64,000 bases of DNA, from assembly GCA_963788055.1 (NCBI GenBank), contig CAWBFA010000005.1:233783-297782 (forward strand). Reading direction: 5' to 3'. This document shows, piece by piece, positions 1 to 64,000 of the stretch. This stretch comes from an uncultured Actinomycetes bacterium (GTDB lineage Bacteria > Actinomycetota > Thermoleophilia > Gaiellales > Gaiellaceae). The translations under genes were made by a program, and so were the position numbers. Position 1 is the stretch's first letter, and every line of letters starts with the position of its first letter. A model generated the notes under the pieces. It was not told where the DNA came from, did not search any database, and saw only the letters and a program-made list of their open reading frames with translations.

Positions 1-27
1 CGAAGAGCGGCTTCGTGATCGGGATCG

Positions 28-1365
28 TCACGCGCGCGAGCCTACCCGTGTGGCTCGGCGACCTCGGAGCTCGGTCACGAGGGCGTCGAGCGCGAACAGG
101 GCGAGGATCAGCGCGCCGACGCGTAGGCCGACCGCGACCTCGAGAGCGTGACGATCGACCTCGAGACCGCTCAGGTGGTACGCAACGAGTCCGTGCGGCA
201 CCGTCGACATCAAGACGACGATGGGGACGATCCACATCGTTGACGCGCGGAATCGAAATGCCACTGCCGCGGCGAAGACCGCGATGAAGAGGACCAATGC
301 GAGCGCGCTTCTCTTCCCGTGCACGAAGACGGCGTCGTCAACCACGCGAGGAAGTGGGATAGCGCGATCGGCGGCGTTGTCGTTGTAGATCCGGAGGTCC
401 GGGTCGAGCAGAGCGGAGGCGCTGTCCGCGCTCGAAAAGGGTGTCGTCTGCGATCCAAAGAAGGGATCACCGAACGTATATGCGGGATGATCGACCAGAT
501 ACCGCGCGTACACGCGACGCGCATCGGCGTCCCGCCAGCGGGGGCCGAGCCGGGCCTCGAAGTAGTCCTCCATCTCCCGATCTGCGGCAACCCGATTGAG
601 CAGGATGTCTCGCATCGGCTGGTACCAGCGAACTCCCTCGTTGGCCGACGCCACGCTGAGCAGCACGAGGACCAGATTCCCGGCGGCCAACGCCGCCTTG
701 TACCCCCTTCCCGAGGGTCGATAGGCGAGCGAGGCCAAGACGGCGACCGCGACGAAGAGGATGACGTACGCGTGCGAATCACGGACGAACACCCACAACA
801 GCGTCGCACCGAGCACGGCGGCGACGCTCGACCAGCCCGGCACTCGGACGAACCAGATCCACGCGGCGACCAGGAGGGCGCCCAGGGAGAGTGAGACGGA
901 CTCGCTGAGCAGGAGCGGGTCCCAGAGGATGATCTCCGTCGTCGCACTGAAGAGGAGGACGAGCGAGAAGGCGAGGCGGCGGACGAACCTCTGGCGGATG
1001 GCGGTTGCGACCGCTGCCGCAAGCGCCAGCCACGCCACGATCGACAGCGTGAGCTGGGCGACGATCCGCACGTGGTCGTCGCCGAAGAGCTTCCAGAGCG
1101 TCGGTACGGTGAACGGTCGGCCACCGGCCCAGAAGTCGGCGCTCAGGAGCGACATCGCGCTCACCTGCTCGTAGGTCGGCGTGTCCGTAAGGCGAACCGG
1201 CGTGTCGACGAAGCTGCCCGCGCGGAAGAGCAGGTACACCCCGACGGCTCCAAGGTAGAACGCGGCCTGAGGCTGGCCGAGAACGCTGAACAGCCATCGG
1301 ATCCCGTTCGGCGGTACGCCAGCGATGGAGGCGGCGTTCGGGCGACGTCCCGGCGACGTCGGCAT
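28..1365 (-). CDS. polytopic membrane protein, possible GT-C-type glycan-modifying enzyme
   Basis: Protein-like C-terminal 445 codons of ORF 28..1797. The ATG at 1365..1363 lies 10 nt after the stop of the upstream GT4 gene. Many hydrophobic helices (AFYLGAVGVYLLF, LTLSIVAWLALAAAVA, LLVAAWIWFV) are followed by a soluble tail. The ORF part upstream of 1365 is Arg/Ser-rich and overlaps the GT4 gene. Confidence 0.6.
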   Translation of the reverse strand: MPTSPGRRPNAASIAGVPPNGIRWLFSVLGQPQAAFYLGAVGVYLLFRAGSFVDTPVRLTDTPTYEQVSAMSLLSADFWAGGRPFTVPTLWKLFGDDHVRIVAQLTLSIVAWLALAAAVATAIRQRFVRRLAFSLVLLFSATTEIILWDPLLLSESVSLSLGALLVAAWIWFVRVPGWSSVAAVLGATLLWVFVRDSHAYVILFVAVAVLASLAYRPSGRGYKAALAAGNLVLVLLSVASANEGVRWYQPMRDILLNRVAADREMEDYFEARLGPRWRDADARRVYARYLVDHPAYTFGDPFFGSQTTPFSSADSASALLDPDLRIYNDNAADRAIPLPRVVDDAVFVHGKRSALALVLFIAVFAAAVAFRFRASTMWIVPIVVLMSTVPHGLVAYHLSGLEVDRHALEVAVGLRVGALILALFALDALVTELRGRRATRVGSRA

Positions 1366-1375
1366 GGGCGAGAGG

Positions 1376-2401
1376 CTAACGAGCCGTGGGGGAGGCGGCG
1401 AGCGCATCAGCGTAGGCGGCGAGCGTGGAACTCGTGACGGCTTCCCACGACAGGCGTTTCTGCACCCGAGCGCGGCCCGCTTCACCCATCCGGCGCCGTA
1501 GGCCCGAGTCGCGCAGCAGCCGCTGAAGCGCGCGCCGGAGCGCGTCGACGTCGCCGGGGAGAACCAGGACACCTGTCTCGCCGTCGACAACGAGGTCGAG
1601 CAGGCCGCCGACCGCGCTCGCGACCACCGGGCGACCGTGTGCCATCGCCTCCGCGCACACCACCCCGAAGCCCTCGCGATGGGACGGGCAGGCGACGACG
1701 GCGGCGCGCGCGTAGAGCGTTTCCAGCTCCTCGTGCGCGACGAACCCGAGGGCGCCCCGGACTCGGCCCCGCAGCGGCCCGTCACCCGCCACGACAAGCG
1801 GAAGGTCGTCGGCCGCCGCGACGAGCTCGAGCACGCCCTTCTCCTGCGAGAGCCGACCGGCGTACAGCACGAACGGCGGCTCGTCCTCGTCGCCGATCGT
1901 CGCGGAGACGTCGACCCCGCTCGGGATCACACGGACGTCGCGGGCGCCGAGCGCGCGTGCCTCCGCTGAGAGCGCGCTCGAAGCCGCGACCACCACCCGC
2001 GCGCGACGGAGGATCGGTCGGGCGAGCCACGGCGCTCTCCGGGCGAGCTCGACGTCGGTCCCCCAGACTTGCGCGACCACGGGTCTTCGAGTCAACAGCC
2101 CGACCGCGGCCGAGGGGAGCCAATGAGCATGGACGAGATCGACCCCGCGCGCGGCACGCACGGCCGCGACCGCGAAGGAGAGCAGGAAGGCCGGCAGCAG
2201 CAGCGCGAGCCAGGGGCGACGCCGAAGGTTCCCGACGATCCCCGAGCCGTACGCAAGGCCGAAATGCGAAAAGTCGGCGGGCGACACGACCTGGACCTCG
2301 ACGCCGCGCCCGCGCAGCCGCTCGACGGCGTCGGCGATGAACAGCCCGGCCACGTCACGGGGGCCGCGGGGATAGGACGTCGTCAGGACGAGAACTCGCA
2401 T
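1376..2401 (-). CDS. glycosyltransferase family 4 (GT-B fold)
   Basis: 341-aa ORF. N-terminus MRVLVLTTSYP. C-terminal GT4 signature EGFGVVCAEAMAHGRPVVASAVGGLLDLV. Confidence 0.85.
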   Translation of the reverse strand: MRVLVLTTSYPRGPRDVAGLFIADAVERLRGRGVEVQVVSPADFSHFGLAYGSGIVGNLRRRPWLALLLPAFLLSFAVAAVRAARGVDLVHAHWLPSAAVGLLTRRPVVAQVWGTDVELARRAPWLARPILRRARVVVAASSALSAEARALGARDVRVIPSGVDVSATIGDEDEPPFVLYAGRLSQEKGVLELVAAADDLPLVVAGDGPLRGRVRGALGFVAHEELETLYARAAVVACPSHREGFGVVCAEAMAHGRPVVASAVGGLLDLVVDGETGVLVLPGDVDALRRALQRLLRDSGLRRRMGEAGRARVQKRLSWEAVTSSTLAAYADALAASPTAR

Positions 2402-3902
2402 GGTGGGTCATTCTGCTCGACTACCATCGGTCAGCCTCATGGCCACCGCAGTCGCCCCGCAGGAGCGCGTGACGGCGGACCCCTACGCGGAGCTGGCGGA
2501 GTTCTTCGACCGGTTCGCGAGCGAGGAGTCCCGCTGGAAGCGCCGCAACGGCACGTATCACCGGCTGATTGCCCAGCTGATGCGCTTCCACGTGCCCGAG
2601 AACGCTCGCGTGCTAGAGATCGGCTCGGGCTCGGGTGACCTGCTCGCCGCGCTGAAGCCGAGCGTCGGCGTCGGCGTGGACGTCTCGCAGGGAATGGTCG
2701 AGCGCGCCCGGGAAGCGCATCCGCAGCTCCGCTTCGAGCGGGTCCCCGGCGAGGAGCTCGAGCTCGGCGAGACGTTCGACTACATCGTCCTCTCGGATCT
2801 GATGCCGTACGTCGACGACCTGCTCGAGCTCTTCCATCGCGTCGCCCAGCACTCACACGGTCGCACCCGCGTGATCGTCAACTCCTACAGCCGTGTCTGG
2901 CGGCCGGTGTTCCGGCTCGCGGAGCTCTTGCGCCTGAAACCGCGCAAGCCGCTGCGCAACTGGGTCGCGCCGCACGACGTCGTGAATCTGCTCGAGCTCG
3001 CGGGGTTCGAGCCGGTGCTCTCGCGGACGCGGATCCTCTTCCCGAAGCAGATTCCGTTCCTGACGACGTTCCTGAACGGCTTCGTCGGCAGCCTGCCGCT
3101 GATCAACCTGTTCGCGCTCACCAACTGGATCGTGGCGCGCCCCTTGCCGCGAGAGCTCGACGAGACGAGCGTCTCGATCGTCTGCGCGTGCAGGAACGAG
3201 CAGGGCCACATCGCCGAGCTGATCGACCGCGTACCGGACTTCGGCGTGCCCACGGAGCTCATCTTCGTCGAGGGCAACTCGACCGACGACACGCGCGGCG
3301 AGATCTTGCGGCAGATCGAAGCGCATCCCGAGCTCGACCTCCGCTTCGTGCCGCAGACCGGCAAGGGGAAGGGCGATGCCGTTCGCACGGGCTTCGCCTC
3401 GGCGAAGCACGACGTGCTGATGATCCTGGACGGCGACCTCAGCGTCCTTCCGGAGGACCTGCCCAAGTTCCACCGCGGTCTCGTCGACGGTCGCGCGGAG
3501 CTCGTGAACGGCTCACGGCTCGTCTACGACATGGAGCCCGGCGCGATGCGCTTCCTGAACATGATCGGGAACCGGATCTTCGCCCGGCTGCTCAAGGGGA
3601 TCATGGGCCAGCAGGTGAAGGACACGTTGTGCGGGACGAAGGCCCTGTTGAAGCGTGACTACGACCGGATCGCCGCGGGACGGTCCTACTTCGGCGAGTT
3701 CGACCCGTTCGGCGACTTCGACCTGCTCTTCGGAGCCGCGCGGCTCGGCCTGAAGATCGTCGACCTGCCTGTGCGCTATCACCCGCGCACGTACGGGACG
3801 ACGAACATCAGCCGCTGGCGCCACGGCGTGCTGCTCCTCCAGATGACGCTCTTCGCGTTTTGGAAGTTCAGAGTCGCACCGCTGACGCGCCGCGGGTTCT
3901 GA
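2400..3902 (+). CDS. fused class I SAM-dependent methyltransferase / GT2 glycosyltransferase
   Basis: 500-aa ORF. N-terminal half has the SAM motif VLEIGSGSGDLL. C-terminal half has GT-A features (VSIVCACRNE, FVEGNSTDDT, ILDGDLS) and a terminal hydrophobic helix. Alternative start ATG at 2439. Confidence 0.8.
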   Translation: MVGHSARLPSVSLMATAVAPQERVTADPYAELAEFFDRFASEESRWKRRNGTYHRLIAQLMRFHVPENARVLEIGSGSGDLLAALKPSVGVGVDVSQGMVERAREAHPQLRFERVPGEELELGETFDYIVLSDLMPYVDDLLELFHRVAQHSHGRTRVIVNSYSRVWRPVFRLAELLRLKPRKPLRNWVAPHDVVNLLELAGFEPVLSRTRILFPKQIPFLTTFLNGFVGSLPLINLFALTNWIVARPLPRELDETSVSIVCACRNEQGHIAELIDRVPDFGVPTELIFVEGNSTDDTRGEILRQIEAHPELDLRFVPQTGKGKGDAVRTGFASAKHDVLMILDGDLSVLPEDLPKFHRGLVDGRAELVNGSRLVYDMEPGAMRFLNMIGNRIFARLLKGIMGQQVKDTLCGTKALLKRDYDRIAAGRSYFGEFDPFGDFDLLFGAARLGLKIVDLPVRYHPRTYGTTNISRWRHGVLLLQMTLFAFWKFRVAPLTRRGF

Positions 3903-3913
3903 GCAGTCGCGCC

Positions 3914-5659
3914 GTGCGGGTCTGGGCGCAGCGGTGGGCTGTGGCGCTCGCGACGGTTCTGACACTCGCTGCCGTTGCCGCGGACGCGCAACCACTCAGG
4001 TCGCCGTGGTGGACATACGCCGACGCTGACGCAACGTACACCGCCTCCGGGCTGAACTTGATGCTCGGAGAGGAAGTGACGTTCGTCGACCACCCCGGGC
4101 TGCCGATCACCGAGGCCGTCGCGGTCGCGTCGGGTATCGACGCGCTCGTGACGGAAGGAAGCCTCTCGCAGCAGGCACGTCTGCGCTACGTCGACCGTAC
4201 GCTGCTCGACCTCGACAGCGCGCGCTGGCTCTTCCGCGGCTTCGCGGTCGCGTTTTACCTCCTCGGGGCGCTGCTCGCGTTCGTGCTCGCGGCGCGCCTG
4301 TTCGGGCACTGGACCTGGGGCTTCGCGAACGGCCTCCTCTGGCTTGCAGCGCCGGGGTTGGTGGCGATGTCGATCCAGCTCCGCCCCGACGTCCTGCTCG
4401 CGGCGCTCTGTCTCGTGTTCGGGTTCGCGATCGCACGCGCCGTCGAGCGCCGGTCCGTCGGCTGGTACGCCGCCGCCGCGCTGGTCATCGGCTTCGCAAC
4501 CATGGTGAAGCTGCACGCGCTTGCGCTCCTGCTCCCGCTGGTCGTCGCCGCGCTCTGGCGGCCGCCGGCGGAGCGGGCCCTGCCCGAGGCGCTGGAACAA
4601 ACGCGAAGCTTCGTGCACGCGCACCGCGTCGCCATCGGGTCGATCGCCTGGCTCTGGATCGCGCTCGCGATCGTCCTCAACTGGGAGCGGTTTCCGTTCC
4701 ACCCGAGCTCGACGCAGCTCGCCGTGACGCTCGTCCTGCTCGCGGTCGGCCTCGCTGCTGTGGGGCTGGCCGAGGCTGCCGCGAGGTTCCGCGCGCCTCG
4801 GCTCGTGCGGCGGTTCGCGAGCCGCTTCCATGCCCTGCTCGTCGTCTCCGTCATCGGCGGGCTGCTCATCCCGGTCACGCTCGACGTGCAGGACGGAACT
4901 CGCGCGCTCCTCTACATCGTGCGAAACATGAGCGGCCGAGGCGTTCAGGAAGGGATCGACCCCTTCTCGACGCCGCTCTCCGCGCTCGACGGAATCGTGG
5001 GCACGCCGGTGGTGTTCGTCTTCCTGCTGGCCCTGCTGGCCGGGCTCGTCGGCGTGGTCCGCCGCGAGCCGGTGCCCGTCGTATGGGCCGTGGCCGCGCT
5101 CGCGGCGGGGGTGTTCGCATACGCGCGTCCGCCGAACGTCCACTATTTCGCCCCCGCGTTCGTCTTCTCCGCTCTGGCGTTGCTCTGGCTGTTGCAGCGC
5201 GAGCCGCGCGCGCGGATGCCGCTGCTCGCGTGGGTGCTCGTCCTCTACATCGTCTGGCCGGCATGGGACAACCGGCTCAACGCGACGGCGGAGCAGGAGC
5301 GATTCGCCTCCAGCGTTGCGAGCGCGAAGCGATACGTCGACGCGCGCCTCGGTCCGGGCGAGTTCGCGCTCGTGCCGTCCTACTGGCCGTTCGCTGACTC
5401 ACGCTACTTCGAGCTGGTCCAGATCTACGTCCAACACTCGCCGGAGTACCCGTACCGATACCTGCCGGCCACGGCGGCGGTGCGTGCGTACGAGCAGTCG
5501 CGGCAGATGCGCCCGAGGTTCTACATCGGACCGCTAGCGTCGGACCTCACCGTCGGGACGCAGGTCGAGCTCGGCGACCTCGGCCGGTATACCATCGTCC
5601 CGCGTGAAGGGCTCGTCGCCGAGATCGTCGCCGGTCCCGGCGTGACGGAGCCCTGGTGA
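3914..5659 (+). CDS. large polytopic membrane protein, putative GT-C (ArnT/PMT-like) glycosyltransferase
   Basis: Protein-like part of ORF 3860..5659. In-frame GTG at 3914 lies just after the stop (3902) of the preceding gene. More than 10 hydrophobic segments, then a soluble C-terminal domain. The family call is by architecture only. Confidence 0.55.
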   Translation: MRVWAQRWAVALATVLTLAAVAADAQPLRSPWWTYADADATYTASGLNLMLGEEVTFVDHPGLPITEAVAVASGIDALVTEGSLSQQARLRYVDRTLLDLDSARWLFRGFAVAFYLLGALLAFVLAARLFGHWTWGFANGLLWLAAPGLVAMSIQLRPDVLLAALCLVFGFAIARAVERRSVGWYAAAALVIGFATMVKLHALALLLPLVVAALWRPPAERALPEALEQTRSFVHAHRVAIGSIAWLWIALAIVLNWERFPFHPSSTQLAVTLVLLAVGLAAVGLAEAAARFRAPRLVRRFASRFHALLVVSVIGGLLIPVTLDVQDGTRALLYIVRNMSGRGVQEGIDPFSTPLSALDGIVGTPVVFVFLLALLAGLVGVVRREPVPVVWAVAALAAGVFAYARPPNVHYFAPAFVFSALALLWLLQREPRARMPLLAWVLVLYIVWPAWDNRLNATAEQERFASSVASAKRYVDARLGPGEFALVPSYWPFADSRYFELVQIYVQHSPEYPYRYLPATAAVRAYEQSRQMRPRFYIGPLASDLTVGTQVELGDLGRYTIVPREGLVAEIVAGPGVTEPW

Positions 5660-6387
5660 GCGCCGATCGCTACGCCGCCGAACGGCAGCAGGGAGAGCGC
5701 TTCGCCGCCGAGGGCCTGGAGCACGCCTGGGGGTGGTCGAGCGCCGCGGGCCGCATTCGCGCAGACCGCCGCGGCCGATTCCTCGTCGACGCGACCGGTC
5801 TACGGCCCGGCGTGCGTTGCCTAGAGCTCGGGTGCGGCTCCGGCGAGTTCACCGCCCGCCTCGTCGAGTCCGGCTGCGAGCTGACGGCCGTCGACATCAG
5901 CGAAGCGAGCGTCGCGCGCTGCCGCGAACGCGTGGGCGATCGCGCCGAGGTCGTCGTCGGCAACATCGAGACGGGTGAAGGCCTCGAGGGACGTGAGTTC
6001 GACGCTATCGTCGGGGTCAGCGTCCTGCACCACCTCGACCTCGACGCGTGCTTCGCGCACACGTTCACGCACCTGCAACCCGGCGGGCGCTTCGCCTTCA
6101 GCGAGCCGAACCTCGCCAACCCGCAGGTGTGGGCCGAGCGCTCGATCGGGCTCGTCAAGAAGTTACGACACGTGACGCCGCACGAGACTGCCTTTCTGGC
6201 CGGCGACCTGCGCGCGCAGTTCGAAGCCGCCGGCCTCGAGGTCGAGCTCTGCAGGCCGTTCGAGTTCCTGCACCCCGCCACGCCGCGCGCGCTGATTGGC
6301 GCCGTGGGCGCGCTCGAGCGGCTGGCGGAGCGGACGCCGCTACGCGCGATCGCCGGCTCGATCGCGGTCGCCGGCCGTCGCCCGTGA
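5656..6387 (+). CDS. class I SAM-dependent methyltransferase
   Basis: 243-aa ORF with SAM-binding motif VRCLELGCGSGEFTARLVESGCELTAVDISE. Its start overlaps the previous stop by 4 nt. Confidence 0.85.
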   Translation: MSADRYAAERQQGERFAAEGLEHAWGWSSAAGRIRADRRGRFLVDATGLRPGVRCLELGCGSGEFTARLVESGCELTAVDISEASVARCRERVGDRAEVVVGNIETGEGLEGREFDAIVGVSVLHHLDLDACFAHTFTHLQPGGRFAFSEPNLANPQVWAERSIGLVKKLRHVTPHETAFLAGDLRAQFEAAGLEVELCRPFEFLHPATPRALIGAVGALERLAERTPLRAIAGSIAVAGRRP

Positions 6388-7620
6388 CGCCATCGCCGGC
6401 AGCGCAAGCGCGAAGATCGCGAGCACGTAGAAGTAGTAGAACTGCATCGTCAGGTAGAAGAGGTTCGCCGCCATCGTGCCCGCGAGCGCAGCGGTGAGCC
6501 CCCACGCCAGCTGCGGCTCGAGCGGCCGGGCGTCGCGCAGGCGGCGGAAGAGCCAGACGAGGAAAGCCCCGAAGAGCAGCGTGCCGACGAGTCCGGTCTC
6601 GACGAGCAGCGCGACGTAGAACGAGTGCGGCCCCCAGTTCTCCTTCCCCGTCGCGAACTGGTAGTAGACGGAGAAGTTGTTCAGGCCGAGCCCGAAGAGC
6701 GGGTGGGTCGCGAGCACGTCGGGGATGAAGCCGTAGACGTCGAAGTGCGCGGAGGTCGACGCGTCGCCGGTTGCAATGCGTGAGCGGATCACCTCGACGA
6801 AGAAGTCGGCGCGGCGTGACACGATCCACGCGATGAACGCCGCCACCACTGCAACAGGGACGGCGATCGCGCGCGAGAGCAGCTCGCCGCGGTACTGCGC
6901 GAGCAGCACGAGGAATCCGACGCCGAGCCCGACGAGCCCGCTGCGCGAGAGCGTCGCAAGCTCGACGACGAGCAGAAAGCCGAGGAGCGCCGCAAGCCAC
7001 GGGGAGCGATTGCGCAGGTACACGGGCGTCAGGGCGAGCAGCGGAACGAGCAGCATGATCCCGAGATGGTTCGGGTCGCCGGTCAGCGCGTTCGGGCGGT
7101 AGACGCTCTGCTCGCCGCCGACCGAGCCGTAGACGTTGATCTGGCTCGCGCCCCTCGTCAGCGGGCTCAGCAAGAGCGTGTCGAGGTTGACCCCGGCGCG
7201 CGCGAGGACGAGTTGCACGATCCCATAGCAAGCGTTGGCGGCGATCCCCGCGACGAAGACGCTGAACGCGGTGAGCGCGAAGCGCCGGCCGTGCCGGATC
7301 AGGTACGCGACACCCGCCGCGAGAAAGCCGAAGTGGAGCCCGAACTTGTACATGCCTTTGGCAAATTGCGCGATCCCCTGCGTCGTGTCGAGGTTGAAGA
7401 AACCGACGAGGTAGACGGCGAGGAACGCGAGTCCGAATGCGAGCGCGAGCACCGCGGTGTGCGCGAGCTTCCAGTCGCCCGCCGCGACGCGGTCGACGAC
7501 GAACGACGCGAGAAAGAGCGCGGTCAGGACGTCGGCGAGCGTCAGCGTGCCTCCCACGGACCAGTGCACCTTCTCGAAGGTCACCGAGAACACGGTCGCG
7601 AGGAAGAGGAAGCGGGTCAC
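6340..7620 (-). CDS. O-antigen ligase / Wzy-like polymerase family membrane protein
   Basis: 426-aa ORF with about 10-12 TM segments and a Wzy_C-like loop region (ELATLSRSGLVGLGVGFLVLL ... ATHPLFGLGLNNF). Confidence 0.75.
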   Translation of the reverse strand: MTRFLFLATVFSVTFEKVHWSVGGTLTLADVLTALFLASFVVDRVAAGDWKLAHTAVLALAFGLAFLAVYLVGFFNLDTTQGIAQFAKGMYKFGLHFGFLAAGVAYLIRHGRRFALTAFSVFVAGIAANACYGIVQLVLARAGVNLDTLLLSPLTRGASQINVYGSVGGEQSVYRPNALTGDPNHLGIMLLVPLLALTPVYLRNRSPWLAALLGFLLVVELATLSRSGLVGLGVGFLVLLAQYRGELLSRAIAVPVAVVAAFIAWIVSRRADFFVEVIRSRIATGDASTSAHFDVYGFIPDVLATHPLFGLGLNNFSVYYQFATGKENWGPHSFYVALLVETGLVGTLLFGAFLVWLFRRLRDARPLEPQLAWGLTAALAGTMAANLFYLTMQFYYFYVLAIFALALPAMASRATAGDRDRAGDRA

Positions 7621-8870
7621 GACGCGAGCTCCCTGAGCACGCGCGCGAGCTCCTCTGCGCGCGTGCGGCGGTCGAGCTTCGTGCGCACCTCGGGCGGGAG
7701 GGGCGTCCCCACGAGGGAACCTGCCTTCCAGCGCGTGTGGAGGTCTCGAAGCGCGGCCTCGATCGCGTCGACGTCGTCTGGCGCGACGATCACGCCTGCC
7801 TCGGCGTCACGCACGAACGCCGCGGTCGCTCCGTCGGGCGGCACGGCCGCGATGATCGGCCGCTCGGCCGCGAGATACTCGAACACCTTTGCGGCGATCA
7901 CGCCCGATCCGCGCCCCGGCACCTCGGGCATCAGCAACAGGTTCGCCTCGGAGTCGCGCTGGAGCGCGAGCGATTCCCGGCGAGGGACGTACGGGTGCAG
8001 CTCGAGCCGGTCGCCGAGCCCGAGCCCTTCGGCCCACTCGCGGTCGGCCTGGCGGAAGTCGCCGACGAAGCGCGCGACGGAGTCGGCGAGGTCGGCGCGT
8101 GCGAACGCGGTCAGGAACGGCCGGGGATCACGCTTGCCGAACATCGCGCCGGCGTGCGTGATGCGAAAGCGCCCGTTCGCTCGGTACTCGAGCCCTGCAA
8201 AGTCGTCGAAGTCGGCGCCGTTCGAGATCACGCTCACCTCCCCCCGAGGGCCGAGCGAGCGGAGCTCCTCCGCGATGAAGTCCGAGACGGCGACCGATGC
8301 GTCGGCGTAGCGAGCGATCAGCCGCGCGACCGTCTCCTGCGTGCGCTCCTTCGCGCGCGCGGCGAGCCGCTCGACCGGACGGTCTGCGTTCCGCAGCATC
8401 GAGTCGCGCACGTCGGCGACCCACGTAACCCCCGTGAGGCGTTTCACCGCTGCGCCGATCAGGTGCACGGAGTTCGGCGGCGAGGTCGTGACGACCACGT
8501 CGATCCCCTCGGAGCGCACGACCCTGACCGCGGCCGGGATCGCGGTCGCGTTCCACGTGACGTTCTCGTCGGGGACGAGCACGCGCCGGTACGTGAGCAG
8601 CGCCATCCTCGCGGTGCGCTCGAGGGCGCCCGCGCCGTGCAGCTCCTCCGCGGGCCTGCGCCCCTTCGGGCCCACGTAGCGCGCGCGGTGTACCCACGCC
8701 TGCGTCGGCGAGGCCAGCTCGTCGTCTCGGTGGATCCACTTCGGATCGTCGGGCGCGAGCACGTGGGTCTCGATCCCGAGTGCAGGCAGATGGGTCGCGA
8801 ACTTCAGCGGGCGCTGCACACCGGCACCGCCCGCAGGCGGCCAGTACATCGTGACGAGCAGGACCTTCAC
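7617..8870 (-). CDS. glycosyltransferase family 4-like
   Basis: 417-aa ORF. N-terminus MKVLLVTMYWPPAGGAGVQRPLKFATHL is typical of GT-B sugar transferases. The stop overlaps the downstream Wzy-like start. Confidence 0.75.
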   Translation of the reverse strand: MKVLLVTMYWPPAGGAGVQRPLKFATHLPALGIETHVLAPDDPKWIHRDDELASPTQAWVHRARYVGPKGRRPAEELHGAGALERTARMALLTYRRVLVPDENVTWNATAIPAAVRVVRSEGIDVVVTTSPPNSVHLIGAAVKRLTGVTWVADVRDSMLRNADRPVERLAARAKERTQETVARLIARYADASVAVSDFIAEELRSLGPRGEVSVISNGADFDDFAGLEYRANGRFRITHAGAMFGKRDPRPFLTAFARADLADSVARFVGDFRQADREWAEGLGLGDRLELHPYVPRRESLALQRDSEANLLLMPEVPGRGSGVIAAKVFEYLAAERPIIAAVPPDGATAAFVRDAEAGVIVAPDDVDAIEAALRDLHTRWKAGSLVGTPLPPEVRTKLDRRTRAEELARVLRELAS

Positions 8871-8871
8871 G

Positions 8872-9945
8872 TCAGCGGCGGAGCGCGCGCACGGCGTGCA
8901 CGACGGCGGGCTTCGGATCCCGCCACGACCAGGTCGCCTCGACGAACGGCGGCCGCGGCAGGACTGGCCGCTCGCCCGGCATCAGGAGGATCGCCCACTT
9001 GCGGCGACCGCCGTTCATCCGCACGGCCTCGACCGGCTGGCCCGTCAGGTCGCGGTAGGCGATCAGTGGCAGGTCGACCCCGCTCGCGCGGGCGAGCGAG
9101 TGCCATTGCCAGAGGCGCGGGTTCACCTCCATCAGCTTGAACGTCCCGTCACGGGGATCGCGCTTGAACTCGACCTGCGACAGCCCGTTGCAGCCGAGCG
9201 CGCGCAGCAGGTGCAGCCCGGCGTCGACGACCTCGTCCACCCAGACCGCCTCGGCGAGGCGCGCGGTGCCGATGCCGGGCGGTGTCTGGATGAGCTTGCG
9301 GCCGCAGAAGAGCCCAAGCGGCTCGAGCGACTCGCTCAGGTAGGCGCCGAGTGTGTAGAGCTCGTCGTCGCCGCCCGGGATCAGGTCCTGCACCATCGGC
9401 TCCCAGGGCTCGGTCTGCCGGTACGCGTCTTCGACCTCAGGTGCCGTCCGGCAGATCACTGCCTGCTTGCCGTAGCGCTGGCGGAAGCCGACCGGCTCCG
9501 ACGGCTTCAAGAGGACCGGGTAGCCGATCTCCTCGGCGGCCGCGACTGCTTCGGCCGCGCTCTCCGGGTAGCGGGTGTCCGGTGTGTGCAGCGCCGCGTC
9601 GAGCTGCACGCGCTTCTTCTGGAGGCGCTCGAGGTCGCGTGGGAACGGACACAGCAACTCGAGGGAGTCGCGGTGGCGGGCGATCGCGCGCAGGCCTTCG
9701 TCGTGGGTCGCGAACACGACGCCGGGGCCGAGGCCGCGGAGCACCTCGACGAAACCCTCCTCGTCCGTCAGCGGGCTTGGAGCCACGACCTTCGTCGCGT
9801 GGCGCGAGCGGAACCCGAGGGCGCTCGGCTTGTGGTCGACCGCGAACACGCGGATGCCGGCCCGTCGAAGCGACCGGATTGCGGAGAGGCCGTTGACGAA
9901 GCCTACGTCGACGACGATCGCCGGAGGCCGCACGTTCAAGAGCAT
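8872..9945 (-). CDS. ATP-grasp carboxylate-amine ligase (D-aspartate-ligase-like)
   Basis: Protein-like part of ORF 8872..10062 from the ATG at 9945. Motifs: YPVLLKPSEPVGF, SQVEFKRDPRDGTFKLMEVNPRLWQWH. Confidence 0.8.
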   Translation of the reverse strand: MLLNVRPPAIVVDVGFVNGLSAIRSLRRAGIRVFAVDHKPSALGFRSRHATKVVAPSPLTDEEGFVEVLRGLGPGVVFATHDEGLRAIARHRDSLELLCPFPRDLERLQKKRVQLDAALHTPDTRYPESAAEAVAAAEEIGYPVLLKPSEPVGFRQRYGKQAVICRTAPEVEDAYRQTEPWEPMVQDLIPGGDDELYTLGAYLSESLEPLGLFCGRKLIQTPPGIGTARLAEAVWVDEVVDAGLHLLRALGCNGLSQVEFKRDPRDGTFKLMEVNPRLWQWHSLARASGVDLPLIAYRDLTGQPVEAVRMNGGRRKWAILLMPGERPVLPRPPFVEATWSWRDPKPAVVHAVRALRR

Positions 9946-9970
9946 AGAGGCGCCCGCCGATATCCCTTCC

Positions 9971-11077
9971 GTGGGTGTTTTCGCCTCTCCCGTCCACGAG
10001 CGCCGGCGGCCCGGGCGCCCCTGGGCTGCCCGCCGGCCGGCGCTTCGAGTCGCCGTCTTCACGACGTCTTTCCCCTCGGGCGACCGCGACGCCTCCGGCC
10101 GCTTCGTTGCCGACGCCGTCGAACGCCTCCGGGAGCAGGGCGTGGCCGTTCAGGTCATTCACCCGGCACTCGCCGGCGAGGGTGGCGTGGTCGCGAAGCT
10201 GCGGCGGCGCCCCTGGCTCGCCCTCGGGTTCATCATGCGCTCCGTGCTGGCCTTGCGCCGGGCCGACTGCGACCTCGTCCACGCGCACTGGCTCCTCTCC
10301 GGCGCCGTCGCCGCGTTCGCGGGCAAGCCCTTCGTCCTGACCCTTCACGGCTCCGGCTCAGCGGGCCCCTTCAGCGACCTCGAGCTCGCCGACCGGGCTC
10401 CCAGGCTCGTCGGCGCGATCCTCCGCCGGGCGCGGCTCGTGATCGCCGTCTCCGAGCCGCTGGCCGCGGCCGCCCGCCGGTGCGGCGCCCGCGACGTGCG
10501 GGTGATCCCGAACGGGATCGTGTTGCCCGCTCAGACGTCGGGAGAGTCCGAGCCCGCCGAGATCCTGTTTGCAGGCCGCCTGAGCCCGGAGAAGGGCATT
10601 CAGGAGCTTGTGGAGGCATGCCGGGGGCTCAACCTGGTGGTCGCGGGTGACGGGCCTCTTCGAGACGTGGTTCCCGAGGCGCTGGGGTTCCTCGCCCCGG
10701 CCGAGCTGGCCGAGCGTTACCGCAGGGCCGCCATCGTCGTCTGCCCCTCGCGAAGCGAGGGCTTCGGCGTCGTCTGCGCCGAAGCGATGGCCCACGGCAA
10801 GCCGGTCGTCGCGACCGCTGTCGGGGGCCTGCAGGAGCTCGTGCGACACGCCCGAACCGGCTTCCTCGTGGAGCCGGGCAACCCCGCAGCCCTGCGCATC
10901 GCGATCAAGCTCCTGCTCGCCGACCCCCAGCTCCGACGCCGGCTCGGAGAGAACGCGCGCGCCGACGTCGCCGAGCGCTTCGCCTGGCCCGCGATCACGC
11001 AGGCGACGGTCGACGCGTACCGCGCAGCCCTCGGGGTCCACGCACCCGAGCCTGCTCCGCTCGAGGCGGCGGCGTGA
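9971..11077 (+). CDS. glycosyltransferase family 4 (paralogue of 1376..2401)
   Basis: Protein-like part of ORF 9575..11077. The in-frame GTG at 9971 lies 25 nt from the divergent ATP-grasp start. Motif EGFGVVCAEAMAHGKPVVATAVGGLQELV. Alignable by eye along its length with the 1376..2401 product. Confidence 0.8.
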   Translation: MGVFASPVHERRRPGRPWAARRPALRVAVFTTSFPSGDRDASGRFVADAVERLREQGVAVQVIHPALAGEGGVVAKLRRRPWLALGFIMRSVLALRRADCDLVHAHWLLSGAVAAFAGKPFVLTLHGSGSAGPFSDLELADRAPRLVGAILRRARLVIAVSEPLAAAARRCGARDVRVIPNGIVLPAQTSGESEPAEILFAGRLSPEKGIQELVEACRGLNLVVAGDGPLRDVVPEALGFLAPAELAERYRRAAIVVCPSRSEGFGVVCAEAMAHGKPVVATAVGGLQELVRHARTGFLVEPGNPAALRIAIKLLLADPQLRRRLGENARADVAERFAWPAITQATVDAYRAALGVHAPEPAPLEAAA

Positions 11078-11754
11078 TCGCGCTCCGCAAGGCGCCGTCG
11101 AGCTACGACGAGCGTTTCATGGACACAATGGCGTCCGAGTACCTCGAGCGGACGCCCTGGACCGAGCTGCGTCTTGCGGCAGTTCGCGACCTCGTCGACC
11201 CGCAGTCCGGCGACCGGATCCTCGACCTCGGCTGCGCCGCCGGCGCGATCACTCACTACCTGTCGACGTTCGGCGCCCGTTCTGTCGGAATCGACCTGGA
11301 GGAGCTGGCGATTGCGAAGGCGCGCACGCTCTTTCCCGAGTGCACGTTCGAGGTCGCCGACGCGACAGCTCTTCCTTTCGACTCCGAGAGCTTCGACAAG
11401 GCCGTCGCCGCCGACTTCGTCGAGCACATCCCCGACGACGCCTTCCTCGCGATGTGCGACGAGCTCCGCCGAGTCCTCGTTCCCGGCGGGACGTTCGCGG
11501 TGTACGCGCCGAACCCGCGACATCTGATCGAGCGGATGAAGGAGCGAGACTTCGTGCTCGCGCAGAATCCGACGCACATCGGGCTGCGCGACGCCGATCA
11601 CATGACGCGCGTGCTCGAGCAGGGCGGCTTCCGCGTCGTCCGGAGCGAGTGGCGGCCGAGCTTCTTCCGCGGCCTCCGTGCCGTCGAGAAGGTCGCCGGC
11701 CCGCGGCTCGAGCTGTTTCGCTACCGCCTTTGCGTGCTCGCGCAGAGCGTGTAG
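11074..11754 (+). CDS. class I SAM-dependent methyltransferase
   Basis: 226-aa ORF. SAM motif ILDLGCAAGAITHYLSTFGARSVGIDLEE. 4-nt overlap with the preceding GT4 stop. Confidence 0.85.
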   Translation: MIALRKAPSSYDERFMDTMASEYLERTPWTELRLAAVRDLVDPQSGDRILDLGCAAGAITHYLSTFGARSVGIDLEELAIAKARTLFPECTFEVADATALPFDSESFDKAVAADFVEHIPDDAFLAMCDELRRVLVPGGTFAVYAPNPRHLIERMKERDFVLAQNPTHIGLRDADHMTRVLEQGGFRVVRSEWRPSFFRGLRAVEKVAGPRLELFRYRLCVLAQSV

Positions 11755-13640
11755 CGACCGTCGGAGAGCAGCTTCGGGGCGCAGGTGGTCCTCACACGCT
11801 TGCCGTCGAGGACGACCCAGTCGTAGCGTCCCGGGAAGCTCCCGGTCCGCACGTACTCCTCCCAGTCCTCGACGCGCTCGTACGGGCGGTTCGCCTTCGT
11901 GTCCCCCACGTGCGTCGGGGCCGAGACCGCGACGTAGACGGGCGCGTACGCCGCGATCCAGTAGGACGTCTCGGGATCCGAGAGCACGATGTCACCCGGG
12001 TTCGTGTAGCGGTCGAGCGCCGTGCGCAGCTCAGCCGTCAGCTCCTGGTGCGGTTTCGGTCGCTCCCAGCCGGACGTCACGGCCATCGGGACGACGAAGA
12101 GCACGCACGCCGCGGCGGGGAGCCAGTCCATGCGCTCGAGCGTCGGGACGCGCGAGCGCAGCGAGAGGCCGAGCACGATTGCACCGAGCGCCCCGCCGAG
12201 GGCGATCCAGACAGGCAGTGTCGGACCGCCCTCCTGGAGGCGGTAGCCGAAGTCGCCCGGCCAGGCCCACTCGAGGACGACGCCCATCGCGAGCGCGAAC
12301 GGAAGCACCGCCCACGAGAACGTCCGCGAGAGGACCGCGGCTCCGCCCGCGAGCGCGAAGGCGAGCGGCAGGAAGCCGGCGAGGCGCCGCGCCTGCGAGA
12401 GCGAAACCGCGTCGACGAAGCGCGGGAACAGCACGTCCGAGAGCAGCACCGCGAGCACGACGAGCGTGCCCCCGAGTACGAGCGCCGCCCAGCGCCGCCG
12501 GATCCCGAAGAGTGCGAGCGGCACGAGGCAGAGCGCCGCGAGCGGCACAGGCCCCGCCCGGGTCAGCACCTCCGGGTTCAGGTGGAAGCTGCTCTCCGAG
12601 TCGACGATGAACTGGCCCGGGTAGCGGTCGAACCCGTGCCGCTTCGACTCCACCTGCGCACTCGACGGCGTGAACGACGCAGTGTCCCGCACGACGGGAA
12701 AGAGCCAGGCGAGGAACACCGCCGCGCCGACGGCGAACGCCGCGCCCGCGACGAGGAGCGTGCGGAGCTCGGACGGCTCGACCAACGCCCGGACGACGGC
12801 GAAGCCCAGCAGCACGAGCAGCAGGAAGAGCGCATACGTCGGGTGCACGACCGCGAGCACGAGCCCCGCGGATGCGACGAGGGCGAGGCCTGCGCGCGTC
12901 GGTTCATGCAGGTACGTGAAGACCAGTGCGAGTGCTGCCGGCACGAGCAGCATGCGTCCGCCGGCCGTCGCGGGCAGCGCGAGCAAGCGGAGCGCGCCGC
13001 CCGAGCCCGACGCGAGGGCGGTGACGCCGAGCGTCGCCGCCAGCGTCGCGATCCCGAGCCAGCGCGAACGGAAGACCGCTGCACCGGCCTCGTAGACGAC
13101 GAGGAACGAGAGGGGCGCGAGCACCGCCGCCTCGTGCACGACGACCTCCGTCGGGTCGACCCCCGCGATCTTTGCGACCAGCGCGAGGAACGCGTGCCAG
13201 AGCGGGAACGCATAGCCCGGGTGCAGTCCGCCGTCGACGAACTCGCCGACCCCCTCGAGCGAGAGCGCGTCGAACGCCACGAGCTTCCGGACGCGCGCAA
13301 GGTGGAAGAGCGCGTCGCCGGAGGGGTCGGGCAGGACGCGCCAGAGGAGCAGTCCGAAGAGCACCCCTCCGCCCAGCACCGCGAGCCAGGTCCAGTCGGG
13401 CGCAGGTACCGGTCTGTTTTTTGCTCGCCGGAGCGCGACCGGAATCGCCGCGAGCCCCGCTGCCAGGAGCAGCCAGACCGCGAGCGTCAGCGACGAGCCC
13501 GTCGCGAACACGACCACCATCGCGCCGAAGATCAGCGTCAGGCTCGTCACCACCGCACCGGAGGCCGAGCGCGCGAGTAGTGCACCGGGCGCGAGGAGCA
13601 GGAGCGTCGCTCCTGCGAGCCGGAGGTAGAGCTCGATCAC
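11721..13640 (-). CDS. large polytopic membrane protein, putative GT-C-like glycosyltransferase
   Basis: Protein-like C-terminal 639 codons of ORF 11721..14459. The GTG at 13640..13638 overlaps the TGA (13639..13637) of the upstream GT2 gene. About 14 hydrophobic segments plus a soluble C-terminal domain. Confidence 0.6.
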   Translation of the reverse strand: MIELYLRLAGATLLLLAPGALLARSASGAVVTSLTLIFGAMVVVFATGSSLTLAVWLLLAAGLAAIPVALRRAKNRPVPAPDWTWLAVLGGGVLFGLLLWRVLPDPSGDALFHLARVRKLVAFDALSLEGVGEFVDGGLHPGYAFPLWHAFLALVAKIAGVDPTEVVVHEAAVLAPLSFLVVYEAGAAVFRSRWLGIATLAATLGVTALASGSGGALRLLALPATAGGRMLLVPAALALVFTYLHEPTRAGLALVASAGLVLAVVHPTYALFLLLVLLGFAVVRALVEPSELRTLLVAGAAFAVGAAVFLAWLFPVVRDTASFTPSSAQVESKRHGFDRYPGQFIVDSESSFHLNPEVLTRAGPVPLAALCLVPLALFGIRRRWAALVLGGTLVVLAVLLSDVLFPRFVDAVSLSQARRLAGFLPLAFALAGGAAVLSRTFSWAVLPFALAMGVVLEWAWPGDFGYRLQEGGPTLPVWIALGGALGAIVLGLSLRSRVPTLERMDWLPAAACVLFVVPMAVTSGWERPKPHQELTAELRTALDRYTNPGDIVLSDPETSYWIAAYAPVYVAVSAPTHVGDTKANRPYERVEDWEEYVRTGSFPGRYDWVVLDGKRVRTTCAPKLLSDGRYTLCASTQRR

Positions 13641-14503
13641 GGACGCAACAGGCCGCGCGCCGCCTGTCGGTAGCTCCGCCCGCGCTCCCCGCGGAAGAGA
13701 AGACCGCGGAGCGCAAGGGCTGCGACCAGCAGCGCCCGGGTAAGGGCCGCAGCCGCCGCGCCTTGGTGCTTGCGCACGAAGCGCACGTGGCTTCGAACCT
13801 GTGTGGTGAACATCTTCCCCCACTCGCGTTTCGTTGCATCCCCGCCCACGTGCACGACCTCGGCCCCAGGGAAGAACACGACCTGCCAGCCGACCTCGCG
13901 CATCCGGTACTGCCAATCCGACTCTTCGTTGAACATGAAGAACGACTCGTCGAGCCCGCCGACCTGCTCGATCGCACGCCGCCGCACGAGCATCGCGGCA
14001 CCGTTCAGCCACTCCACCTCGCACTCGGCCGCGTGGTCCCAGTTCGCGGCGTAGAAGGCATTGAAGAGCCGCGAGCGCGGCGCGAGCTTGCGGAGGAAGA
14101 AGAACTCGGTCGCGAGCCGCCAGGGCGTCGGGAACCCGCGCGCCGAGCGCTGCAGCGTGCCGTCGGTGTTCAGCAGCCTCGGCCCGACGAGCGCCGCCCG
14201 CGGGCGTTCGTTCGCGAACTCGACGAGGCGCCCGAGCCCGTCGCCCAGCACCCACGCGTCGGCGTTCAGGAGGAACACCCACGGTTCGGTCGACTCGGTC
14301 ACCCCGCGGTTCCAGCCCGCGCCGACCCCCTTGTTCGCCTGCTCCACGACGCGCACATTCTCGAAGCGGCTCGCGACCTCGAGTGTCTCGTCCGTCGAGC
14401 CGTGGTCGACGACGACCGTCGGATACTCGCGCACGCTCTCGAGGCACCGCTCGAGCCACGGCTGCGCGTTGTAGGTCACGACGACGACGGCCACCTCACC
14501 CAC
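13637..14503 (-). CDS. GT2 glycosyltransferase (rhamnosyltransferase-like)
   Basis: 288-aa ORF. VAVVVVTYNAQPWLERCLESV ... VVDHGSTDET ... FLLNADAW are typical GT-A family 2 features. Confidence 0.85.
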   Translation of the reverse strand: MGEVAVVVVTYNAQPWLERCLESVREYPTVVVDHGSTDETLEVASRFENVRVVEQANKGVGAGWNRGVTESTEPWVFLLNADAWVLGDGLGRLVEFANERPRAALVGPRLLNTDGTLQRSARGFPTPWRLATEFFFLRKLAPRSRLFNAFYAANWDHAAECEVEWLNGAAMLVRRRAIEQVGGLDESFFMFNEESDWQYRMREVGWQVVFFPGAEVVHVGGDATKREWGKMFTTQVRSHVRFVRKHQGAAAAALTRALLVAALALRGLLFRGERGRSYRQAARGLLRP

Positions 14504-15443
14504 GGCGGAGGTTCTCCCAGGCGAGGATCCCGAGACCCGGGAGCGAGAGCACGATCGTGACGAGGAAGAACAGGAACCCGGCCGCGAACGCCTGGTCGGA
14601 CGGCACGCCGAGGTTCCCGAGGAAGCTGACGAAGAACGCCTCGCGGACCGCGAACCCGTTGAGCGTGAACGGCACGAGCAGCACGAGGAAGAAGAGCGGG
14701 CCCATCACGTAGTAGACCCTGACCGAAAGGTCGATTCCGACCGCCTCAGCCGCGGCCCAGATCGCGAGCACACGAACCGCCTGGACGGCGAGCGTGAGCG
14801 CAAAGACGCCGACGAGCAGGCGCGGCGTGGTCCGGTAGGAGTGGATCGCCTCGTACACGGCGCGCACCGGACGGTCGAGTCGCAGTGGCCGGAGGAGCGG
14901 TGCGAGCCGCGCGAGCAGCGGCCGCAGCGACCGCGAGAAGAGCACGACCGCGAGGACGATCGTCGCGACGACGAAGGCCGCCTCGATCCAGAGGTACGCG
15001 CCGACGTCGTAGCGCCCGACCGCGAGCGCGAGCCCTACAGCGCCGAGCGCGAGCGTCGCCGCGCCGCCGAGGGCGCGCTCGAGCAGCACCGAGCCGGCTA
15101 CCGGTCCCCCACGCCCCGGATGGCGCCGCGAGGTCTCGAAGATCCGCATCGCATCACCGCCGATCGACGTCGGCAGGATCTGCCCGGCCGCGTACGCGGT
15201 GAGGTACGCCCGCACGAGCCACGGCACCCGGTCGTGGATCCCGTGCGCGGCGAGCAGCCACTGCCAGCGCCAGGCCATCGGCACCACGGTGACGAGCATG
15301 ATCGCGGCGGACAGCAGGAACCACCGGAGATCCGCGTCGGCGATCGTGGACAGCGCTTCACGGACGTCGACCTTCCAGAGGATGTACGCGAGTGCGAGAC
15401 CGGTGACGACGAGCGTCCCAAGGACGCGCGCAGCTCTGCTCAT
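14496..15443 (-). CDS. UPF0104 / lysylphosphatidylglycerol-synthase-TM-like flippase-like membrane protein
   Basis: Protein-like part of ORF 14496..15593 from the ATG at 15443. N-terminus LALAYILWKVDVREALSTIADADLRWFLLSAAIMLV...PMAWRWQWLL, with about 8 TM helices. Confidence 0.7.
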   Translation of the reverse strand: MSRAARVLGTLVVTGLALAYILWKVDVREALSTIADADLRWFLLSAAIMLVTVVPMAWRWQWLLAAHGIHDRVPWLVRAYLTAYAAGQILPTSIGGDAMRIFETSRRHPGRGGPVAGSVLLERALGGAATLALGAVGLALAVGRYDVGAYLWIEAAFVVATIVLAVVLFSRSLRPLLARLAPLLRPLRLDRPVRAVYEAIHSYRTTPRLLVGVFALTLAVQAVRVLAIWAAAEAVGIDLSVRVYYVMGPLFFLVLLVPFTLNGFAVREAFFVSFLGNLGVPSDQAFAAGFLFFLVTIVLSLPGLGILAWENLRRG

Positions 15444-15447
15444 GTCT

Positions 15448-15610
15448 GAACCTGTCCCGGAGCGAGGCGCTGTGCCGCCGGGCCACGCTGGGCGGCGCGA
15501 TGCGGCGTCCTCAGTCGCGCCCGTATCACGAGGATACGAACGCTCCCTGCGTCCTTGCCTCGCACAACCCAGCGCACCCCGGCGACGAGGCATCGCTCCG
15601 GAACAGGTTC
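15448..15610 (-). repeat. 21-nt inverted repeat bracketing the aminotransferase/flippase-like intercistronic region
   Basis: GAACCTGTCCCGGAGCGAGGC (15448..15468) versus the reverse complement of GCATCGCTCCGGAACAGGTTC (15590..15610): 19/21 identical. On the minus-strand RNA one mismatch becomes G-U. The distal arm overlaps the upstream stop codon. The proximal arm ends 4 nt before the downstream ATG. Confidence 0.7.
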
Positions 15611-16742
15611 AAGCGAATCGCTCGTGCACGCGCTGCAGCGCCGCGATCGCGTCCTCGACATCCTCGTCGGAGTGCGCGGGCGAAAGCGGCAGCGACAGGA
15701 CCTCCGAGCCTGCGCGCTCCGCGACCGGCAGCGACACGTCCGGCCACTGCTCGCGGTACCAGGTCAGCAGATGCACGGGCAGGAAGTGGATCGACGTCCC
15801 GATGTTCTCCTCGGTGAGCGCGCGCTGGTACTCGTCGCGTGTCGCGCCCGCACTCTCAGCTTCCACGCGCACGACGTAGAGGTGCAGTGCGTGCAGGTCG
15901 CGCGGGTCGCGCACGAGCGGCGTGATCCCGTCCAACGCGGCGACCGCCGCGTCGTAGAGCGCCACGTGGCGCTCCCGGATCGAACGGTGCGCATCGACCT
16001 TCGCGAGCTGCACGAGCGCGATCGAGGCGAGCACGTCGCTCAGGTTCGCCTTGTACCCTGGCACGCCGATGTCGTAGAGCGACCCGTGCCCACGGCGCAT
16101 CAGCCGCCGATCGCGAATCGCCTCGGCGAAGTCGTCGCGATCGGTCGTGACGATCCCTCCTTCGCCCGCAGCGATGTTCTTCGTCGCGTAGAGCGAGAAG
16201 CACGTCGCGTCCACGATCGACCCGACCTTGCGGCCGCGGTACTCCGACTCGGCTGCGTGCGCCGCGTCCTCGACGACCGGCAGACCGAGCTCGAGCAGCG
16301 GATCGAGATCCGCTGGCTGGCCTGCGAGGTCGACCGGCATGATCGCCTTCGTCCGCGCCGTCACGGCCTCGCGCACCCGGTCGGGGTCGATGTTCAGGTC
16401 GTCCTCGCGTACGTCGACGAACACGGGCGTCGCGCCCGAGTGCACGATCACGTTGGCCGTTGCCGGCCAAGTGATCGGCGACGTGATCACCTCGTCCCCG
16501 GGACCGACCCCGAGTGCAAGCAACGAGAGGTGCAGCGCCGCCGTCCCGCTCGAGAGCGCGATCGCGTGGCGTGCGCCGGCGTACTCGGCGAACCGCTCCT
16601 CGAGCTCGGCGGTGCGCGGCCCCGTGGTCAGCCAGCCCGAGCGAAGCGTCTCCGCGACGGCCTCGATCTCCTCCTCGCCGATTGCGGGAGGCTGGAACGA
16701 CAGAAAGGTTTCCCGCCTACGCGAGAGCTTTGGCGTCGACAT
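15609..16742 (-). CDS. DegT/DnrJ/EryC1/StrS-family PLP sugar aminotransferase
   Basis: Protein-like part of ORF 15609..16931 from the ATG at 16742. FLSFQPPAIGEEEIEAVAETLRSGWLTTGPRTAELEERF ... FSLYATKNIAAGEGG (PLP-lysine region). Confidence 0.85.
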   Translation of the reverse strand: MSTPKLSRRRETFLSFQPPAIGEEEIEAVAETLRSGWLTTGPRTAELEERFAEYAGARHAIALSSGTAALHLSLLALGVGPGDEVITSPITWPATANVIVHSGATPVFVDVREDDLNIDPDRVREAVTARTKAIMPVDLAGQPADLDPLLELGLPVVEDAAHAAESEYRGRKVGSIVDATCFSLYATKNIAAGEGGIVTTDRDDFAEAIRDRRLMRRGHGSLYDIGVPGYKANLSDVLASIALVQLAKVDAHRSIRERHVALYDAAVAALDGITPLVRDPRDLHALHLYVVRVEAESAGATRDEYQRALTEENIGTSIHFLPVHLLTWYREQWPDVSLPVAERAGSEVLSLPLSPAHSDEDVEDAIAALQRVHERFA

Positions 16743-17970
16743 CGGCGGTGACGAAGCGTATGCGCTCCGCGGCAGCGGCGGCACGCTCGAGCGCTTGCGC
16801 GCGGCTGTCGCCCACCGCCTGCACCGCGCCGGCGCGGTCCGAGCCGACACGCAGTTCGCCGAAACGCCAACCCGGTTCGCGGTAGATCCGGACGTGCGCG
16901 ATGCCTTCGACGGCGAGCGCCTCGTCCACACCCTCGACCGAGCGAAGCTGACCGGGCGGCGCTGTCAGGAACCGAGTGACCGCGCCGCCGGTCGGCTCGA
17001 GCGGCGCGAGCGCCCGCAGCGGAATCGCCTCGCCGAGCGCAGCCGCGAGCGCGAGCTCGTTCAGGTCGACGCCGAGCGCAGCCTCGCAGAGCTCGGCGTC
17101 GTGACCGCCGCCGAGCCGCGCGGCGAGCTCGACGACCTTGACTCCGTGCGGTCCGACGACGACCTGCGTGTACGTCGGGCCGTTCTCGATCCCGAGCGCA
17201 GCCGCTGCCTCGCGCGCCGCCTCGACCGCCGCCCCGACCCGGGCCGGTGCGAGTGCGCTCGGCCAGACGTGCGCCAGCGCGACGCCGAACGCCGGCGGAT
17301 CGGCGCGGACGCGGTCGGTCACGGTCAGCGGGTGGAACCGTCCACCGAGCGAGAACGCGTTGACAGTCACCTCCTGCCCGTCGATCAGCTCCTCGACGAG
17401 GCACGCGTTCGACCGCGACGCCTCGAGCGCGGCGTCCACGGCCGAGGCGAACGACGTCTCGTCCTGGACGAGGGCGAGACCCCGCTGGCCCTGACGGTCC
17501 GGCGCCTTCACGACGCACGGGAAGCCGAGCCGCTCCACCGCGGCGTGCGCCTCCGTCAGGCTCTTGCAGAGCTCGGTCCGGGGCTGCGGAACCCCGGCCA
17601 GGGCGAAGCGCTCGCGCTGCTTGACCTTCGAGATCGCGAGCTGCGCGACCTCGGGCGTGAGCGGGTGCGCGAGGGCGAGCCGCTTCGCGACGCGCGCCGC
17701 GACACCGACCGGCCAGTCGATCCCGGGCGCGATCACGCCGTTGATCCGCTCGGCTTCGGCGAGCCGCTCGATCCCCGGCTCGTCCTCGGTCGAGATGATC
17801 GCGCGGCGGTCGACGAGCGGGAAGCCGGGCGCCCCGGGATCGCGGTCGACCGCGATCACGAACAGGTCCAGCGCGCGTGCGGCCTCGAGTAGCCCGAGCT
17901 GCGCGGCGCCGGCGCCTAGGACGAGGAGGCGCCTGCGACGCCGCTCGGCCGCGCCAGAACCTCTCTCCAC
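16717..17970 (-). CDS. ATP-grasp ligase (paralogue of 23913..25122)
   Basis: Protein-like C-terminal part of ORF 16717..18705. LLVLGAGAAQLGLLEAARALDLFVIAVD ... FPCVVKAPDRQGQRGLALV ... VVELAARLGGGHDAELC. The start is uncertain: GTG 17970 or TTG 17973, overlapping the upstream gene end. Confidence 0.75.
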   Translation of the reverse strand: MERGSGAAERRRRRLLVLGAGAAQLGLLEAARALDLFVIAVDRDPGAPGFPLVDRRAIISTEDEPGIERLAEAERINGVIAPGIDWPVGVAARVAKRLALAHPLTPEVAQLAISKVKQRERFALAGVPQPRTELCKSLTEAHAAVERLGFPCVVKAPDRQGQRGLALVQDETSFASAVDAALEASRSNACLVEELIDGQEVTVNAFSLGGRFHPLTVTDRVRADPPAFGVALAHVWPSALAPARVGAAVEAAREAAAALGIENGPTYTQVVVGPHGVKVVELAARLGGGHDAELCEAALGVDLNELALAAALGEAIPLRALAPLEPTGGAVTRFLTAPPGQLRSVEGVDEALAVEGIAHVRIYREPGWRFGELRVGSDRAGAVQAVGDSRAQALERAAAAAERIRFVTADVDAKALA

Positions 17971-18920
17971 CAAGCCTCGTTCCCGCGATACCAGTCGATG
18001 GTGCGCGCGAGCCCGTCGTCGAACGAGGTCCGCGCGCGCCAGCCCGTCAGGCGCTCCATCTTGTCGGTCGATCCGATGTGCCGATCGACCTGGCCGAGGC
18101 GCTCCGGCACATGCGTCGTCAGGTCGCGCGGCTTCCCCAGCGCCTCGAGGACGTTGTCCGCGATCTGCGACACGGAGATGTCGACGCCGGTCGCGACGTT
18201 CAGCACCTCGCCCGCCACCTCGTCGCGAGGCGCGGCGATGATCGCCTCGATCGCCTCCGCCGTGTCGTCGACGTAGAGCCAGTCGCGCGAGGCGTGGCCG
18301 TCTCCGTGGATCGTCAGCGGCTCGTCTTGCAACGCCTGCGTGATGAAACGCGGGACCACCTTCTCCGGGTGCTGACGGGGACCGTAGTTGTTGAAGGGGC
18401 GAACGATCACGATCGGCAGCCCGTAGGTGACGAAGTACGAGTACGCGAGGCGGTCCGCGCCTGCCTTCGTCGCTGCGTAGGGGGAGCGCGGCTCGAGCGG
18501 GTGGCGCTCGTCCATCGGCGCGGACTCCGCGGTCCCGTACACCTCGCTCGACGAGATGAGGATGAAGCGCTCGACGGGGCTGCGGCGGATCGCGTCGAGC
18601 AGGATCTGCGTACCTTCGACGTTCGTCGTCACGAACTCCGAGCCGCCCTCCTCGATCGACTTCTCGACGTGTGACTCGGCGGCGGCGTTCACGATCACGT
18701 CGCACTCCGAGACGACGCCGGCCACCAACTCGACGTCGCGGATGTCGCCATGCACGAACGAAAGGCGCTCGTGCGCCATGACGTCCTTCAGGTTCGCAGG
18801 GTTACCTGCGTACGTCAGCGCGTCGAGGGAGACCACCTCGTACGGGGTCGCGCGCAGCAGGTGATGGATGAAGTTCGCGGCGATGAACCCGGCGCCGCCG
18901 GTGACGAGCACGCGCTTCAC
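17916..18920 (-). CDS. NDP-sugar 4,6-dehydratase (dTDP-glucose 4,6-dehydratase-like SDR)
   Basis: 334-aa ORF. MKRVLVTGGAGFIAANF (Rossmann), YAATKAGADRLAYSY (YxxxK), GDGHASRDWLYVDDTAEAI. Confidence 0.8.
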   Translation of the reverse strand: MKRVLVTGGAGFIAANFIHHLLRATPYEVVSLDALTYAGNPANLKDVMAHERLSFVHGDIRDVELVAGVVSECDVIVNAAAESHVEKSIEEGGSEFVTTNVEGTQILLDAIRRSPVERFILISSSEVYGTAESAPMDERHPLEPRSPYAATKAGADRLAYSYFVTYGLPIVIVRPFNNYGPRQHPEKVVPRFITQALQDEPLTIHGDGHASRDWLYVDDTAEAIEAIIAAPRDEVAGEVLNVATGVDISVSQIADNVLEALGKPRDLTTHVPERLGQVDRHIGSTDKMERLTGWRARTSFDDGLARTIDWYRGNEAWWREVLARPSGVAGASSS

Positions 18921-18926
18921 GTCCAG

Positions 18927-19895
18927 CTACAGCTCCTTGTCGATCGTGTAGAGGGGTCGACCCCCGACGTCGCGCTGGATTCTGCCTAGGTACTCCCCGA
19001 CGAGGGCGAGGATGAAGCCCTGGATCCCCAGCACGAAGAGCACGGCGACGCCGCCGAGCAGCGGGCCAGGGAAGTTCCCGCGGTCGATCCACCACCAGAC
19101 GCCGTAGGCCCCGAGCGCGACCGCGAGCAGGCTGCAGACGAGGCCGAGCGCGACGCCGATCCACTGGATCGGCTGCGGCCAGAAGCCGGCGAGGACGTGG
19201 AGCGCGAGCCGAGTCAAGCGAAGGGGCGAGTAGCGCGACCGTCCCTGGCGCGGGGCGTGACCGACGTCGACTTCGACCACGCTCGCCCCGCCTGAGAGGA
19301 TCAGCGCCTTCGTGAACTTCTGCTTGCCGATCGCGCCGAGCATCGGCTCGACGGCACCGCGGCGGTACGCGTTGAACGCGCAGCCGAAGTCCGAGATGTC
19401 GACGCGCGTGAAGCGCCGGAGCATCCCGTTGATCATGCGGCTCGGAAGCGTTCTTCCCCACGAGTCGTGGCGGATCTGACGCCGGCCGCTCGCTACCTCG
19501 GCGCCCGCCTCGACTGCCCGCACGAGCTTCGGGATGTCCTCGGGCTCGTTCTGGAGATCGCCGTCCATCGTGACGAGGATCTCCCCGCGTGCACGGGCGA
19601 GCCCCGCCTGCATCGCGGGGTGCTGGCCGAAGTTGCGCTTGAAGCGGACGACGCGCACCCGCGGGTCGGCATCGTGCAGGTGCTCGAGACGCGCGTACGT
19701 GCCGTCGCGCGAGCCGTCGTCGACGAAGAGGAGCTCGAAGGTTCGGCCGTCCTGCTCGAGCGCAGCGACCGTGCGCCGGTAGAGCTCGTCGACCGTGGCC
19801 TCTTCCTCGAAGATCGGGACGACCACGGAGACGTCCGGCGCGGGCTCCGGCTCGGCGGACGCCGAGGGAACCGCAAACACCTCGGGTTCGGCCAT
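18927..19895 (-). CDS. GT2 polyprenyl-phosphate glycosyltransferase (GtrB/ArnC/DPM1-like)
   Basis: Protein-like part of ORF 18927..20288 from the ATG at 19895. VSVVVPIFEEEATVDEL, FVDDGSRDGT, VTMDGDLQNEPEDIP, and two C-terminal TM helices. Confidence 0.85.
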   Translation of the reverse strand: MAEPEVFAVPSASAEPEPAPDVSVVVPIFEEEATVDELYRRTVAALEQDGRTFELLFVDDGSRDGTYARLEHLHDADPRVRVVRFKRNFGQHPAMQAGLARARGEILVTMDGDLQNEPEDIPKLVRAVEAGAEVASGRRQIRHDSWGRTLPSRMINGMLRRFTRVDISDFGCAFNAYRRGAVEPMLGAIGKQKFTKALILSGGASVVEVDVGHAPRQGRSRYSPLRLTRLALHVLAGFWPQPIQWIGVALGLVCSLLAVALGAYGVWWWIDRGNFPGPLLGGVAVLFVLGIQGFILALVGEYLGRIQRDVGGRPLYTIDKEL

Positions 19896-19923
19896 CGTCG
19901 GGCTGAGCCTACACTCAGGCCGC

Positions 19924-20634
19924 GTGGCGAAGACCTTCGCGCCCGGTGACCCCATCGTCGTCCGCCACGTCCGGCGCGGCAGCACGTTCATGCTCTGGTC
20001 GGCGGTGGCGGTGCGCGACGACGAGGAGCTGCTCGCGCTCTGGATCCCGCCGGGCGCGCCGTGCCTGCGGCCGAAGGTTCGCGCCGAGCTGCCGTACGAA
20101 CAGCCGCTCGTCGAGCGTCCATGGCGCGAGCCCGGCGTGCTGCAGCTCTGGCCGGCCGGCGCGGCGCACGCCGTCTGGGTCTTCGAGCACGGCTGGTACG
20201 TGAACCTGCAGGAGCCGTTTCGCCGTTCGGAGTTCGGAGTCGACACGGCGGACCAGCTGCTCGACCTCGTTCGCAGCGGTGAGGGCAAGTGGCGCTGGAA
20301 GGACGAGGACGAGCTCGCGGCTGCGGTCGAGCGGGGCTACCTCTCGGAAGACGAGGCGCGCGCGATCCGTGCCGAGGCCGAGCGCGTGATCGCGGCGGAC
20401 TCGTTCCCGACGGGCTGGGAGGACTGGGAACCGGACCCGTCGTGGCCGGCTCCCAGCTCTTCCTGCTCGGCGTCCTCTAGGCGGCTTCGGCGAGCGCGGG
20501 CTCGGCGACTGCGGCCTCGTCGCGCGCGCTTGCCCGGGATCGCGAGCGCCGCGAGTGCACCGGCCGCGACGACGATCGCGCCGACCCACGTCGCGACGAC
20601 GAGACCGTCGTTGAACGTCTCGGGCGAGGCGTAA
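19924..20634 (+). CDS. DUF402 (FomD-like) domain protein; 3' end doubtful
   Basis: Protein-like from the GTG at 19924 (VAKTFAPGDPIVVRHV ... VFEHGWYVNLQEPFRRSEFGVDTADQLLDLV). After about 20455 third-position GC collapses in this frame. Frame 0 keeps GC3 to a TAG at 20478..20480, so the true end may be 20480 after a -1-type frame change. Confidence 0.6.
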   Translation: MAKTFAPGDPIVVRHVRRGSTFMLWSAVAVRDDEELLALWIPPGAPCLRPKVRAELPYEQPLVERPWREPGVLQLWPAGAAHAVWVFEHGWYVNLQEPFRRSEFGVDTADQLLDLVRSGEGKWRWKDEDELAAAVERGYLSEDEARAIRAEAERVIAADSFPTGWEDWEPDPSWPAPSSSCSASSRRLRRARARRLRPRRARLPGIASAASAPAATTIAPTHVATTRPSLNVSGEA

Positions 20635-21899
20635 CCGCCGTAGCGCGAGAACACCGACGCCAGCACCGCGACGCCGAAGACCCCGCCGACCTCGCGCACC
20701 GCACTGTTCGCGCCGGACGCCTTGCCCTCCTCGGCCGGGCTGACCGTGCTGAGGATGACGTTCGCCATCGGGGCGAAGAACATCCCCATCCCGATGCCCG
20801 ACAGAATGAAGGGACCGACGAGTGACGCGTAGCCGACCGTGGCGGTCGAGGCGGCGGCGATCCACGCCAGCCCGACCGCCTGGAGCGCCAGCCCTGTCGC
20901 GAGGATCGGCCGCGAGCCGATCCTGTCGGAGAGCGCGCCGGCGATCGGCGCGACGATCATCGGCATCGCCGTCCAGGGCAGCACGCGCAGGCCGGCCTCG
21001 AGCGGCGAGTAGCCCTGCGCGGTCTGGAAGAACTGCGTCAGCAGGAAGATCGAGCCGAACATGCCGAACGACATCGCGAGCGACGCGCCGTTCGCGGCCG
21101 AGAAGCCGCGGTTGCGGAAGAAACGCATCGGAAGCATCGGCTGCGGGGTGCGGACCTCCCACGCGACGAACGCGACGAGCAACGCGACTCCGGCGACGAG
21201 CGAGCCGACGATCGACGGGCTCGCCCAGCCGTCGCCGTTGCCGTTCACGAGGCCCCAGACGACGCCGAGCAGTCCTGCGCTCACGAGCGCGAGCCCCGGC
21301 AGGTCGAGCGCCTTCTCCGGTCCGTGGCTCTCGCGCAGCTGCGTGATCGCCAGCGGGACGAGCGCGATCCCGACGGGGACGTTGAGCCAGAAGACCCATT
21401 GCCAGGAAATGCCTTCGATCACGGCGCCTCCGACCAGTGGCCCGCTGGCGATCGCGATGCCGCCGACCGCGCCCCAGATCCCGAGCGCGACGCCGCGACG
21501 CGCGGCGGGGAATGCGTCGGAGAGGATCGTCAGCGTGAGGGGCATCACGAGCGCGCCGCCGAGGCCCTGCGCCGCGCGGGCGGCGATGAGCGCGTCCATC
21601 GAAGGTGCGAGCGCGGCCGCCGCTGAGGCGACGGTGAAGAGCGTGATCCCCGTGGCGAACATCCGCCGCCGTCCGAACCGGTCGCCGAGCGCGGCGCCCG
21701 TCAAGAGGAACACGGCAAAGGTGAGGGTGTAGGCGTTCACCGTCCACTCGAGCTCCTCGATCGAAGCGCCGAGGTCGACCCGGATCACCGGGAGCGCCGT
21801 CGACACGACGAGGTTGTCGAGGACGACCATGAAGAGGCCGACGGAGGTGATCGCCAGCGTCCAGAGCATCCGCGCCCTAGGTCCGGTCTTGTCGAACAT
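20337..21899 (-). CDS. MFS transporter, DHA2 (EmrB/QacA-like, 14 TM); 3' end doubtful
   Basis: The start ATG at 21899 is preceded by GGAAGGAGCAGGACG (SD). LAITSVGLFMVVLDNLVVSTALPVI...GDRFGRRRMF. After about 20528 the as-read frame loses GC3. A +1-shifted frame (..RDEAAVAEPALAEAA*) keeps it and stops at 20477. Confidence 0.8.
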   Translation of the reverse strand: MFDKTGPRARMLWTLAITSVGLFMVVLDNLVVSTALPVIRVDLGASIEELEWTVNAYTLTFAVFLLTGAALGDRFGRRRMFATGITLFTVASAAAALAPSMDALIAARAAQGLGGALVMPLTLTILSDAFPAARRGVALGIWGAVGGIAIASGPLVGGAVIEGISWQWVFWLNVPVGIALVPLAITQLRESHGPEKALDLPGLALVSAGLLGVVWGLVNGNGDGWASPSIVGSLVAGVALLVAFVAWEVRTPQPMLPMRFFRNRGFSAANGASLAMSFGMFGSIFLLTQFFQTAQGYSPLEAGLRVLPWTAMPMIVAPIAGALSDRIGSRPILATGLALQAVGLAWIAAASTATVGYASLVGPFILSGIGMGMFFAPMANVILSTVSPAEEGKASGANSAVREVGGVFGVAVLASVFSRYGGYASPETFNDGLVVATWVGAIVVAAGALAALAIPGKRARRGRSRRARARRSRLEDAEQEELGAGHDGSGSQSSQPVGNESAAITRSASARIARASSSER

Positions 21900-21927
21900 C
21901 GTCCTGCTCCTTCCGGTGTCGCTGTCT

Positions 21928-21949
21928 AGGTACTGATTCATCACTTACT
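21928..21949. promoter_or_regulatory. degenerate copy of the TetR operator between tetR and the MFS gene
   Basis: ATCACTTACT (21940..21949) is identical to one half-site of the perfect palindrome at 22545..22562. The partner half is a 7/10 match with 2 extra spacer nt. Confidence 0.45.
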
Positions 21950-21979
21950 TCCAGACGAAAAAAGAGAGGCTCGTCTTCC

Positions 21980-22534
21980 TTACGCGTCGGCCCTGCAGCC
22001 GTCGATCAGCCGGAGCGCCCACGGCTCGTCGGAGTTGAGGAGGTCCATCGAGGCGACGACGTTCAGGAGCATCCCCTTGGCGAAGAAGCGGCTGAGCTCG
22101 GCGGGCCCGACGCCCGACACGCGCTCCGTCCAGGTGAAGAGGTCGCCGTAGCCCTCGCGAACGACGGCCCGGATCTCCGGGTCGTCGCAGGAGGCGTAGG
22201 CCTGCATCTGCGCCATCAGCCGGCTCCGATCGGCCAACAGCCCCATGTAGGCCTCGCCCATCGCCTTCAGCGCCTCCTCGCCCCGCTTGCCCTCGGCCGC
22301 CCGCTGGAACGTCTCGAGCGTCTCGCGGAAGCAGCGCCGGAGGTTCGCGATGAAGAGCTCCTTCTTCGTGCCGAAGAGGCGGAAGAGATAGGGCTGCGAG
22401 ATCCCGGCCCGCTCGGCGATCGTCTCGGTGGACGTGCCGTGGTAGCCGGTCGAGGCGAACTCGATGAGCGCCGCCTCGAGGATCGCCTCACGACGTTCCT
22501 CGGCGGACATCCGGGTGGCCGTCGTGCTGCTCAC
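21980..22534 (-). CDS. TetR/AcrR family transcriptional regulator
   Basis: 184-aa ORF. HTH region ILEAALIEFASTGYHGTSTETIAERAGISQPYLFRLFGTKKELF. Alternative start ATG at 22510. Directly upstream of, and co-oriented with, the MFS gene. Confidence 0.9.
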   Translation of the reverse strand: MSSTTATRMSAEERREAILEAALIEFASTGYHGTSTETIAERAGISQPYLFRLFGTKKELFIANLRRCFRETLETFQRAAEGKRGEEALKAMGEAYMGLLADRSRLMAQMQAYASCDDPEIRAVVREGYGDLFTWTERVSGVGPAELSRFFAKGMLLNVVASMDLLNSDEPWALRLIDGCRADA

Positions 22535-22544
22535 GAGGCGTGAT

Positions 22545-22562
22545 AGTAAGTGATCACTTACT
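22545..22562. promoter_or_regulatory. perfect 18-bp palindrome, probable TetR operator
   Basis: AGTAAGTGATCACTTACT is its own reverse complement. It lies 10-35 nt upstream of the candidate tetR starts in a locally AT-rich patch and overlaps the stop codon (22554..22556) of the epimerase gene. Confidence 0.7.
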
Positions 22563-23528
22563 GCTTGTCAAGGCCCGGCTGCGGTACCAGGCGACCGTCC
22601 GGTCGAGCCCCTCGTCCAGCTCCACCCGCGACTCGAAGCCGAGGAGTTCCCGGGCCTTGTCGACGTTGGGGATGCGCAACTCGACGTCGGTGTAGTGGAG
22701 CGGGCGGAAGACGATCTCGCCCGATGCCTCGGTCGCGCGTTTGATCCGCTGTGCGAGGTCGTAGATCGTGACCGCCGAACGTGCGTTGCCGATGTTGAAG
22801 CTTTCGCCGACCGCGTTCGGGTGCTCCAGCGCCAAGAGCGTCCCCTCGACCATGTCGTCGACGTAGCACCAGGCGCGGATCTGCGAGCCGTCTCCGTGGA
22901 TCGTCAGGTCTTCACCGGCGAGGGCGGCCTCGATGAACGCACGGATCGCGCCGCCGCCCATCTGCTCGGGGCCGTACACGTTGAAGGGGCGGACCGACGT
23001 CGTCGGCAGGCCGAGCTCGGCGTGGTAGGCGTGCGCCATGTGCTCGCCCGCGAGCTTCGAGACCGCGTAGGTCCAGCGCGCCTCGCCGACCGAGCCGGTG
23101 ACGCTCACGCTCGTCTCGGCGACGCGGAAGGCCTGCGAGCCGAACACTTCGCTCGTCGAGAAGTCGACGAGCCGCTCGAGCGTGTCCTGTGTCGAGAGCC
23201 CCGCCTCGAGCACGTTGTACGTGCCGATCACGTTGACGCGCATGGTGCGCACCGGGCTCTCGAGCACCGTGTCGACGCCTGCGATGCCGGCGCAGTGGAC
23301 GATGTGCGTCACACCCTGCGCGAGCGCACGAAGCGCGTCGGCGTCAAGGACGTCCCCCTGGTGGAAGGTGAGGTTCGGGTGCTCCAGGAGGTCGCTCCGC
23401 GAGAGCGCGTCGCGGTGGAGGTTGTCGACCGCGACGATCTCGTTTCGGTCCACGAGCTGACGCGCGAGCGTCGTGCCGATGAACCCCGCGCCACCGGTGA
23501 TCAAGATGCGCTTGCCTTCGAGCGCCAC
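22554..23528 (-). CDS. NAD-dependent NDP-sugar epimerase/dehydratase (SDR)
   Basis: 324-aa ORF. KRILITGGAGFIGTTLARQLV, YAVSKLAGEHMAHAY (YxxxK), GDGSQIRAWCYVDDMVEG. Confidence 0.85.
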   Translation of the reverse strand: MALEGKRILITGGAGFIGTTLARQLVDRNEIVAVDNLHRDALSRSDLLEHPNLTFHQGDVLDADALRALAQGVTHIVHCAGIAGVDTVLESPVRTMRVNVIGTYNVLEAGLSTQDTLERLVDFSTSEVFGSQAFRVAETSVSVTGSVGEARWTYAVSKLAGEHMAHAYHAELGLPTTSVRPFNVYGPEQMGGGAIRAFIEAALAGEDLTIHGDGSQIRAWCYVDDMVEGTLLALEHPNAVGESFNIGNARSAVTIYDLAQRIKRATEASGEIVFRPLHYTDVELRIPNVDKARELLGFESRVELDEGLDRTVAWYRSRALTSSK

Positions 23529-23561
23529 GCGGCAACTCTACCCCCGCTACCCTGACGGCCT

Positions 23562-23900
23562 ATGGCCGCTCTCGCCGCCGCCGTGACCGCGCTCACGATC
23601 ACGGTCTGGCCGCAGGGGCTCGACGGACCGTCGCAGCGGTGGACGCTGCGGTGCGGGCCGACCGGTGGGACCTTGCCCGCGCGCGTCGCCGCGTGCCGGA
23701 GGCTCGAAGCGCTGTCATCGCCCTTCCGGCCGGTGCCGAAGGATGCGGTCTGCACCCAGATCTACGGCGGACCGGCGGTGGCCGTCGTGACCGGCGACTT
23801 CCGCGGGAAGCACGTCTGGGCCCGGTTCCGCCGGCGCGACGGCTGCGAGATCGACCGTTGGCAGCGGTTGCGACCGCTTCTCCCCGCTGCGGGCGCGTAG
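23562..23900 (+). CDS. subtilisin-inhibitor-like (SSI fold) small protein without a recognisable signal peptide
   Basis: 112-aa ORF. Pattern LTITVWP..G....WTLRCGPTGGTLP....ACRRL.....PFRPVP.DAVCTQIYGGP..AVVTGDFRGKHVWARFRRRDGCE matches the SSI four-Cys layout. An in-frame TGA at 23553 prevents any N-terminal extension. Confidence 0.55.
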   Translation: MAALAAAVTALTITVWPQGLDGPSQRWTLRCGPTGGTLPARVAACRRLEALSSPFRPVPKDAVCTQIYGGPAVAVVTGDFRGKHVWARFRRRDGCEIDRWQRLRPLLPAAGA

Positions 23901-23912
23901 CGTTTCGCCGTC

Positions 23913-25122
23913 GTGAAGACGGTTCTCTTCGTCGGCGCAGGCCGGCACCAGCGGCGCGCGATCGCCCAGGCGCGCGCGAGTGGCCTTCGCGTCGTCGCGG
24001 TCGACCGCAACCCCGACGCGCCCGGGCTCGCCGAGGCGGACGTCGCCGAGGTCGTCGACTTCAGCGACGTCGAGGCCGTGATCGAGGTCGGCCGCCGCCA
24101 TGCGGTCGACGGCGTGCTCACGATCTCGGCAGACCGCGCCGTGCCGGTCGTGGCGGCGGTCGCCGAGGCGCTCGGCCTGCCCGGGATCGGCACCGAGACG
24201 GCGTACGTGATGACGCAGAAGATCGCGATGCGGCGCGTGCTCGCCGAAGCGGGTGTCCCGCAGCCGGAGTTCGCCGCGGTGCGGAACGTCCACGAGGGGT
24301 ACGCCGCTCTCGAGCGGGTCGGCCTGCCCGCGGTGCTGAAGCCGGCGGACTCGGGCGGCCAGCGTGGCGTCTTCCGGCTCGAGACCGCGGACGACTTGGA
24401 GCGGCACCTGCACGTCGCGCTCGGGGAGTCCCCGACCGACGAGGCGATCGTCGAGGCGTACGTCGAGGGTCTCGAGCTGAACGGGCTCGTGATCGTGCGC
24501 GACGGTGAGGCGTTCCCGCTCACGCTCTCCGACCGTTTGCGTCCGCCCGGAGTCGGCTTCGGCGTCGGCTGGATCCACGTCTACCCTGCGACGATCTACG
24601 GCGACCAGCTCGAGGAGGCGGAACGCGTCGCCGTGCACGCCGTCCATGCGCTCGGGCTGCGCAACGGGATTGCGTTCCCTCAGCTCCTGGCAACGGACGA
24701 CGGGCGCGTGCTCGTGATCGAGGTCGCGGCGCGGATCCCCGGAGGCCAGATGGCAGACCTTGCGCGTCACGCGGTGGGCGTCGACCTCATCGAGATCGCG
24801 CTGAGGCAGGCGCTCGGCGAGGACGTTCCCGACGACGTGGCGCGACCGCGATTCACAGCAGCCGCTCGCGATCCGCTTCCTCACCGCATCGCCGGGCCCG
24901 CTTCCCACAGGAACGGTGACCGAGATCGGGAGCCTCGAGAAGGTGAGCGCGTTTCCGGGAGTCGTGCAGGCCGACCTCTATCTCACGGTCGGTGAGACGA
25001 TCCGGCCCGTGCGGCTCGACGGTGACCGGCGTGGCTACGTGATCGCGGTCGCGGACACGAACGTGGAGGCGCTCGAGCGGGCGGAGGCGGCGGCGCAGCT
25101 CGTGGACGTGGTGGTCGAGTGA
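23913..25122 (+). CDS. ATP-grasp ligase, interrupted by an apparent +1 frame change near 24850-24856
   Basis: ORF 23913..24995 is protein-like up to ..DDVARPRF. The family-typical C-terminus (QQPLAIRFLTASPGPLPTGTVTEIGSLEKVSAFPGVVQADLYL..) continues in the +1 frame (ORF 24916..25122). Its stop is overlapped by the GTG of the next gene. Confidence 0.8.
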
Positions 25123-25760
25123 TCTGCACGTTCGACCTGGTGCACTACCACGAGCTGCTCGACGCGGCGACGGCGGGCGGCTACCGGTACGCGACGTTCG
25201 ACCGCTCGCCGCTGCCGGGAGACCTGTTTCTCCGCCACGACGTCGACCTGTCGCTCGACGCGGCGCTGCGGCTGGCCGAGCTCGAGGCCGACGCTGGCGC
25301 CCAGGCCACCTACTTCCTGATGACGCGGAGCATCTTCTACAACCTCGCGTCGGAGGAGGGCGAACGCGCGCTCGCACGCCTGCGCGAGCTCGGACACCGA
25401 GTCGGACACCACGCGGTGAACCCGAACCTCGACCTCGACGCGCGGTTCGACCCGGTCGTCGCGTGGCACAACCCGAACCCCGAGTTCATGGCCGGACTCG
25501 TCGAGGGTGCTGTCAACGTGATGTCCGACCCGTGGTTCTCGCGGGACCACTACCGCTCCGACTCGAACCAGCACTGGCGCTCGGGCTGCCCCCATGCGGA
25601 GCTCGCCCAGGGCGAGTTCGAGTGGCTCCAGCTCCTCACGCATCCCGAGATCTGGGTCTACCCGGGCGAGACGATGCGCGAGACGATGCTCGCAATGCTC
25701 GACGCGGAGCGCGAGCTCGACCTCAAACGCCTCGCCGCCGACCGGATCGACTTGACGTGA
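25119..25760 (+). CDS. polysaccharide-deacetylase-like (NodB-homology-like) protein
   Basis: 213-aa ORF. FLRHDVDLSLDAALRLAELEADAGAQATYFLM resembles the deacetylase family core. GTGA overlaps at both ends. Confidence 0.5.
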   Translation: MICTFDLVHYHELLDAATAGGYRYATFDRSPLPGDLFLRHDVDLSLDAALRLAELEADAGAQATYFLMTRSIFYNLASEEGERALARLRELGHRVGHHAVNPNLDLDARFDPVVAWHNPNPEFMAGLVEGAVNVMSDPWFSRDHYRSDSNQHWRSGCPHAELAQGEFEWLQLLTHPEIWVYPGETMRETMLAMLDAERELDLKRLAADRIDLT

Positions 25761-26785
25761 GGGACCTGACAGTCCTCGTCACAGCGTCCGGATCGCCGGG
25801 CACCGCCGCGCTCGTGCGCGCGCTGCGCGAGAACGGCGAGCGCCGCGTGCGCCTCGTGGGGACCGACATGGCGGAGCTCGCGGTCGGGCGGCACCTGTGC
25901 GACGCGTTCCACGTCGTACCGGCCGGCACCGATCCGGGGTTCGCCGACGCGATCATCGACGTGACCGAGCGCGAGGGAGTCGATCTGGTTCTACCGCAGT
26001 CGTCGTACGACCTCCCCGGGCTCGCCGCCGCTCGCGAGCGCGTTCCTTGCGCAGTGCTGGTGGCGTCGCCGGAGGCAGTGCGCCGTTGCAACGACAAGGC
26101 GGAGACGTACGCGCTCCTCGACGCGATCGGAGCACCGGGCCCGGCCTGGCGACGAGCGCGAGGCCGCGCGGCGGTCGAAGCCGCCGCGTACGAGCTCGGC
26201 TACCCCGGCAAGGAGGTCGCGGTGAAGCCGCTGGAGTCGTCCGGATCCCGGGGCTTCCGGATTCTCTCCGCCAGCGCGGATCCGCTGCAGGAGCTCCTGA
26301 CGAGCCGTCCCGGAGTCGCTCCCGCGATGCAGCTCGAGGAGCTCGCAGCGCTGCTTCCCGACGAAGCAGGCCCGGAGCTCCTCGTGATGGAGCTCGCGCG
26401 CGGCAAGGAGCGCACGATCGACGGCGTCGCGCTCGGAGGCCGGATCGTCCTCGGCCATCCCAAGACGCGCGAGGCGATGCGCGCCGGCCTCGCGATGTAC
26501 TTCGAGACGCTCGACGACCCCGCGCTGATGGACGTCGCGGCTGCGATCGTCCGCGAACTCGAGCTCGACCACTTCTTCAACATCCAGCTCGTCGGCGACA
26601 CGGTGATCGAGATCAACCCGCGCATCTCGACCGTCGTCTACCAGGAGGACTTGAACCTCCCGTACCTCGGGGTGAAGCTCGCGCTCGGCGAGCTCGACGA
26701 AGACGACCTCGGCGCCGAGGCAGCAAAGATCCGCCCGACCCGACGAGCCCTGCGCTTCTTCGACCAGGTCGAATGGGACGAGTGA
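25757..26785 (+). CDS. ATP-grasp ligase
   Basis: Protein-like part of ORF 25463..26785 from the GTG at 25757, which overlaps the previous TGA. VLVTASGSPGTAALVRAL, VAVKPLESSGSRGFRIL, FFNIQLVGDTVIEINPRISTVV. Confidence 0.8.
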   Translation: MRDLTVLVTASGSPGTAALVRALRENGERRVRLVGTDMAELAVGRHLCDAFHVVPAGTDPGFADAIIDVTEREGVDLVLPQSSYDLPGLAAARERVPCAVLVASPEAVRRCNDKAETYALLDAIGAPGPAWRRARGRAAVEAAAYELGYPGKEVAVKPLESSGSRGFRILSASADPLQELLTSRPGVAPAMQLEELAALLPDEAGPELLVMELARGKERTIDGVALGGRIVLGHPKTREAMRAGLAMYFETLDDPALMDVAAAIVRELELDHFFNIQLVGDTVIEINPRISTVVYQEDLNLPYLGVKLALGELDEDDLGAEAAKIRPTRRALRFFDQVEWDE

Positions 26786-26792
26786 GCGGGCG

Positions 26793-26842
26793 CCCCGCGA
26801 GCCCCGCCCCCACCCACTCACCCCCCACCCTCCCTTTGGGGG
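26793..26842. other. dense C-tract block (G-quadruplex-prone on the minus strand)
   Basis: Seven C-runs of 3-6 nt within 26793..26834 (cccc g cccc g ccccc a ccc actca cccccc a ccc t ccc), followed by TTT GGGGG. It lies in the 115-nt gap between the ATP-grasp and GT genes. Confidence 0.6.
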
Positions 26843-26900
26843 AACAGAGTGGCGCGCTTCGAGCCTACCCGCCGAGGTGTGACGCGTTTGTGCGCGGATC

Positions 26901-27875
26901 GTGCCGAGTTCGGATCGATTCGTGAACAGGCCCGACCACACGCCGCTGCGCGTCACGCACGCGCCCGTGAACATGGCCGGGATCGCCTACAAGAACGTCG
27001 AGGCGCTCAAGCGCCGTGGGGTCGATGCGCGACTCGTCGTCTTCAAGCCGCAGCCGTTTCGGCCGACCGAGTTCGACTGGAACCTGAACCGCCCCGACGG
27101 GTTCGTCAAAGCGCAGCTGACGCAGTGGCGCGCGCTCGCGCGTCTGCTCCCTCGCACCGACGTGTTCCACTTCTACTTCGGGCTCACGCTCGTCCCGCGC
27201 AGGCTGCAGTTTCCGATCCTGCGGGCGCTGCGCAAGAAGTCCGTCTTCCACTTCGTCGGCTCGGACATCAGGGGAAAGACGCCCGAGCAGCTCGCCTACA
27301 CGCGGGCGGCCGACGCCCGTGTCGTCGGCTCCTACGACGCGATCCGCTGGGTTCCCGACGCCGAGGTGATCCCGCCCGGGATCGACCTGCGGCGCTACAC
27401 GCCCTCGCCGGGTCGAGGCGCGGAGCGGCCGCTCGTCGTGCATGCGCCCTCACGCAAGGCGAGCAAGGGCACCGAGTTCGTCGAGGCCGCGTGCGCCGAG
27501 CTGCCCGTCGACCTCGACGTCGTCCACGGCCTATCGCACGACGAGGCCGTCGAGCGCTACCGCCGGGCGGACGTCGTCGTCGACCAGCTGAACGCGGGCT
27601 GGTACGGGATCTTCGCGATCGAGGCGATGGCGCTCGGCAAGCCGGTCGTCACCTTTCTGCACGACGAAGCCGTTCGGCGCACCGAGGAGGCGTTCGGCGT
27701 ACGCGTCCCGATCGTGAACGCGACGAAGGAGACGCTCGTCGACGCACTCCGACCGCTGGTCGGTGACGCGGAGGAGCGGCGCCGACGCGCCGAAGCCGGC
27801 CGTGCGTACATCGAGGCGGTGCACGACGACGAGAAGATCGCCGACCGCCTGCTCGCGCTCTACGCTCGCCTGTAG
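26901..27875 (+). CDS. GT-B fold glycosyltransferase (GT4/GT1-like)
   Basis: 324-aa ORF. C-terminal half has a GT-B nucleotide-sugar domain pattern (LVVHAPSRKASKGTEFV...YGIFAIEAMALGKPVVTFL). Start uncertain (GTG 26922 is possible). Confidence 0.65.
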   Translation: MPSSDRFVNRPDHTPLRVTHAPVNMAGIAYKNVEALKRRGVDARLVVFKPQPFRPTEFDWNLNRPDGFVKAQLTQWRALARLLPRTDVFHFYFGLTLVPRRLQFPILRALRKKSVFHFVGSDIRGKTPEQLAYTRAADARVVGSYDAIRWVPDAEVIPPGIDLRRYTPSPGRGAERPLVVHAPSRKASKGTEFVEAACAELPVDLDVVHGLSHDEAVERYRRADVVVDQLNAGWYGIFAIEAMALGKPVVTFLHDEAVRRTEEAFGVRVPIVNATKETLVDALRPLVGDAEERRRRAEAGRAYIEAVHDDEKIADRLLALYARL

Positions 27876-27879
27876 CTCA

Positions 27880-28170
27880 GTGGACTGGCAGCTGCGCATC
27901 TACGAGATCGAGCCGGGGCAGATCGAGGCCTGGATCGACGAGTGGCGCGAGCACGTCGCCCCGCTCCGCAGGCGCCTCGGCTTCCGCGTGCTCGGCCCGT
28001 GGGTGGACGGCGCGACGTTCGTGTGGATGATCGGCTACGACGGGGAGGATGGATTCGCCGCTGCAGACGAGCGCTACTACGCCTCCGCCGAACGACGTTC
28101 GATCGAGCCTGACCCGGCGCGGCACATCCTCTCGAGCCGGCACCGCATGCTGCGCGAGGTCCCGCCGTGA
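27880..28170 (+). CDS. NIPSNAP-family small alpha/beta-barrel protein
   Basis: Protein-like part of ORF 27763..28170 from the GTG at 27880, just after the previous TAG. WQLRIYEIEPGQIEAWIDEWREHVAPLRRRLGFRVLGPW. Confidence 0.6.
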   Translation: MDWQLRIYEIEPGQIEAWIDEWREHVAPLRRRLGFRVLGPWVDGATFVWMIGYDGEDGFAAADERYYASAERRSIEPDPARHILSSRHRMLREVPP

Positions 28171-29597
28171 TCGGGGCACAGCTCCGACGACTCGGGCGCC
28201 ACTCCACGATCTACGGGCTCGGCGGGCTCGTCTCGCGGTTCCTCGCGGTGCTCCTGCTGCCGCTGTACACGAGCTACCTCACGCCGTCCGACTTCGGAAA
28301 GGTCGAGACGCTCGTCGCACTCAGCGCAATCCTCGTCACGCTTCTCCGCGCCGGGATCTCGACCGCGTTCTTCCGCTTCTACTTCGACTCACCGGACCCC
28401 GCCGACCGCGTGCGTGTGCTCCGCACGGCGTTCTGGTTCACGATGGGCATGTCGACGCTGGGTCTGCTGCTCGGCTGGCTCTTCGCGCCGTGGATCTCGG
28501 ACGCGCTCAGGATCGACGACGACACGCTCGTCCGTGCGGCGTTCGTCGGTCTTTGGGCGCAGATGAACTACGAGCAGCTGACGGCGCTCTTCCGCGTCGA
28601 GGAGCGCTCCGTCGCGTTCGTCACGGCAAGCCTCGCGAACGTGCTGCTCACGATCGCGACCACAGTGCTCCTGGTCGTCGCCTACGACCAGGGCCCGCTC
28701 GGCGTCGTCGTCGGAAACTTCACCGGGACGCTGCTCGTCTACCTCGCGCTCCTCGGCTACCGGCGTCAGCAGCTCGGCCTCCAGTTCGACCGCGAGCTGC
28801 TGCGCCGCATGAACCGCTTCGGCCTGCCTCTCGTGCCTTCGGGCATCGCGCTTTGGGCGCTCAACTTCAGCGACCGCTTCTTCCTCGCCCGATTGGCGGG
28901 CCAGGACGACGTCGGCCGCTACTCGATCGGCGTGCGGATCGCGTCAGCGATGGTGCTGCTGCTCGTCGCGTTCCGGACCGCGTGGCCCGCGTTCGCGTAC
29001 TCGATCGATGACGAGCGCGAGGCGAAGCGCACGTACGCGTACGTGCTCACGTACTTGCTCTTCGTCTCTTGCTGGCTGTCGCTTGCCCTCGGCGTGCTCG
29101 CGCCCTGGATCGTGCGCGTGCTCGCGCGCAAGGAGTCGTTCTGGGCCGGTGCCGACGTCGTCGCACCGCTCGCGTTCGCCGGCGCGCTGTGGGGCGCGTA
29201 CACAGTCGTCGCGATCGGAATCGGCCGGCTCCGGAGGACACAGTTCAACTGGGTGATCACCGGCTCGGCGGCGGCGATCGACGTCGTCCTCAACCTGTTG
29301 CTGATCCCGACCTACGGGATCCGCGGCGCGGCGGCGGCCGCGCTGACCGCGTTCGCGTTCATGTTCGTCGCGATGGCCGCGTACTCGCAGCGGCTCTACC
29401 CGGTGCCGTACCAGTGGCGCCGGGTCGCAACGGTGCTTCTCGCCGCCGGGGCGCTCACCGTCGTCGGCCGGTTCGTCGACCGCCTCGACGTCGCGATCGC
29501 CCTGATCCTCGCCTACCCGCTCGTCCTCTTCGCGCTCGGGTTCTACTTGCCGTTCGAACGAGCCCGGCTCGCCCGGGTACTGCTGCGCCAGGCGTAG
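28167..29597 (+). CDS. Wzx-type oligosaccharide flippase (MOP superfamily polysaccharide biosynthesis protein)
   Basis: 476-aa ORF with about 12-14 TM helices. N-terminus LGRHSTIYGLGGLVSRFLAVLLLPLYTSYLTPSDFGKVE is typical of Wzx/RfbX. GTGA overlap with the previous gene. Confidence 0.85.
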   Translation: MIGAQLRRLGRHSTIYGLGGLVSRFLAVLLLPLYTSYLTPSDFGKVETLVALSAILVTLLRAGISTAFFRFYFDSPDPADRVRVLRTAFWFTMGMSTLGLLLGWLFAPWISDALRIDDDTLVRAAFVGLWAQMNYEQLTALFRVEERSVAFVTASLANVLLTIATTVLLVVAYDQGPLGVVVGNFTGTLLVYLALLGYRRQQLGLQFDRELLRRMNRFGLPLVPSGIALWALNFSDRFFLARLAGQDDVGRYSIGVRIASAMVLLLVAFRTAWPAFAYSIDDEREAKRTYAYVLTYLLFVSCWLSLALGVLAPWIVRVLARKESFWAGADVVAPLAFAGALWGAYTVVAIGIGRLRRTQFNWVITGSAAAIDVVLNLLLIPTYGIRGAAAAALTAFAFMFVAMAAYSQRLYPVPYQWRRVATVLLAAGALTVVGRFVDRLDVAIALILAYPLVLFALGFYLPFERARLARVLLRQA

Positions 29598-30982
29598 CCG
29601 AGCGCGGTCAGGCCGATCAGGCCCCAGCTCATCGGATCCTCGAAGAACGCGTTGTAGAAGAGCGAGTGCACGAGGATCGCCAGCAGTGCGAGGCCAAAGC
29701 AGAGCGAGGCGCGACCGGCGAAGCTCCGCGACGCCCGGCGGAACGGGAGCCAGAGCGCCGTGGCGACGAGCCACGCGAACAGGAGCACGCCCGGGACGCC
29801 GAGCTCCGCCGCGACGGTGACCGGCGTGTTGTGTGACGCGGCCCGCGCGGGGTCGGCGGCCCGGAAGCCGACTCGCTCCCCGTACGCGCTCTTGAACCCG
29901 CCGAGCCCGACGCCCCCCAGCGGATGGTCGGCAGCGATGCGCAGGCCTTCGGTCACAAGCGACGAGCGGTTTCCGGTCGCACGGTCGGTGTTGTCGAGGA
30001 TCTCCGCACGCACCGACGGCACGACGAAGCCGGCGACCAGCAGCGCGAGCGCCGCGACCGCCAGCGCAACGACCGCGCGGCGTTCCCACGAGAGCGCGAT
30101 CGCCCCGAGCACGCCGGCGACGAGCGCGACGAAGCTCGATTGCGAGAACGAGAAGACGAGCCCGATCCAGAGTGCGACGACGGTGACCGCGGCAATGATC
30201 GCGTCGCGCCGCGCGCCGTAGAGCACTGCCACGAGCGCGACGAGGATCGCCACAACGAGAAAGCGTCCGTAGATCGAAGGATCCCAGAAGAGCGAGTTGA
30301 CGCGGTAGAACGGCGCGTAGGCGTTCGACACGATCACCTTCGGATTCCAGAAGACGTCGCGCGTCACCCACTGGTAGATGCCGACGCCGGCGAACACGGC
30401 GGCCATCGCGATCAGCTCCACGGTGAGGGCCTTCAGCCATCGGCGCTGCCACGGCAGGCGCGCGAGCAGCAGCGCCAGGAGGCCGAACGGGAGGTAGAAC
30501 GCCGCGAGGGAAACCGCGCCGAGCCGTGCGCCGTCGCTCCAGACGAGCGAGACCCCTGCCCACGCGAGGAACGCCGCGAGCGGCCACGCGAGCGGCCCGA
30601 GCTCTCGAGTGCGGCCGTCGCCGTGAAGCAGCTCCCAGGCGAGCGCGAGCATGCCGACGAGCACGACGAGGTAGAGCGGCAAGAGCAGGTTCGCTTCATC
30701 GCCGCCCACCTTGACCGGCACGCGCGCCGGCGCGCACGCCAGCGCCGCCATCGGCAGCAACCACGGCCAGCGCAGCAAGAGCGAAGCAAGCGCGACGGCC
30801 GCTGCGCCGCCGACGACTGCGGCGACCCCGAGCAGCGCGTCGTTTCCCTCCGGCCTGAGCGTGACGACGAGGATCGCGCCGCCGACCAGCGTCGCCACGA
30901 GCGCAGCGAGCCGCAACGCGCGATCGCGCACAACGACCAGCACGGCGAGGCCCAGCGCTCCGAGGACGCCGCCGACGATCAC
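29543..30982 (-). CDS. O-antigen ligase / Wzy-like polymerase family membrane protein
   Basis: 479-aa ORF, polytopic. Wzy_C-like region VFSFSQSSFVALVAGVLGAIAL ... ADHPLGGVGLGGF. Confidence 0.75.
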   Translation of the reverse strand: MIVGGVLGALGLAVLVVVRDRALRLAALVATLVGGAILVVTLRPEGNDALLGVAAVVGGAAAVALASLLLRWPWLLPMAALACAPARVPVKVGGDEANLLLPLYLVVLVGMLALAWELLHGDGRTRELGPLAWPLAAFLAWAGVSLVWSDGARLGAVSLAAFYLPFGLLALLLARLPWQRRWLKALTVELIAMAAVFAGVGIYQWVTRDVFWNPKVIVSNAYAPFYRVNSLFWDPSIYGRFLVVAILVALVAVLYGARRDAIIAAVTVVALWIGLVFSFSQSSFVALVAGVLGAIALSWERRAVVALAVAALALLVAGFVVPSVRAEILDNTDRATGNRSSLVTEGLRIAADHPLGGVGLGGFKSAYGERVGFRAADPARAASHNTPVTVAAELGVPGVLLFAWLVATALWLPFRRASRSFAGRASLCFGLALLAILVHSLFYNAFFEDPMSWGLIGLTALGYAWRSSTRASRARSNGK

Positions 30983-31938
30983 GACCGCGCCCTCACGAAC
31001 ACGGGAATCGCGTCACGGTGACCGCCGTACGACACGTTCAGCGTGTACCGGCCGGCTCGCTCGGGAGCGAGCAGCGCGAGCGTCCGCCCGCTCGACGTGC
31101 CGGTGCGTGCGCCGAGCCGCCAGCGGTAGCGCTTGGCGTCGGTCGAGACGCCGACGCCGAAGCGAACGCCTGCGGGAACGACGATCCGTCGCGGCGCGAG
31201 CTCGATGAACCGAAGCCGGACGAGCGCCTGCGACTCTTCCGAGCGGTTGCCGGCGAGGTCGTGCGCGACGACGACGATCGAGATCGGCCCCTCTTGGGCG
31301 TCGCGCCCATACCACTCGATCTTCCCGACACCCCGCTGCCGGGGAGTGCTGCGGACGACCTCACGTCCGCCCGCGAGCAGCACGACGCGCGCAGGCTCAG
31401 ACAGGCGGAACCGCACGCGCACGTAGTCGCCGCGCCCGTCACCGTCGGGTGAGAACAAGAGAGGCGCGATCGAGTCCACAAGAAACTCCGGCGGCGTCGT
31501 GTCGAGTCGCAGCTCGTTCGGGATGTCGATCGTCCGCCGCGCGTCGGCCAGGTGCACGCGCGCGCGATACACGCCCTCGGGCGCGCCGCCGCCGTCCCAC
31601 ACGAACTCGACCGGGCCTGCCGGGAAGCGCTCGTCGTCCACGATCGTGCGTACTGCCTGGTCGTCGGCGTCGATCACCGTCACCGTCAGGCGGTCCGCGT
31701 CCCGCAGCCCGAACCGGATCCGCGCCCTGTCAGTCGGGCAGTCGCAGTCCGGGGAGAACGCCTTCGTCACTTTCGGGGCGACAATCGGCGAAGGAACGAG
31801 CTTCAGCCGCTCGGTGACCGCGAACGCAGCCGCAGTTCCGCCGAGCAGGCCGAGAACGAGGATCGTCGACAGGAGGCGCGGCAACCCGCGCGCGAGGCTA
31901 TCCGAACACCTTGGAGTGCCTGGGACGAACACGCACAA
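30979..31938 (-). CDS. membrane-anchored/secreted protein with FlgD-Ig-like domains
   Basis: 319-aa ORF. N-terminal hydrophobic anchor [37 protein letters not shown] is a FlgD-Ig-type motif. Start uncertain (TTG 31884 would avoid overlap with cysA). Confidence 0.55.
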
Positions 31939-32833
31939 GCGCGCCCTCGACGAGCTCGAGCCGCGTCGCCTCGTCGCGTGTCACCTGTGCCCAGAGCTCC
32001 TCCCCGTTCGCGAGACGGAGCTCGACGCGCACCTCGAAGCCGAGATGGACGATCCGCTCTACGAACGCCTCATCGCCTTCGCCGAACTCGACGTCGTGGG
32101 GACGGACGAACGACCCGCCGAGCTGGTTGACCTCGCCGACGAACGTCATCACGAACTCGTTCGCGGGGTTGTCGTACAGCTCGCGCGCTCCCCCAACCTG
32201 CTCGACACGCCCGTGACTCATCACGACGATCTGGTCGGCGAGGTCCATCGCCTCCTCCTGATCGTGCGTGACGAAGATCGTCGTCACGTGCACCTCGTCG
32301 TGGAGACGGCGGAGCCACGCCCGAAGCTCCTTCCGCACGCGCGCGTCGAGAGCGCCGAACGGCTCGTCCAGCAAGAGGACGTCGGGCTCCACGGCGAGCG
32401 CCCGCGCGAGCGCCATCCGCTGACGCTGACCGCCCGAGAGCTGAGCGGGGTAGCGATCGGCGAAGCCGCCCAGCTGGACGAGCTCGAGCAGGTGCGCGAC
32501 GCGCTCCTTGATCTCCTGCTTGGAACGGCGGCGGATCTCGAGGCCGAAGGCGACGTTCTTCCAGACCGTCATGTGCTTGAAGGCCGCGTAGTGCTGGAAG
32601 ACGAAGCCAACGCCGCGCTTCTGGGGAGGACGCGAAGTCACGTCGTGCCCGTCGATCAGCACGCGGCCGGCGTCCGGCTGCTCGAGCCCGGCGATGATGC
32701 GCAGGAGCGTCGACTTGCCGCTGCCGCTCGGACCGAGGAGCGCCGTGAGCGATCCGGCAGGGACCTCGACCGAGACGTCGTCGAGCGCGACGAACATGCC
32801 GAACTGCTTCGAGACGGACCGTGCTTCGATCAT
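31898..32833 (-). CDS. cysA: sulfate/thiosulfate ABC transporter ATP-binding protein
   Basis: 311-aa ORF. Walker [10 protein letters not shown], signature [15 protein letters not shown], Walker [13 protein letters not shown]-terminal TOBE-like tail. Follows cysT-cysW. Confidence 0.9.
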
Positions 32834-33609
32834 GCGCCCTCCTTCGGCTTGAACACGCTCATCGCGACGAGGGTCGCGATCGCGAGGATTGCGAGCACGA
32901 CGGAGGCGGCGTATGCCCCGACGTAGTCGAACGACTGGAAGCGCTCCTCGACGTGCAGCGTCATCGTCTCGGTCTTGCCGACGATGCGGCCGGAGACGAC
33001 GCTGACGGCGCCGAACTCACCGAGCGCACGCGCCGTCGTCAAGACGATGCCGTAGGCGACCGCCCAGCGAATAGCGGGGAGCGTGACCCGTCGGAACGTC
33101 TGCCACGACGACGCGCCGAGCGTCGACGCGGCCTGCTCCTGCTCGACGCCGATCTCGCGCAGCACTGGAACGACCTCGCGCACGACGAACGGGAGCGACA
33201 CGAAGATCGTCGCAAGCACCATGCCCGGCAGCGCGAAGACGACGTCGAACGGCACGTCGTGGAGCCACCCGCCGGTCCCGAAGAGGAGCAGAAACGCAAG
33301 ACCGACGACGATCGGCGAGAGCGCGAGCGGCAGATCGACGACCGCATTGAGGAGCCCCTTGCCCGGAGCGCGATGCCGGACGATCACGATCGCGCACGCG
33401 ATGCCGAAGATGGTGTTCGCGGGGACGACAATCGCGGTGATCAGGATCGTGATCCAAAACGCATGGATCGCCTCGGGTGTCGTGACCGACGCCCACGCCG
33501 CACCGACACCGTTCTCGAACGCCCGCCCGAAGACCATCGCGACCGGCAGGAGGAGCAGCAGCGCGAGGTAGCCGAGCGCCGTGAAGCGGAGGACGTACTT
33601 ACCCAACAC
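32830..33609 (-). CDS. cysW: sulfate ABC transporter permease
   Basis: 259-aa ORF, 6 TM, with the EAA-type loop [23 protein letters not shown]. Second permease of the sbp-cysTWA order. Confidence 0.85.
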
Positions 33610-34369
33610 GGTCGTGCCTCGTCACGCGGCGGCGCAGGCCGCCGATCAGGAGGAGGGCAGCAAACGAGAGGACGAGCAGGACGACGGACACGGCGGCTGC
33701 GCCCGACGGGTCGCCGCTCTCGATCCGCCCGAAGATGTACACGGAGGCCACCTCGGTCTCGAAGGGCAGGTTCCCCGAGATCAGCACGACCGAGCCGAAC
33801 TCGCCGATCGCCCGCGCGAACGCGAGCGCGACGCCGGAGAGCACAGCCGGGAAGAGATTCGGGAAGACGACGCGCCTGAAGACCTGGAGCGCGTTCGCGC
33901 CGAGCGACGCCGCCGCTTCCTCCATCTCGCGATCGAGCTCGAGCAGCACGGGCTGCACCGTCCTGACCACGAAGGGAAGCGTCACGAAGAGCAGCGCGAG
34001 GAGGATCGCCGCACGGGAGAACGCGACGTCGATGCCGAACGGCCCCTCAGGGCCGTAGAGAGCGAGCAGCGTCAGCCCGGCGACGATCGTCGGCAGCGCG
34101 AACGGCAGGTCGATCACCGCGTTGACGACCGACTTGCCCGGGAACTCGTCGCGGACGAGCACCCACGCGATCAGCGTCCCGACCACGGCGTTCACGAGCG
34201 CGACGAGGACCGAGACCACCAGGGTCAGCTTCAGCGCCGACACCGCCTGCGGCTCGGTGACGGCGTCCCAGAAGCTCTGCTCGCCCTTGGTCGACTGCCA
34301 GACGACGGCAGCGAGCGGGAGCAGGACGATCAAGGTCAGGTACGCCGTGACGAGCCCCTGCGTGATCAT
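33599..34369 (-). CDS. cysT: sulfate ABC transporter permease
   Basis: Protein-like part of ORF 33599..34516 from the ATG at 34369. EAA loop ASLGANALQVFRRVVFPNLFPAVL. Confidence 0.85.
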   Translation of the reverse strand: MITQGLVTAYLTLIVLLPLAAVVWQSTKGEQSFWDAVTEPQAVSALKLTLVVSVLVALVNAVVGTLIAWVLVRDEFPGKSVVNAVIDLPFALPTIVAGLTLLALYGPEGPFGIDVAFSRAAILLALLFVTLPFVVRTVQPVLLELDREMEEAAASLGANALQVFRRVVFPNLFPAVLSGVALAFARAIGEFGSVVLISGNLPFETEVASVYIFGRIESGDPSGAAAVSVVLLVLSFAALLLIGGLRRRVTRHDRVG

Positions 34370-34370
34370 C

Positions 34371-34400
34371 GCGCCCGGCTGCGAGATTGCGGCCGGGCGC
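34371..34400 (-). other. intercistronic hairpin between sbp and cysT
   Basis: GCGCCCGGC (34371..34379) and GCCGGGCGC (34392..34400) are perfect reverse complements with a 12-nt loop. Confidence 0.5.
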
Positions 34401-34422
34401 GAAGGCGATGCGGCGTGCGTGC

Positions 34423-35415
34423 TCAGTTCGTCCCGGTCTCGCGCTGGATCTTGGTCACGATCCCGGTGTTCGGGTTGAAGAAGCGGTTGTCGACCTTCGC
34501 CCATCCCCCGAGCCACTTGATCGAGAACAGCTGCGGCCGGACGGGGAACGAGAAGCCCTTCGCGGCCGCCGGCACGACAGGCCTATAGCCGTTCTGCGCG
34601 AAGATCTTCTGCGCTGCGGTCGTGCGGAGGTAGCGCACGAAGGAGTTCGCCGTGGCCTTGTTCTGCGAGTTCGTCGTGACGGCGATCGGATTCTCGATCC
34701 GGATCGTCGCCTTCGGGATGACGTAGGGGACCTCCTGGTTGTTCTGGTTCGCGAAGATCGCTTCGTTCTCGTAGGCGAGCAGGACGTCGCCGCGGCCCGC
34801 GAGGAAGGTCTGCAGCGCCTCGCGCGCGCTCTTGTCCTGCGAGACGATGTGCTTATAGAGGTTCCGGAGGTACGCCACGGCCTGCGCGTGCGTCTTCTTC
34901 TTGCGCAGCTGTGCGCCGTAGGCGGCCATGATGTTCCACTTCGCGCCGCCCGAGGTCTGCACGTTCGGCGTCACCACCTGCACGCCCGGCTTCACGAGGT
35001 CGCCCCAGTCGCGGATCTTCTTCGGGTTGCCCTTCCGCACGGCGAAGACGACGACGGAGCGCGTGACGATGCCGCCCCACTTGTCGTTCTTCCAGCTCCT
35101 CGGCACGATGCCCTTGTTCACGAGCGTGGTCACGTCGGGCTCGAGCGAGAGCGCGACGACATCGGCCTTCAGCCCGGAGATGACCGCGCGCGCCTGCTCG
35201 CCTGACGACCCGTAGCTCTGCTGGAACGAGGTGTCGTTGCCTGCGGCCGTCTTCTGGAACGCGGGAATCAGGTCGGCGTAGGCCGCCCGCGGGGTCGAGT
35301 AGGCGACGAGCGAGATCGAGCCGCCTTCCAAGCGCGCAGAGGTGCCGGCCGCGAGCGCCAGCGCGAAGGCAGCGGCGGCGAGAACGGCGAGCGAGGCGAG
35401 AATGCGTTTGGGCAA
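34423..35415 (-). CDS. sbp: sulfate/thiosulfate ABC transporter substrate-binding protein
   Basis: 330-aa ORF. Signal-like N-terminus PKRILASLAVLAAAAFALALAAG. ..SFQQSYGSSGEQARAVISGLKADVVALSLEPDV.. is typical of Sbp/CysP. TTG start preceded by AGGAG with a 5-nt spacer. Confidence 0.9.
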   Translation of the reverse strand: MPKRILASLAVLAAAAFALALAAGTSARLEGGSISLVAYSTPRAAYADLIPAFQKTAAGNDTSFQQSYGSSGEQARAVISGLKADVVALSLEPDVTTLVNKGIVPRSWKNDKWGGIVTRSVVVFAVRKGNPKKIRDWGDLVKPGVQVVTPNVQTSGGAKWNIMAAYGAQLRKKKTHAQAVAYLRNLYKHIVSQDKSAREALQTFLAGRGDVLLAYENEAIFANQNNQEVPYVIPKATIRIENPIAVTTNSQNKATANSFVRYLRTTAAQKIFAQNGYRPVVPAAAKGFSFPVRPQLFSIKWLGGWAKVDNRFFNPNTGIVTKIQRETGTN

Positions 35416-35438
35416 GGAGACTCCTAGATAGGCAGGAC

Positions 35439-35453
35439 TAATAGTCGGTATTA
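35439..35453. promoter_or_regulatory. TAAT-N7-ATTA dyad in the AT-rich gap upstream of sbp
   Basis: TAATAGTCGGTATTA. Same 4-N7-4 dyad architecture and identical arms as 41798..41812. Confidence 0.4.
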
Positions 35454-35483
35454 GGAATGTCTATCCAGAACTTCGTGCCCACG

Positions 35484-35985
35484 TCAAGCCGGAACCGAAC
35501 CTCGGTGGTCCGGCCGCGGCGGGAGCGGGCAGGAGACGAACGGCCGCCCGGTCAGCCGAAGGCCCAGCTTGTAGGCCTCGCAGCCGGTACAGAAGCCCGT
35601 GCTGGCAGCGAGGAGGGCCAGCCCGGCGACCAGCAGCCCGAGCCCCGCGCCGACGGTCGCCCACCCGGCCGCGTACGCAGCAGACGCTGCGCCCAGCACC
35701 GCGATCCCCACCATGTTCGCAAACCGCGGCGGGCGCGAGTCCTCGAGCGGGCCCTCGCCGAAGTGCGGCTGCACCAGCTCGAAGTACGCAAGACAGGGGA
35801 GGCAGAACCGCCGGCCGAACGTGAGGCCGACGGCGAGCTGCAGCGCCAGCAGCCGCGAGCAGCCACCACCAACCCGTCGCCACCGCGAGTACGGACAGGA
35901 CTCCGACGACCGCCTGGTTGAACCGCGGCGCGCGGGAGTCGATCACGTCGGTGTCGCGGTAGGGGTCGGCGGCCCAGGCGATCAC
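35484..35985 (-). CDS. DUF4395 membrane protein, interrupted by an apparent +1 frame change near 35848-35860
   Basis: The GTG at 35985 overlaps the sat TGA. The N-terminal part ([28 protein letters not shown]) is in one frame. The rest ([20 protein letters not shown]...[14 protein letters not shown]...[10 protein letters not shown]) is in the +1 frame (ORF 35484..35774). Confidence 0.7.
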
Positions 35986-37119
35986 GTGCGATAGGCCTCG
36001 ATCAGGACCGCGGCGACCTCGGGCCGCGTGAACTCCGTCGGCGGGACTTCGCCGCCCGCGAGCAACTCGCGCACCTTCGTCCCCGAGAGGAACACGTGCT
36101 GCTCCTTGCCGTGCGGGCACGTCTTCGCGCTCGCCATCGAGCCGCACGCCTTGCACCAGAACGAGTGCTCGAAGAACATCGGCTCGATGTCGAGCTCGTG
36201 CGGCTCGAACTCGTCGAAGATCAGCTGGGCGTCGTACGTTCCGTAATAGTCGCCGACGCCGGCGTGGTCGCGGCCGACGATGAAGTGCGAGCAGCCGTAG
36301 TTCTTGCGGCAGATCGCGTGCCAGATCGCCTCGCGCGGGCCTGCGTAGCGCATCGCCGCCGGGAAGGCCGACAGGAGCACGCGGTCGGCCGGGTAGTAGT
36401 CGTCGATCAGCGTGCGGTAGCAGGCCACGCGCACGTCGGCCGGGACGTCGTCGCCCTTCGTGTCTCCGACGAGCGGATGGACGAGCAGGCCGTCGACGGT
36501 CTCGAGCGCGACCTTCGTCAGGTACTCGTGCGCACGATGGATCGGGTTGCGCGTCTGGAAGCCGACGACCCGCCTCCAGCCGCGCTCGGCGAAGGCCGCG
36601 CGCGTGTCGCGCGGATCGAGCGCGAGCTCGGCGAACTCGGGCTCGGGCCGCTCGAACACCGTGACGCGGCCGGCGAGGTACCTCGGCTTCTGCGCGTAGA
36701 GCCGCGCGACGCCGGGGTGGGCCTCGTCGGTCGTGCGGAAGCAGTTCTCCGCCTCGCGGTCCTTGTCGTACGTTGTAGACCTCGGCGACCTCGAGCACGG
36801 CGAGCTTCCGCCCGCTCTCGTCGGCGAGCGCCACGCGGCCGCCCTGCGGCGCCTCGTCGACGGCGAGGCAGACCGGCAGCGCCCACGGAAGCCCGCTCGC
36901 GAGCCGCATCTCGTCGACGACGCGCTCGTAGTCCTCGCGACCCATGAACCCATCGAGCGGCGAGAGCGCCCCGGAGGCGATCATGCCAAGGTCGGAGACC
37001 TCGCGCGAGGTGAGCATCACGACTGCGAGCGAGTCGAGGTCGCCCGGCCGCTCGCCCGTCCGGTCGACGAGCTCGCCGCCGTGCGGCCGGATCAGCCGCT
37101 CCGTCGCGACCGCCGTCAC
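35982..37119 (-). CDS. sat: sulfate adenylyltransferase (ATP sulfurylase), interrupted by an apparent +1 frame change near 36768-36775
   Basis: The GTG at 37119 overlaps the cysC TGA. The N-terminal part (..[23 protein letters not shown]) is in the frame of ORF 35461..37368. The remainder ([21 protein letters not shown]...[13 protein letters not shown]...GRDHAGVG) is ORF 35982..36953. Confidence 0.85.
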
Positions 37120-37715
37120 GCCGTCACCCCGGACTCGACGAGACCGAGCTCCTCGAGCTTCGCGACGATCAGACGTGCCGACTCCTCGGCGTCGTGCTGC
37201 TCCGTGTCGACGACGAGCTCGGGGCTCACCGGGTCCTCGTACGGGTCGTCGACGCCCGTGAAGCCCTTGATCTCCCCCCTGAAAGCCTTCTCGTACAGCC
37301 CCTTCACGTCGCGCTTCGCGCACTCGTCCACCGACGCCTTGACGTGCACCTCGACGAACGTGCCCCACTCCTCGACCATGGTCCGGGCTTTGCGCCGCGT
37401 CTCCTCGTACGGCGAGATCGCGGCCGCGATCACCGCGCCGCCCTGTCGCGTCAGGCGCGAGGCGACCCAGCCGATCCGCTCGATGTTCGTGTCGCGGTCC
37501 TCCTTCGAGAACCCGAGCCCCTTCGACAGATGCGTGCGCACCGTGTCGCCGTCGAGGTACTCGACGACGTGGCCGCGGCGCTCGAGCTCCGGACCGACGA
37601 GATGCGCGATCGTGGACTTGCCCGCGCCCGAGAGACCCGTGAACCAGAGCGTGAAGCCGCCCTCGCGGCGACGGTCCGACTCGGGGTGCTCGTGCGCGTA
37701 GATGTGCTCAGTCAT
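37116..37715 (-). CDS. cysC: adenylylsulfate (APS) kinase
   Basis: 199-aa ORF. P-loop [17 protein letters not shown], followed by the DGD motif ([11 protein letters not shown]). Confidence 0.9.
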
Positions 37716-38394
37716 TGCTCTCCTTGATCAATGGTGCGTTCACGTGGATGCCGCATTCGAGCTTGTTCGAGCCGGCCCAGCGGCCTGCGCGCTCGTCCTC
37801 GCCGGCGTTCACCGGCCGCGTGCAGTGGATGCACCCGATCGAGGGGTAGCCCTGGTCGTGCAGCGGGTTGTAGGGAATCTCGTTGACGGCGATGTACGCG
37901 TCGACGCGCTTCGAGCTCCAGTCGACGAGCGGCTGGATCTTCCAGACGCCGTAGCGCTCCGACCACTCGACCTTCTGCGCGTTCGCGCGCGTCGCGGACT
38001 GCTCGCGCCGGATACCGGTGATCCACGCGTCGTAGCCGGCGAGCGCGCGCTCGAGCGGCTCGACCTTGCGGATCCCGCAGCAGCGGTCCGGGTCGGTCTC
38101 CCAGAGGAGATCGGGCGGGTCGATCGGCCGGAACGACTTCAGGTTGAGGTCGTACTTCGCCACCAGCTGATCGCGGGTCGCATAGGTCTCGGGGAAGAGC
38201 ACGAGCGTGTCGAGCTCGACGACGTCGGTGGCCAGGCCGAGCTCGCTGATCATGTGCACGAGCGCCGACGACTGCCGCTGCCACGAGCAGGTCAGGCACA
38301 GCTTGTCGCCGAACTCCTCGGCCGCCCAGCGGAGCAGCTCTTCCGCGGACATCGCCTCGAAGTCGAGCTCAGGAAGCGCCGGCGCGCTCGCCAT
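37708..38394 (-). CDS. cysH: APS/PAPS reductase, Fe-S (APS reductase) type
   Basis: 228-aa ORF. Cys pairs [12 protein letters not shown] and GCIHCTRPV (4Fe-4S ligand pattern) plus the C-terminal KLECGIH catalytic motif. Alternative start ATG at 38352. Confidence 0.85.
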
Positions 38395-39112
38395 GGATCT
38401 CCTTCAGCGTGTCCCCGCGCAGACCGAGACGCAGGGTCTCGAGCGGGATCACCTCGTCCGGCGGGATGTTCCCGAGGTTCACGTCCGAGCCGAGCGTCTT
38501 CACGAACCACGCTTGCGCAGCCTTCGTCGGCGCTTCGAAGATCACGTTTGCAGGCTCGACCGCATCTGCGATCTCCACGATCAGCTCCGTGCGCATCCCG
38601 CCGGACGAGTCGAAGATGCCGGCGGTGCCGCCCTCGCGCGCCTCGGTGATCACCTTCCAGGCGCCCGCGTCGAGCTCCTCGCGGAGCCAGCTCGTCCACT
38701 CGTCCGCGGAGTACTCCACCGACGAGTCCTTCGAGCCGACCTCAGAGAGCACGGTGAAGTCGCGCGCGAAGTCGGCGATCAGCTCGAGCTTCTCCTCGCG
38801 CGGGATCTCGACCGTGCCGTCGGAGAGCTCGACGTGGGTGAGTCCGAGGTCGCGCAACCACGCCTTGTACTGGTCCACCTTCCCCTTGACGTAGACGACC
38901 TCGAAGAACGTCCCGCCGATCACCACCGGCTTCTCGCGCAACACCTCCAGCTTCCGTTTGAGGTTCGGCGTGACGTACGCGGTGCCCCAGCCGAGCTTGA
39001 CGACATCGATGTAGACGCCCGAGGTCTCGAGCACGTCCTCCCACGCACGCGGGCCGAGGCCCTTGTCGATCACGTGGGTGATGCCGCCGGCGCGGGGCTC
39101 AAAATCGAGCAA
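38369..39112 (-). CDS. comA: (2R)-phospho-3-sulfolactate synthase (ComA family)
   Basis: 247-aa ORF, TTG start. GVYIDVVKLGWGTAYV ... GGTFFE ... VELSDGTVEIP ... LSEVGSKD ... VITEAREGGTAGIF matches my recollection of the ComA/PF02679 TIM-barrel pattern along the full length. Confidence 0.75.
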   Translation of the reverse strand: MLDFEPRAGGITHVIDKGLGPRAWEDVLETSGVYIDVVKLGWGTAYVTPNLKRKLEVLREKPVVIGGTFFEVVYVKGKVDQYKAWLRDLGLTHVELSDGTVEIPREEKLELIADFARDFTVLSEVGSKDSSVEYSADEWTSWLREELDAGAWKVITEAREGGTAGIFDSSGGMRTELIVEIADAVEPANVIFEAPTKAAQAWFVKTLGSDVNLGNIPPDEVIPLETLRLGLRGDTLKEIHGERAGAS

Positions 39113-39686
39113 AGAGCTCCTTCAGCTTCTCCTGCGCGCGCTCCTGTACGTCGTGGTAGAGCGAGTTGCCGTGCGCGTCGATCCCGACCGTCAGCGGCCC
39201 GAAGTCCTTGACGCGGAACTTCCAGAGGCACTCGGGCATCAGCTCCTCCCAGGCCACCTCCTCGATCTCCTCGATCTGCGTCGTCTCGAGCGCGGCCGCG
39301 CCGCCGACGATCGCGAAGTAGACCATCCCGAGCCGGTGCATCGGCTCGATCGCCTCGTCGGGGAAGCCGCCCTTGCCACAGACCGCGCGCACGCCGTATT
39401 GCGCGCCGAGCGGCTCGGTGAAGCGCACCATGCGGGCGCTCGTCGTCGTGCCGATGCAGACCTTCTCGTACTTGCCTTCGGCGAGCTTGCGGACGCCCGG
39501 CGCGGTGTGGAGCAGGAACGCGCCGCGGAGATCCATCGGCGGCTCGACGCCCTGGTCGAAGATCCGGACTTGCGTGCGGTCGCGGATGCCGATGATGTGG
39601 CCCTGGACGACCACCTCGTCGCCGGCGCGGAGCTTGAGGATCTCCGCTTCGTCGGTGATCGGGAACGTGACTTCGTGGACGGCCAT
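39099..39686 (-). CDS. Fe-S hydro-lyase beta subunit (class I fumarate hydratase / tartrate dehydratase family)
   Basis: Protein-like part of ORF 39099..39818 from the ATG at 39686, which overlaps the alpha-subunit TGA. LLHTAPG...RAVCGKGGF...MVYFAIVGGAAAL. Confidence 0.85.
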   Translation of the reverse strand: MAVHEVTFPITDEAEILKLRAGDEVVVQGHIIGIRDRTQVRIFDQGVEPPMDLRGAFLLHTAPGVRKLAEGKYEKVCIGTTTSARMVRFTEPLGAQYGVRAVCGKGGFPDEAIEPMHRLGMVYFAIVGGAAALETTQIEEIEEVAWEELMPECLWKFRVKDFGPLTVGIDAHGNSLYHDVQERAQEKLKELFARF

Positions 39687-40585
39687 CAGAATTCCCTGTC
39701 GAAGTCGACGGTGCCGTCGGGGGCGATGTGCGCGGAGGCCCGGCGCGCCGCCCAGCACTGGTAGTTGACCGCGACGGGATTGAGGGTCATGTGCGTGTCC
39801 GCGTGCTCGATGTGGCACTGCAGCACCGTCACGTCACCGCCGAGGCCCATCGGGCCGATCCCGGTCTCGTTCAGCAGCGAGAAGAGCTCGTCCTCGAGCT
39901 GCGCGACGAGAGGGTCGCCGTTCCGCGTGCCGATCGGGCGCATGATCGCCTCCTTCGCGAGGTACATCGCGTAGTCGGCGCTGCCGCCGATCCCCACGCC
40001 GACGATTCCCGGCGGGCACGGCTTGCCGCCGGCGCCGACGATCGACTCGAGCACGAACTGCTTGATCCCCTTCACGCCGTCGGCGGGGACGCACATCTTG
40101 AGGAAGCTCATGTTCTCGGAGCCCGAGCCCTTGGGCACACACTTGACGTCGAGCCCGTCCCAGTCGTCGATGAACTCCCAGTGCACGATCGGCAGGCGGT
40201 AGCCGATGTTCGGCCCGGTGTTCTCGCGCGTGATCGTGTGCACAGCGTTCGAGCGCAGCGGGTGCTCGAGCGTCGCGCGCGCGGTCCCGTCGCGCAGCCC
40301 CTCGTAGATCCGCGCCGGGTGCAGCGGAAAATGCTCGCCCACGCGGCAGTGGTAGACGGCGATGCCGGTGTCCTGGCAGACGAGGTTCTTCTCGCCGTCG
40401 GCGATGTTGATGTTGCGGTGGATCGTCTCGAGCACGCGCTTCCCGGGAACAGACGTCTCGAGCGCGCGCGCGTCAGAGAGCGCGTCGCGGAGGTCCTGCG
40501 GGATGTCCTTCAACGCCCACACGTAGAGATGCGCCGCGGCGTCCTCCACCGTGTGTTGCAGATCGGTCATCACATCGATGCTCAT
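39686..40585 (-). CDS. Fe-S hydro-lyase alpha subunit (class I fumarate hydratase / tartrate dehydratase family)
   Basis: Protein-like C-terminal 299 codons of ORF 39686..41773 from the ATG at 40585, which overlaps the flavoprotein [49 protein letters not shown]. Confidence 0.85.
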
Positions 40586-41773
40586 GGCTTCGCTTTCTCC
40601 GCGGCGGCCTTGCCAGCGCGGCGGCCGAACACGGTGCACTCGAGGAGGGAGTTGCCCATCATGCGATTCCGCCCATGGGTTCCGCCGGCGATCTCGCCGG
40701 CCGCGAAGAGCCCGTCGAGCGTCGTCTCGCCGTGCTCGTCGATCACGAGCCCGCCGTTCTGGTAGTGGAGCACGGGGTAGGTGAAGATCGGCTCGCGCAG
40801 CGGGTCGATGCCCGCGCCGCGGTAGCGCCGAAGCATGTACGGCAGCGAGATCTCGGCGTCGGCCTCGGAGATGCGCGTCGTGTCGAGGTAGACCGCAGGC
40901 CGCCCGTCGGGCGTGTGGACGCCTTTGCCCTTCGCGACCTCGTCGACGATCGCCTGCGAGACCGCGTCGCGCGGCCCGAGCGAGTCGGTGAACTCCTCGC
41001 GGTCGGCGTTCAGCAGCACGGCACCGTACGCGCGCGTCGTCTCGGGGATCGAGTACCCCTGCATCGTCCCCGGCCACGCGCCGCCGTTCGGGTGGTACTG
41101 CAGCGCGTCGAGGTCGCGGGCCTCCGCGCCGAGGTCGATCGCCATCTGCGTCACCTCGCCGGTCGCGCCGGGATGATTCGTCGAGAGCTCGCCTCGCTCC
41201 TCCGCCTCGCGATAGCAGCGGCCGCCGGCGGCGAGGACGACCGTTGCCGCGTCGAGCACCTGGTCGCCGACCCTGGCCCGCCAGCACTGCTCCGTTTGCA
41301 CGAGCTCGGAGAGCGGCGACTTCGGGAACGTGTCGGTCGACGAGGACTCGACCGCCTCGCGCAGCGCCTTCGTGATCGCGTGACCGGTCCTGTCGCCGAC
41401 CTGCAGCAGGCGCTTGCGGGTGGCGCCGCCGCAGCGGGCCAGCCGGTAGCCGCCGTTTCTCGTTCGTGCGCGCGTGAACTCGACGCCCGAGCTCCTCGAG
41501 CCAGTGGATCGCGGAGGGTGCCTCAGTCGTCAGGATCTCCACGAGCCGGCGGTCGGCGGTCTCGTGGCTCGACGTCCAGACGTCTTCGGCGTGCTGCTCG
41601 GGCGAGTCGTCGTCACCGAAGGCCGCCTGGATTCCGCCCTGGGCCTTCGCGGAGTTGCAGCTCTGGAGCGAGCCTTTCGTCGCCACGGCGACGCGCGCGC
41701 CTGCGCGTTCAGCGGCAACGGCGGCGGCAAGGCCGGAGGCCCCGCTGCCGATCACGAGCACGTCGTAGGGCAC
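40582..41773 (-). CDS. FAD flavoprotein of the fumarate reductase / succinate dehydrogenase / L-aspartate oxidase family (short, about 397 aa), interrupted by an apparent +1 frame change near 41484-41489
   Basis: GTG start at 41773. The N-terminus YDVLVIGSGASGLAAAVAAERAGARV...AKAQGGIQAA...HWLEELG is in one frame. The continuation VEFTR..GGYRLARCGGATRKRLLQVGDRTGHAIT...LFAAGEIAGGTHGRNRMMGNSLLECTVFGRRAG is in the +1 frame (ORF 40582..41301). Confidence 0.8.
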
Positions 41774-41826
41774 GTATCGACTCTACCTGCATGCCGCTAA
41801 TCATTCACATTAGCTTTTCTTATATC
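41774..41826 (-). promoter_or_regulatory. AT-rich promoter region of the flavoprotein-to-DUF4395 (or -cysA) operon, with a TAAT-N7-ATTA dyad
   Basis: Among the most AT-rich patches of the window by eye. The minus strand reads TAGAGT (41785..41780) 6 nt before the GTG start, predicting a leaderless mRNA. Dyad TAATCATTCACATTA at 41798..41812. Confidence 0.5.
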
Positions 41827-42780
41827 TCACCAGATCGACCGGTAGAGCGCCTCGACCTCTCCGACCGTGGCTGGTCGCGGGTTCGCGCGGTTCCCGCCGC
41901 GGGCGGCGGCCGCCTCTGCGAGCCTCGGGAGGTCGGCTTCCGGGACGCCGACGTCGCGGAGACGGGTCGGCCCGGACAGCGCCGCGAGCTCCTCGACCCT
42001 TGCGGCGGGATCCTCGGGTGCACCGATGGCCTCGCCGAAGCGACGCACAGCCTCGGGAACGAGCTCGGCGTTGAACCGGAGCGCGGCCGGGAGGACGATT
42101 GCGTTCATCGCGCCGTGCGGCAGCCCGTATGCCCCGCCGACCGCCTGTGCCATCGCGTGGCCGAGTCCGAGTCCCGCCAGGGCGAGCGCCTCACCGGCGT
42201 GGGCGGCACCTTCGAGTAGGTGCGTCCGCAGCTCGAGGTCGTCCGGCCGTTCGAGGACGAGCGGCAGCAGCTCCGCGATCAGCGTCGCCCCCTCGAGCGC
42301 ACGCTTGTCACCCTCGTCGTTCCGACCCTGTACGTACAGCGCCTCGGCCGTGTGTGCGAGCGCGTTCATCGCCGTCCCGCCCGACTCCGCGCGAGGGAGC
42401 CCGAGCGTCAGCTCAGGGTCATAGACGATCCCCGCCATCCGTGCACCGCCGCCGCCGCCGACCATCCTCCTGTCGTGGTCGCGGACGCCGAAGGTCGGCG
42501 TCCACTCGGAGCCCGAGTACGTCGTCGGCACGGAGACGACCGGGAGTCCCCGCGCCGCGGATGGCGCCTTCGCCGTGTCGATCGCACTGCCGCCGCCAAC
42601 CGCGAGCAGTCCGTCGACGTCGTCGGGCGCCTCGATCCGATCCGACGGGATCTCGTGCCACGCGGCCGCTGCGGGAAGCTCGAGCGACGACCACCGGTCG
42701 CTCGCGACGAGGAGCGGGCGCTCGATGCCGAGCTCCGCGAGGACCTCCGGGAGCGCGTCGAGCCCCCAGCGGACGATCAC
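41827..42780 (-). CDS. iron-containing alcohol dehydrogenase family protein (maleylacetate-reductase-like)
   Basis: 317-aa ORF. GGGSAIDTAK, TTYSGSE, and a His-rich metal-site region GLGLGHAMAQAVGGAYGLPHGAMNA. Its GTG overlaps the LysR TGA. Confidence 0.75.
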   Translation of the reverse strand: MIVRWGLDALPEVLAELGIERPLLVASDRWSSLELPAAAAWHEIPSDRIEAPDDVDGLLAVGGGSAIDTAKAPSAARGLPVVSVPTTYSGSEWTPTFGVRDHDRRMVGGGGGARMAGIVYDPELTLGLPRAESGGTAMNALAHTAEALYVQGRNDEGDKRALEGATLIAELLPLVLERPDDLELRTHLLEGAAHAGEALALAGLGLGHAMAQAVGGAYGLPHGAMNAIVLPAALRFNAELVPEAVRRFGEAIGAPEDPAARVEELAALSGPTRLRDVGVPEADLPRLAEAAAARGGNRANPRPATVGEVEALYRSIW

Positions 42781-43676
42781 GTCAGGCGTTCCTTGCCGAA
42801 TGCGACGAACGCGTCGGCGACCCGCGTCGGCGACTTGCGTGCGGCACGCACGAGCGAGACGTCGCGCACGAGGTTCAGGCCGCGAACGCGCGCCTCGCCG
42901 AGCGTGCCTGCGGCCAGCTCCGCCTCGACGGCCGAGCGCGAGATGAACGTGACGCCGTAGCCGGCGAGGACGGCGCTCCGCACGGACTCCTGCAGGCCGA
43001 GCTCGAGCGGCACGTCGAAGTCGCGCAGCCGTTCGCCGCTCCGCCGCAGTTCGTCTTCGAGCAGTTGCCGCACACCGCCGCCTTCCTGCATCACGATCAG
43101 CGGCTCCTTGCGCAGCTCGTCGAGCGAAACGGTGCGGCCGGCGAACTTGTGGTCGGGCGGAGTGGCGAGGATGACCTCGTCGCGGAAGAAGGGCTCGAAC
43201 GCGACGCCGCGCTGACGGCGCGCCGCGCCGACGATCCCGAGCTCGAGCTCACGGGCGGCGACGAGCTCGACGACCGCGTGGGTATCGGCGACCGTGAGCG
43301 AGACCTTGACGCCCGGGTTCTCGGCCTGGAACTCGCAGAGCAGGAGCGGCAACACGATCGCGGCGGGCCCGGTCGAGGCGCCCAGGTCGAGCGTCCCCGT
43401 GAGCTCGCCCTCCCCGACCGTCGCGACGTCCTCGAGCAGCTGGTCCTCGAGCGCCAGCATCCGCTGCGCACTCCGGTAGAGCCGCCGACCGGCTTCGGTC
43501 GGCTCGACCCGCCGGCCCGAGCGGTCGAGCAGCTGCCTGCCGAGACGCTTCTCCAGCGCCCTAATCTGGAGGCTGACGGCGGGCTGCGTGACGCCGAGGC
43601 GCTCCGCCGCCTGTGAAAAGCTCTTCCTCTCGACGACCGCGCAAAACGCAGCAAGCTGTCGCGTATCCATAAGCAT
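42777..43676 (-). CDS. LysR-family transcriptional regulator
   Basis: 299-aa ORF. MDTRQLAAFCAVVERKSFSQAAERLGVTQPAVSLQIRALEKRLG. The likely true start is ATG 43670 (MDTRQL). Confidence 0.9.
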   Translation of the reverse strand: MLMDTRQLAAFCAVVERKSFSQAAERLGVTQPAVSLQIRALEKRLGRQLLDRSGRRVEPTEAGRRLYRSAQRMLALEDQLLEDVATVGEGELTGTLDLGASTGPAAIVLPLLLCEFQAENPGVKVSLTVADTHAVVELVAARELELGIVGAARRQRGVAFEPFFRDEVILATPPDHKFAGRTVSLDELRKEPLIVMQEGGGVRQLLEDELRRSGERLRDFDVPLELGLQESVRSAVLAGYGVTFISRSAVEAELAAGTLGEARVRGLNLVRDVSLVRAARKSPTRVADAFVAFGKERLT

Positions 43677-43684
43677 CTATTATG
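43668..43684. promoter_or_regulatory. CATAA-N7-TTATG dyad spanning the divergent LysR and sugar-transferase start codons
   Basis: CATAAGCATCTATTATG. The arms contain the ATG of each divergent gene. Locally AT-rich. Confidence 0.35.
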
Positions 43685-44350
43685 ACAAACCCCATGGAAT
43701 CACTCGCCGAGCGCTACGCCGCGCTGGCGCAGGGGTCGCCGCGGCGCGGCCGGGACATCGCGCTCCGTGGGCTGGATCTCGTCTTTTCGACCTTCCTCGA
43801 GGTCGTCTCTCTGCCGGTCCAGCTCGTGATCGCGCTCGCGATCCTCGCGACCAGCGGCCGCCCGGTCCTGTACCGAGGCGAGCGAGTGGGACGCGAAGGG
43901 CGCGTCTTCACGATGTTCAAGTTCCGCACCCTCAGCCCGGACGCGGAGACGCGCCTCGGCCCGTACCTCGAAGGCGAGCTCGTCCGCCGTACGAGAGCGG
44001 AGACGACCGGGCTCGGCCGCTGGCTCCGTGCAACGCAACTCGACGAGATCCCCCAGTTCTGGAACGTGCTCCGCGGCGACATGAGCTTCGTCGGACCGAG
44101 GCCGATCCGCCCGCGCTTCTTCGAGGAGCTCGCCGCCGAGCTGCCCGCGTACTGGCAGCGGCTCGTCGTCCGGCCCGGCCTGACCGGCCTCGCGCAGATG
44201 CGGCAGAGCCGCGAGACGTCGTGGTCGGAGAAGCTCGCCCACGATCTGGAGTGGATCGCTGACCGGTCGGTGCGGCTCTACCTGCAGACGCTCGCGTCGA
44301 CCGCCTGGCGCGTCCTGCGGCAGTCCCTAGGCGCCAAAGTCCAGGCGTAG
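43682..44350 (+). CDS. small monotopic phosphoglycosyl transferase (bacterial sugar transferase, PglC/WbaP-C-terminal type)
   Basis: 222-aa ORF. One N-terminal helix, then FTMFKFRTL, LDEIPQFWNVLRGDMSFVGPRP, RPGLTGLAQ. Confidence 0.85.
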   Translation: MTNPMESLAERYAALAQGSPRRGRDIALRGLDLVFSTFLEVVSLPVQLVIALAILATSGRPVLYRGERVGREGRVFTMFKFRTLSPDAETRLGPYLEGELVRRTRAETTGLGRWLRATQLDEIPQFWNVLRGDMSFVGPRPIRPRFFEELAAELPAYWQRLVVRPGLTGLAQMRQSRETSWSEKLAHDLEWIADRSVRLYLQTLASTAWRVLRQSLGAKVQA

Positions 44351-45926
44351 CTCCTCGAGCGCGAGGTCGCGCAGGATCTGGTGCATCACGTCGTCCGAGA
44401 TCACGCCGGAGCGACGCAGCTCGAGCACGGCTTGCTCCTCGGCGCGCAGGAGCTCGCGACGGACCTGCTGGAACGCCTGCGAGCGATCCTCGATCTCGCT
44501 CCGGTCGTCGTCCAGCCGCTCGCGGAACCGGTCTGCCCGAAAGTTGTACTGGCCGCGGATCCGCTCCGCGGTGTCCTCGCGGACCTCACCCGCCTCGACG
44601 AGCTCCGCGAGCCGCGCGAGCGCGGCCTCGGCCGCGCGGATCCGCGCCTTCGCCTCCTCGACCTGGGCCGCCCCGTCCTCTTCCAGGCCCACGAGCTTGA
44701 TCAGGAGCGGCAGCGTGAGCCCCTGCAGGACGAGCGTCGCCAGGATCACGCACGACGCGAGGAAGATGATGATCTCCCGTCCGGGGAATGGAGCGCCGGC
44801 GTCGGTCGTCAGCGGGATCGCGAGCGCGGCGGCGAGCGACACGGCCCCGCGCATCCCCGCCCACCCGAGGACGAGCGGGATTCGCCAGGTCGGGTACGGA
44901 TCGCGCTCCCGAATCCTTCTGATCAGGAAGCGCGGGACGTACGCGAGCGGAAACACGAACGCCAGCCGGATCAGGATCACCGCCGCGCAGACCCCGGCCG
45001 CGGAGACCGCGAGCTCGCTCGTGGACCAGCCGTCGAGCTGGTCGAGCACCTCGGGAATCTGCAGCCCGACGAGCACGAAGAGCGCGGCGTTGAGGATGAA
45101 CGTCAGGATCGTCCAGAAGGCCTCGCCGTTCAGTCGGGTCTCCGCGTTCGTGAGCTCAGGCGTGTACCAGCCCATGTACAGGCCGACCGTGACGGCGGCG
45201 AGCACCGCCGAGACCCCGAGCGCCTCCGCTGGGAGGTACGCGAGATAGGCGGTGAGGAGCGCGACGGTGATCTCGGTCGGCGGGTCGTTGAGGCGTCTGC
45301 GCACCTGGCGCACGAGGTAGCCGACGACGAGCCCGATCGCGATCCCACCGACCGCGTTGACGACGAGCTGCGCGCCCGCCTCCCAGAGCGAGAACGTGCC
45401 GGCCACCGTCGCGACGACCGCGGTTCGGTAGAAGACGAGCGCACTCGCGTCGTTCAGAAGGCTCTCGCCCTCGATCACCGTGATCAGGCGGCGGGGGACG
45501 CCGAGGCGCCGACCGATCGAGGTCGCCGCGATCGGGTCGGTGGGCGAGACAACCGCGCCGAGCACGAAGGCCGCCTGCCAGGTCAGGCCGTCGACCAGCC
45601 AGTGTGCGACGACGGCGACGCCGGCCATCGTCACCGCAACCAGCCCGATCGCGAGCATCGAGACGGGCCTGAGGTTCGGCGCGCAGGTCGCGCACCGAGG
45701 TGAAGAACGCCGACGAATAGAGGAGCGGCGGCAGGAAGCCGATCAGGATCACTTCGGGAGGCAGGTCGAACTTCGGCAGGCCGGGGACGAACGCGAGACC
45801 GAGCCCGCCGATGACGAGCAGGATCGGGTACGGGATCCGCAAGACGGGCGCCAAAACGACGAGCACACCGAGACCGACGAGCAGCCCGACGAGCTGCCAC
45901 AGCTCATGGGAGTGAAGGTCGATCAC
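44327..45926 (-). CDS. Na+/H+ antiporter (CPA1/NhaP type), interrupted by an apparent +1 frame change near 45675-45682
   Basis: The N-terminal three helices (..LLVIGGLGLAFVPGLP..LLYSSAFFTSVRDLRA) are in the frame of ORF 45156..45986, with a GTG start at 45926. The continuation NLRPVSMLAIGLVAVT... is ORF 44327..45658. Confidence 0.8.
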
Positions 45927-45961
45927 GGGACGATACGGCCTGCCTCCGTAGAGTTCCGCCG

Positions 45962-47845
45962 ATGTGCGGGATCTGTGGGATTGCACTGCGCGACGGCGCC
46001 GTCGACCGAGGCGTGCTCGAGCACATGGCGGCGACGCTCGTGCACCGCGGACCGGATTCCGAGGGGGCCTATCTGAACGGTCCCGTCGGGTTCGCGGCGC
46101 GACGTCTGTCGATCATCGACCTCGAGGGCGGCGACCAGCCGATCACGAACGAGGACGGATCGATCCACGTCGTCCAGAACGGTGAGATCTACAACCACGA
46201 GGAACTGCGCGCTGAGCTCGCGCGCGCGGGGCACACGTTTCGAACGCGTTGCGACACCGAAGTGTTGGTGCACGCCTACGAGGAGTGGGGCGATGCGTTC
46301 GCGCGGCGGCTGCGGGGGATGTTCGCGATCGCGCTCTGGGACGCTCGGCGCTCGCGTCTGGTGCTCGTGCGCGACGCGTTCGGGATCAAGCCGCTCTACT
46401 ACCGGATCGATCGGGACGGGCTCGCGTTCGCGTCAGAGCTGCGCGCGCTCCCGCGCGGCGAGCTCGACCTCGACGCTCTCGAGGCGTTCCTCGCGTTCAA
46501 CTCGATCCCCTCGCCCCTGACGATCTTCCGCGAGTCGCGCAAGCTCGGCGCCGGGTACGTGCTCGTCTGGGAGCGCGGGGAGGCCAGCCTCGAGCGCTTC
46601 GCGCGGCCCGCGCCGGTCGCGGCGGCCGACGTCAGGGACGACGACGAGGCGGAGCTCGTCGAGGAGTGCCGCGCGCGGATGCGCGACTCGGTCCGCGCGC
46701 ACCTCGTGAGCGACGTCCCAGTAGGGGTGCTGCTCTCAGGCGGGGTCGACTCGGGGCTGCTCGCCGCGCTTGCATCGCAGGAGAGCTCCGATCCGCTGCG
46801 CACGTTCTCGATCGGCTTCGAGGAGGGCTCGTTCGACGAGCTCGGCGACGCACGCAAGGTCGCAGAGCGCTACGCGACCGACCACCACGAGCTCGTGCTG
46901 CGGCCCGACGCCGCGCTCCTGCTGCCGGCGCTCGCCGACGCATTCGACGAGCCGTTCGCCGACTCGTCCGCGCTGCCCACCTACCTGGTCTCCGAGCTCG
47001 CGGCCCGGCACGTGAAGGTCGCCCTCTCGGGCGAAGGCGGCGACGAGCTCTTCGGCGGCTACTACACCTACGCGGCCGACCTGCTCGCTCAGCGGTTCGG
47101 CGGCGCGGCCCGGCTCGCGGCACCGCTCGTGGAGCGCCTGCCGAGCTCGAGCGCGAAGGCGAGCTTCGACTACCGCGCGAAGCGGTTCGTCCGGGCGGCG
47201 CACCTCCCACCGCTCGAGCGCCACCACGGTTGGAAGGAGATCTTCTCGCCTGATCTGCGCGCGGAGCTGACGGGCCGGCGGAACGGATTCGATCCGCTGG
47301 ACCTCTACCGCAGCACGTACGCCGAGACGGCGGACGCGGACCTGCTCGCCCGGCTGCAGGACGTCGACCGAACCGTGTACCTCGTCGACGACCTGCTCGT
47401 GAAGACCGACCGCGCGTCGATGGCGCACTCGCTCGAGGCGCGCGTCCCGTTCTGCGACCCGGTCGTCGCCTCCTTCGCGCATGCCTTGCCGACACGGCAC
47501 AAGCTGCGCGGATTGAGAAAGAAGGTGCTGCTCCGCAAGGCGGCCGAGCCGCTCCTCCCGCGTTCGATCGTCTGGGGCAGGAAGCGCGGGTTCTCGATCC
47601 CGGCAGCCGCGTGGCTGCGCGGCGAGCTCGAGCCGTTCGCGCGCGAGACCCTCTCGGCCGAAACGCTGCGGCGGCAGGGGTTCTTCGAGCCGCGAGTCGT
47701 CGAGCGGCTGATCGACGAGCACGTCGCGCGTCGCGAGGACCGCTCACGCCAGCTGTGGGGGCTGCTCGCGTTCACGCTCTGGCACGAGCGCCACGTGGAG
47801 CGGACGCCCGGCCGACCGCGTGTGCCCGAGCTGCTGGCGGCATGA
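45962..47845 (+). CDS. asnB: asparagine synthase (glutamine-hydrolysing) family amidotransferase
   Basis: 627-aa ORF. N-terminal nucleophile MCGI, RLSIIDLEGGDQP, PP-loop VGVLLSGGVDSGLLAAL. Confidence 0.9.
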   Translation: MCGICGIALRDGAVDRGVLEHMAATLVHRGPDSEGAYLNGPVGFAARRLSIIDLEGGDQPITNEDGSIHVVQNGEIYNHEELRAELARAGHTFRTRCDTEVLVHAYEEWGDAFARRLRGMFAIALWDARRSRLVLVRDAFGIKPLYYRIDRDGLAFASELRALPRGELDLDALEAFLAFNSIPSPLTIFRESRKLGAGYVLVWERGEASLERFARPAPVAAADVRDDDEAELVEECRARMRDSVRAHLVSDVPVGVLLSGGVDSGLLAALASQESSDPLRTFSIGFEEGSFDELGDARKVAERYATDHHELVLRPDAALLLPALADAFDEPFADSSALPTYLVSELAARHVKVALSGEGGDELFGGYYTYAADLLAQRFGGAARLAAPLVERLPSSSAKASFDYRAKRFVRAAHLPPLERHHGWKEIFSPDLRAELTGRRNGFDPLDLYRSTYAETADADLLARLQDVDRTVYLVDDLLVKTDRASMAHSLEARVPFCDPVVASFAHALPTRHKLRGLRKKVLLRKAAEPLLPRSIVWGRKRGFSIPAAAWLRGELEPFARETLSAETLRRQGFFEPRVVERLIDEHVARREDRSRQLWGLLAFTLWHERHVERTPGRPRVPELLAA

Positions 47846-48892
47846 AGGTCTGGATCGACATGACCGCGAGCGCGCACGTGCTCGTCTTCCGGCCTCTCAT
47901 ACGACATCTTGCGCGCGCGTGGCGACGAGGTCGAGATCACCGCGCGCGAATACGCGCAGACGCTGCAGCTGCTCGAGCTGCACGGGCTCGAGGCGGAGGT
48001 GATCGGCGCGCACGGCGGCCGCTCGCGCACCGGAAAGGCGCGCGCGCTCGCTTCCCGCCTGCACGCGCTGCGGCGCTGGGCGAAGGGACGCGGCTTCGAC
48101 GTCGCGCTCGCGCACGGCTCGCACGAGCTGACGATCACGGCGCGGCGACTCGGTGTCCCCAGCTCGACGACGTTCGACTACGAGTGGGCGTGGCTGCAGC
48201 ACCAACTCGGCTGCCGCGCGGCGACGAAGGTCGTCGTGCCGGACACGATCCCGCCGGAGCGCCTTCGCCCCTACGGCGTCGACGAGCGCAAGCTGCTTCA
48301 GTACGAGGGCCTGAAGGAGGAGTACTACCTCTCCGACTTCGAGCCGGACCCGTCGGCGCTCGCCGCGTGGGAGCTCGAACCGGCGCGCGTGCTCGTGGTC
48401 CTCCGGCCGCCGCCCGACGTCTCGCTCTACCACCGGCACTCGAACCCGCTCTTCCCCCAGACGCTCGACCTGCTCGGGAACCGCGACGACATCCACGCGA
48501 TCGTGATCCCGCGAACCGACGACCAGCGCGCGTTCGTGCAGGGCCTCGCGCTTCCGTCGGTGATCGTCCCCGAACGCGCCGTCGACGCGCAGAGCCTGAT
48601 CGCCTTTGCCGACCTCGTCGTCTCCTCGGGCGGGACGATGAACCGCGAGGCTGCTGCGCTCGGCGTGCCCGTGTACACGACGTTCGGAGGCCGGCTCGGC
48701 GGCGTCGACGAGGCCCTGATTCGCGAGGGCCGCCTCGTGCCGCTGAGCGACCCTCGGGCGCTCGAACTCCGCAAGCGAGATGCAGATTTGCGCCCGCAGA
48801 TCAGGCGGGATCCACGGGTGATGCTCGACCTTCTGCTCGCGGCCTGCTTAGAACGCCCCGGCTCAAGTCATCTCCAGGGGAGAGGGGCATGA
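47842..48892 (+). CDS. DUF354 protein (GT-B-like, commonly paired with AsnB in glycan loci), interrupted by an apparent +1 frame change near 47897-47902
   Basis: The ATG at 47842 overlaps the asnB TGA. MKVWIDMTASAHVLVFRPL is in one frame. YDILRARGDEVEITAREYAQTLQLLELHG... continues in the +1 frame (ORF 47909..48892). Confidence 0.7.
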
Positions 48893-50515
48893 AGAACGCA
48901 CTGCTTCTCGTCGCGGCGTTCTTGCGAGCGGCGGCTGGTAGCCACTGCGGCTGCGACTGGCGGGGCGGCAACGAGGCCGGCTTCGAGACGCGCGGCTCCG
49001 TCGATGCTGCTCGGCCCGGTCCGGGATCGAGCGTCGGAGCCGATCATCTCGACCGGCGACATCGTCGGCGGCTACAGATGTTCGAGTCGATTCCCGGACG
49101 GCATCGCGCTGCGACGAAGGCACGGCAAGAACGATCGAGGTCGTTACGTGAACCACGAGACGTCGCTCGGCCGCCCGTTCCCGCGCCGACCGCTCCGCCG
49201 AGGCGACTCGCAGAACGCGCGATACTCGAGCAGCCTGCTGACGCTGAACCGGCGACAACGGGCCGTGCTCGCAGGGGAGCATCGCGATCCCGAGCTCCGA
49301 GGGCTACCAGCGGTTCTGCTCGAACTTCCTCGCGACGAGGCGGCACGGCTTCGACCGGACTGATCTTCACGAACGAGGAGGCGCATCGACTCGGTCCAGC
49401 GTGCGGGCAAGGCACGGCCGACCACGATCGGCGCCGCCGACTCGCGGCAGACGGCACAGTCGTCGCGCAGGACGTGCTCACCGGCGTGACCAAGCCGATC
49501 TGGGGCATGGGCCGGCACAACCACGAGAACAGCCTCGCGGTGCCGGGGTACGGGCATCCGGTCGTGCTCTCGGGCGACGACTCGTTCGGAACGACCCCGC
49601 CCAGTCGCAGCGTCTACCTGTATCGCGTACAGCGCGGACGACGTGTGAACGACGGCGGCGAGCTCTACGCGTTCGTCTCCGACACGCCGTGGCAAGGACG
49701 ACTACTTCGACTTCGCCCCCGGCGACCAGACGTCCATCACCGGCGACTTCGTGCAGGTCCCCAAGGACGTGGCGACCGGACGGAAGGCAGACGGCACCGA
49801 GCTGATGGCCGCCGACAGTCCTACCCGGCTCCGCCGAGCGTCGCTGGCAGCGCGACGCCGTCACCCAGCTCCGATCGACGGGCCGCAGTGGGTCCTCGAG
49901 CACTGGGGCGACATCGCCGCAGCCGGTGTTCCAGTTCGTCCGGATCGAGGACATGGCGTACGACACGCGGCAGGGCATGGAGACGTCGTCTATCTCGTCG
50001 ACACGGGCGCGGCACGCTGCCGACCGCACGCCCCCGGCAGGCCAGGCGCGCTCGACGAACGGGCGCGTCTGGACCAGATGGATCATCGACACGAGCGACC
50101 CGACCAAGCGTCGCAGTGACTCTCGATCCTGATCGACGGAGACGCCAGCCGGTCAAGACGCCGACCGAGATCCATCAGCCCGACAACATCGAGTCGACGC
50201 CGCAGGGTCTGTCTGATCACCGAGGACCCGGGGTCAGAACCAGCAGTTCCTCGCCGACCGACGCCAACGCGACCACCGCGCGCATCGTGCGGTACCGTTC
50301 GCGACCGAGCACGCTCGAACATCGCCTGGGAGTCGTCGGGCGTGATCAACGCGCGCCGCTGCTCGGCGACGACTGTGGCTCGATGGACGCCCCGGCGCAC
50401 GGCATCCTCGACGCGCCTCGGCCCGGTCGCGACTCCGCCGGGCGTGCAGCCGGTCCCGTTCACTGGGGTCGGCGAGGCCGGGCAACTGTTCGCCGTCCAC
50501 ACGCCGAACAGCTAG
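48889..50515 (+). pseudogene. decayed gene for a secreted protein (PhoX/DUF839-like by motif resemblance only), many frame changes
   Basis: The ATG at 48889 overlaps the previous TGA. Protein-like blocks alternate among all three plus frames: PIISTGDIVGGY..YVNHETS; GYQRFCSNFLAT; DVLTGVTKPIWGMGRHNHENSLAVPGYGHPVVLSGDDSF; GGELYAFVSDTP; KDDYFDFAPGDQTSITGDFVQVPKDV; IDGPQWVLEHWGD; VFQFVRIEDMAYDTRQGM; PVKTPTEIHQPDNIESTPQGL; AWESSGVI; GQLFAVHTPNS*. Final TAG at 50513..50515. Confidence 0.65.
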
Positions 50516-50523
50516 GGGCGGCG

Positions 50524-52374
50524 CTACGCCGCCGGGGCTTCGGCGCCGGCGGCGACGGCGGCCAGGACGTCCTCGCCGTAGCGCTCGAGCTTCGCCGGGC
50601 CGACGCCCGACACGCCGCCGAGCTCGGCAAGACTCGCGGGCCGGCGCGCGGCGATCTCGGCAAGCGTCGCGTCGTGGAAGACGACGTAGGCCGGCTTGCC
50701 CTCCTCCTTCGCGCGATCGAGCCGCCAGCGCTTCAGCGATACGAGCAGCGGATCGTCGGCGACGACCGGCGGCGCGGCCCCGACGCCGAGCTCGGTCAGG
50801 AACCGGCTCGGCTTCGTGGACCAGGTCAGCGTCAGGTGCCGGCGCGCGCGCGTGATCCCGACGTAGAACAGGCGCCGCTCTTCCGCGATCTCGTCGTCCG
50901 TCTTCGCGCGCTTGGACGGGAGCTCGCGCGAGTCGAGCCGTGGGAGGAAGACCGCGTCGAACTCCAGGCCCTTCGCGCGGTGGTAGGTCAGGAGGTGCAC
51001 GCCTCCGGCCGCGCCGCTCGAGAACCGCGCCCGCAGGTCTGCGACGAACTCGGCAACCGTCCCCGCATCACCCGCCAGCGCGACGAGGAGCTTCAGGTCC
51101 TTCTGCCGCGTCTCCTCGCGCTCGCCGATCCGCTGCGGAGGCGCCTCGAGCAGGCCGTGCTCGAGCGCGACGCGCCGCACCTCCTCGGAGGCCGGCAGCT
51201 CCTCGCGGCCGCGCAGCACCTTCAGCAGCTGTCGTGCAGCGTCGCGCTCGAGGAGCGCCGCGCCCTGGAACGGGATCTTCGCCTCGGCGAACGCCGCCTC
51301 GAAGTCGGCCGAGCGCGCGTTCAGCCGGTAGAGGACGGCCATCTCGTCGTACGCGACGCCGTCGGCTCGCAGGGCGCGAACCCGCTCGACGACGAAGTCG
51401 AGCTCGTCGGCGAGCGATGCGAACGGCCTCGCCACGGGCGCAGCACCGTTGTCCCGTGTCGCCCGCAGCGTCTTCGGGGCTCCGCCGAGCTTCGGCACGA
51501 GGCGATTCGCGAGGTCGAGCACCTCAGGCGTCGAGCGGTAGTTCGCTTCGAGGCGAACGACCGTCGCGTGCGGGTAGCGCTCCGGCAGCTCGAGCAGGTG
51601 GCGCGGGGTCGCTCCGGTGAACGCGTAGATCGCCTGGTAGTCGTCGCCGACGGCGCAGAGGTCGTCGCGCTCGCCCAGCCAGAGCTCGAGCAGCGTCTGC
51701 TGGAGCAGGTTGACGTCCTGGTACTCGTCGACCGTGAACGCGCGGTAGCGGGCCTGGACGACGCCGAGTGCGTCCTTGTCCCGCTCATAGAGGCCGATCG
51801 CGCCCGCGAGAAGATCCTCGAAGTCGACGGAGCCGCGTTCCTCCTTGCGCCGCTCGTAGTCGCGGAACACGCGCTGCATCAGCTCGGGCGGGATCGGCGA
51901 CTCGTGCCCGTCGAGGCCGTCGAGGTAGGTCTCCGGCGTCAGCCGACGGTTCTTCGCCCACTCGACCTCCGTCGCGAGATCGGCCGCCGCAGTGAACTTG
52001 TACGGCATCGGCAGCGAGTTGCCGATCCAGCGCAGCGTCAGCACCTTCGACGAGAGGATCTTCAGGTTCGGCACCTTCCCGAAGAACGAGAGCTGCGCGA
52101 GCGCAGCGGAGTGGAAGGTCGCCGCACGCACGCGCTCGACGCCCAGCGCGGCGAGCCGGGCACGCATCTCGCCCGCGGCCTTGTCGGTGAACGTGACCGC
52201 GAGGATCTGCTCGGGGACGAACGCGTCCGTCGCAACCTGGTTCGCGATGCGATGGGTGATCGTCGTCGTCTTGCCCGAGCCCGCGCCGGCCAGGATGCAG
52301 ACAGGCCCGCGAACGGCCTCCGCCGCCCGCCGCTGCTCCGGGTTCAGTCCGCCGAGAATCCGCTGCTCGTCCAT
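50524..52374 (-). CDS. UvrD/Rep-family DNA helicase with C-terminal HRDC-like domain (UvrD2-like)
   Basis: Protein-like part of ORF 50524..52569 from the ATG at 52374. LNPEQRRAAEAV..ILAGAGSGKTTTI, TFTDKAAGEM, VDEYQDVN, TYHRAKGLEFD. The tail is LKRWRLDRAKEEGKPAYVVFHDATLAEIA. Confidence 0.85.
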   Translation of the reverse strand: MDEQRILGGLNPEQRRAAEAVRGPVCILAGAGSGKTTTITHRIANQVATDAFVPEQILAVTFTDKAAGEMRARLAALGVERVRAATFHSAALAQLSFFGKVPNLKILSSKVLTLRWIGNSLPMPYKFTAAADLATEVEWAKNRRLTPETYLDGLDGHESPIPPELMQRVFRDYERRKEERGSVDFEDLLAGAIGLYERDKDALGVVQARYRAFTVDEYQDVNLLQQTLLELWLGERDDLCAVGDDYQAIYAFTGATPRHLLELPERYPHATVVRLEANYRSTPEVLDLANRLVPKLGGAPKTLRATRDNGAAPVARPFASLADELDFVVERVRALRADGVAYDEMAVLYRLNARSADFEAAFAEAKIPFQGAALLERDAARQLLKVLRGREELPASEEVRRVALEHGLLEAPPQRIGEREETRQKDLKLLVALAGDAGTVAEFVADLRARFSSGAAGGVHLLTYHRAKGLEFDAVFLPRLDSRELPSKRAKTDDEIAEERRLFYVGITRARRHLTLTWSTKPSRFLTELGVGAAPPVVADDPLLVSLKRWRLDRAKEEGKPAYVVFHDATLAEIAARRPASLAELGGVSGVGPAKLERYGEDVLAAVAAGAEAPAA

Positions 52375-52424
52375 CGGGACGTTCAACCGTAGAGACGGCG
52401 CGGGACGGAGCCCGCCCGTGGCCG

Positions 52425-54294
52425 TTACGCCGGGGTAACGGGAGTGGAACGCGACTGTGCCGACGTGCGCACAGGCGCCTTCACGATCGCCGCGAGCCGC
52501 GAGACGAGCTCCAAAGTGTCGCCTTCCTGGACGAGCCGTTCGAGCGCGTTCAGCTCCTCCTCGAGCCACGCGGGATCGACAGGCTCCCGGGTCGCCCGGG
52601 AGATCTTCGGGTACGGCGTCGGATGCACGGTCTCGCCCTCGTTCCAGAGCTCCTCGTGCAGCCGCTCGCCCGGCCTGACGCCGACGAACTCGACCCGCAC
52701 GTCGGCACGCCCCGAGAGGCGGATCATGTTCTCCGCCAGGTCGACGATCCGAACGGGCTCGCCCATGTCGAGCACGTAGACCTCGCCGCGGCCCCCGATC
52801 GCACCCGCCTGGACGACGAGCGAAGACGCCTCGGGGATCGTCATGAAGTACCTCGTCATCTCGGGATGAGTGACCGTGAGCGGCCCGCCTCGCTCGAGCT
52901 GGCGGCGGAAGATGGGGACGACCGAGCCTGAGGAGCCGAGCACGTTGCCGAAGCGAACCGCCACGAAGCGCGTCGGGACGTCGTCACGGTGCCCGTACGT
53001 CTCGACGACCCATTCGCAAAGCGCCTTCGACTGCCCCATCACGGTCTTCGGGTTGACCGCTTTGTCCGTCGAGACGAGCACGAAGCGCTCTGTGCCGAAC
53101 TCGACGGCGACCTCGGCGACGCAACGCGACGCCAGCACGTTGTTCCGCACGGACTCGATCGGGTTCGCCTCCATGAGCGGCACGTGCTTGTACGCCGCGG
53201 CGTGGAAGACGACCTCGGGCCGGTAGCGCTCGAAGACCTGCCGCAGCTTCGCGCGGTTGCCGCAGTCCGCGAGCACCGGCACGCTCGCGGGGAACTCGCG
53301 CTCCTCGACGAGTTCGCGCTCGATCTCGAAGAGCGGTGTCTCGGCCGAATCGACGAGCACGAGCCGCGCGGGCTGGACGCGCTCGATCTGGCGGCAGAGC
53401 TCGGAGCCGATCGACCCTCCCGCGCCTGTGACGAGCACGGTCTTGCCGGCGAGGTACGACGCGACCGAGGGCAGGTCGACCTCCACCGGCTCGCGCCCGA
53501 GGACGTCCTCGACCTGCGACCGGGCGGATCTGGTTCGCGAGGTCGAGGTCGCCGGCGATCAGCTCGTGGAGCCCCGGGAGGGTCTTCACGGGCACGCGCT
53601 CGGCGCTCGCCATCTCGACGATCCGCCGGCGGAACTCGCCTCGAGCCGAGGGAACCGCGATCAGCACCTCGTCGGGCCGGTTGTCGCGCAGGATGTGCGG
53701 GAGGTCGTCGGTGGTCCCCAGCACGCGCACGCCGAGCAGGCGCATGCCCCGCTTGCGCGGGTCGTCGTCGACCAGCCCGATCGGCGTCGAGCGCGCGAGC
53801 TTCGAGCGCTGCAGCTCCTGCACGATCAGACGCCCCGCGTCTCCCGCGCCGACGACGAGAACCTTCTTGCCACGCGCGACGATTCCGCCCTTCGGACGCT
53901 CGATCACCGTTCGCGCGAGCAGGCGAGAGCCCGCGACGAACGCGAGCAGGAGCAGCGGGTCGACGACGGCGACGCCGCGAGGCAGACGCAGCCGCTCGAC
54001 GGGATAGAAGAAGTAGACCGCTGCAACCGCGAGCACCGAAGCGACCGCAACGCCGGCGACCGCACGCCACATGTCTCGCGTGGAGACGTAGCGCCACCAG
54101 CGCTGGTAGAACCCGAACGCGACGAAGACGGAGAGCTGGATCGCGACCACGAACAGGATCGTCTCGCGCAGCATCGACTCGTAGAAGCCCGGCACCTCGA
54201 AGTCGAAGCGCAGCTGGAAGGCGAGATACCAGGCGGCGGCGATCAGCACCGCGTCGACGGCGGCCTGCCAGATCCGATGCCGGGTAATCGGCAT
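52425..54294 (-). CDS. membrane-bound NDP-sugar 4,6-dehydratase (CapD/WbpM/PglF-like), interrupted by an apparent +1 frame change near 53514-53520
   Basis: The ATG at 54294 overlaps the upstream TGA. The N-terminal 4-TM plus linker part (..LPGLHELIAGDLDLANQIRPV) is in the frame of ORF 52984..54297. The continuation QVEDVLGREPVEVDL..GKTVLVTGAGGSIGSEL..YKHVPLME..MGQSKAL is ORF 52425..53486. Confidence 0.8.
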
Positions 54295-55373
54295 CAATGG
54301 ACGCGGACGCCGACTGCGGAACGCACGGCGTCGACGACGCGCTCCTGGATCGCCGCGTCGATACCCGGCCAGAGCGGAACAGAGAAGTTCTCGGCGGCGG
54401 CGCGCTCGGTCTCGGGCAGGGAGCCGGGCTCCCAGCCGAGGAAGCGGAGCGCGGGCTGGAGGTGGAGCGGCGTCCGGTAGTACGTCGCGGACGAGATCTC
54501 CGCCTCACCGAGCGCCGCTCGGATCGCGTCGCGCTCGGGGGAGCGGCAGACGAAGAGGTGGTAGACGTGGCCCGGCTCGTCCGCGGGGAGCTCCACGAGC
54601 TCGCCGAGCCCGAGCTCCGCATACCGCACGGCGGCCTCGCGCCTACCCCGCGTCCACGCCTCGAGGTGCTCGAGGAACAGGCGCAGGAACGCGGCCTGCA
54701 GCTCGTCGAGACGCGAGTTGTAGCCGACGAAGTGGAAGTCGGTCTTGTCGCGCGAGCCGTGGAACGCCAGCATCCGCACCCGCTCTCCGAGCTCGTCGTC
54801 GTTGACCGCCACGAGCCCACCGTCCCCGAGGCAGAAGAGATTCTTCGTCGGGTAGAAGCTGAACGTCGCCGCGATGCTCGTCCCGATCCCCGGCGATCCG
54901 AACGCCTGCGCGGCGTCCTCGATCACCGGCAGGCCCAGCTGCTCGAGTCCATCGAGCGGCATCGGGCGACCGAAGAGGTGAACGGGCATGATCGCCTTCG
55001 TCCGCTCAGTGACGCGCGAGGCGACGTCGTCGGCGTCGAGGTTGAGGGTCGCCGGGTCGATCTCGGCGAACACCGGCGTCGCACCGCGTCGCGCGATCGA
55101 CTCCGCGGTCGCGTAGAACGTGAACGCGGGGCAGATCACCTCGTCTCCCGGCCCGGCCTCGAGCGCGTCGAGGACGAGGACGAGCGCGTCGGTGCCGTTG
55201 GCGACCCCGATCGTCCGCTTCACGCCGAGGTAGGACGCTGCCTCCTGCTCGAACGCTGCGACGTTCGGCCCGCGGATGAACGCGCCCGAGGCGAGCACCT
55301 CCTCGAACCGCGTCCGCAGCTCTTCGATCAGCGGCGCGTACTGCGCCTTGACGTCAACCAGCGGGATCTGCAC
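54294..55373 (-). CDS. DegT/DnrJ/EryC1/StrS-family PLP sugar aminotransferase (PglE-like)
   Basis: 359-aa ORF. IPLVDVKAQYAPLIEEL, GVANGTDALVL, FSFYPTKNLFCLGDGG. Confidence 0.85.
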   Translation of the reverse strand: MQIPLVDVKAQYAPLIEELRTRFEEVLASGAFIRGPNVAAFEQEAASYLGVKRTIGVANGTDALVLVLDALEAGPGDEVICPAFTFYATAESIARRGATPVFAEIDPATLNLDADDVASRVTERTKAIMPVHLFGRPMPLDGLEQLGLPVIEDAAQAFGSPGIGTSIAATFSFYPTKNLFCLGDGGLVAVNDDELGERVRMLAFHGSRDKTDFHFVGYNSRLDELQAAFLRLFLEHLEAWTRGRREAAVRYAELGLGELVELPADEPGHVYHLFVCRSPERDAIRAALGEAEISSATYYRTPLHLQPALRFLGWEPGSLPETERAAAENFSVPLWPGIDAAIQERVVDAVRSAVGVRVH

Positions 55374-56040
55374 GGCGAGAAAGGGTACTGGAGCGCCGAC
55401 GGCGCACCAGCAGGTACGCCACGCCGAGCACGATCCCTGCCGCGACCGCGTAGTCCACGTAGTGGAAGTTCTCGTGGAACGTCTCCCAGCGCGTACCGAA
55501 GGCGTAGCCGACTCCCGCGAAGACCACGCACCAGAGCGTCGAGCCGGCGAAGGTCAAGAGCGTGTAGCGACCGAGCGGGGCTCGGAAGACGCCGGCCGGG
55601 ATCGAGACGAAGGAACGCGCCACGGGCGTGATCCTCCCCATGAACACGGCCCAGTCCCCCCAGCGCGCGAACCACCGCTCGGCCTTCGCGAGCTTCGGCG
55701 GGGAGAGGTGGAGCCAGCGCCCGTGCCGCTCCAGGTAGGGCCGACCGCCGTAGATCCCGATCGCCCAACCGAGCACCGAGCCGATCGTGTAGCCGATCGT
55801 CCCCGCGAGCACCATCGCGAGCCACGCGCCGAGTCCGCTTTCGAACTCGTACCCGAACAGCACGACGCCCGATGCGAACGCACCCGATGCGAGCGCGCCG
55901 GCGTAGACCATCACGAGCTCGCTCGCGGCCGGCAGCACCGCATCTACGAGCATGAGCAGAAAGACCGCGTAAAGGCCGTGGTCACCGAGCAGCTCCGTAA
56001 CCCTGTCGGTCACGACCGAGGTGACGGAGGCGAGGAGCAA
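55354..56040 (-). CDS. DedA-family membrane protein
   Basis: 228-aa ORF. LYAVFLLMLVDAVLPAASELVMVYAG ... GRITPVARSFVSIPAGVFR. Confidence 0.8.
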   Translation of the reverse strand: MLLASVTSVVTDRVTELLGDHGLYAVFLLMLVDAVLPAASELVMVYAGALASGAFASGVVLFGYEFESGLGAWLAMVLAGTIGYTIGSVLGWAIGIYGGRPYLERHGRWLHLSPPKLAKAERWFARWGDWAVFMGRITPVARSFVSIPAGVFRAPLGRYTLLTFAGSTLWCVVFAGVGYAFGTRWETFHENFHYVDYAVAAGIVLGVAYLLVRRRRSSTLSRRADPAG

Positions 56041-57741
56041 CTACCGGCGTCTGATCGTGAAGGGGGCGGTCAGCGACACCGTGCCGACCGTGTTCTGGGC
56101 CGTGACTCGGAGCTGGTACCGGCCGGCGCGCACCAGCGAACCGTACGTGCTGCGCCCGTTCCACGTGATCGTCTGGGCTCCGGCTGCGCGACTCCGGGCG
56201 GGGAGGCTGCGTACGGTCGAGCCCGAAGCGGTGAGGATCGTCGCGCGCACCTGCGCCGCGCGGCTGAGCGTAAAGCCTCCGCGCACGGTGCCGCCGCGCC
56301 GCGCCGAGCCGACGGTGAGCGACCCGAGCGTGTTGTTCAAGGAGAACGAGCGCTCCGCTTGTGACGCGCGGCCGAGATCGTCGGTCGAATCGACGACGAA
56401 CCGCCAGCGTCCTTCGGGGGCGGTTGCGGCCAACGGGAAGCGGTACGTGCCGACGGCCGTCTTCGGACCGACGTCGACCGGCTGCTCGCTTCCGTCGGGC
56501 GCGACGAGTCGCGCGTTCACCGTCGAGGGCCGCACGATCTTGTAGGCGAGCGTCTGGCGGTCGCCGACGCCGTCGCCGTTCGGCGAGACGATGTCGAGCG
56601 GGAGCTCGGGCACGTGCACGCCGAAGTAGAAGAGGCTGAGCGACTCGGCGATCGACCGCTCGCCGCCTGGGTCGGAAGGCCGGTTGAGCAGCGCGCCCTC
56701 GAATGCCATCGTCGCGGAGCCGCCGCCGTCGAGCGCCGATCCGGTCCACACACCGAGACGCATCAGGAGCATCGCCAGCTCGAAATTCGTCATGCCGACG
56801 CTGTAGCCGGCGCGTCGCCCGTCGACGGTGACGAGCACGATGCGTCCGTCCTGCGTCTGTCCGACCGCGGCGCGAGGCTGCCTCGGCACGAGCTGGTCGG
56901 TCGTGAAGCCTTCGTTCGAGCGAAAGATCGGCCGTCCCTCACGCACGAGCACAGGTCCGCCGCCGACGGCGTCGACGAGCCCCGACCAGTCCGGCGTCAG
57001 CGTGAGGCGGATGGTCACGTTCGAGCCGACCGGCGCCTCGGTCGCGAGCCGCCCGGCTCCGGTTGCTCCTCGTCCGACGAGCACGGCGCCGCCGGCGGGG
57101 ATCGGTGTGGCGCCCCCCTCCTTCGCCTGCACGACGGTGCCGACGAGGTCGCGGAGCGGCGCGGCCGCCGGGAACGGCGTCAACGAGACCTCGACCGTCC
57201 CGCTCGCCGCGGGTGTGGCAGGCCCGTACGTCGGCGTGTACAGCGCGGTCCCGCCGGAGGCGGGATCCTTGTTCAACACGAGCGGCCGGCGCTGCCCGCC
57301 GCCCTGCCACGTGCCCGCGAACTTCACTCGATCGACGCGGAGCGTGCCGTCGGGCGCGATCCCCGTGCTCGACCGCTCCGCGTTCGGCGGCGACGCGAGG
57401 ACACCGTTCATCAGGAGCAGCCCGCTCGGGTAGCCGACGTTCCAGTTGAAGAGGTCGCCGTTCACACCTGCGACGGTCGCGGACGTCGACATCCGGCGCT
57501 GCATCTGCGTCACCTTTTCGCGTCCGACGATCGTCTCGTTCGAGAGGATCGGCTTGAGCGCGTAGAGCCCCACCGGGCGCGGTCCGCGCAGCACGTGCGC
57601 GACGACGGGCCCGTGTGTCGTGAACTGGACCGTCTTCTCGTACGACACGCCGGGCATGAGCAGACGTGGCTGCTGCGCACCCGATGTCGGCGCAAGGACG
57701 AGCGCCGCCAAAGCGGCTGCAATGACAGCCTTTTTGAGCAC
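56041..57741 (-). CDS. secreted phosphodiester glycosidase (NAGPA/DUF2233) family protein with C-terminal FlgD-Ig-like domains
   Basis: 566-aa ORF. Signal peptide KKAVIAAALAALVLAPTSGAQQ. AVGQTQDGRIVLVTVDGRRAGYSVGMTNFELAMLL..ALDGGGSATMAF. The tail is ITWNGRSTYGSLVRAGRYQLRVTA. Confidence 0.65.
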   Translation of the reverse strand: MLKKAVIAAALAALVLAPTSGAQQPRLLMPGVSYEKTVQFTTHGPVVAHVLRGPRPVGLYALKPILSNETIVGREKVTQMQRRMSTSATVAGVNGDLFNWNVGYPSGLLLMNGVLASPPNAERSSTGIAPDGTLRVDRVKFAGTWQGGGQRRPLVLNKDPASGGTALYTPTYGPATPAASGTVEVSLTPFPAAAPLRDLVGTVVQAKEGGATPIPAGGAVLVGRGATGAGRLATEAPVGSNVTIRLTLTPDWSGLVDAVGGGPVLVREGRPIFRSNEGFTTDQLVPRQPRAAVGQTQDGRIVLVTVDGRRAGYSVGMTNFELAMLLMRLGVWTGSALDGGGSATMAFEGALLNRPSDPGGERSIAESLSLFYFGVHVPELPLDIVSPNGDGVGDRQTLAYKIVRPSTVNARLVAPDGSEQPVDVGPKTAVGTYRFPLAATAPEGRWRFVVDSTDDLGRASQAERSFSLNNTLGSLTVGSARRGGTVRGGFTLSRAAQVRATILTASGSTVRSLPARSRAAGAQTITWNGRSTYGSLVRAGRYQLRVTAQNTVGTVSLTAPFTIRRR

Positions 57742-57762
57742 GACCCGCGCAGACGGTAGCGC

Positions 57763-57789
57763 AAGGCCCGGCCGGGTTGGCCGGGCCTT
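57763..57789 (-). terminator. perfect 11-bp GC-rich hairpin after the EEP gene (no U-tract)
   Basis: AAGGCCCGGCC (57763..57773), loop GGGTT, GGCCGGGCCTT (57779..57789). It lies 25 nt downstream of the stop at 57814 and upstream of the start at 57741. Confidence 0.5.
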
Positions 57790-57813
57790 ACGCCTTCCTT
57801 ACGTCGAGGGTCG

Positions 57814-59073
57814 TCAGCCCGTGGGAACCGTCACGTCGACCCACACGGCACGGTGGTCCGACGTCGGCGCCGGGAAGCCGAAGCCCGTGAGGTCCGTGAG
57901 ATAGGGAAACTCGTACGGGTCACCGTCGTTCGGATCCGTCGTCGGCCAGAAGACGCCTGCCCCGAGGATCTGCATCGTCTTCCGCGGGAGGACGTAGTCG
58001 GCCCTGAGGTTTCCGGGGCCTGAGCAAGGCGGCGCCACCGGGGTGTCGCAGAAGTCCGCCGTGTCGTACAGCGGATCCGTCTCGTGCGTGAGGTTCAGCG
58101 CGTCCTGGATCGCGGATGCCCACGGACCACCCTGGCTCGTCGGCGTCACCTTCGTGTTGATCAGCGGGTGGTCGAGCAGTTGCTGGATCGAGCCGGGGAT
58201 GCTGTCGCCGTCGAGCGGGTCGGAGTTCTGGTCGCCCGCGATCACGAACAACTCGCCCGGCTTCAGGCCACCGTGCACACCGCGGTCGTCGTAGATGTAG
58301 TCGGAGCCGGCCGGCGTGATGTAGTCGGCCCAGAAGCGGATCTCGTCGTTGTTCCGCTTGCCGTTGAAGTCGACGCCGGCCGGGAACGCCGGCGGGTCGT
58401 CGAACACGGGCGGAGTCGGATGACTGACGAGGAAGTGGACCGTCTTCTTCCCGATCGTGATCGGAACGTCCCAGTGGCTCTTCGACGACAGGCGGAAGAC
58501 GCCGAGCTCGTCGGCCGAGTACCAGTCAGCAGGCGCCGCAGTCCGCGGGTCGTCCGGAAGCAACGCACCGGGCATGTCCGCCCAGCGGAACAGCTGGAAC
58601 GTCCGCACGTCGTCGACGGCGATCGGGTAGCGCGAGAGCACGAGCATGCCGAACTGGCCCGGGAAGAACCCGAACCCGTACGCGTCGTTCGGCCCGCCGA
58701 TCGTTCCGTCGTTGCTGAAGTCCTTGCCGGACGGGATTCCCGTGTTCGACGGCGCGATGAACGAGTACTCGTAGTGGATCGGCTCGGCCCCATTCTGCGA
58801 CACCTCGAGGTAGTTGTCGCGGAAGAGGTCGACTGCAGCGGGTGCGAAGTCGAACTCGTTGATCAACAGCACGTCAGGCCGATAACGCTGGATCGTCTCG
58901 GCGACGTTCTTCGCCTGCTGGTTGTTCGGCGTCGTCAGGTCCGTGACGAGCTGGCCGGCGAAGTTGCGGTTCAAGGAAGCGTTGAACGTCGAAAAGCGGA
59001 CGTCCGCGTCCTGCGCCTGCGCGGCCGGCGCCAGCACGAGCGCGCAGAAGACCGCGAGCAGCACTCTCTTCAT
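57814..59073 (-). CDS. secreted endonuclease/exonuclease/phosphatase (EEP) family protein
   Basis: Protein-like part of ORF 57814..59127 from the ATG at 59073 (SD GGGGAGAG upstream). Signal peptide KRVLLAVFCALVLAPAAQA. RFSTFNASLNR, DVLLINEFD, C-terminal SDHRAVWVDV. Confidence 0.75.
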   Translation of the reverse strand: MKRVLLAVFCALVLAPAAQAQDADVRFSTFNASLNRNFAGQLVTDLTTPNNQQAKNVAETIQRYRPDVLLINEFDFAPAAVDLFRDNYLEVSQNGAEPIHYEYSFIAPSNTGIPSGKDFSNDGTIGGPNDAYGFGFFPGQFGMLVLSRYPIAVDDVRTFQLFRWADMPGALLPDDPRTAAPADWYSADELGVFRLSSKSHWDVPITIGKKTVHFLVSHPTPPVFDDPPAFPAGVDFNGKRNNDEIRFWADYITPAGSDYIYDDRGVHGGLKPGELFVIAGDQNSDPLDGDSIPGSIQQLLDHPLINTKVTPTSQGGPWASAIQDALNLTHETDPLYDTADFCDTPVAPPCSGPGNLRADYVLPRKTMQILGAGVFWPTTDPNDGDPYEFPYLTDLTGFGFPAPTSDHRAVWVDVTVPTG

Positions 59074-59186
59074 CTCAAGCTCTCCCCTCGTAGCTTTCCC
59101 GGCTGGGTCTACCCCGCTGGGAACCACTTTGCAACGTCGTCACTGCTTCGGCGCCGGACCTTAACCGGCCTCGTACATCAGCGTGC

Positions 59187-60563
59187 TCAGTGGAGGAAGA
59201 ACGGCGGGTCGTCGAGCGCCGCGTCCGCGACGATCGCGATCACGTAGCCGAGGACGAGCAGCACGCCGGTCACCAGATGCAGCTGGATGTTCTTGCCCAT
59301 CGCGGGCATCAGTGCGTACGGCTGGTCGTACGACTCGCGCAGCGCCCGAACGACCGGCAGCGCGAGCGGCGCCGCGAGCAGCGCGATCAGGGTCGGTCGG
59401 ACGATCAGGTCGGTCACCGCGAAGACGACGATCAACCCGAAGGTCACGACCACCGCGGCCTCGTAGCCTCTGATCACGGCCTCCTTCGACCACCGCACGG
59501 GCAGGGTCCGCTTCCCGCTCGCCGCGTCGGCGGGACGGTCGGGCACCTCGTTGACGTACAGGATCAACGCGATCAGGATCGCGACCGGGAGCGAGGCGAG
59601 CAGCGGCTCGAGCGCGTACTCCTGCGCCTGGACGAAGTAGGCGCCGAGCGCCATGATCGGCCCGAAGCCGACCGCGACCGCGAGTTCGCCGAGGCCGCGG
59701 TGCACAAGGCGAAGCGGTGGAGCGGTGTAGAAGAAGCCGATCAGCGCCCCGGCCACGCCGAGCCAGAGCAGGTCCCACCCGCGCGTGGCGGCGAGGAAGA
59801 AGCCGATCCCGATCCCGACGGCGAAGAACCCCGACGCGAGCAACGCCATCGTGCGCATGCTGACGAGCCCGTAGAGGATCACGCGCGAGCCGCCGCTGAA
59901 CTGCGTCGGGTTGACGTTCGCCTCGTCGGCGCCGCTTTGCGTGTCGAAGACGTCGTTGAAGACGTTCACGCCGAGATGGATCGCCGCGCCGCCGACCAGC
60001 GTGACCAGTGCGAGCCACCAGTTGAAACCGTTGACGTACGCTGCCACGGCGATCCCGAGCAGGATCGGCACGAACGTCGCCGACAGGAACGGAAGCCGCG
60101 TCGCGCGCAGGAAGAGCCAGCCGAACGAGAGCTTCGGTCGCACGTCACGGCCGGTCTCGGCCGAGACCCGCTCGAAGTAGCGCCGCGCCTGCGGCACGCT
60201 GCGCTCGGAGAACTCGAAGAAGGGAACCTCCTCCTCGTCCCACCCCAGGACGCGCTCGGGCGACAACACGAGCTCGTCGCCGTCGGCGCGCTCGAGCGTT
60301 CCCCAAAGCGACACGTACCTGCGCTCGTCGTAGCCGATGCCCGGTTGGGGCCGGATGTGGCTGAAGACGACGTTGACCTGCTCGTCGACGGGTGGCTGCA
60401 CCTCATCGCCGCCCACGGCGCGAAGCGCGACGACGCCGCGGTCCGGATCGACGCGAAAGTCCGTCGCAACCGCGAGCGGGTAGCCCTCGCCGTCGACGAA
60501 CACGATCACGGCGTGCTCGAAGCGGTCGCCGAGTCCGGCGAGGAGCTCGGGCGACGGCTTCAC
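59187..60563 (-). CDS. UbiA-family prenyltransferase (MenA-like) with an extra about 140-aa N-terminal soluble domain
   Basis: Protein-like part of ORF 59187..61121 from the GTG at 60563, which overlaps the upstream TGA. The prenyltransferase part carries NVFNDVFDTQSGAD and YVNEVPDRPAD motifs and about 8-9 TM helices. The N-terminal domain (EHAVIVFVDGEGYPLAVATDFRVDP..) looks like a split-barrel fold. Confidence 0.7.
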   Translation of the reverse strand: MKPSPELLAGLGDRFEHAVIVFVDGEGYPLAVATDFRVDPDRGVVALRAVGGDEVQPPVDEQVNVVFSHIRPQPGIGYDERRYVSLWGTLERADGDELVLSPERVLGWDEEEVPFFEFSERSVPQARRYFERVSAETGRDVRPKLSFGWLFLRATRLPFLSATFVPILLGIAVAAYVNGFNWWLALVTLVGGAAIHLGVNVFNDVFDTQSGADEANVNPTQFSGGSRVILYGLVSMRTMALLASGFFAVGIGIGFFLAATRGWDLLWLGVAGALIGFFYTAPPLRLVHRGLGELAVAVGFGPIMALGAYFVQAQEYALEPLLASLPVAILIALILYVNEVPDRPADAASGKRTLPVRWSKEAVIRGYEAAVVVTFGLIVVFAVTDLIVRPTLIALLAAPLALPVVRALRESYDQPYALMPAMGKNIQLHLVTGVLLVLGYVIAIVADAALDDPPFFLH

Positions 60564-61045
60564 CGCACGGCCCCGACGAGCTCGAAGACCTGGGGCGGCC
60601 GTTCGGTTCGACCGTCCTCCCAGAGGAACGCGCGGCGCGGGCTGATCTCGATCACCGCGCGCTCGAAGAAGAGCGGCAGCGCGACGCGCTTGCCGAGAAA
60701 CATGTCGATCACCGGCTCCTTCTTCCGCCACAGCGGCAGGACGCGCTCCCAGCCCGCGTGCAGGTCGCTGTCGTCGACCACGGCGTCTCCTTGGATGGTC
60801 GCCCGGTGGAAGCGCTCCGACTTGACGGCCACCGGGTCGCTGATCGAGAGCGACACCTTCGGGTTCTCCTTGATGTGCTCGAGCTTGCGGGAGAAGAGAA
60901 CGCTCGAGGTGAGGTAGATCAGCTCGCCGTCGTAGAACGGGATCAACGGATGCGTGACCAGACGGCCCTCGGGATCGATGACCGTCAACTCGCCGACGAG
61001 CGCGGTCGCCAGCAGCTCTTCGATCGGCTCGGGGAGCACCCCCAC
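60560..61045 (-). CDS. pyridoxamine-5'-phosphate-oxidase-like (FMN-binding split-barrel) family protein
   Basis: 161-aa ORF. LVGELTVIDPEGRLVTHPLIPFYDGELIYLTSSVLFSRKLEHIKENPKVSLSI is typical of the PNPOx-like fold. Confidence 0.6.
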   Translation of the reverse strand: MGVLPEPIEELLATALVGELTVIDPEGRLVTHPLIPFYDGELIYLTSSVLFSRKLEHIKENPKVSLSISDPVAVKSERFHRATIQGDAVVDDSDLHAGWERVLPLWRKKEPVIDMFLGKRVALPLFFERAVIEISPRRAFLWEDGRTERPPQVFELVGAVR

Positions 61046-61151
61046 ACCGCGGACGATAATGGAGTGCGACGAGTCCGCGCTGTCTTAGCTGAAGGAGGCG
61101 CAGAGTCGCGAATCCGCTCACGCGGATCCGCGACCGCTTGGCGACCTAAAG

Positions 61152-61170
61152 GCGGCCGCTTCGCGGCCGC
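61152..61170 (-). terminator. GCGGCCGC-TTC-GCGGCCGC hairpin after the polyprenyl synthase gene
   Basis: 8-bp perfect stem, 3-nt loop. On the minus strand it is followed by CUUUAGG, a short U-run. It lies 27 nt downstream of the stop at 61197. Confidence 0.4.
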
Positions 61171-61196
61171 TGCCGCACCGACTTCACATCAAGCCG

Positions 61197-62087
61197 CTAG
61201 CTCTTGCGCTCGATCACGATGTGTGTGAGCGCCTCGAGGCGCGGCTCGTCTCGGAGCAGCTCCCGAGCCTGCCGCGTGTAGTCGAGCGCGACGTCCCGCG
61301 AGCGCTCGAGCGCCCCCGTCGCCGCAACACGCACGAGCACACCGTCGAGCGGACCGCCGGCGAGCGCCCGGCGAACGACGTCGTCCTCGCGCGCCGCGAG
61401 GAGCAGCGGCAGGGTCGGCGTTCCTTCGCGCAGGTCGGTGCCGGCGATCTTGCCGGTCTCGATCGTGTCGCCCGAGCAGTCGAGGATGTCGTCGACGATC
61501 TGAAACGCCATGCCGAGCGCGAGGCCGAACCGGCCGAGCCGCACGTCGCGCGAGCCGAGCAGGCAGGCGGCTTCGAAGAGCTTGCCGCTCTTGAGCCCGA
61601 TCCGCTCGAAGTACGCCTCCTCGGTCGTCTCGGGGTCGTGCAGCTGGGAGCGCTGGAGCGCCTCACCGCGCGCGAGCGCGAGACACGTGTCGGCGAGGAT
61701 CCGGACACCCTCGAGATCGCCCGCCTCCGCGAGCTCGGCGAACGCGCGCGCGAAGAGGTAGTCGCCGGCAGCACGGGCCGCGCCCGCGCCGTGGGTGGAC
61801 CAGACGGCGGCGCGCCCGCGGCGCAGCGCGGCGGCGTCGATCAGGTCGTCGTGCACGAGGGTCGCCGTGTGTACGAGCTCGACCGCGACGCCACCGCGGA
61901 GCGCACGCTCGCGGTCATTCGACGTCAGGTGCACGAGCAGCGGGCGGAGCCGCTTGCCTCCGGCATCGAGCGCGTCGGTGCCCACGCGCGCGACCACTCC
62001 CGGTTGCCGCGCGCTCGCGCGGCGCAGGCGCACCTCGAGCTCGTCGAGGTACGGCTCCGCCTGGACGAGCACCGCCTGCGCCTTCAT
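61197..62087 (-). CDS. trans-polyprenyl diphosphate synthase (hepta/octaprenyl type)
   Basis: 296-aa ORF. First DDxxD in LVHDDLIDAA, second in FQIVDDILD. Confidence 0.85.
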   Translation of the reverse strand: MKAQAVLVQAEPYLDELEVRLRRASARQPGVVARVGTDALDAGGKRLRPLLVHLTSNDRERALRGGVAVELVHTATLVHDDLIDAAALRRGRAAVWSTHGAGAARAAGDYLFARAFAELAEAGDLEGVRILADTCLALARGEALQRSQLHDPETTEEAYFERIGLKSGKLFEAACLLGSRDVRLGRFGLALGMAFQIVDDILDCSGDTIETGKIAGTDLREGTPTLPLLLAAREDDVVRRALAGGPLDGVLVRVAATGALERSRDVALDYTRQARELLRDEPRLEALTHIVIERKS

Positions 62088-62782
62088 CGGCGCCCTACGT
62101 GCAGGGAGACGATGCCGCCGGCCAGCAGCCGGTAGCCGACGTCGGCGAAGCCCGCTCGTCGGAGCGCGTCCGCCAGGTCGTCGGGCCCGGGGAAGCGGCG
62201 GACGCTCGCAGGCAGATAGCTGTAGGCGGCGCCGCCGGGAAGCGCCTTGCCCGCCAGCGGGATCAGCACGTCGAACCAGAGCCGGAAGAAGGGACGCAGC
62301 ACGCCACGTGGCCGCGTTATCTCGAGCACCGCGAGGCGTCCTCCCGGCCGTACGACGCGTGCAAGCTCGCGCAGACCCGCGTCGAGATCGTCGACGTTTC
62401 GAATCCCGAAGCCGATCGTCGCGGCCTCGAAGGCAGCGTCGTCGAACGGCAGCGCGAGTACGTCTCCCCGAACCCAGTCGATCGCGTCCGACTTGCGCCG
62501 TGCCCGCTCGAGCATCCGCTCGGAGAAGTCGACTCCCGTCACGTGACCGCCGAGGGCGAGTGCCGCGAGTGCGAGGTCGCCGGTGCCGCAGGCGGCGTCG
62601 AGCACCCGGTCGCCCGGCCGGACTGCGCTCGCCGCTGCGAGCCGGCGCCAGCGCCCGTCGAGCCCCATCGTGAACACGCGGTTCATCGCGTCGTACACCG
62701 GGGCGATGCGATCGAACATCGCACGGACGCCTTCGGGCGAGAGCGTCCCGGAGGAGCGGGTTATGCCGACGGAGACGCGCAT
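62084..62782 (-). CDS. ubiE: demethylmenaquinone methyltransferase (UbiE/MenG family)
   Basis: 232-aa ORF. FDRIAPVYDAMNRVFTMGLDGRWRR, SAM motif VLDAACGTGDLA. Confidence 0.85.
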   Translation of the reverse strand: MRVSVGITRSSGTLSPEGVRAMFDRIAPVYDAMNRVFTMGLDGRWRRLAAASAVRPGDRVLDAACGTGDLALAALALGGHVTGVDFSERMLERARRKSDAIDWVRGDVLALPFDDAAFEAATIGFGIRNVDDLDAGLRELARVVRPGGRLAVLEITRPRGVLRPFFRLWFDVLIPLAGKALPGGAAYSYLPASVRRFPGPDDLADALRRAGFADVGYRLLAGGIVSLHVGRR

Positions 62783-62789
62783 GGGCGGC

Positions 62790-63596
62790 TCACTTGCCGC
62801 CCTTGGACTCCGACAGGAACGTCGCGAGCGCCGTCAGGTTCTCGTCGCCGAGGTTCTCGAATGCGGGCATGACGTTGTTCCCGAACGCCGACGGGTTCGC
62901 GACATAGCGCTTGTAGTAGTCGACGCTTTGTCCGGACGAGCCGATCTCCGAGAGCTCCGGCGCACCGACGTTCGCCGACCCGGAGCCGAGATAGACGTGG
63001 CACTGGAGGCAGCCGACCTGCGCGAAGATCTCGGCGCCGCGCCGGGCCTCCGGCGAGAAGCCTCCCTGCTGCTCCGACCAGCTGTCCACTGCCGCGAGCG
63101 CCTCACTTCCCAGTGACTCGCGCGCGGTCGCGCCCTTGTACGTGAGCACGCCCATCGAGACGGCGGTCAGGACGGCGGCGATCACGGCGACAGGCCGCCG
63201 CGAGAGCCGGCGCTCCGGGCGCCGGTCGATGAACGGGACCGCGAACAGCAGGATCATCAGCAGGGTCGGGATCCCGACCGTGCCGAGGATGACGGACTCC
63301 GGCCATTTGAAGATCCGGAGCAGATAGAAGAGGAAGTAGAAGTACCAGTCCGGCCGCGGGATGAAGCTCGTCGTCCCGGGGTCCGCCTCGTCCGAGTACC
63401 AGGGGCCGATCTCGCCGGGCGTCGTTCCGTCCGCCGTGAAGTACCAGACACAGGCGAGCGCGATGATCACGGAGACGACGACGAGGCTCATCACCGTGTC
63501 GTGGAACATCGCGTACGGGAAGAACGGCTTCCCCTCGCGCTGGACGTCCTCCTTGTAGCGCTTGAAGCCCTCCCTGCGCTCGTCGGCGGCGCTCAC
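62790..63596 (-). CDS. qcrC: menaquinol-cytochrome c reductase subunit IV fused to cytochrome c (Bacillus QcrC type)
   Basis: Protein-like part of ORF 62790..63905 from the GTG at 63596, which overlaps the qcrB TGA. PFFPYAMFHDTV, PDWYFYFLFYLLR (cytochrome b C-terminal domain), then heme-c site GCLQCH and ..NVMPAF. Confidence 0.8.
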   Translation of the reverse strand: MSAADERREGFKRYKEDVQREGKPFFPYAMFHDTVMSLVVVSVIIALACVWYFTADGTTPGEIGPWYSDEADPGTTSFIPRPDWYFYFLFYLLRIFKWPESVILGTVGIPTLLMILLFAVPFIDRRPERRLSRRPVAVIAAVLTAVSMGVLTYKGATARESLGSEALAAVDSWSEQQGGFSPEARRGAEIFAQVGCLQCHVYLGSGSANVGAPELSEIGSSGQSVDYYKRYVANPSAFGNNVMPAFENLGDENLTALATFLSESKGGK

Positions 63597-64000
63597 TCGC
63601 GACCTCCGCGCGTCAGCCCCGCTCGGCCGTTTGGCTGCTCCGGCGGTTGCTCGCGGCCGGCGGCGACCTTCGACCAGGGCGGCGACGAGACGCCCAGGCG
63701 CGTGACGAGATAGAGATGCAGCCCGATCAAGAAGAACAGCGCGCCGGGGATCACGAGCATGTGCAGCGCGTACCAGATGGAGAGCGTGTTGGTTCCGATC
63801 TCCGCCCCGCCGCGCAGGAACTGCGCCAGGAAGGGCCCGAGGAACGGGGCGCTGGCGTTGATGTTGACCCCGACGACGGTCGCCCAGTACGCCGTCTGGT
63901 CCCACGGAAGCAGGTAGCCGGTGAACCCCGCGAGCATGCCGGTGATCAGCAGCGCTGCGCCGACGATCCAGTTCAGCTCGCGCGGGTACTTGTACGCGCC
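63593..64000 (-). CDS. qcrB: cytochrome b6-type subunit (QcrB), 5' end outside the window
   Basis: The ORF runs off the window end. YKYPRELNWIVGAALLITGMLAGFTGYLLPWDQTAYWATVVG...IWYALHMLVIPGALFFLIGLHLYLV. Confidence 0.8.
   Translation of the reverse strand, partial: GAYKYPRELNWIVGAALLITGMLAGFTGYLLPWDQTAYWATVVGVNINASAPFLGPFLAQFLRGGAEIGTNTLSIWYALHMLVIPGALFFLIGLHLYLVTRLGVSSPPWSKVAAGREQPPEQPNGRAGLTRGGRE

What the first reader, a model, noticed from the sequence alone, without database searches (positions are those of the whole stretch)
35982..41773. Candidate undescribed organosulfonate pathway: ComA wired to fumarase-like and fumarate-reductase-like enzymes and to a private sulfate-activation line
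Seen directly: the minus strand carries a gap-free string of genes. In order they are flavoprotein (SdhA/FrdA/NadB family), class-I Fe-S hydro-lyase alpha, beta, ComA-family phosphosulfolactate synthase, Fe-S-type APS reductase, APS kinase, ATP sulfurylase and DUF4395. Every junction is a 1-26 nt overlap, mostly ATGA or GTGA. After a 68-nt gap come sbp-cysT-cysW-cysA.

Established: ComA adds sulfite to PEP to give phosphosulfolactate. Its known partners are the ComB phosphatase, the ComC dehydrogenase and ComDE (methanogen coenzyme M route). In the Xanthobacter-type bacterial route the partner is an aspartase/fumarase-superfamily enzyme that eliminates phosphate to give sulfoacrylate. As far as I recall, Bacillus links sulfate-activation genes to ComA/ComB homologues for sulfolactate. 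None of ComB, ComC, ComDE or an aspartase-family enzyme is present here.

Inference: sulfolactate is the sulfonate isostere of malate. The two enzyme types fused to ComA in this operon are the homologues of the malate-to-fumarate and fumarate-to-succinate enzymes. A plausible route is sulfite + PEP -> (phospho)sulfolactate -> sulfoacrylate (Fe-S hydro-lyase) -> 3-sulfopropionate (flavoprotein), or a related product.

The upstream LysR plus Fe-ADH pair (41827..43676) could supply regulation and a further redox step. Caveat: sat and the flavoprotein gene each carry a frame disruption as sequenced.
Basis: partly seen in the sequence, partly recalled or inferred. Interest (0 to 1): 0.8.

Follow-up and report, generated by a model that had tools for sequence, protein, structure and literature searches.

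The report
ComA sulfonate operon with fumarase-like enzymes
A common group of soil actinobacteria (Gaiellales) keeps the sulfite-fixing enzyme ComA in one operon with a fumarase-like iron-sulfur enzyme, a shortened fumarate-reductase-like flavoprotein and the genes that make sulfite from sulfate, which points to an undescribed route to a three-carbon sulfonate, although no sequence feature yet shows that the two fumarate-type enzymes have changed substrate.

Summary
The gene string is real. All eight genes hit the stated families, and every junction is a 1-26 nt overlap. The window copy has three single-base frameshifts, not two.

The closest relatives are Gaiellales MAGs. In 63 of 66 species-level loci with enough upstream DNA, flavoprotein, hydro-lyase alpha and beta lie directly upstream of ComA. 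The flanks vary: two CysH types, Sat or CysDN, or only a TauE permease.

No ComB, Xcb-type lyase or CysI-type sulfite reductase lies within 10 kb in any locus. Six sampled ComA loci outside Gaiellales lack the trio.

The hydro-lyase keeps all three cluster cysteines, all ten fumarase active-site residues and the KGXGS motif.

The flavoprotein is 393 aa. It lacks the C-terminal domain, the covalent-FAD histidine and the NadB glutamate. It keeps the four fumarate-site His/Arg residues.

Best reading: sulfate to sulfite to phosphosulfolactate to sulfoacrylate to 3-sulfopropionate. This rests on gene context alone.

The operon sits inside a conserved surface-glycan locus. The searched literature describes no such ComA link. 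I score it a new variant of ComA-initiated sulfonate synthesis, of moderate-to-high interest.

The parts
42777..43676 (-). LysR-family regulator
   Evidence: HTH_1 1e-24 and LysR_substrate 7e-43. The L001 orthologue scores just under the cut-off of NCBIfam 'selenium metabolism-associated LysR' (245.6 against 250). Present upstream in most related loci.
41827..42780 (-). Short (317 aa) iron-type alcohol dehydrogenase family protein, 53 nt upstream of the flavoprotein gene
   Evidence: ADH_Fe_C 4e-36 and Fe-ADH 4e-11. No NCBIfam equivalog cut-off is reached. Found near the core in 55 loci, but more than 300 nt away in 35 of them.
40582..41773 (-). Truncated FrdA/SdhA/NadB-family flavoprotein (about 397 aa), proposed sulfoacrylate reductase; +1 frameshift at 41486
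   Evidence: FAD_binding_2 in two frames. The intact 393-aa orthologue in L001 was aligned to E. coli FrdA and NadB. His232, Glu245, Arg248, Arg287, His355 and Arg390 are kept. FrdA His44 is Asn, NadB Glu121 is Cys, and there is no C-terminal domain. All NCBIfam cut-offs are failed.
39686..40585 (-). Class I (Fe-S) fumarate-hydratase-type hydro-lyase, alpha subunit, 299 aa
   Evidence: Fumerase 1.4e-87. Hits M. jannaschii FH alpha 7xky_A at 9e-73. The L001 orthologue scores 305 against the NF004885 cut-off of 276. CQDTG, PLR, KGSGS, KPCPP and QCWA are all kept and invariant in 66 orthologues.
39099..39686 (-). Hydro-lyase beta subunit, 195 aa
   Evidence: Fumerase_C 1.2e-27. Hits 7xky_B at 1e-31. 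Equivalents of Arg32, Thr80, Thr81, Arg84 and Lys104 are kept.
38369..39112 (-). ComA, phosphosulfolactate synthase, 247 aa, TTG start
   Evidence: PF02679 6e-82. Hits B. subtilis YitD 1u83 at 1.7e-54 and M. jannaschii ComA 1qwg at 1.3e-45. Carries every column that is invariant in a 32-sequence ComA alignment.
37708..38394 (-). CysH, Fe-S-type APS reductase
   Evidence: PAPS_reduct 1.9e-43. CC pair, CxxC and ECGIH motifs present.
37116..37715 (-). CysC, APS kinase
   Evidence: APS_kinase 2e-61.
35982..37119 (-). Sat, ATP sulfurylase; +1 frameshift at about 36772
   Evidence: PUA_2 in one frame and ATP-sulfurylase (5.5e-99) in another. The extra base is seen against L002 and L004.
35484..35985 (-). 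DUF4395 membrane protein; +1 frameshift at 35853
   Evidence: The intact orthologue hits PF14340 at 3e-30.
34423..35415 (-). Sulfate-binding protein (Sbp)
   Evidence: 94% identical to the L001 gene that carries SBP_bac_11 and related domains.
33599..34369 (-). CysT permease
   Evidence: 96% identical to the L001 BPD_transp_1 gene. The start was set at MITQGL by comparison with L001.
32830..33609 (-). CysW permease
   Evidence: 96% identical to the L001 BPD_transp_1 gene.
31898..32833 (-). CysA ATPase
   Evidence: 94% identical to the L001 ABC_tran/TOBE gene.

Best explanation
This is a biosynthetic operon, typical of the order Gaiellales, that turns sulfate into a three-carbon sulfonate.

Proposed steps:
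1. Sulfate is imported by Sbp-CysTWA, or by a TauE-type permease in relatives. It is activated by Sat and reduced to sulfite by CysH. CysC additionally makes PAPS, probably for a sulfotransferase of the surrounding glycan locus.
2. ComA adds the sulfite to phosphoenolpyruvate to give (2R)-phosphosulfolactate.
3. The phosphate is lost. Either an unlinked phosphatase gives (R)-sulfolactate, the isostere of L-malate, or the hydro-lyase eliminates the phosphate directly.
4. The Fe-S hydro-lyase produces sulfoacrylate.
5. The stand-alone flavoprotein, which binds FAD non-covalently, reduces sulfoacrylate to 3-sulfopropionate.
6. The product is exported (TauE) or used by the neighbouring surface-glycan genes.

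What is shown: the gene identities, the translational coupling and the order-wide conservation of the four-gene core. What is inferred from context and family chemistry: every reaction after ComA.
For: 1. The family assignments are strong.
2. The flavoprotein/alpha/beta/ComA core is directly adjacent in 63 of 66 species-level loci. ComA identity falls to 62-63% across them. Core junctions have median gaps of 10-35 nt. Both flanks were rearranged many times: at least eight downstream layouts, and insertions upstream in 35 of 55 loci.
3. The sulfite source is co-transcribed, and it was replaced by a non-orthologous equivalent while staying next to ComA. Fe-S CysH goes with Sat; cluster-free CysH goes with CysDN.
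4. ComA lies beside ComB (Brevibacillus, Legionella) or Xcb-type lyases (Methylocystis) in the non-Gaiellales loci where a partner was evident; two Bacteroidota loci showed neither. In Gaiellales that adjacent position is taken by the hydro-lyase. No ComB or Xcb homologue lies within 10 kb in 80 loci.
5. The KGXGS motif fits the S-malate, and hence R-sulfolactate, geometry.
6. The flavoprotein keeps the enoate-binding and proton-donor residues but lacks the covalent-FAD histidine and the NadB glutamate. This fits a soluble enoate reductase.
7. FrdA-like plus FumAB cassettes recur elsewhere as a two-step unit.
8. The chain 3-sulfopropionate/sulfoacrylate/sulfolactate has been proposed as a catabolic route. 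A TauE has been called a probable 3-sulfopropionate exporter (PMC11489063).
Against: - The hydro-lyase shows no sequence sign of a new specificity. All ten fumarase active-site residues are invariant, and it passes the equivalog cut-off for fumarate hydratase.
- No phosphatase is assigned, and an Fe-S hydro-lyase acting on a phosphate ester has no precedent.
- No electron donor for the flavoprotein is identified.
- The proton to be removed is alpha to a sulfonate. That is harder than in malate, although XcbC does it with phosphate as leaving group.
- The trio was found only in Gaiellales. Six ComA loci sampled outside the order lack it.
- Two loci have ComA without the pair, and one has the flavoprotein without the hydro-lyase.
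- The window copy carries three frameshifts.
- No metabolite data exist.
Confidence: 0.42

Rival explanations
1. The hydro-lyase is an ordinary fumarase, and the flavoprotein an ordinary soluble fumarate reductase or aspartate-oxidase-like enzyme. They merely share a transcription unit with ComA and the cys genes. ComA then makes phosphosulfolactate or sulfolactate as the end product, as in Bacillus.
For: All fumarase active-site residues, the cluster ligands and the KGXGS motif are kept. The alpha subunit passes NF004885 'fumarate hydratase' and matches the characterised M. jannaschii enzyme strongly (E 9e-73). The flavoprotein keeps the four fumarate-site His/Arg residues. Two Gaiellales loci have ComA plus cys genes without the pair.
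Against: Overlapping stop and start codons tie the pair to ComA. The core stays intact in 63 of 66 species while everything around it is reshuffled. A housekeeping TCA enzyme inside a sulfur operon within a glycan locus would be unusual. The flavoprotein fails every NCBIfam cut-off and lacks the C-terminal domain, the NadB Glu121 and any Fe-S partner.
Confidence: 0.22
2. The pathway is the same, but the Fe-S hydro-lyase works as a phospho-lyase. It eliminates phosphate directly from phosphosulfolactate to give sulfoacrylate. It would be a class I fumarase-fold counterpart of XcbC, which is a class II fumarase-superfamily enzyme.
For: No ComB or other phosphatase lies in the operon or within 10 kb in 80 loci. 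The hydro-lyase sits next to ComA, where ComB or Xcb-type lyase genes sit in the Brevibacillus, Legionella and Methylocystis loci. XcbC shows that this elimination is biologically used.
Against: The active site is unchanged from fumarase. It is built to bind a free 2-hydroxyl on the unique iron, with no obvious room for a phosphate ester. No Fe-S hydro-lyase is known to use a phosphate ester.
Confidence: 0.15
3. The core is catabolic. 3-Sulfopropionate (or a related sulfonate) is oxidised to sulfoacrylate, hydrated to sulfolactate and desulfonated, and TauE exports the sulfite.
For: Such a route is cited for Roseovarius. Eight loci carry only flavoprotein-FumAB-ComA-TauE, without cys genes. 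FrdA-like plus FumAB cassettes with transporters or ETF in Rhodococcus and Paracoccus look catabolic.
Against: ComA acting in reverse would need phosphosulfolactate, and no kinase or SuyAB-type lyase is present. In most loci ComA overlaps CysH, which produces sulfite. The flavoprotein lacks the covalent FAD and has no electron-acceptor partner.
Confidence: 0.06
4. In this particular genome the operon is a decaying pseudogene cluster.
For: There are three independent +1 frameshifts within 6.3 kb, in the flavoprotein, sat and DUF4395 genes.
Against: Apart from the single extra bases, the reading frames are otherwise uninterrupted in each piece, and the products are 81-98% identical to intact relatives. 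Two of the three insertions extend a G run. Related long-read MAGs show the same kind of split hits. The other genes of the string are intact.
Confidence: 0.15

Closest known systems
Bacillus sulfolactate genes (sulfate-activation genes with ComA/ComB homologues YitD/YitC); the operon layout is recalled from memory, and a ComA-ComB pair was seen here in Brevibacillus
   Same: Sulfate activation and reduction are linked to a ComA homologue in a non-methanogen. The window ComA matches YitD (1u83) at 1.7e-54.
   Different: No ComB phosphatase. A fumarase-type hydro-lyase and a flavoprotein are attached instead, which implies processing beyond sulfolactate.
Bacterial coenzyme M pathway XcbA-E of Xanthobacter (PMC9457059)
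   Same: ComA (XcbB) is followed by a 'fumarase-like' enzyme that gives sulfoacrylate.
   Different: XcbC belongs to the aspartase/fumarase (class II) superfamily. Here the enzyme is a class I Fe-S hydro-lyase, an unrelated fold. No XcbC, D, E or A homologues are present. A flavoprotein follows instead of cysteine addition.
Methanogen coenzyme M pathway ComA-ComB-ComC-ComDE
   Same: The first enzyme, ComA, hits 1qwg at 1.3e-45.
   Different: No ComB homologue was found within 10 kb in any of 80 loci. No ComB, ComC or ComDE Pfam families appear among the genes called around two relatives.
Two-subunit class I fumarate hydratase of Methanocaldococcus jannaschii (PDB 7xky)
   Same: Strong match of both subunits (alpha E 9e-73, beta E 1e-31), with identical cluster ligands, active-site residues and KGXGS motif.
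   Different: Here it is encoded in an operon between a flavoprotein and ComA. The substrate is untested.
Soluble, non-covalent-FAD members of the FrdA/NadB family (yeast Osm1/Frd1, urocanate reductase, L-aspartate oxidase)
   Same: The FAD and capping domains and the His/Arg substrate clamp with Arg proton donor are kept, and there is no covalent-FAD histidine.
   Different: It is shorter than any of them at 393 aa, with no C-terminal or accessory domain. NadB Glu121 is Cys. FrdA Thr234 is Asn and Thr244 is Pro, both invariant in 60 orthologues.
FrdA-like flavoprotein plus FumA/FumB cassettes on Rhodococcus jostii RHA1 pRHL1 and a Paracoccus seriniphilus plasmid
   Same: The same two enzyme families lie adjacent in the same order. 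The RHA1 alpha subunit is 50% identical.
   Different: Those flavoproteins are full length and come with SdhBCD-like subunits or ETF and with transporters. They have no ComA or cys genes and probably work oxidatively.

Membership tests
ComA / phosphosulfolactate synthase (PF02679) | Pfam model matched above the gathering score over its full length | tested here: met
   275 bits against a cut-off of 25.2, profile positions 6-243 of 243.
ComA / phosphosulfolactate synthase (PF02679) | Sequence similarity to ComA proteins with solved structures, and possession of the family-invariant residues | tested here: met
   Hits 1u83 at 1.7e-54 and 1qwg at 1.3e-45. Carries every invariant column of a 32-sequence alignment.
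ComA / phosphosulfolactate synthase (PF02679) | NCBIfam equivalog TIGR03849 cut-off | tested here: not met
   The L001 orthologue scores 244.5 against a cut-off of 280. The model is tuned to archaeal ComA.
ComA / phosphosulfolactate synthase (PF02679) | Catalyses sulfite plus PEP to phosphosulfolactate | not testable with these tools
   Needs an enzyme assay.
Class I (Fe-S) two-subunit fumarate hydratase | Fumerase and Fumerase_C domains on adjacent genes | tested here: met
   1.4e-87 and 1.2e-27.
Class I (Fe-S) two-subunit fumarate hydratase | Three cysteine ligands of the [4Fe-4S] cluster | tested here: met
   The Cys of CQDTG, KPCPP and QCWA align to the conserved Cys-containing motifs of MjFH (my assignment of these as the cluster ligands is from knowledge of the family) and are invariant in 66 orthologues.
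Class I (Fe-S) two-subunit fumarate hydratase | Ten substrate-contacting residues of MjFH/LmFH and the KGXGS proximal loop | tested here: met
   Alpha Gln61, Asp62, Arg102 and KGSGS; beta Arg32, Thr80, Thr81, Arg84 and Lys104. All are present and conserved in the order.
Class I (Fe-S) two-subunit fumarate hydratase | NCBIfam equivalog cut-offs | tested here: inconclusive
   Alpha scores 305 against 276 for NF004885 (met). Beta scores 153 against 269 for NF004708 (not met) but passes the subfamily model TIGR00723, 153.5 against 145.
Class I (Fe-S) two-subunit fumarate hydratase | Physiological substrate is fumarate/malate | not testable with these tools
   The gene context argues for a sulfonated analogue; the sequence does not discriminate.
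SdhA/FrdA/NadB flavoprotein family | FAD_binding_2 domain with the catalytic His232, Arg287, His355 and Arg390 (FrdA numbering) | tested here: met
SdhA/FrdA/NadB flavoprotein family | C-terminal helical domain (Succ_DH_flav_C) | tested here: not met
   The protein ends at about residue 393, just after the Arg390 motif.
SdhA/FrdA/NadB flavoprotein family | Histidine for covalent FAD (complex II type), and an Fe-S partner subunit in the operon | tested here: not met
   FrdA His44 aligns to Asn. No SdhB-like gene is present in the loci.
L-aspartate oxidase (NadB) | Glu121, which contacts the substrate amino group (role recalled from memory), and the TIGR00551 cut-off | tested here: not met
   Glu121 aligns to Cys. 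The score is 259 against a cut-off of 453.
Methanogen CoM pathway (ComA-E) | ComB phosphatase, ComC dehydrogenase and ComDE decarboxylase linked to ComA | tested here: not met
   No ComB homologue in 80 loci or the window. No such Pfam families appear around L001 or L002. The rest of the genomes was not searched.
Bacterial CoM pathway (XcbA-E) | Aspartase/fumarase-superfamily XcbC and XcbD, PLP-dependent XcbE and reductase XcbA next to ComA | tested here: not met
   tblastn with the Methylocystis xcb-type proteins gave no hit at E up to 1e-3.

The most novel reading that the evidence does not exclude
Gaiellales make a previously unknown sulfonated building block, 3-sulfopropionate or a sulfoacrylate or sulfolactate derivative, by a 'sulfo-analogue of the reductive TCA branch'. 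They install it, together with sulfate esters, on a cell-surface glycan encoded by the surrounding conserved locus (Bac_transf, AsnB-like amidoligase, PIG-L deacetylase, Wzy, sulfotransferase). In this reading a class I Fe-S fumarase-fold enzyme has been recruited to organosulfonate chemistry, possibly as a phosphate-eliminating lyase convergent with XcbC.
Probability: 0.15. Interest if true: 0.85.

Novelty: new variant of a known kind. Interest (0 to 1): 0.62.

Why it matters
Only three fates of ComA's product are known: coenzyme M in methanogens, coenzyme M in alkene-oxidising bacteria, and spore sulfolactate in Bacillus.

ComA and hydro-lyase genes of this cluster type turned up on very many soil-metagenome contigs. 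The protein searches returned thousands of near-identical copies. Gaiellales, as I recall, are among the abundant actinobacteria in soils.

If the operon makes 3-sulfopropionate or a related compound, several things follow:
- It would be a fourth ComA route.
- It would be a new biological source of C3 sulfonates for the soil sulfur cycle.
- It would be the first organosulfonate role for a class I Fe-S hydro-lyase and for a minimal FrdA-type flavoprotein.

The idea can be tested directly, because Gaiella occulta is in culture and the enzymes are small.

Tried and rejected
- Exact look-up of the window ComA in public assemblies found nothing.
The narrower alignment returned only Gaiellales/Thermoleophilia, so the distribution outside the order could not be sampled systematically.
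- Two apparent Fumerase_C-ComA fusion proteins (P0249, P0318) looked like Rosetta-stone evidence. They turned out to be frameshifted Gaiellales sequences and were discarded.
- The 0.4-6 kb stretches between Fe-ADH and the flavoprotein gene were checked for a hidden conserved pathway gene such as ComB. They hold heterogeneous genes, mostly on the opposite strand.
- ComA loci in Bacteroidota, Methylocystis, Legionella and Brevibacillus were inspected for the trio. None has it.
- I considered the flavoprotein as NadB and rejected it: no Glu121, no C-terminal domain, and a score below the cut-off.
- Seven full-text literature searches were run, three of them aimed at this gene link. None found a paper that links ComA to class I fumarase, or that mentions a sulfolactate dehydratase or a sulfoacrylate reductase. 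A search on Gaiella plus ComA returned only noise.
- The promoter and terminator scan gave nothing above chance.
- No structure prediction was run. The intact flavoprotein comes from a related locus, which the tool does not accept, and the hydro-lyase already has a close solved homologue.

Full report
**Observation**

- FAD_binding_2, in two frames
- Fumerase, 1.4e-87
- Fumerase_C, 1.2e-27
- ComA, 6e-82
- PAPS_reduct, 1.9e-43
- APS_kinase, 2e-61
- PUA_2 plus ATP-sulfurylase, 5.5e-99
- DUF4395

Reading the three minus-strand frames fixes the junctions at 4, 1, 14, 26, 8, 4 and 4 nt of overlap. A 68-nt gap then precedes sbp-cysT-cysW-cysA. The CysH has the CC pair and the CxxC motif of Fe-S APS reductases.

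One correction is needed. There are three frame disruptions, not two. Each is one extra base relative to intact relatives: flavoprotein at 41486, sat at 36772 and DUF4395 at 35853. The first and third extend a run of G. Many related MAGs show the same sort of split hits, so I regard assembly error as more likely than decay. I cannot prove it.

**Source and conservation**

The nearest ComA and hydro-lyase proteins are 83-96% identical. They come from soil metagenomes and from MAGs named Gaiellaceae or Thermoleophilia.

Two long contigs show the same order:
- One replaces Sat with CysD-CysN and adds a TauE-family permease.
- The other has a short-chain dehydrogenase inserted between the flavoprotein and the alpha subunit.

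A scan of one genome per species returned 80 loci, all Gaiellales/Thermoleophilia, with ComA 62-91% identical. I mapped reference proteins onto them.
- Of 66 loci with at least 3 kb upstream of ComA, 63 have flavoprotein, alpha and beta directly upstream.
- Two loci have none of the three, and one has only the flavoprotein.
- Gaps inside the core have medians of 10-35 nt. The Fe-ADH to flavoprotein distance has a median of 936 nt and exceeds 300 nt in 35 of 55 loci. The genes I checked in those gaps are heterogeneous and mostly on the opposite strand.
- Downstream there are at least eight layouts. One has only a TauE permease after ComA (8 loci).
- Two different CysH types are each paired with a different ATP sulfurylase.

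So the four-gene core is held together while its surroundings are reshuffled. That is the best evidence for functional coupling.

**The individual proteins**

*ComA.* It is a solid family member.

*Hydro-lyase.* It is strikingly conservative.
- The alpha subunit hits the characterised M. jannaschii fumarase alpha at E 9e-73, and beta hits the M. jannaschii beta subunit at 1e-31.
- I used the residue list from the MjFH mutagenesis study (bioRxiv 10.1101/2022.09.03.506457) and the KGXGS/AGGGC distinction between fumarases and L-tartrate dehydratases (bioRxiv 10.1101/2023.06.17.545066).
- All three cluster cysteines, all ten substrate-contacting residues and the KGXGS loop are present. They are invariant across 66-71 orthologues.
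- The alpha subunit passes NCBIfam's equivalog cut-off for fumarate hydratase.
- This does not exclude sulfolactate, since Arg, Lys and Thr can bind a sulfonate. It does remove any sequence-level support for a changed specificity.

*Flavoprotein.* It is more unusual.
- It has 393 aa, comprising the FAD and capping domains only.
- It fails every NCBIfam cut-off. Its best partial matches are nadB and TfrA.
- I aligned it to E. coli FrdA and NadB. It keeps His232, Glu245, Arg248, Arg287, His355 and Arg390.
- It has Asn at the covalent-FAD histidine, Cys at NadB Glu121, Asn at FrdA Thr234 and Pro at Thr244.
- These residues are invariant, or at least 90% conserved in the case of the Cys, in 60 orthologues.
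- From established work on FrdA H44 mutants (my knowledge), non-covalent FAD supports fumarate reduction but not succinate oxidation. This favours an enoate-reductase role.

**ComA contexts elsewhere**

ComA fusions among 50%-identity cluster representatives join it to ComB, to adenylation plus carrier domains, or to an ATP-grasp ligase. Annotated or called loci show the following:
- An xcb-type set in Methylocystis.
- An aminotransferase, a 970-aa fusion protein annotated as phosphosulfolactate synthase and a ComB in Legionella lytica.
- ComA-ComB in Brevibacillus.
- No relevant partner in two Bacteroidota.

None has the hydro-lyase or the flavoprotein. In the 80 Gaiellales loci and the whole window, tblastn finds no ComB, no Xcb C/D/E/A homologue and no CysI-like sulfite reductase.

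In the loci with a recognisable partner (Brevibacillus, Legionella, Methylocystis), ComA sits next to an enzyme that can act on phosphosulfolactate. Here the adjacent position is held by the Fe-S hydro-lyase. This either points to an unlinked phosphatase or raises the possibility that the hydro-lyase removes the phosphate itself, as the unrelated XcbC does (PMC9457059).

**Support for the cassette logic**

FrdA-like flavoprotein plus FumA/FumB cassettes occur without ComA in two places:
- Rhodococcus jostii RHA1 pRHL1, where alpha is 50% identical and ETF and an MFS transporter lie nearby.
- A Paracoccus seriniphilus plasmid, with SdhBCD-like genes and a TTT transporter.

The two families thus recur as a two-step unit on succinate, fumarate or malate-like acids. 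A paper on sulfoglycolysis cites a thesis that proposes 3-sulfopropionate to sulfoacrylate to sulfolactate in Roseovarius. It also labels a TauE as a probable 3-sulfopropionate exporter (PMC11489063). The intermediates are therefore biologically credible. No paper in the library mentions a sulfolactate dehydratase or a sulfoacrylate reductase, or links ComA to class I fumarase.

**Wider context**

The operon lies in a surface-glycan locus. In the window it is flanked as follows (the AsnB-like assignment is by eye from the translation and was not scanned):
- On one side by Bac_transf, an AsnB-like gene and DUF354.
- On the other by FlgD_ig, Wzy_C, a Wzx flippase, a GT1, an ATP-grasp enzyme and an epimerase.

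Where enough flanking DNA was retrieved, the related loci usually show the same sandwich: DUF354-AsnB-Bac_transf on one side and FlgD_ig-Wzy_C-PIG-L on the other. Thirteen loci also carry a sulfotransferase. This offers a use for the APS kinase, which an APS reductase does not need. It also suggests, speculatively, that the sulfonate ends up on a glycan.

**Conclusion**

The residue test fails, and the chemistry after ComA remains an inference.

My best explanation, with confidence about 0.4, is a biosynthetic route: sulfate to sulfite to phosphosulfolactate to (sulfolactate) to sulfoacrylate to 3-sulfopropionate.

The main rival, about 0.2, is that the pair are ordinary fumarate enzymes sharing an operon.

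I file the system as a new variant of ComA-initiated sulfonate biosynthesis. It is interesting because it is order-wide, its genes are very common in soil metagenomes, I found no description of it in the searched literature, and it can be tested directly.

Noticed in passing
window 22554-31938 and 43682-48892: The sulfur operon is embedded in a surface-glycan biosynthesis island: epimerase, ATP-grasp, GT1, Wzx flippase, Wzy_C, FlgD_ig; and Bac_transf, an AsnB-like gene and DUF354. The same sandwich is seen in most of the 80 related loci with enough flanking DNA, often with a PIG-L deacetylase.
   Followed up: partly
L053:12184-13140 and 12 other related loci (for example L007, L027, L057, L063): A Sulfotransfer_3 gene lies just downstream of the ComA operon, between FlgD_ig and Wzy_C. 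It is a plausible consumer of the PAPS made by the operon's APS kinase. No copy was found in the window.
   Followed up: partly
window 37708-38394; L001:10722-11402: Two non-equivalent CysH types occupy the same position after ComA. The Fe-S type (CC plus CxxC) goes with Sat. A cluster-free type (about 44-46% identical) goes with CysD-CysN.
   Followed up: partly
   Followed up: yes
L094:4948-9462 (Rhodococcus jostii RHA1 pRHL1); L092:3836-8619 (Paracoccus seriniphilus plasmid): Full-length FrdA/SdhA-like flavoprotein genes lie directly upstream of FumA/FumB-like genes, with ETF plus MFS or SdhBCD-like plus TTT transporter. These look like uncharacterised catabolic cassettes for a succinate analogue.
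   Followed up: partly
P0254, P0269, P0301, P0320, P0333; L089:5826-8738 (Legionella lytica plasmid): ComA is fused to adenylation (AMP-binding, with or without a carrier domain) or ATP-grasp ligase domains in other lineages. This suggests that ComA-derived sulfonated acids are activated and ligated into larger molecules.
   Followed up: no
L085:8001-9591 (Pedobacter glucosidilyticus), L087 (Fulvitalea axinellae), and many Bacteroidota hits: ComA is widespread in Cytophagales and Sphingobacteriales. In Pedobacter it lies next to a shikimate-dehydrogenase-like gene, with no ComB nearby. It could relate to sulfonolipid (cysteate) supply.
   Followed up: no
L053:6450-6839, L048:6779-7174, L057:6563-6970, L063:6584-6973: In the Gaiella-type loci that lack cys genes, a small tandem-CBS-domain gene lies divergently just upstream of the flavoprotein gene. 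DUF4395 sits on the opposite strand after TauE.
   Followed up: no
L002:7683-8528; also L018, L037, L068: A short-chain dehydrogenase (281 aa) is inserted between the flavoprotein and the alpha subunit in four species. It may be an extra redox step or an electron donor.
   Followed up: no
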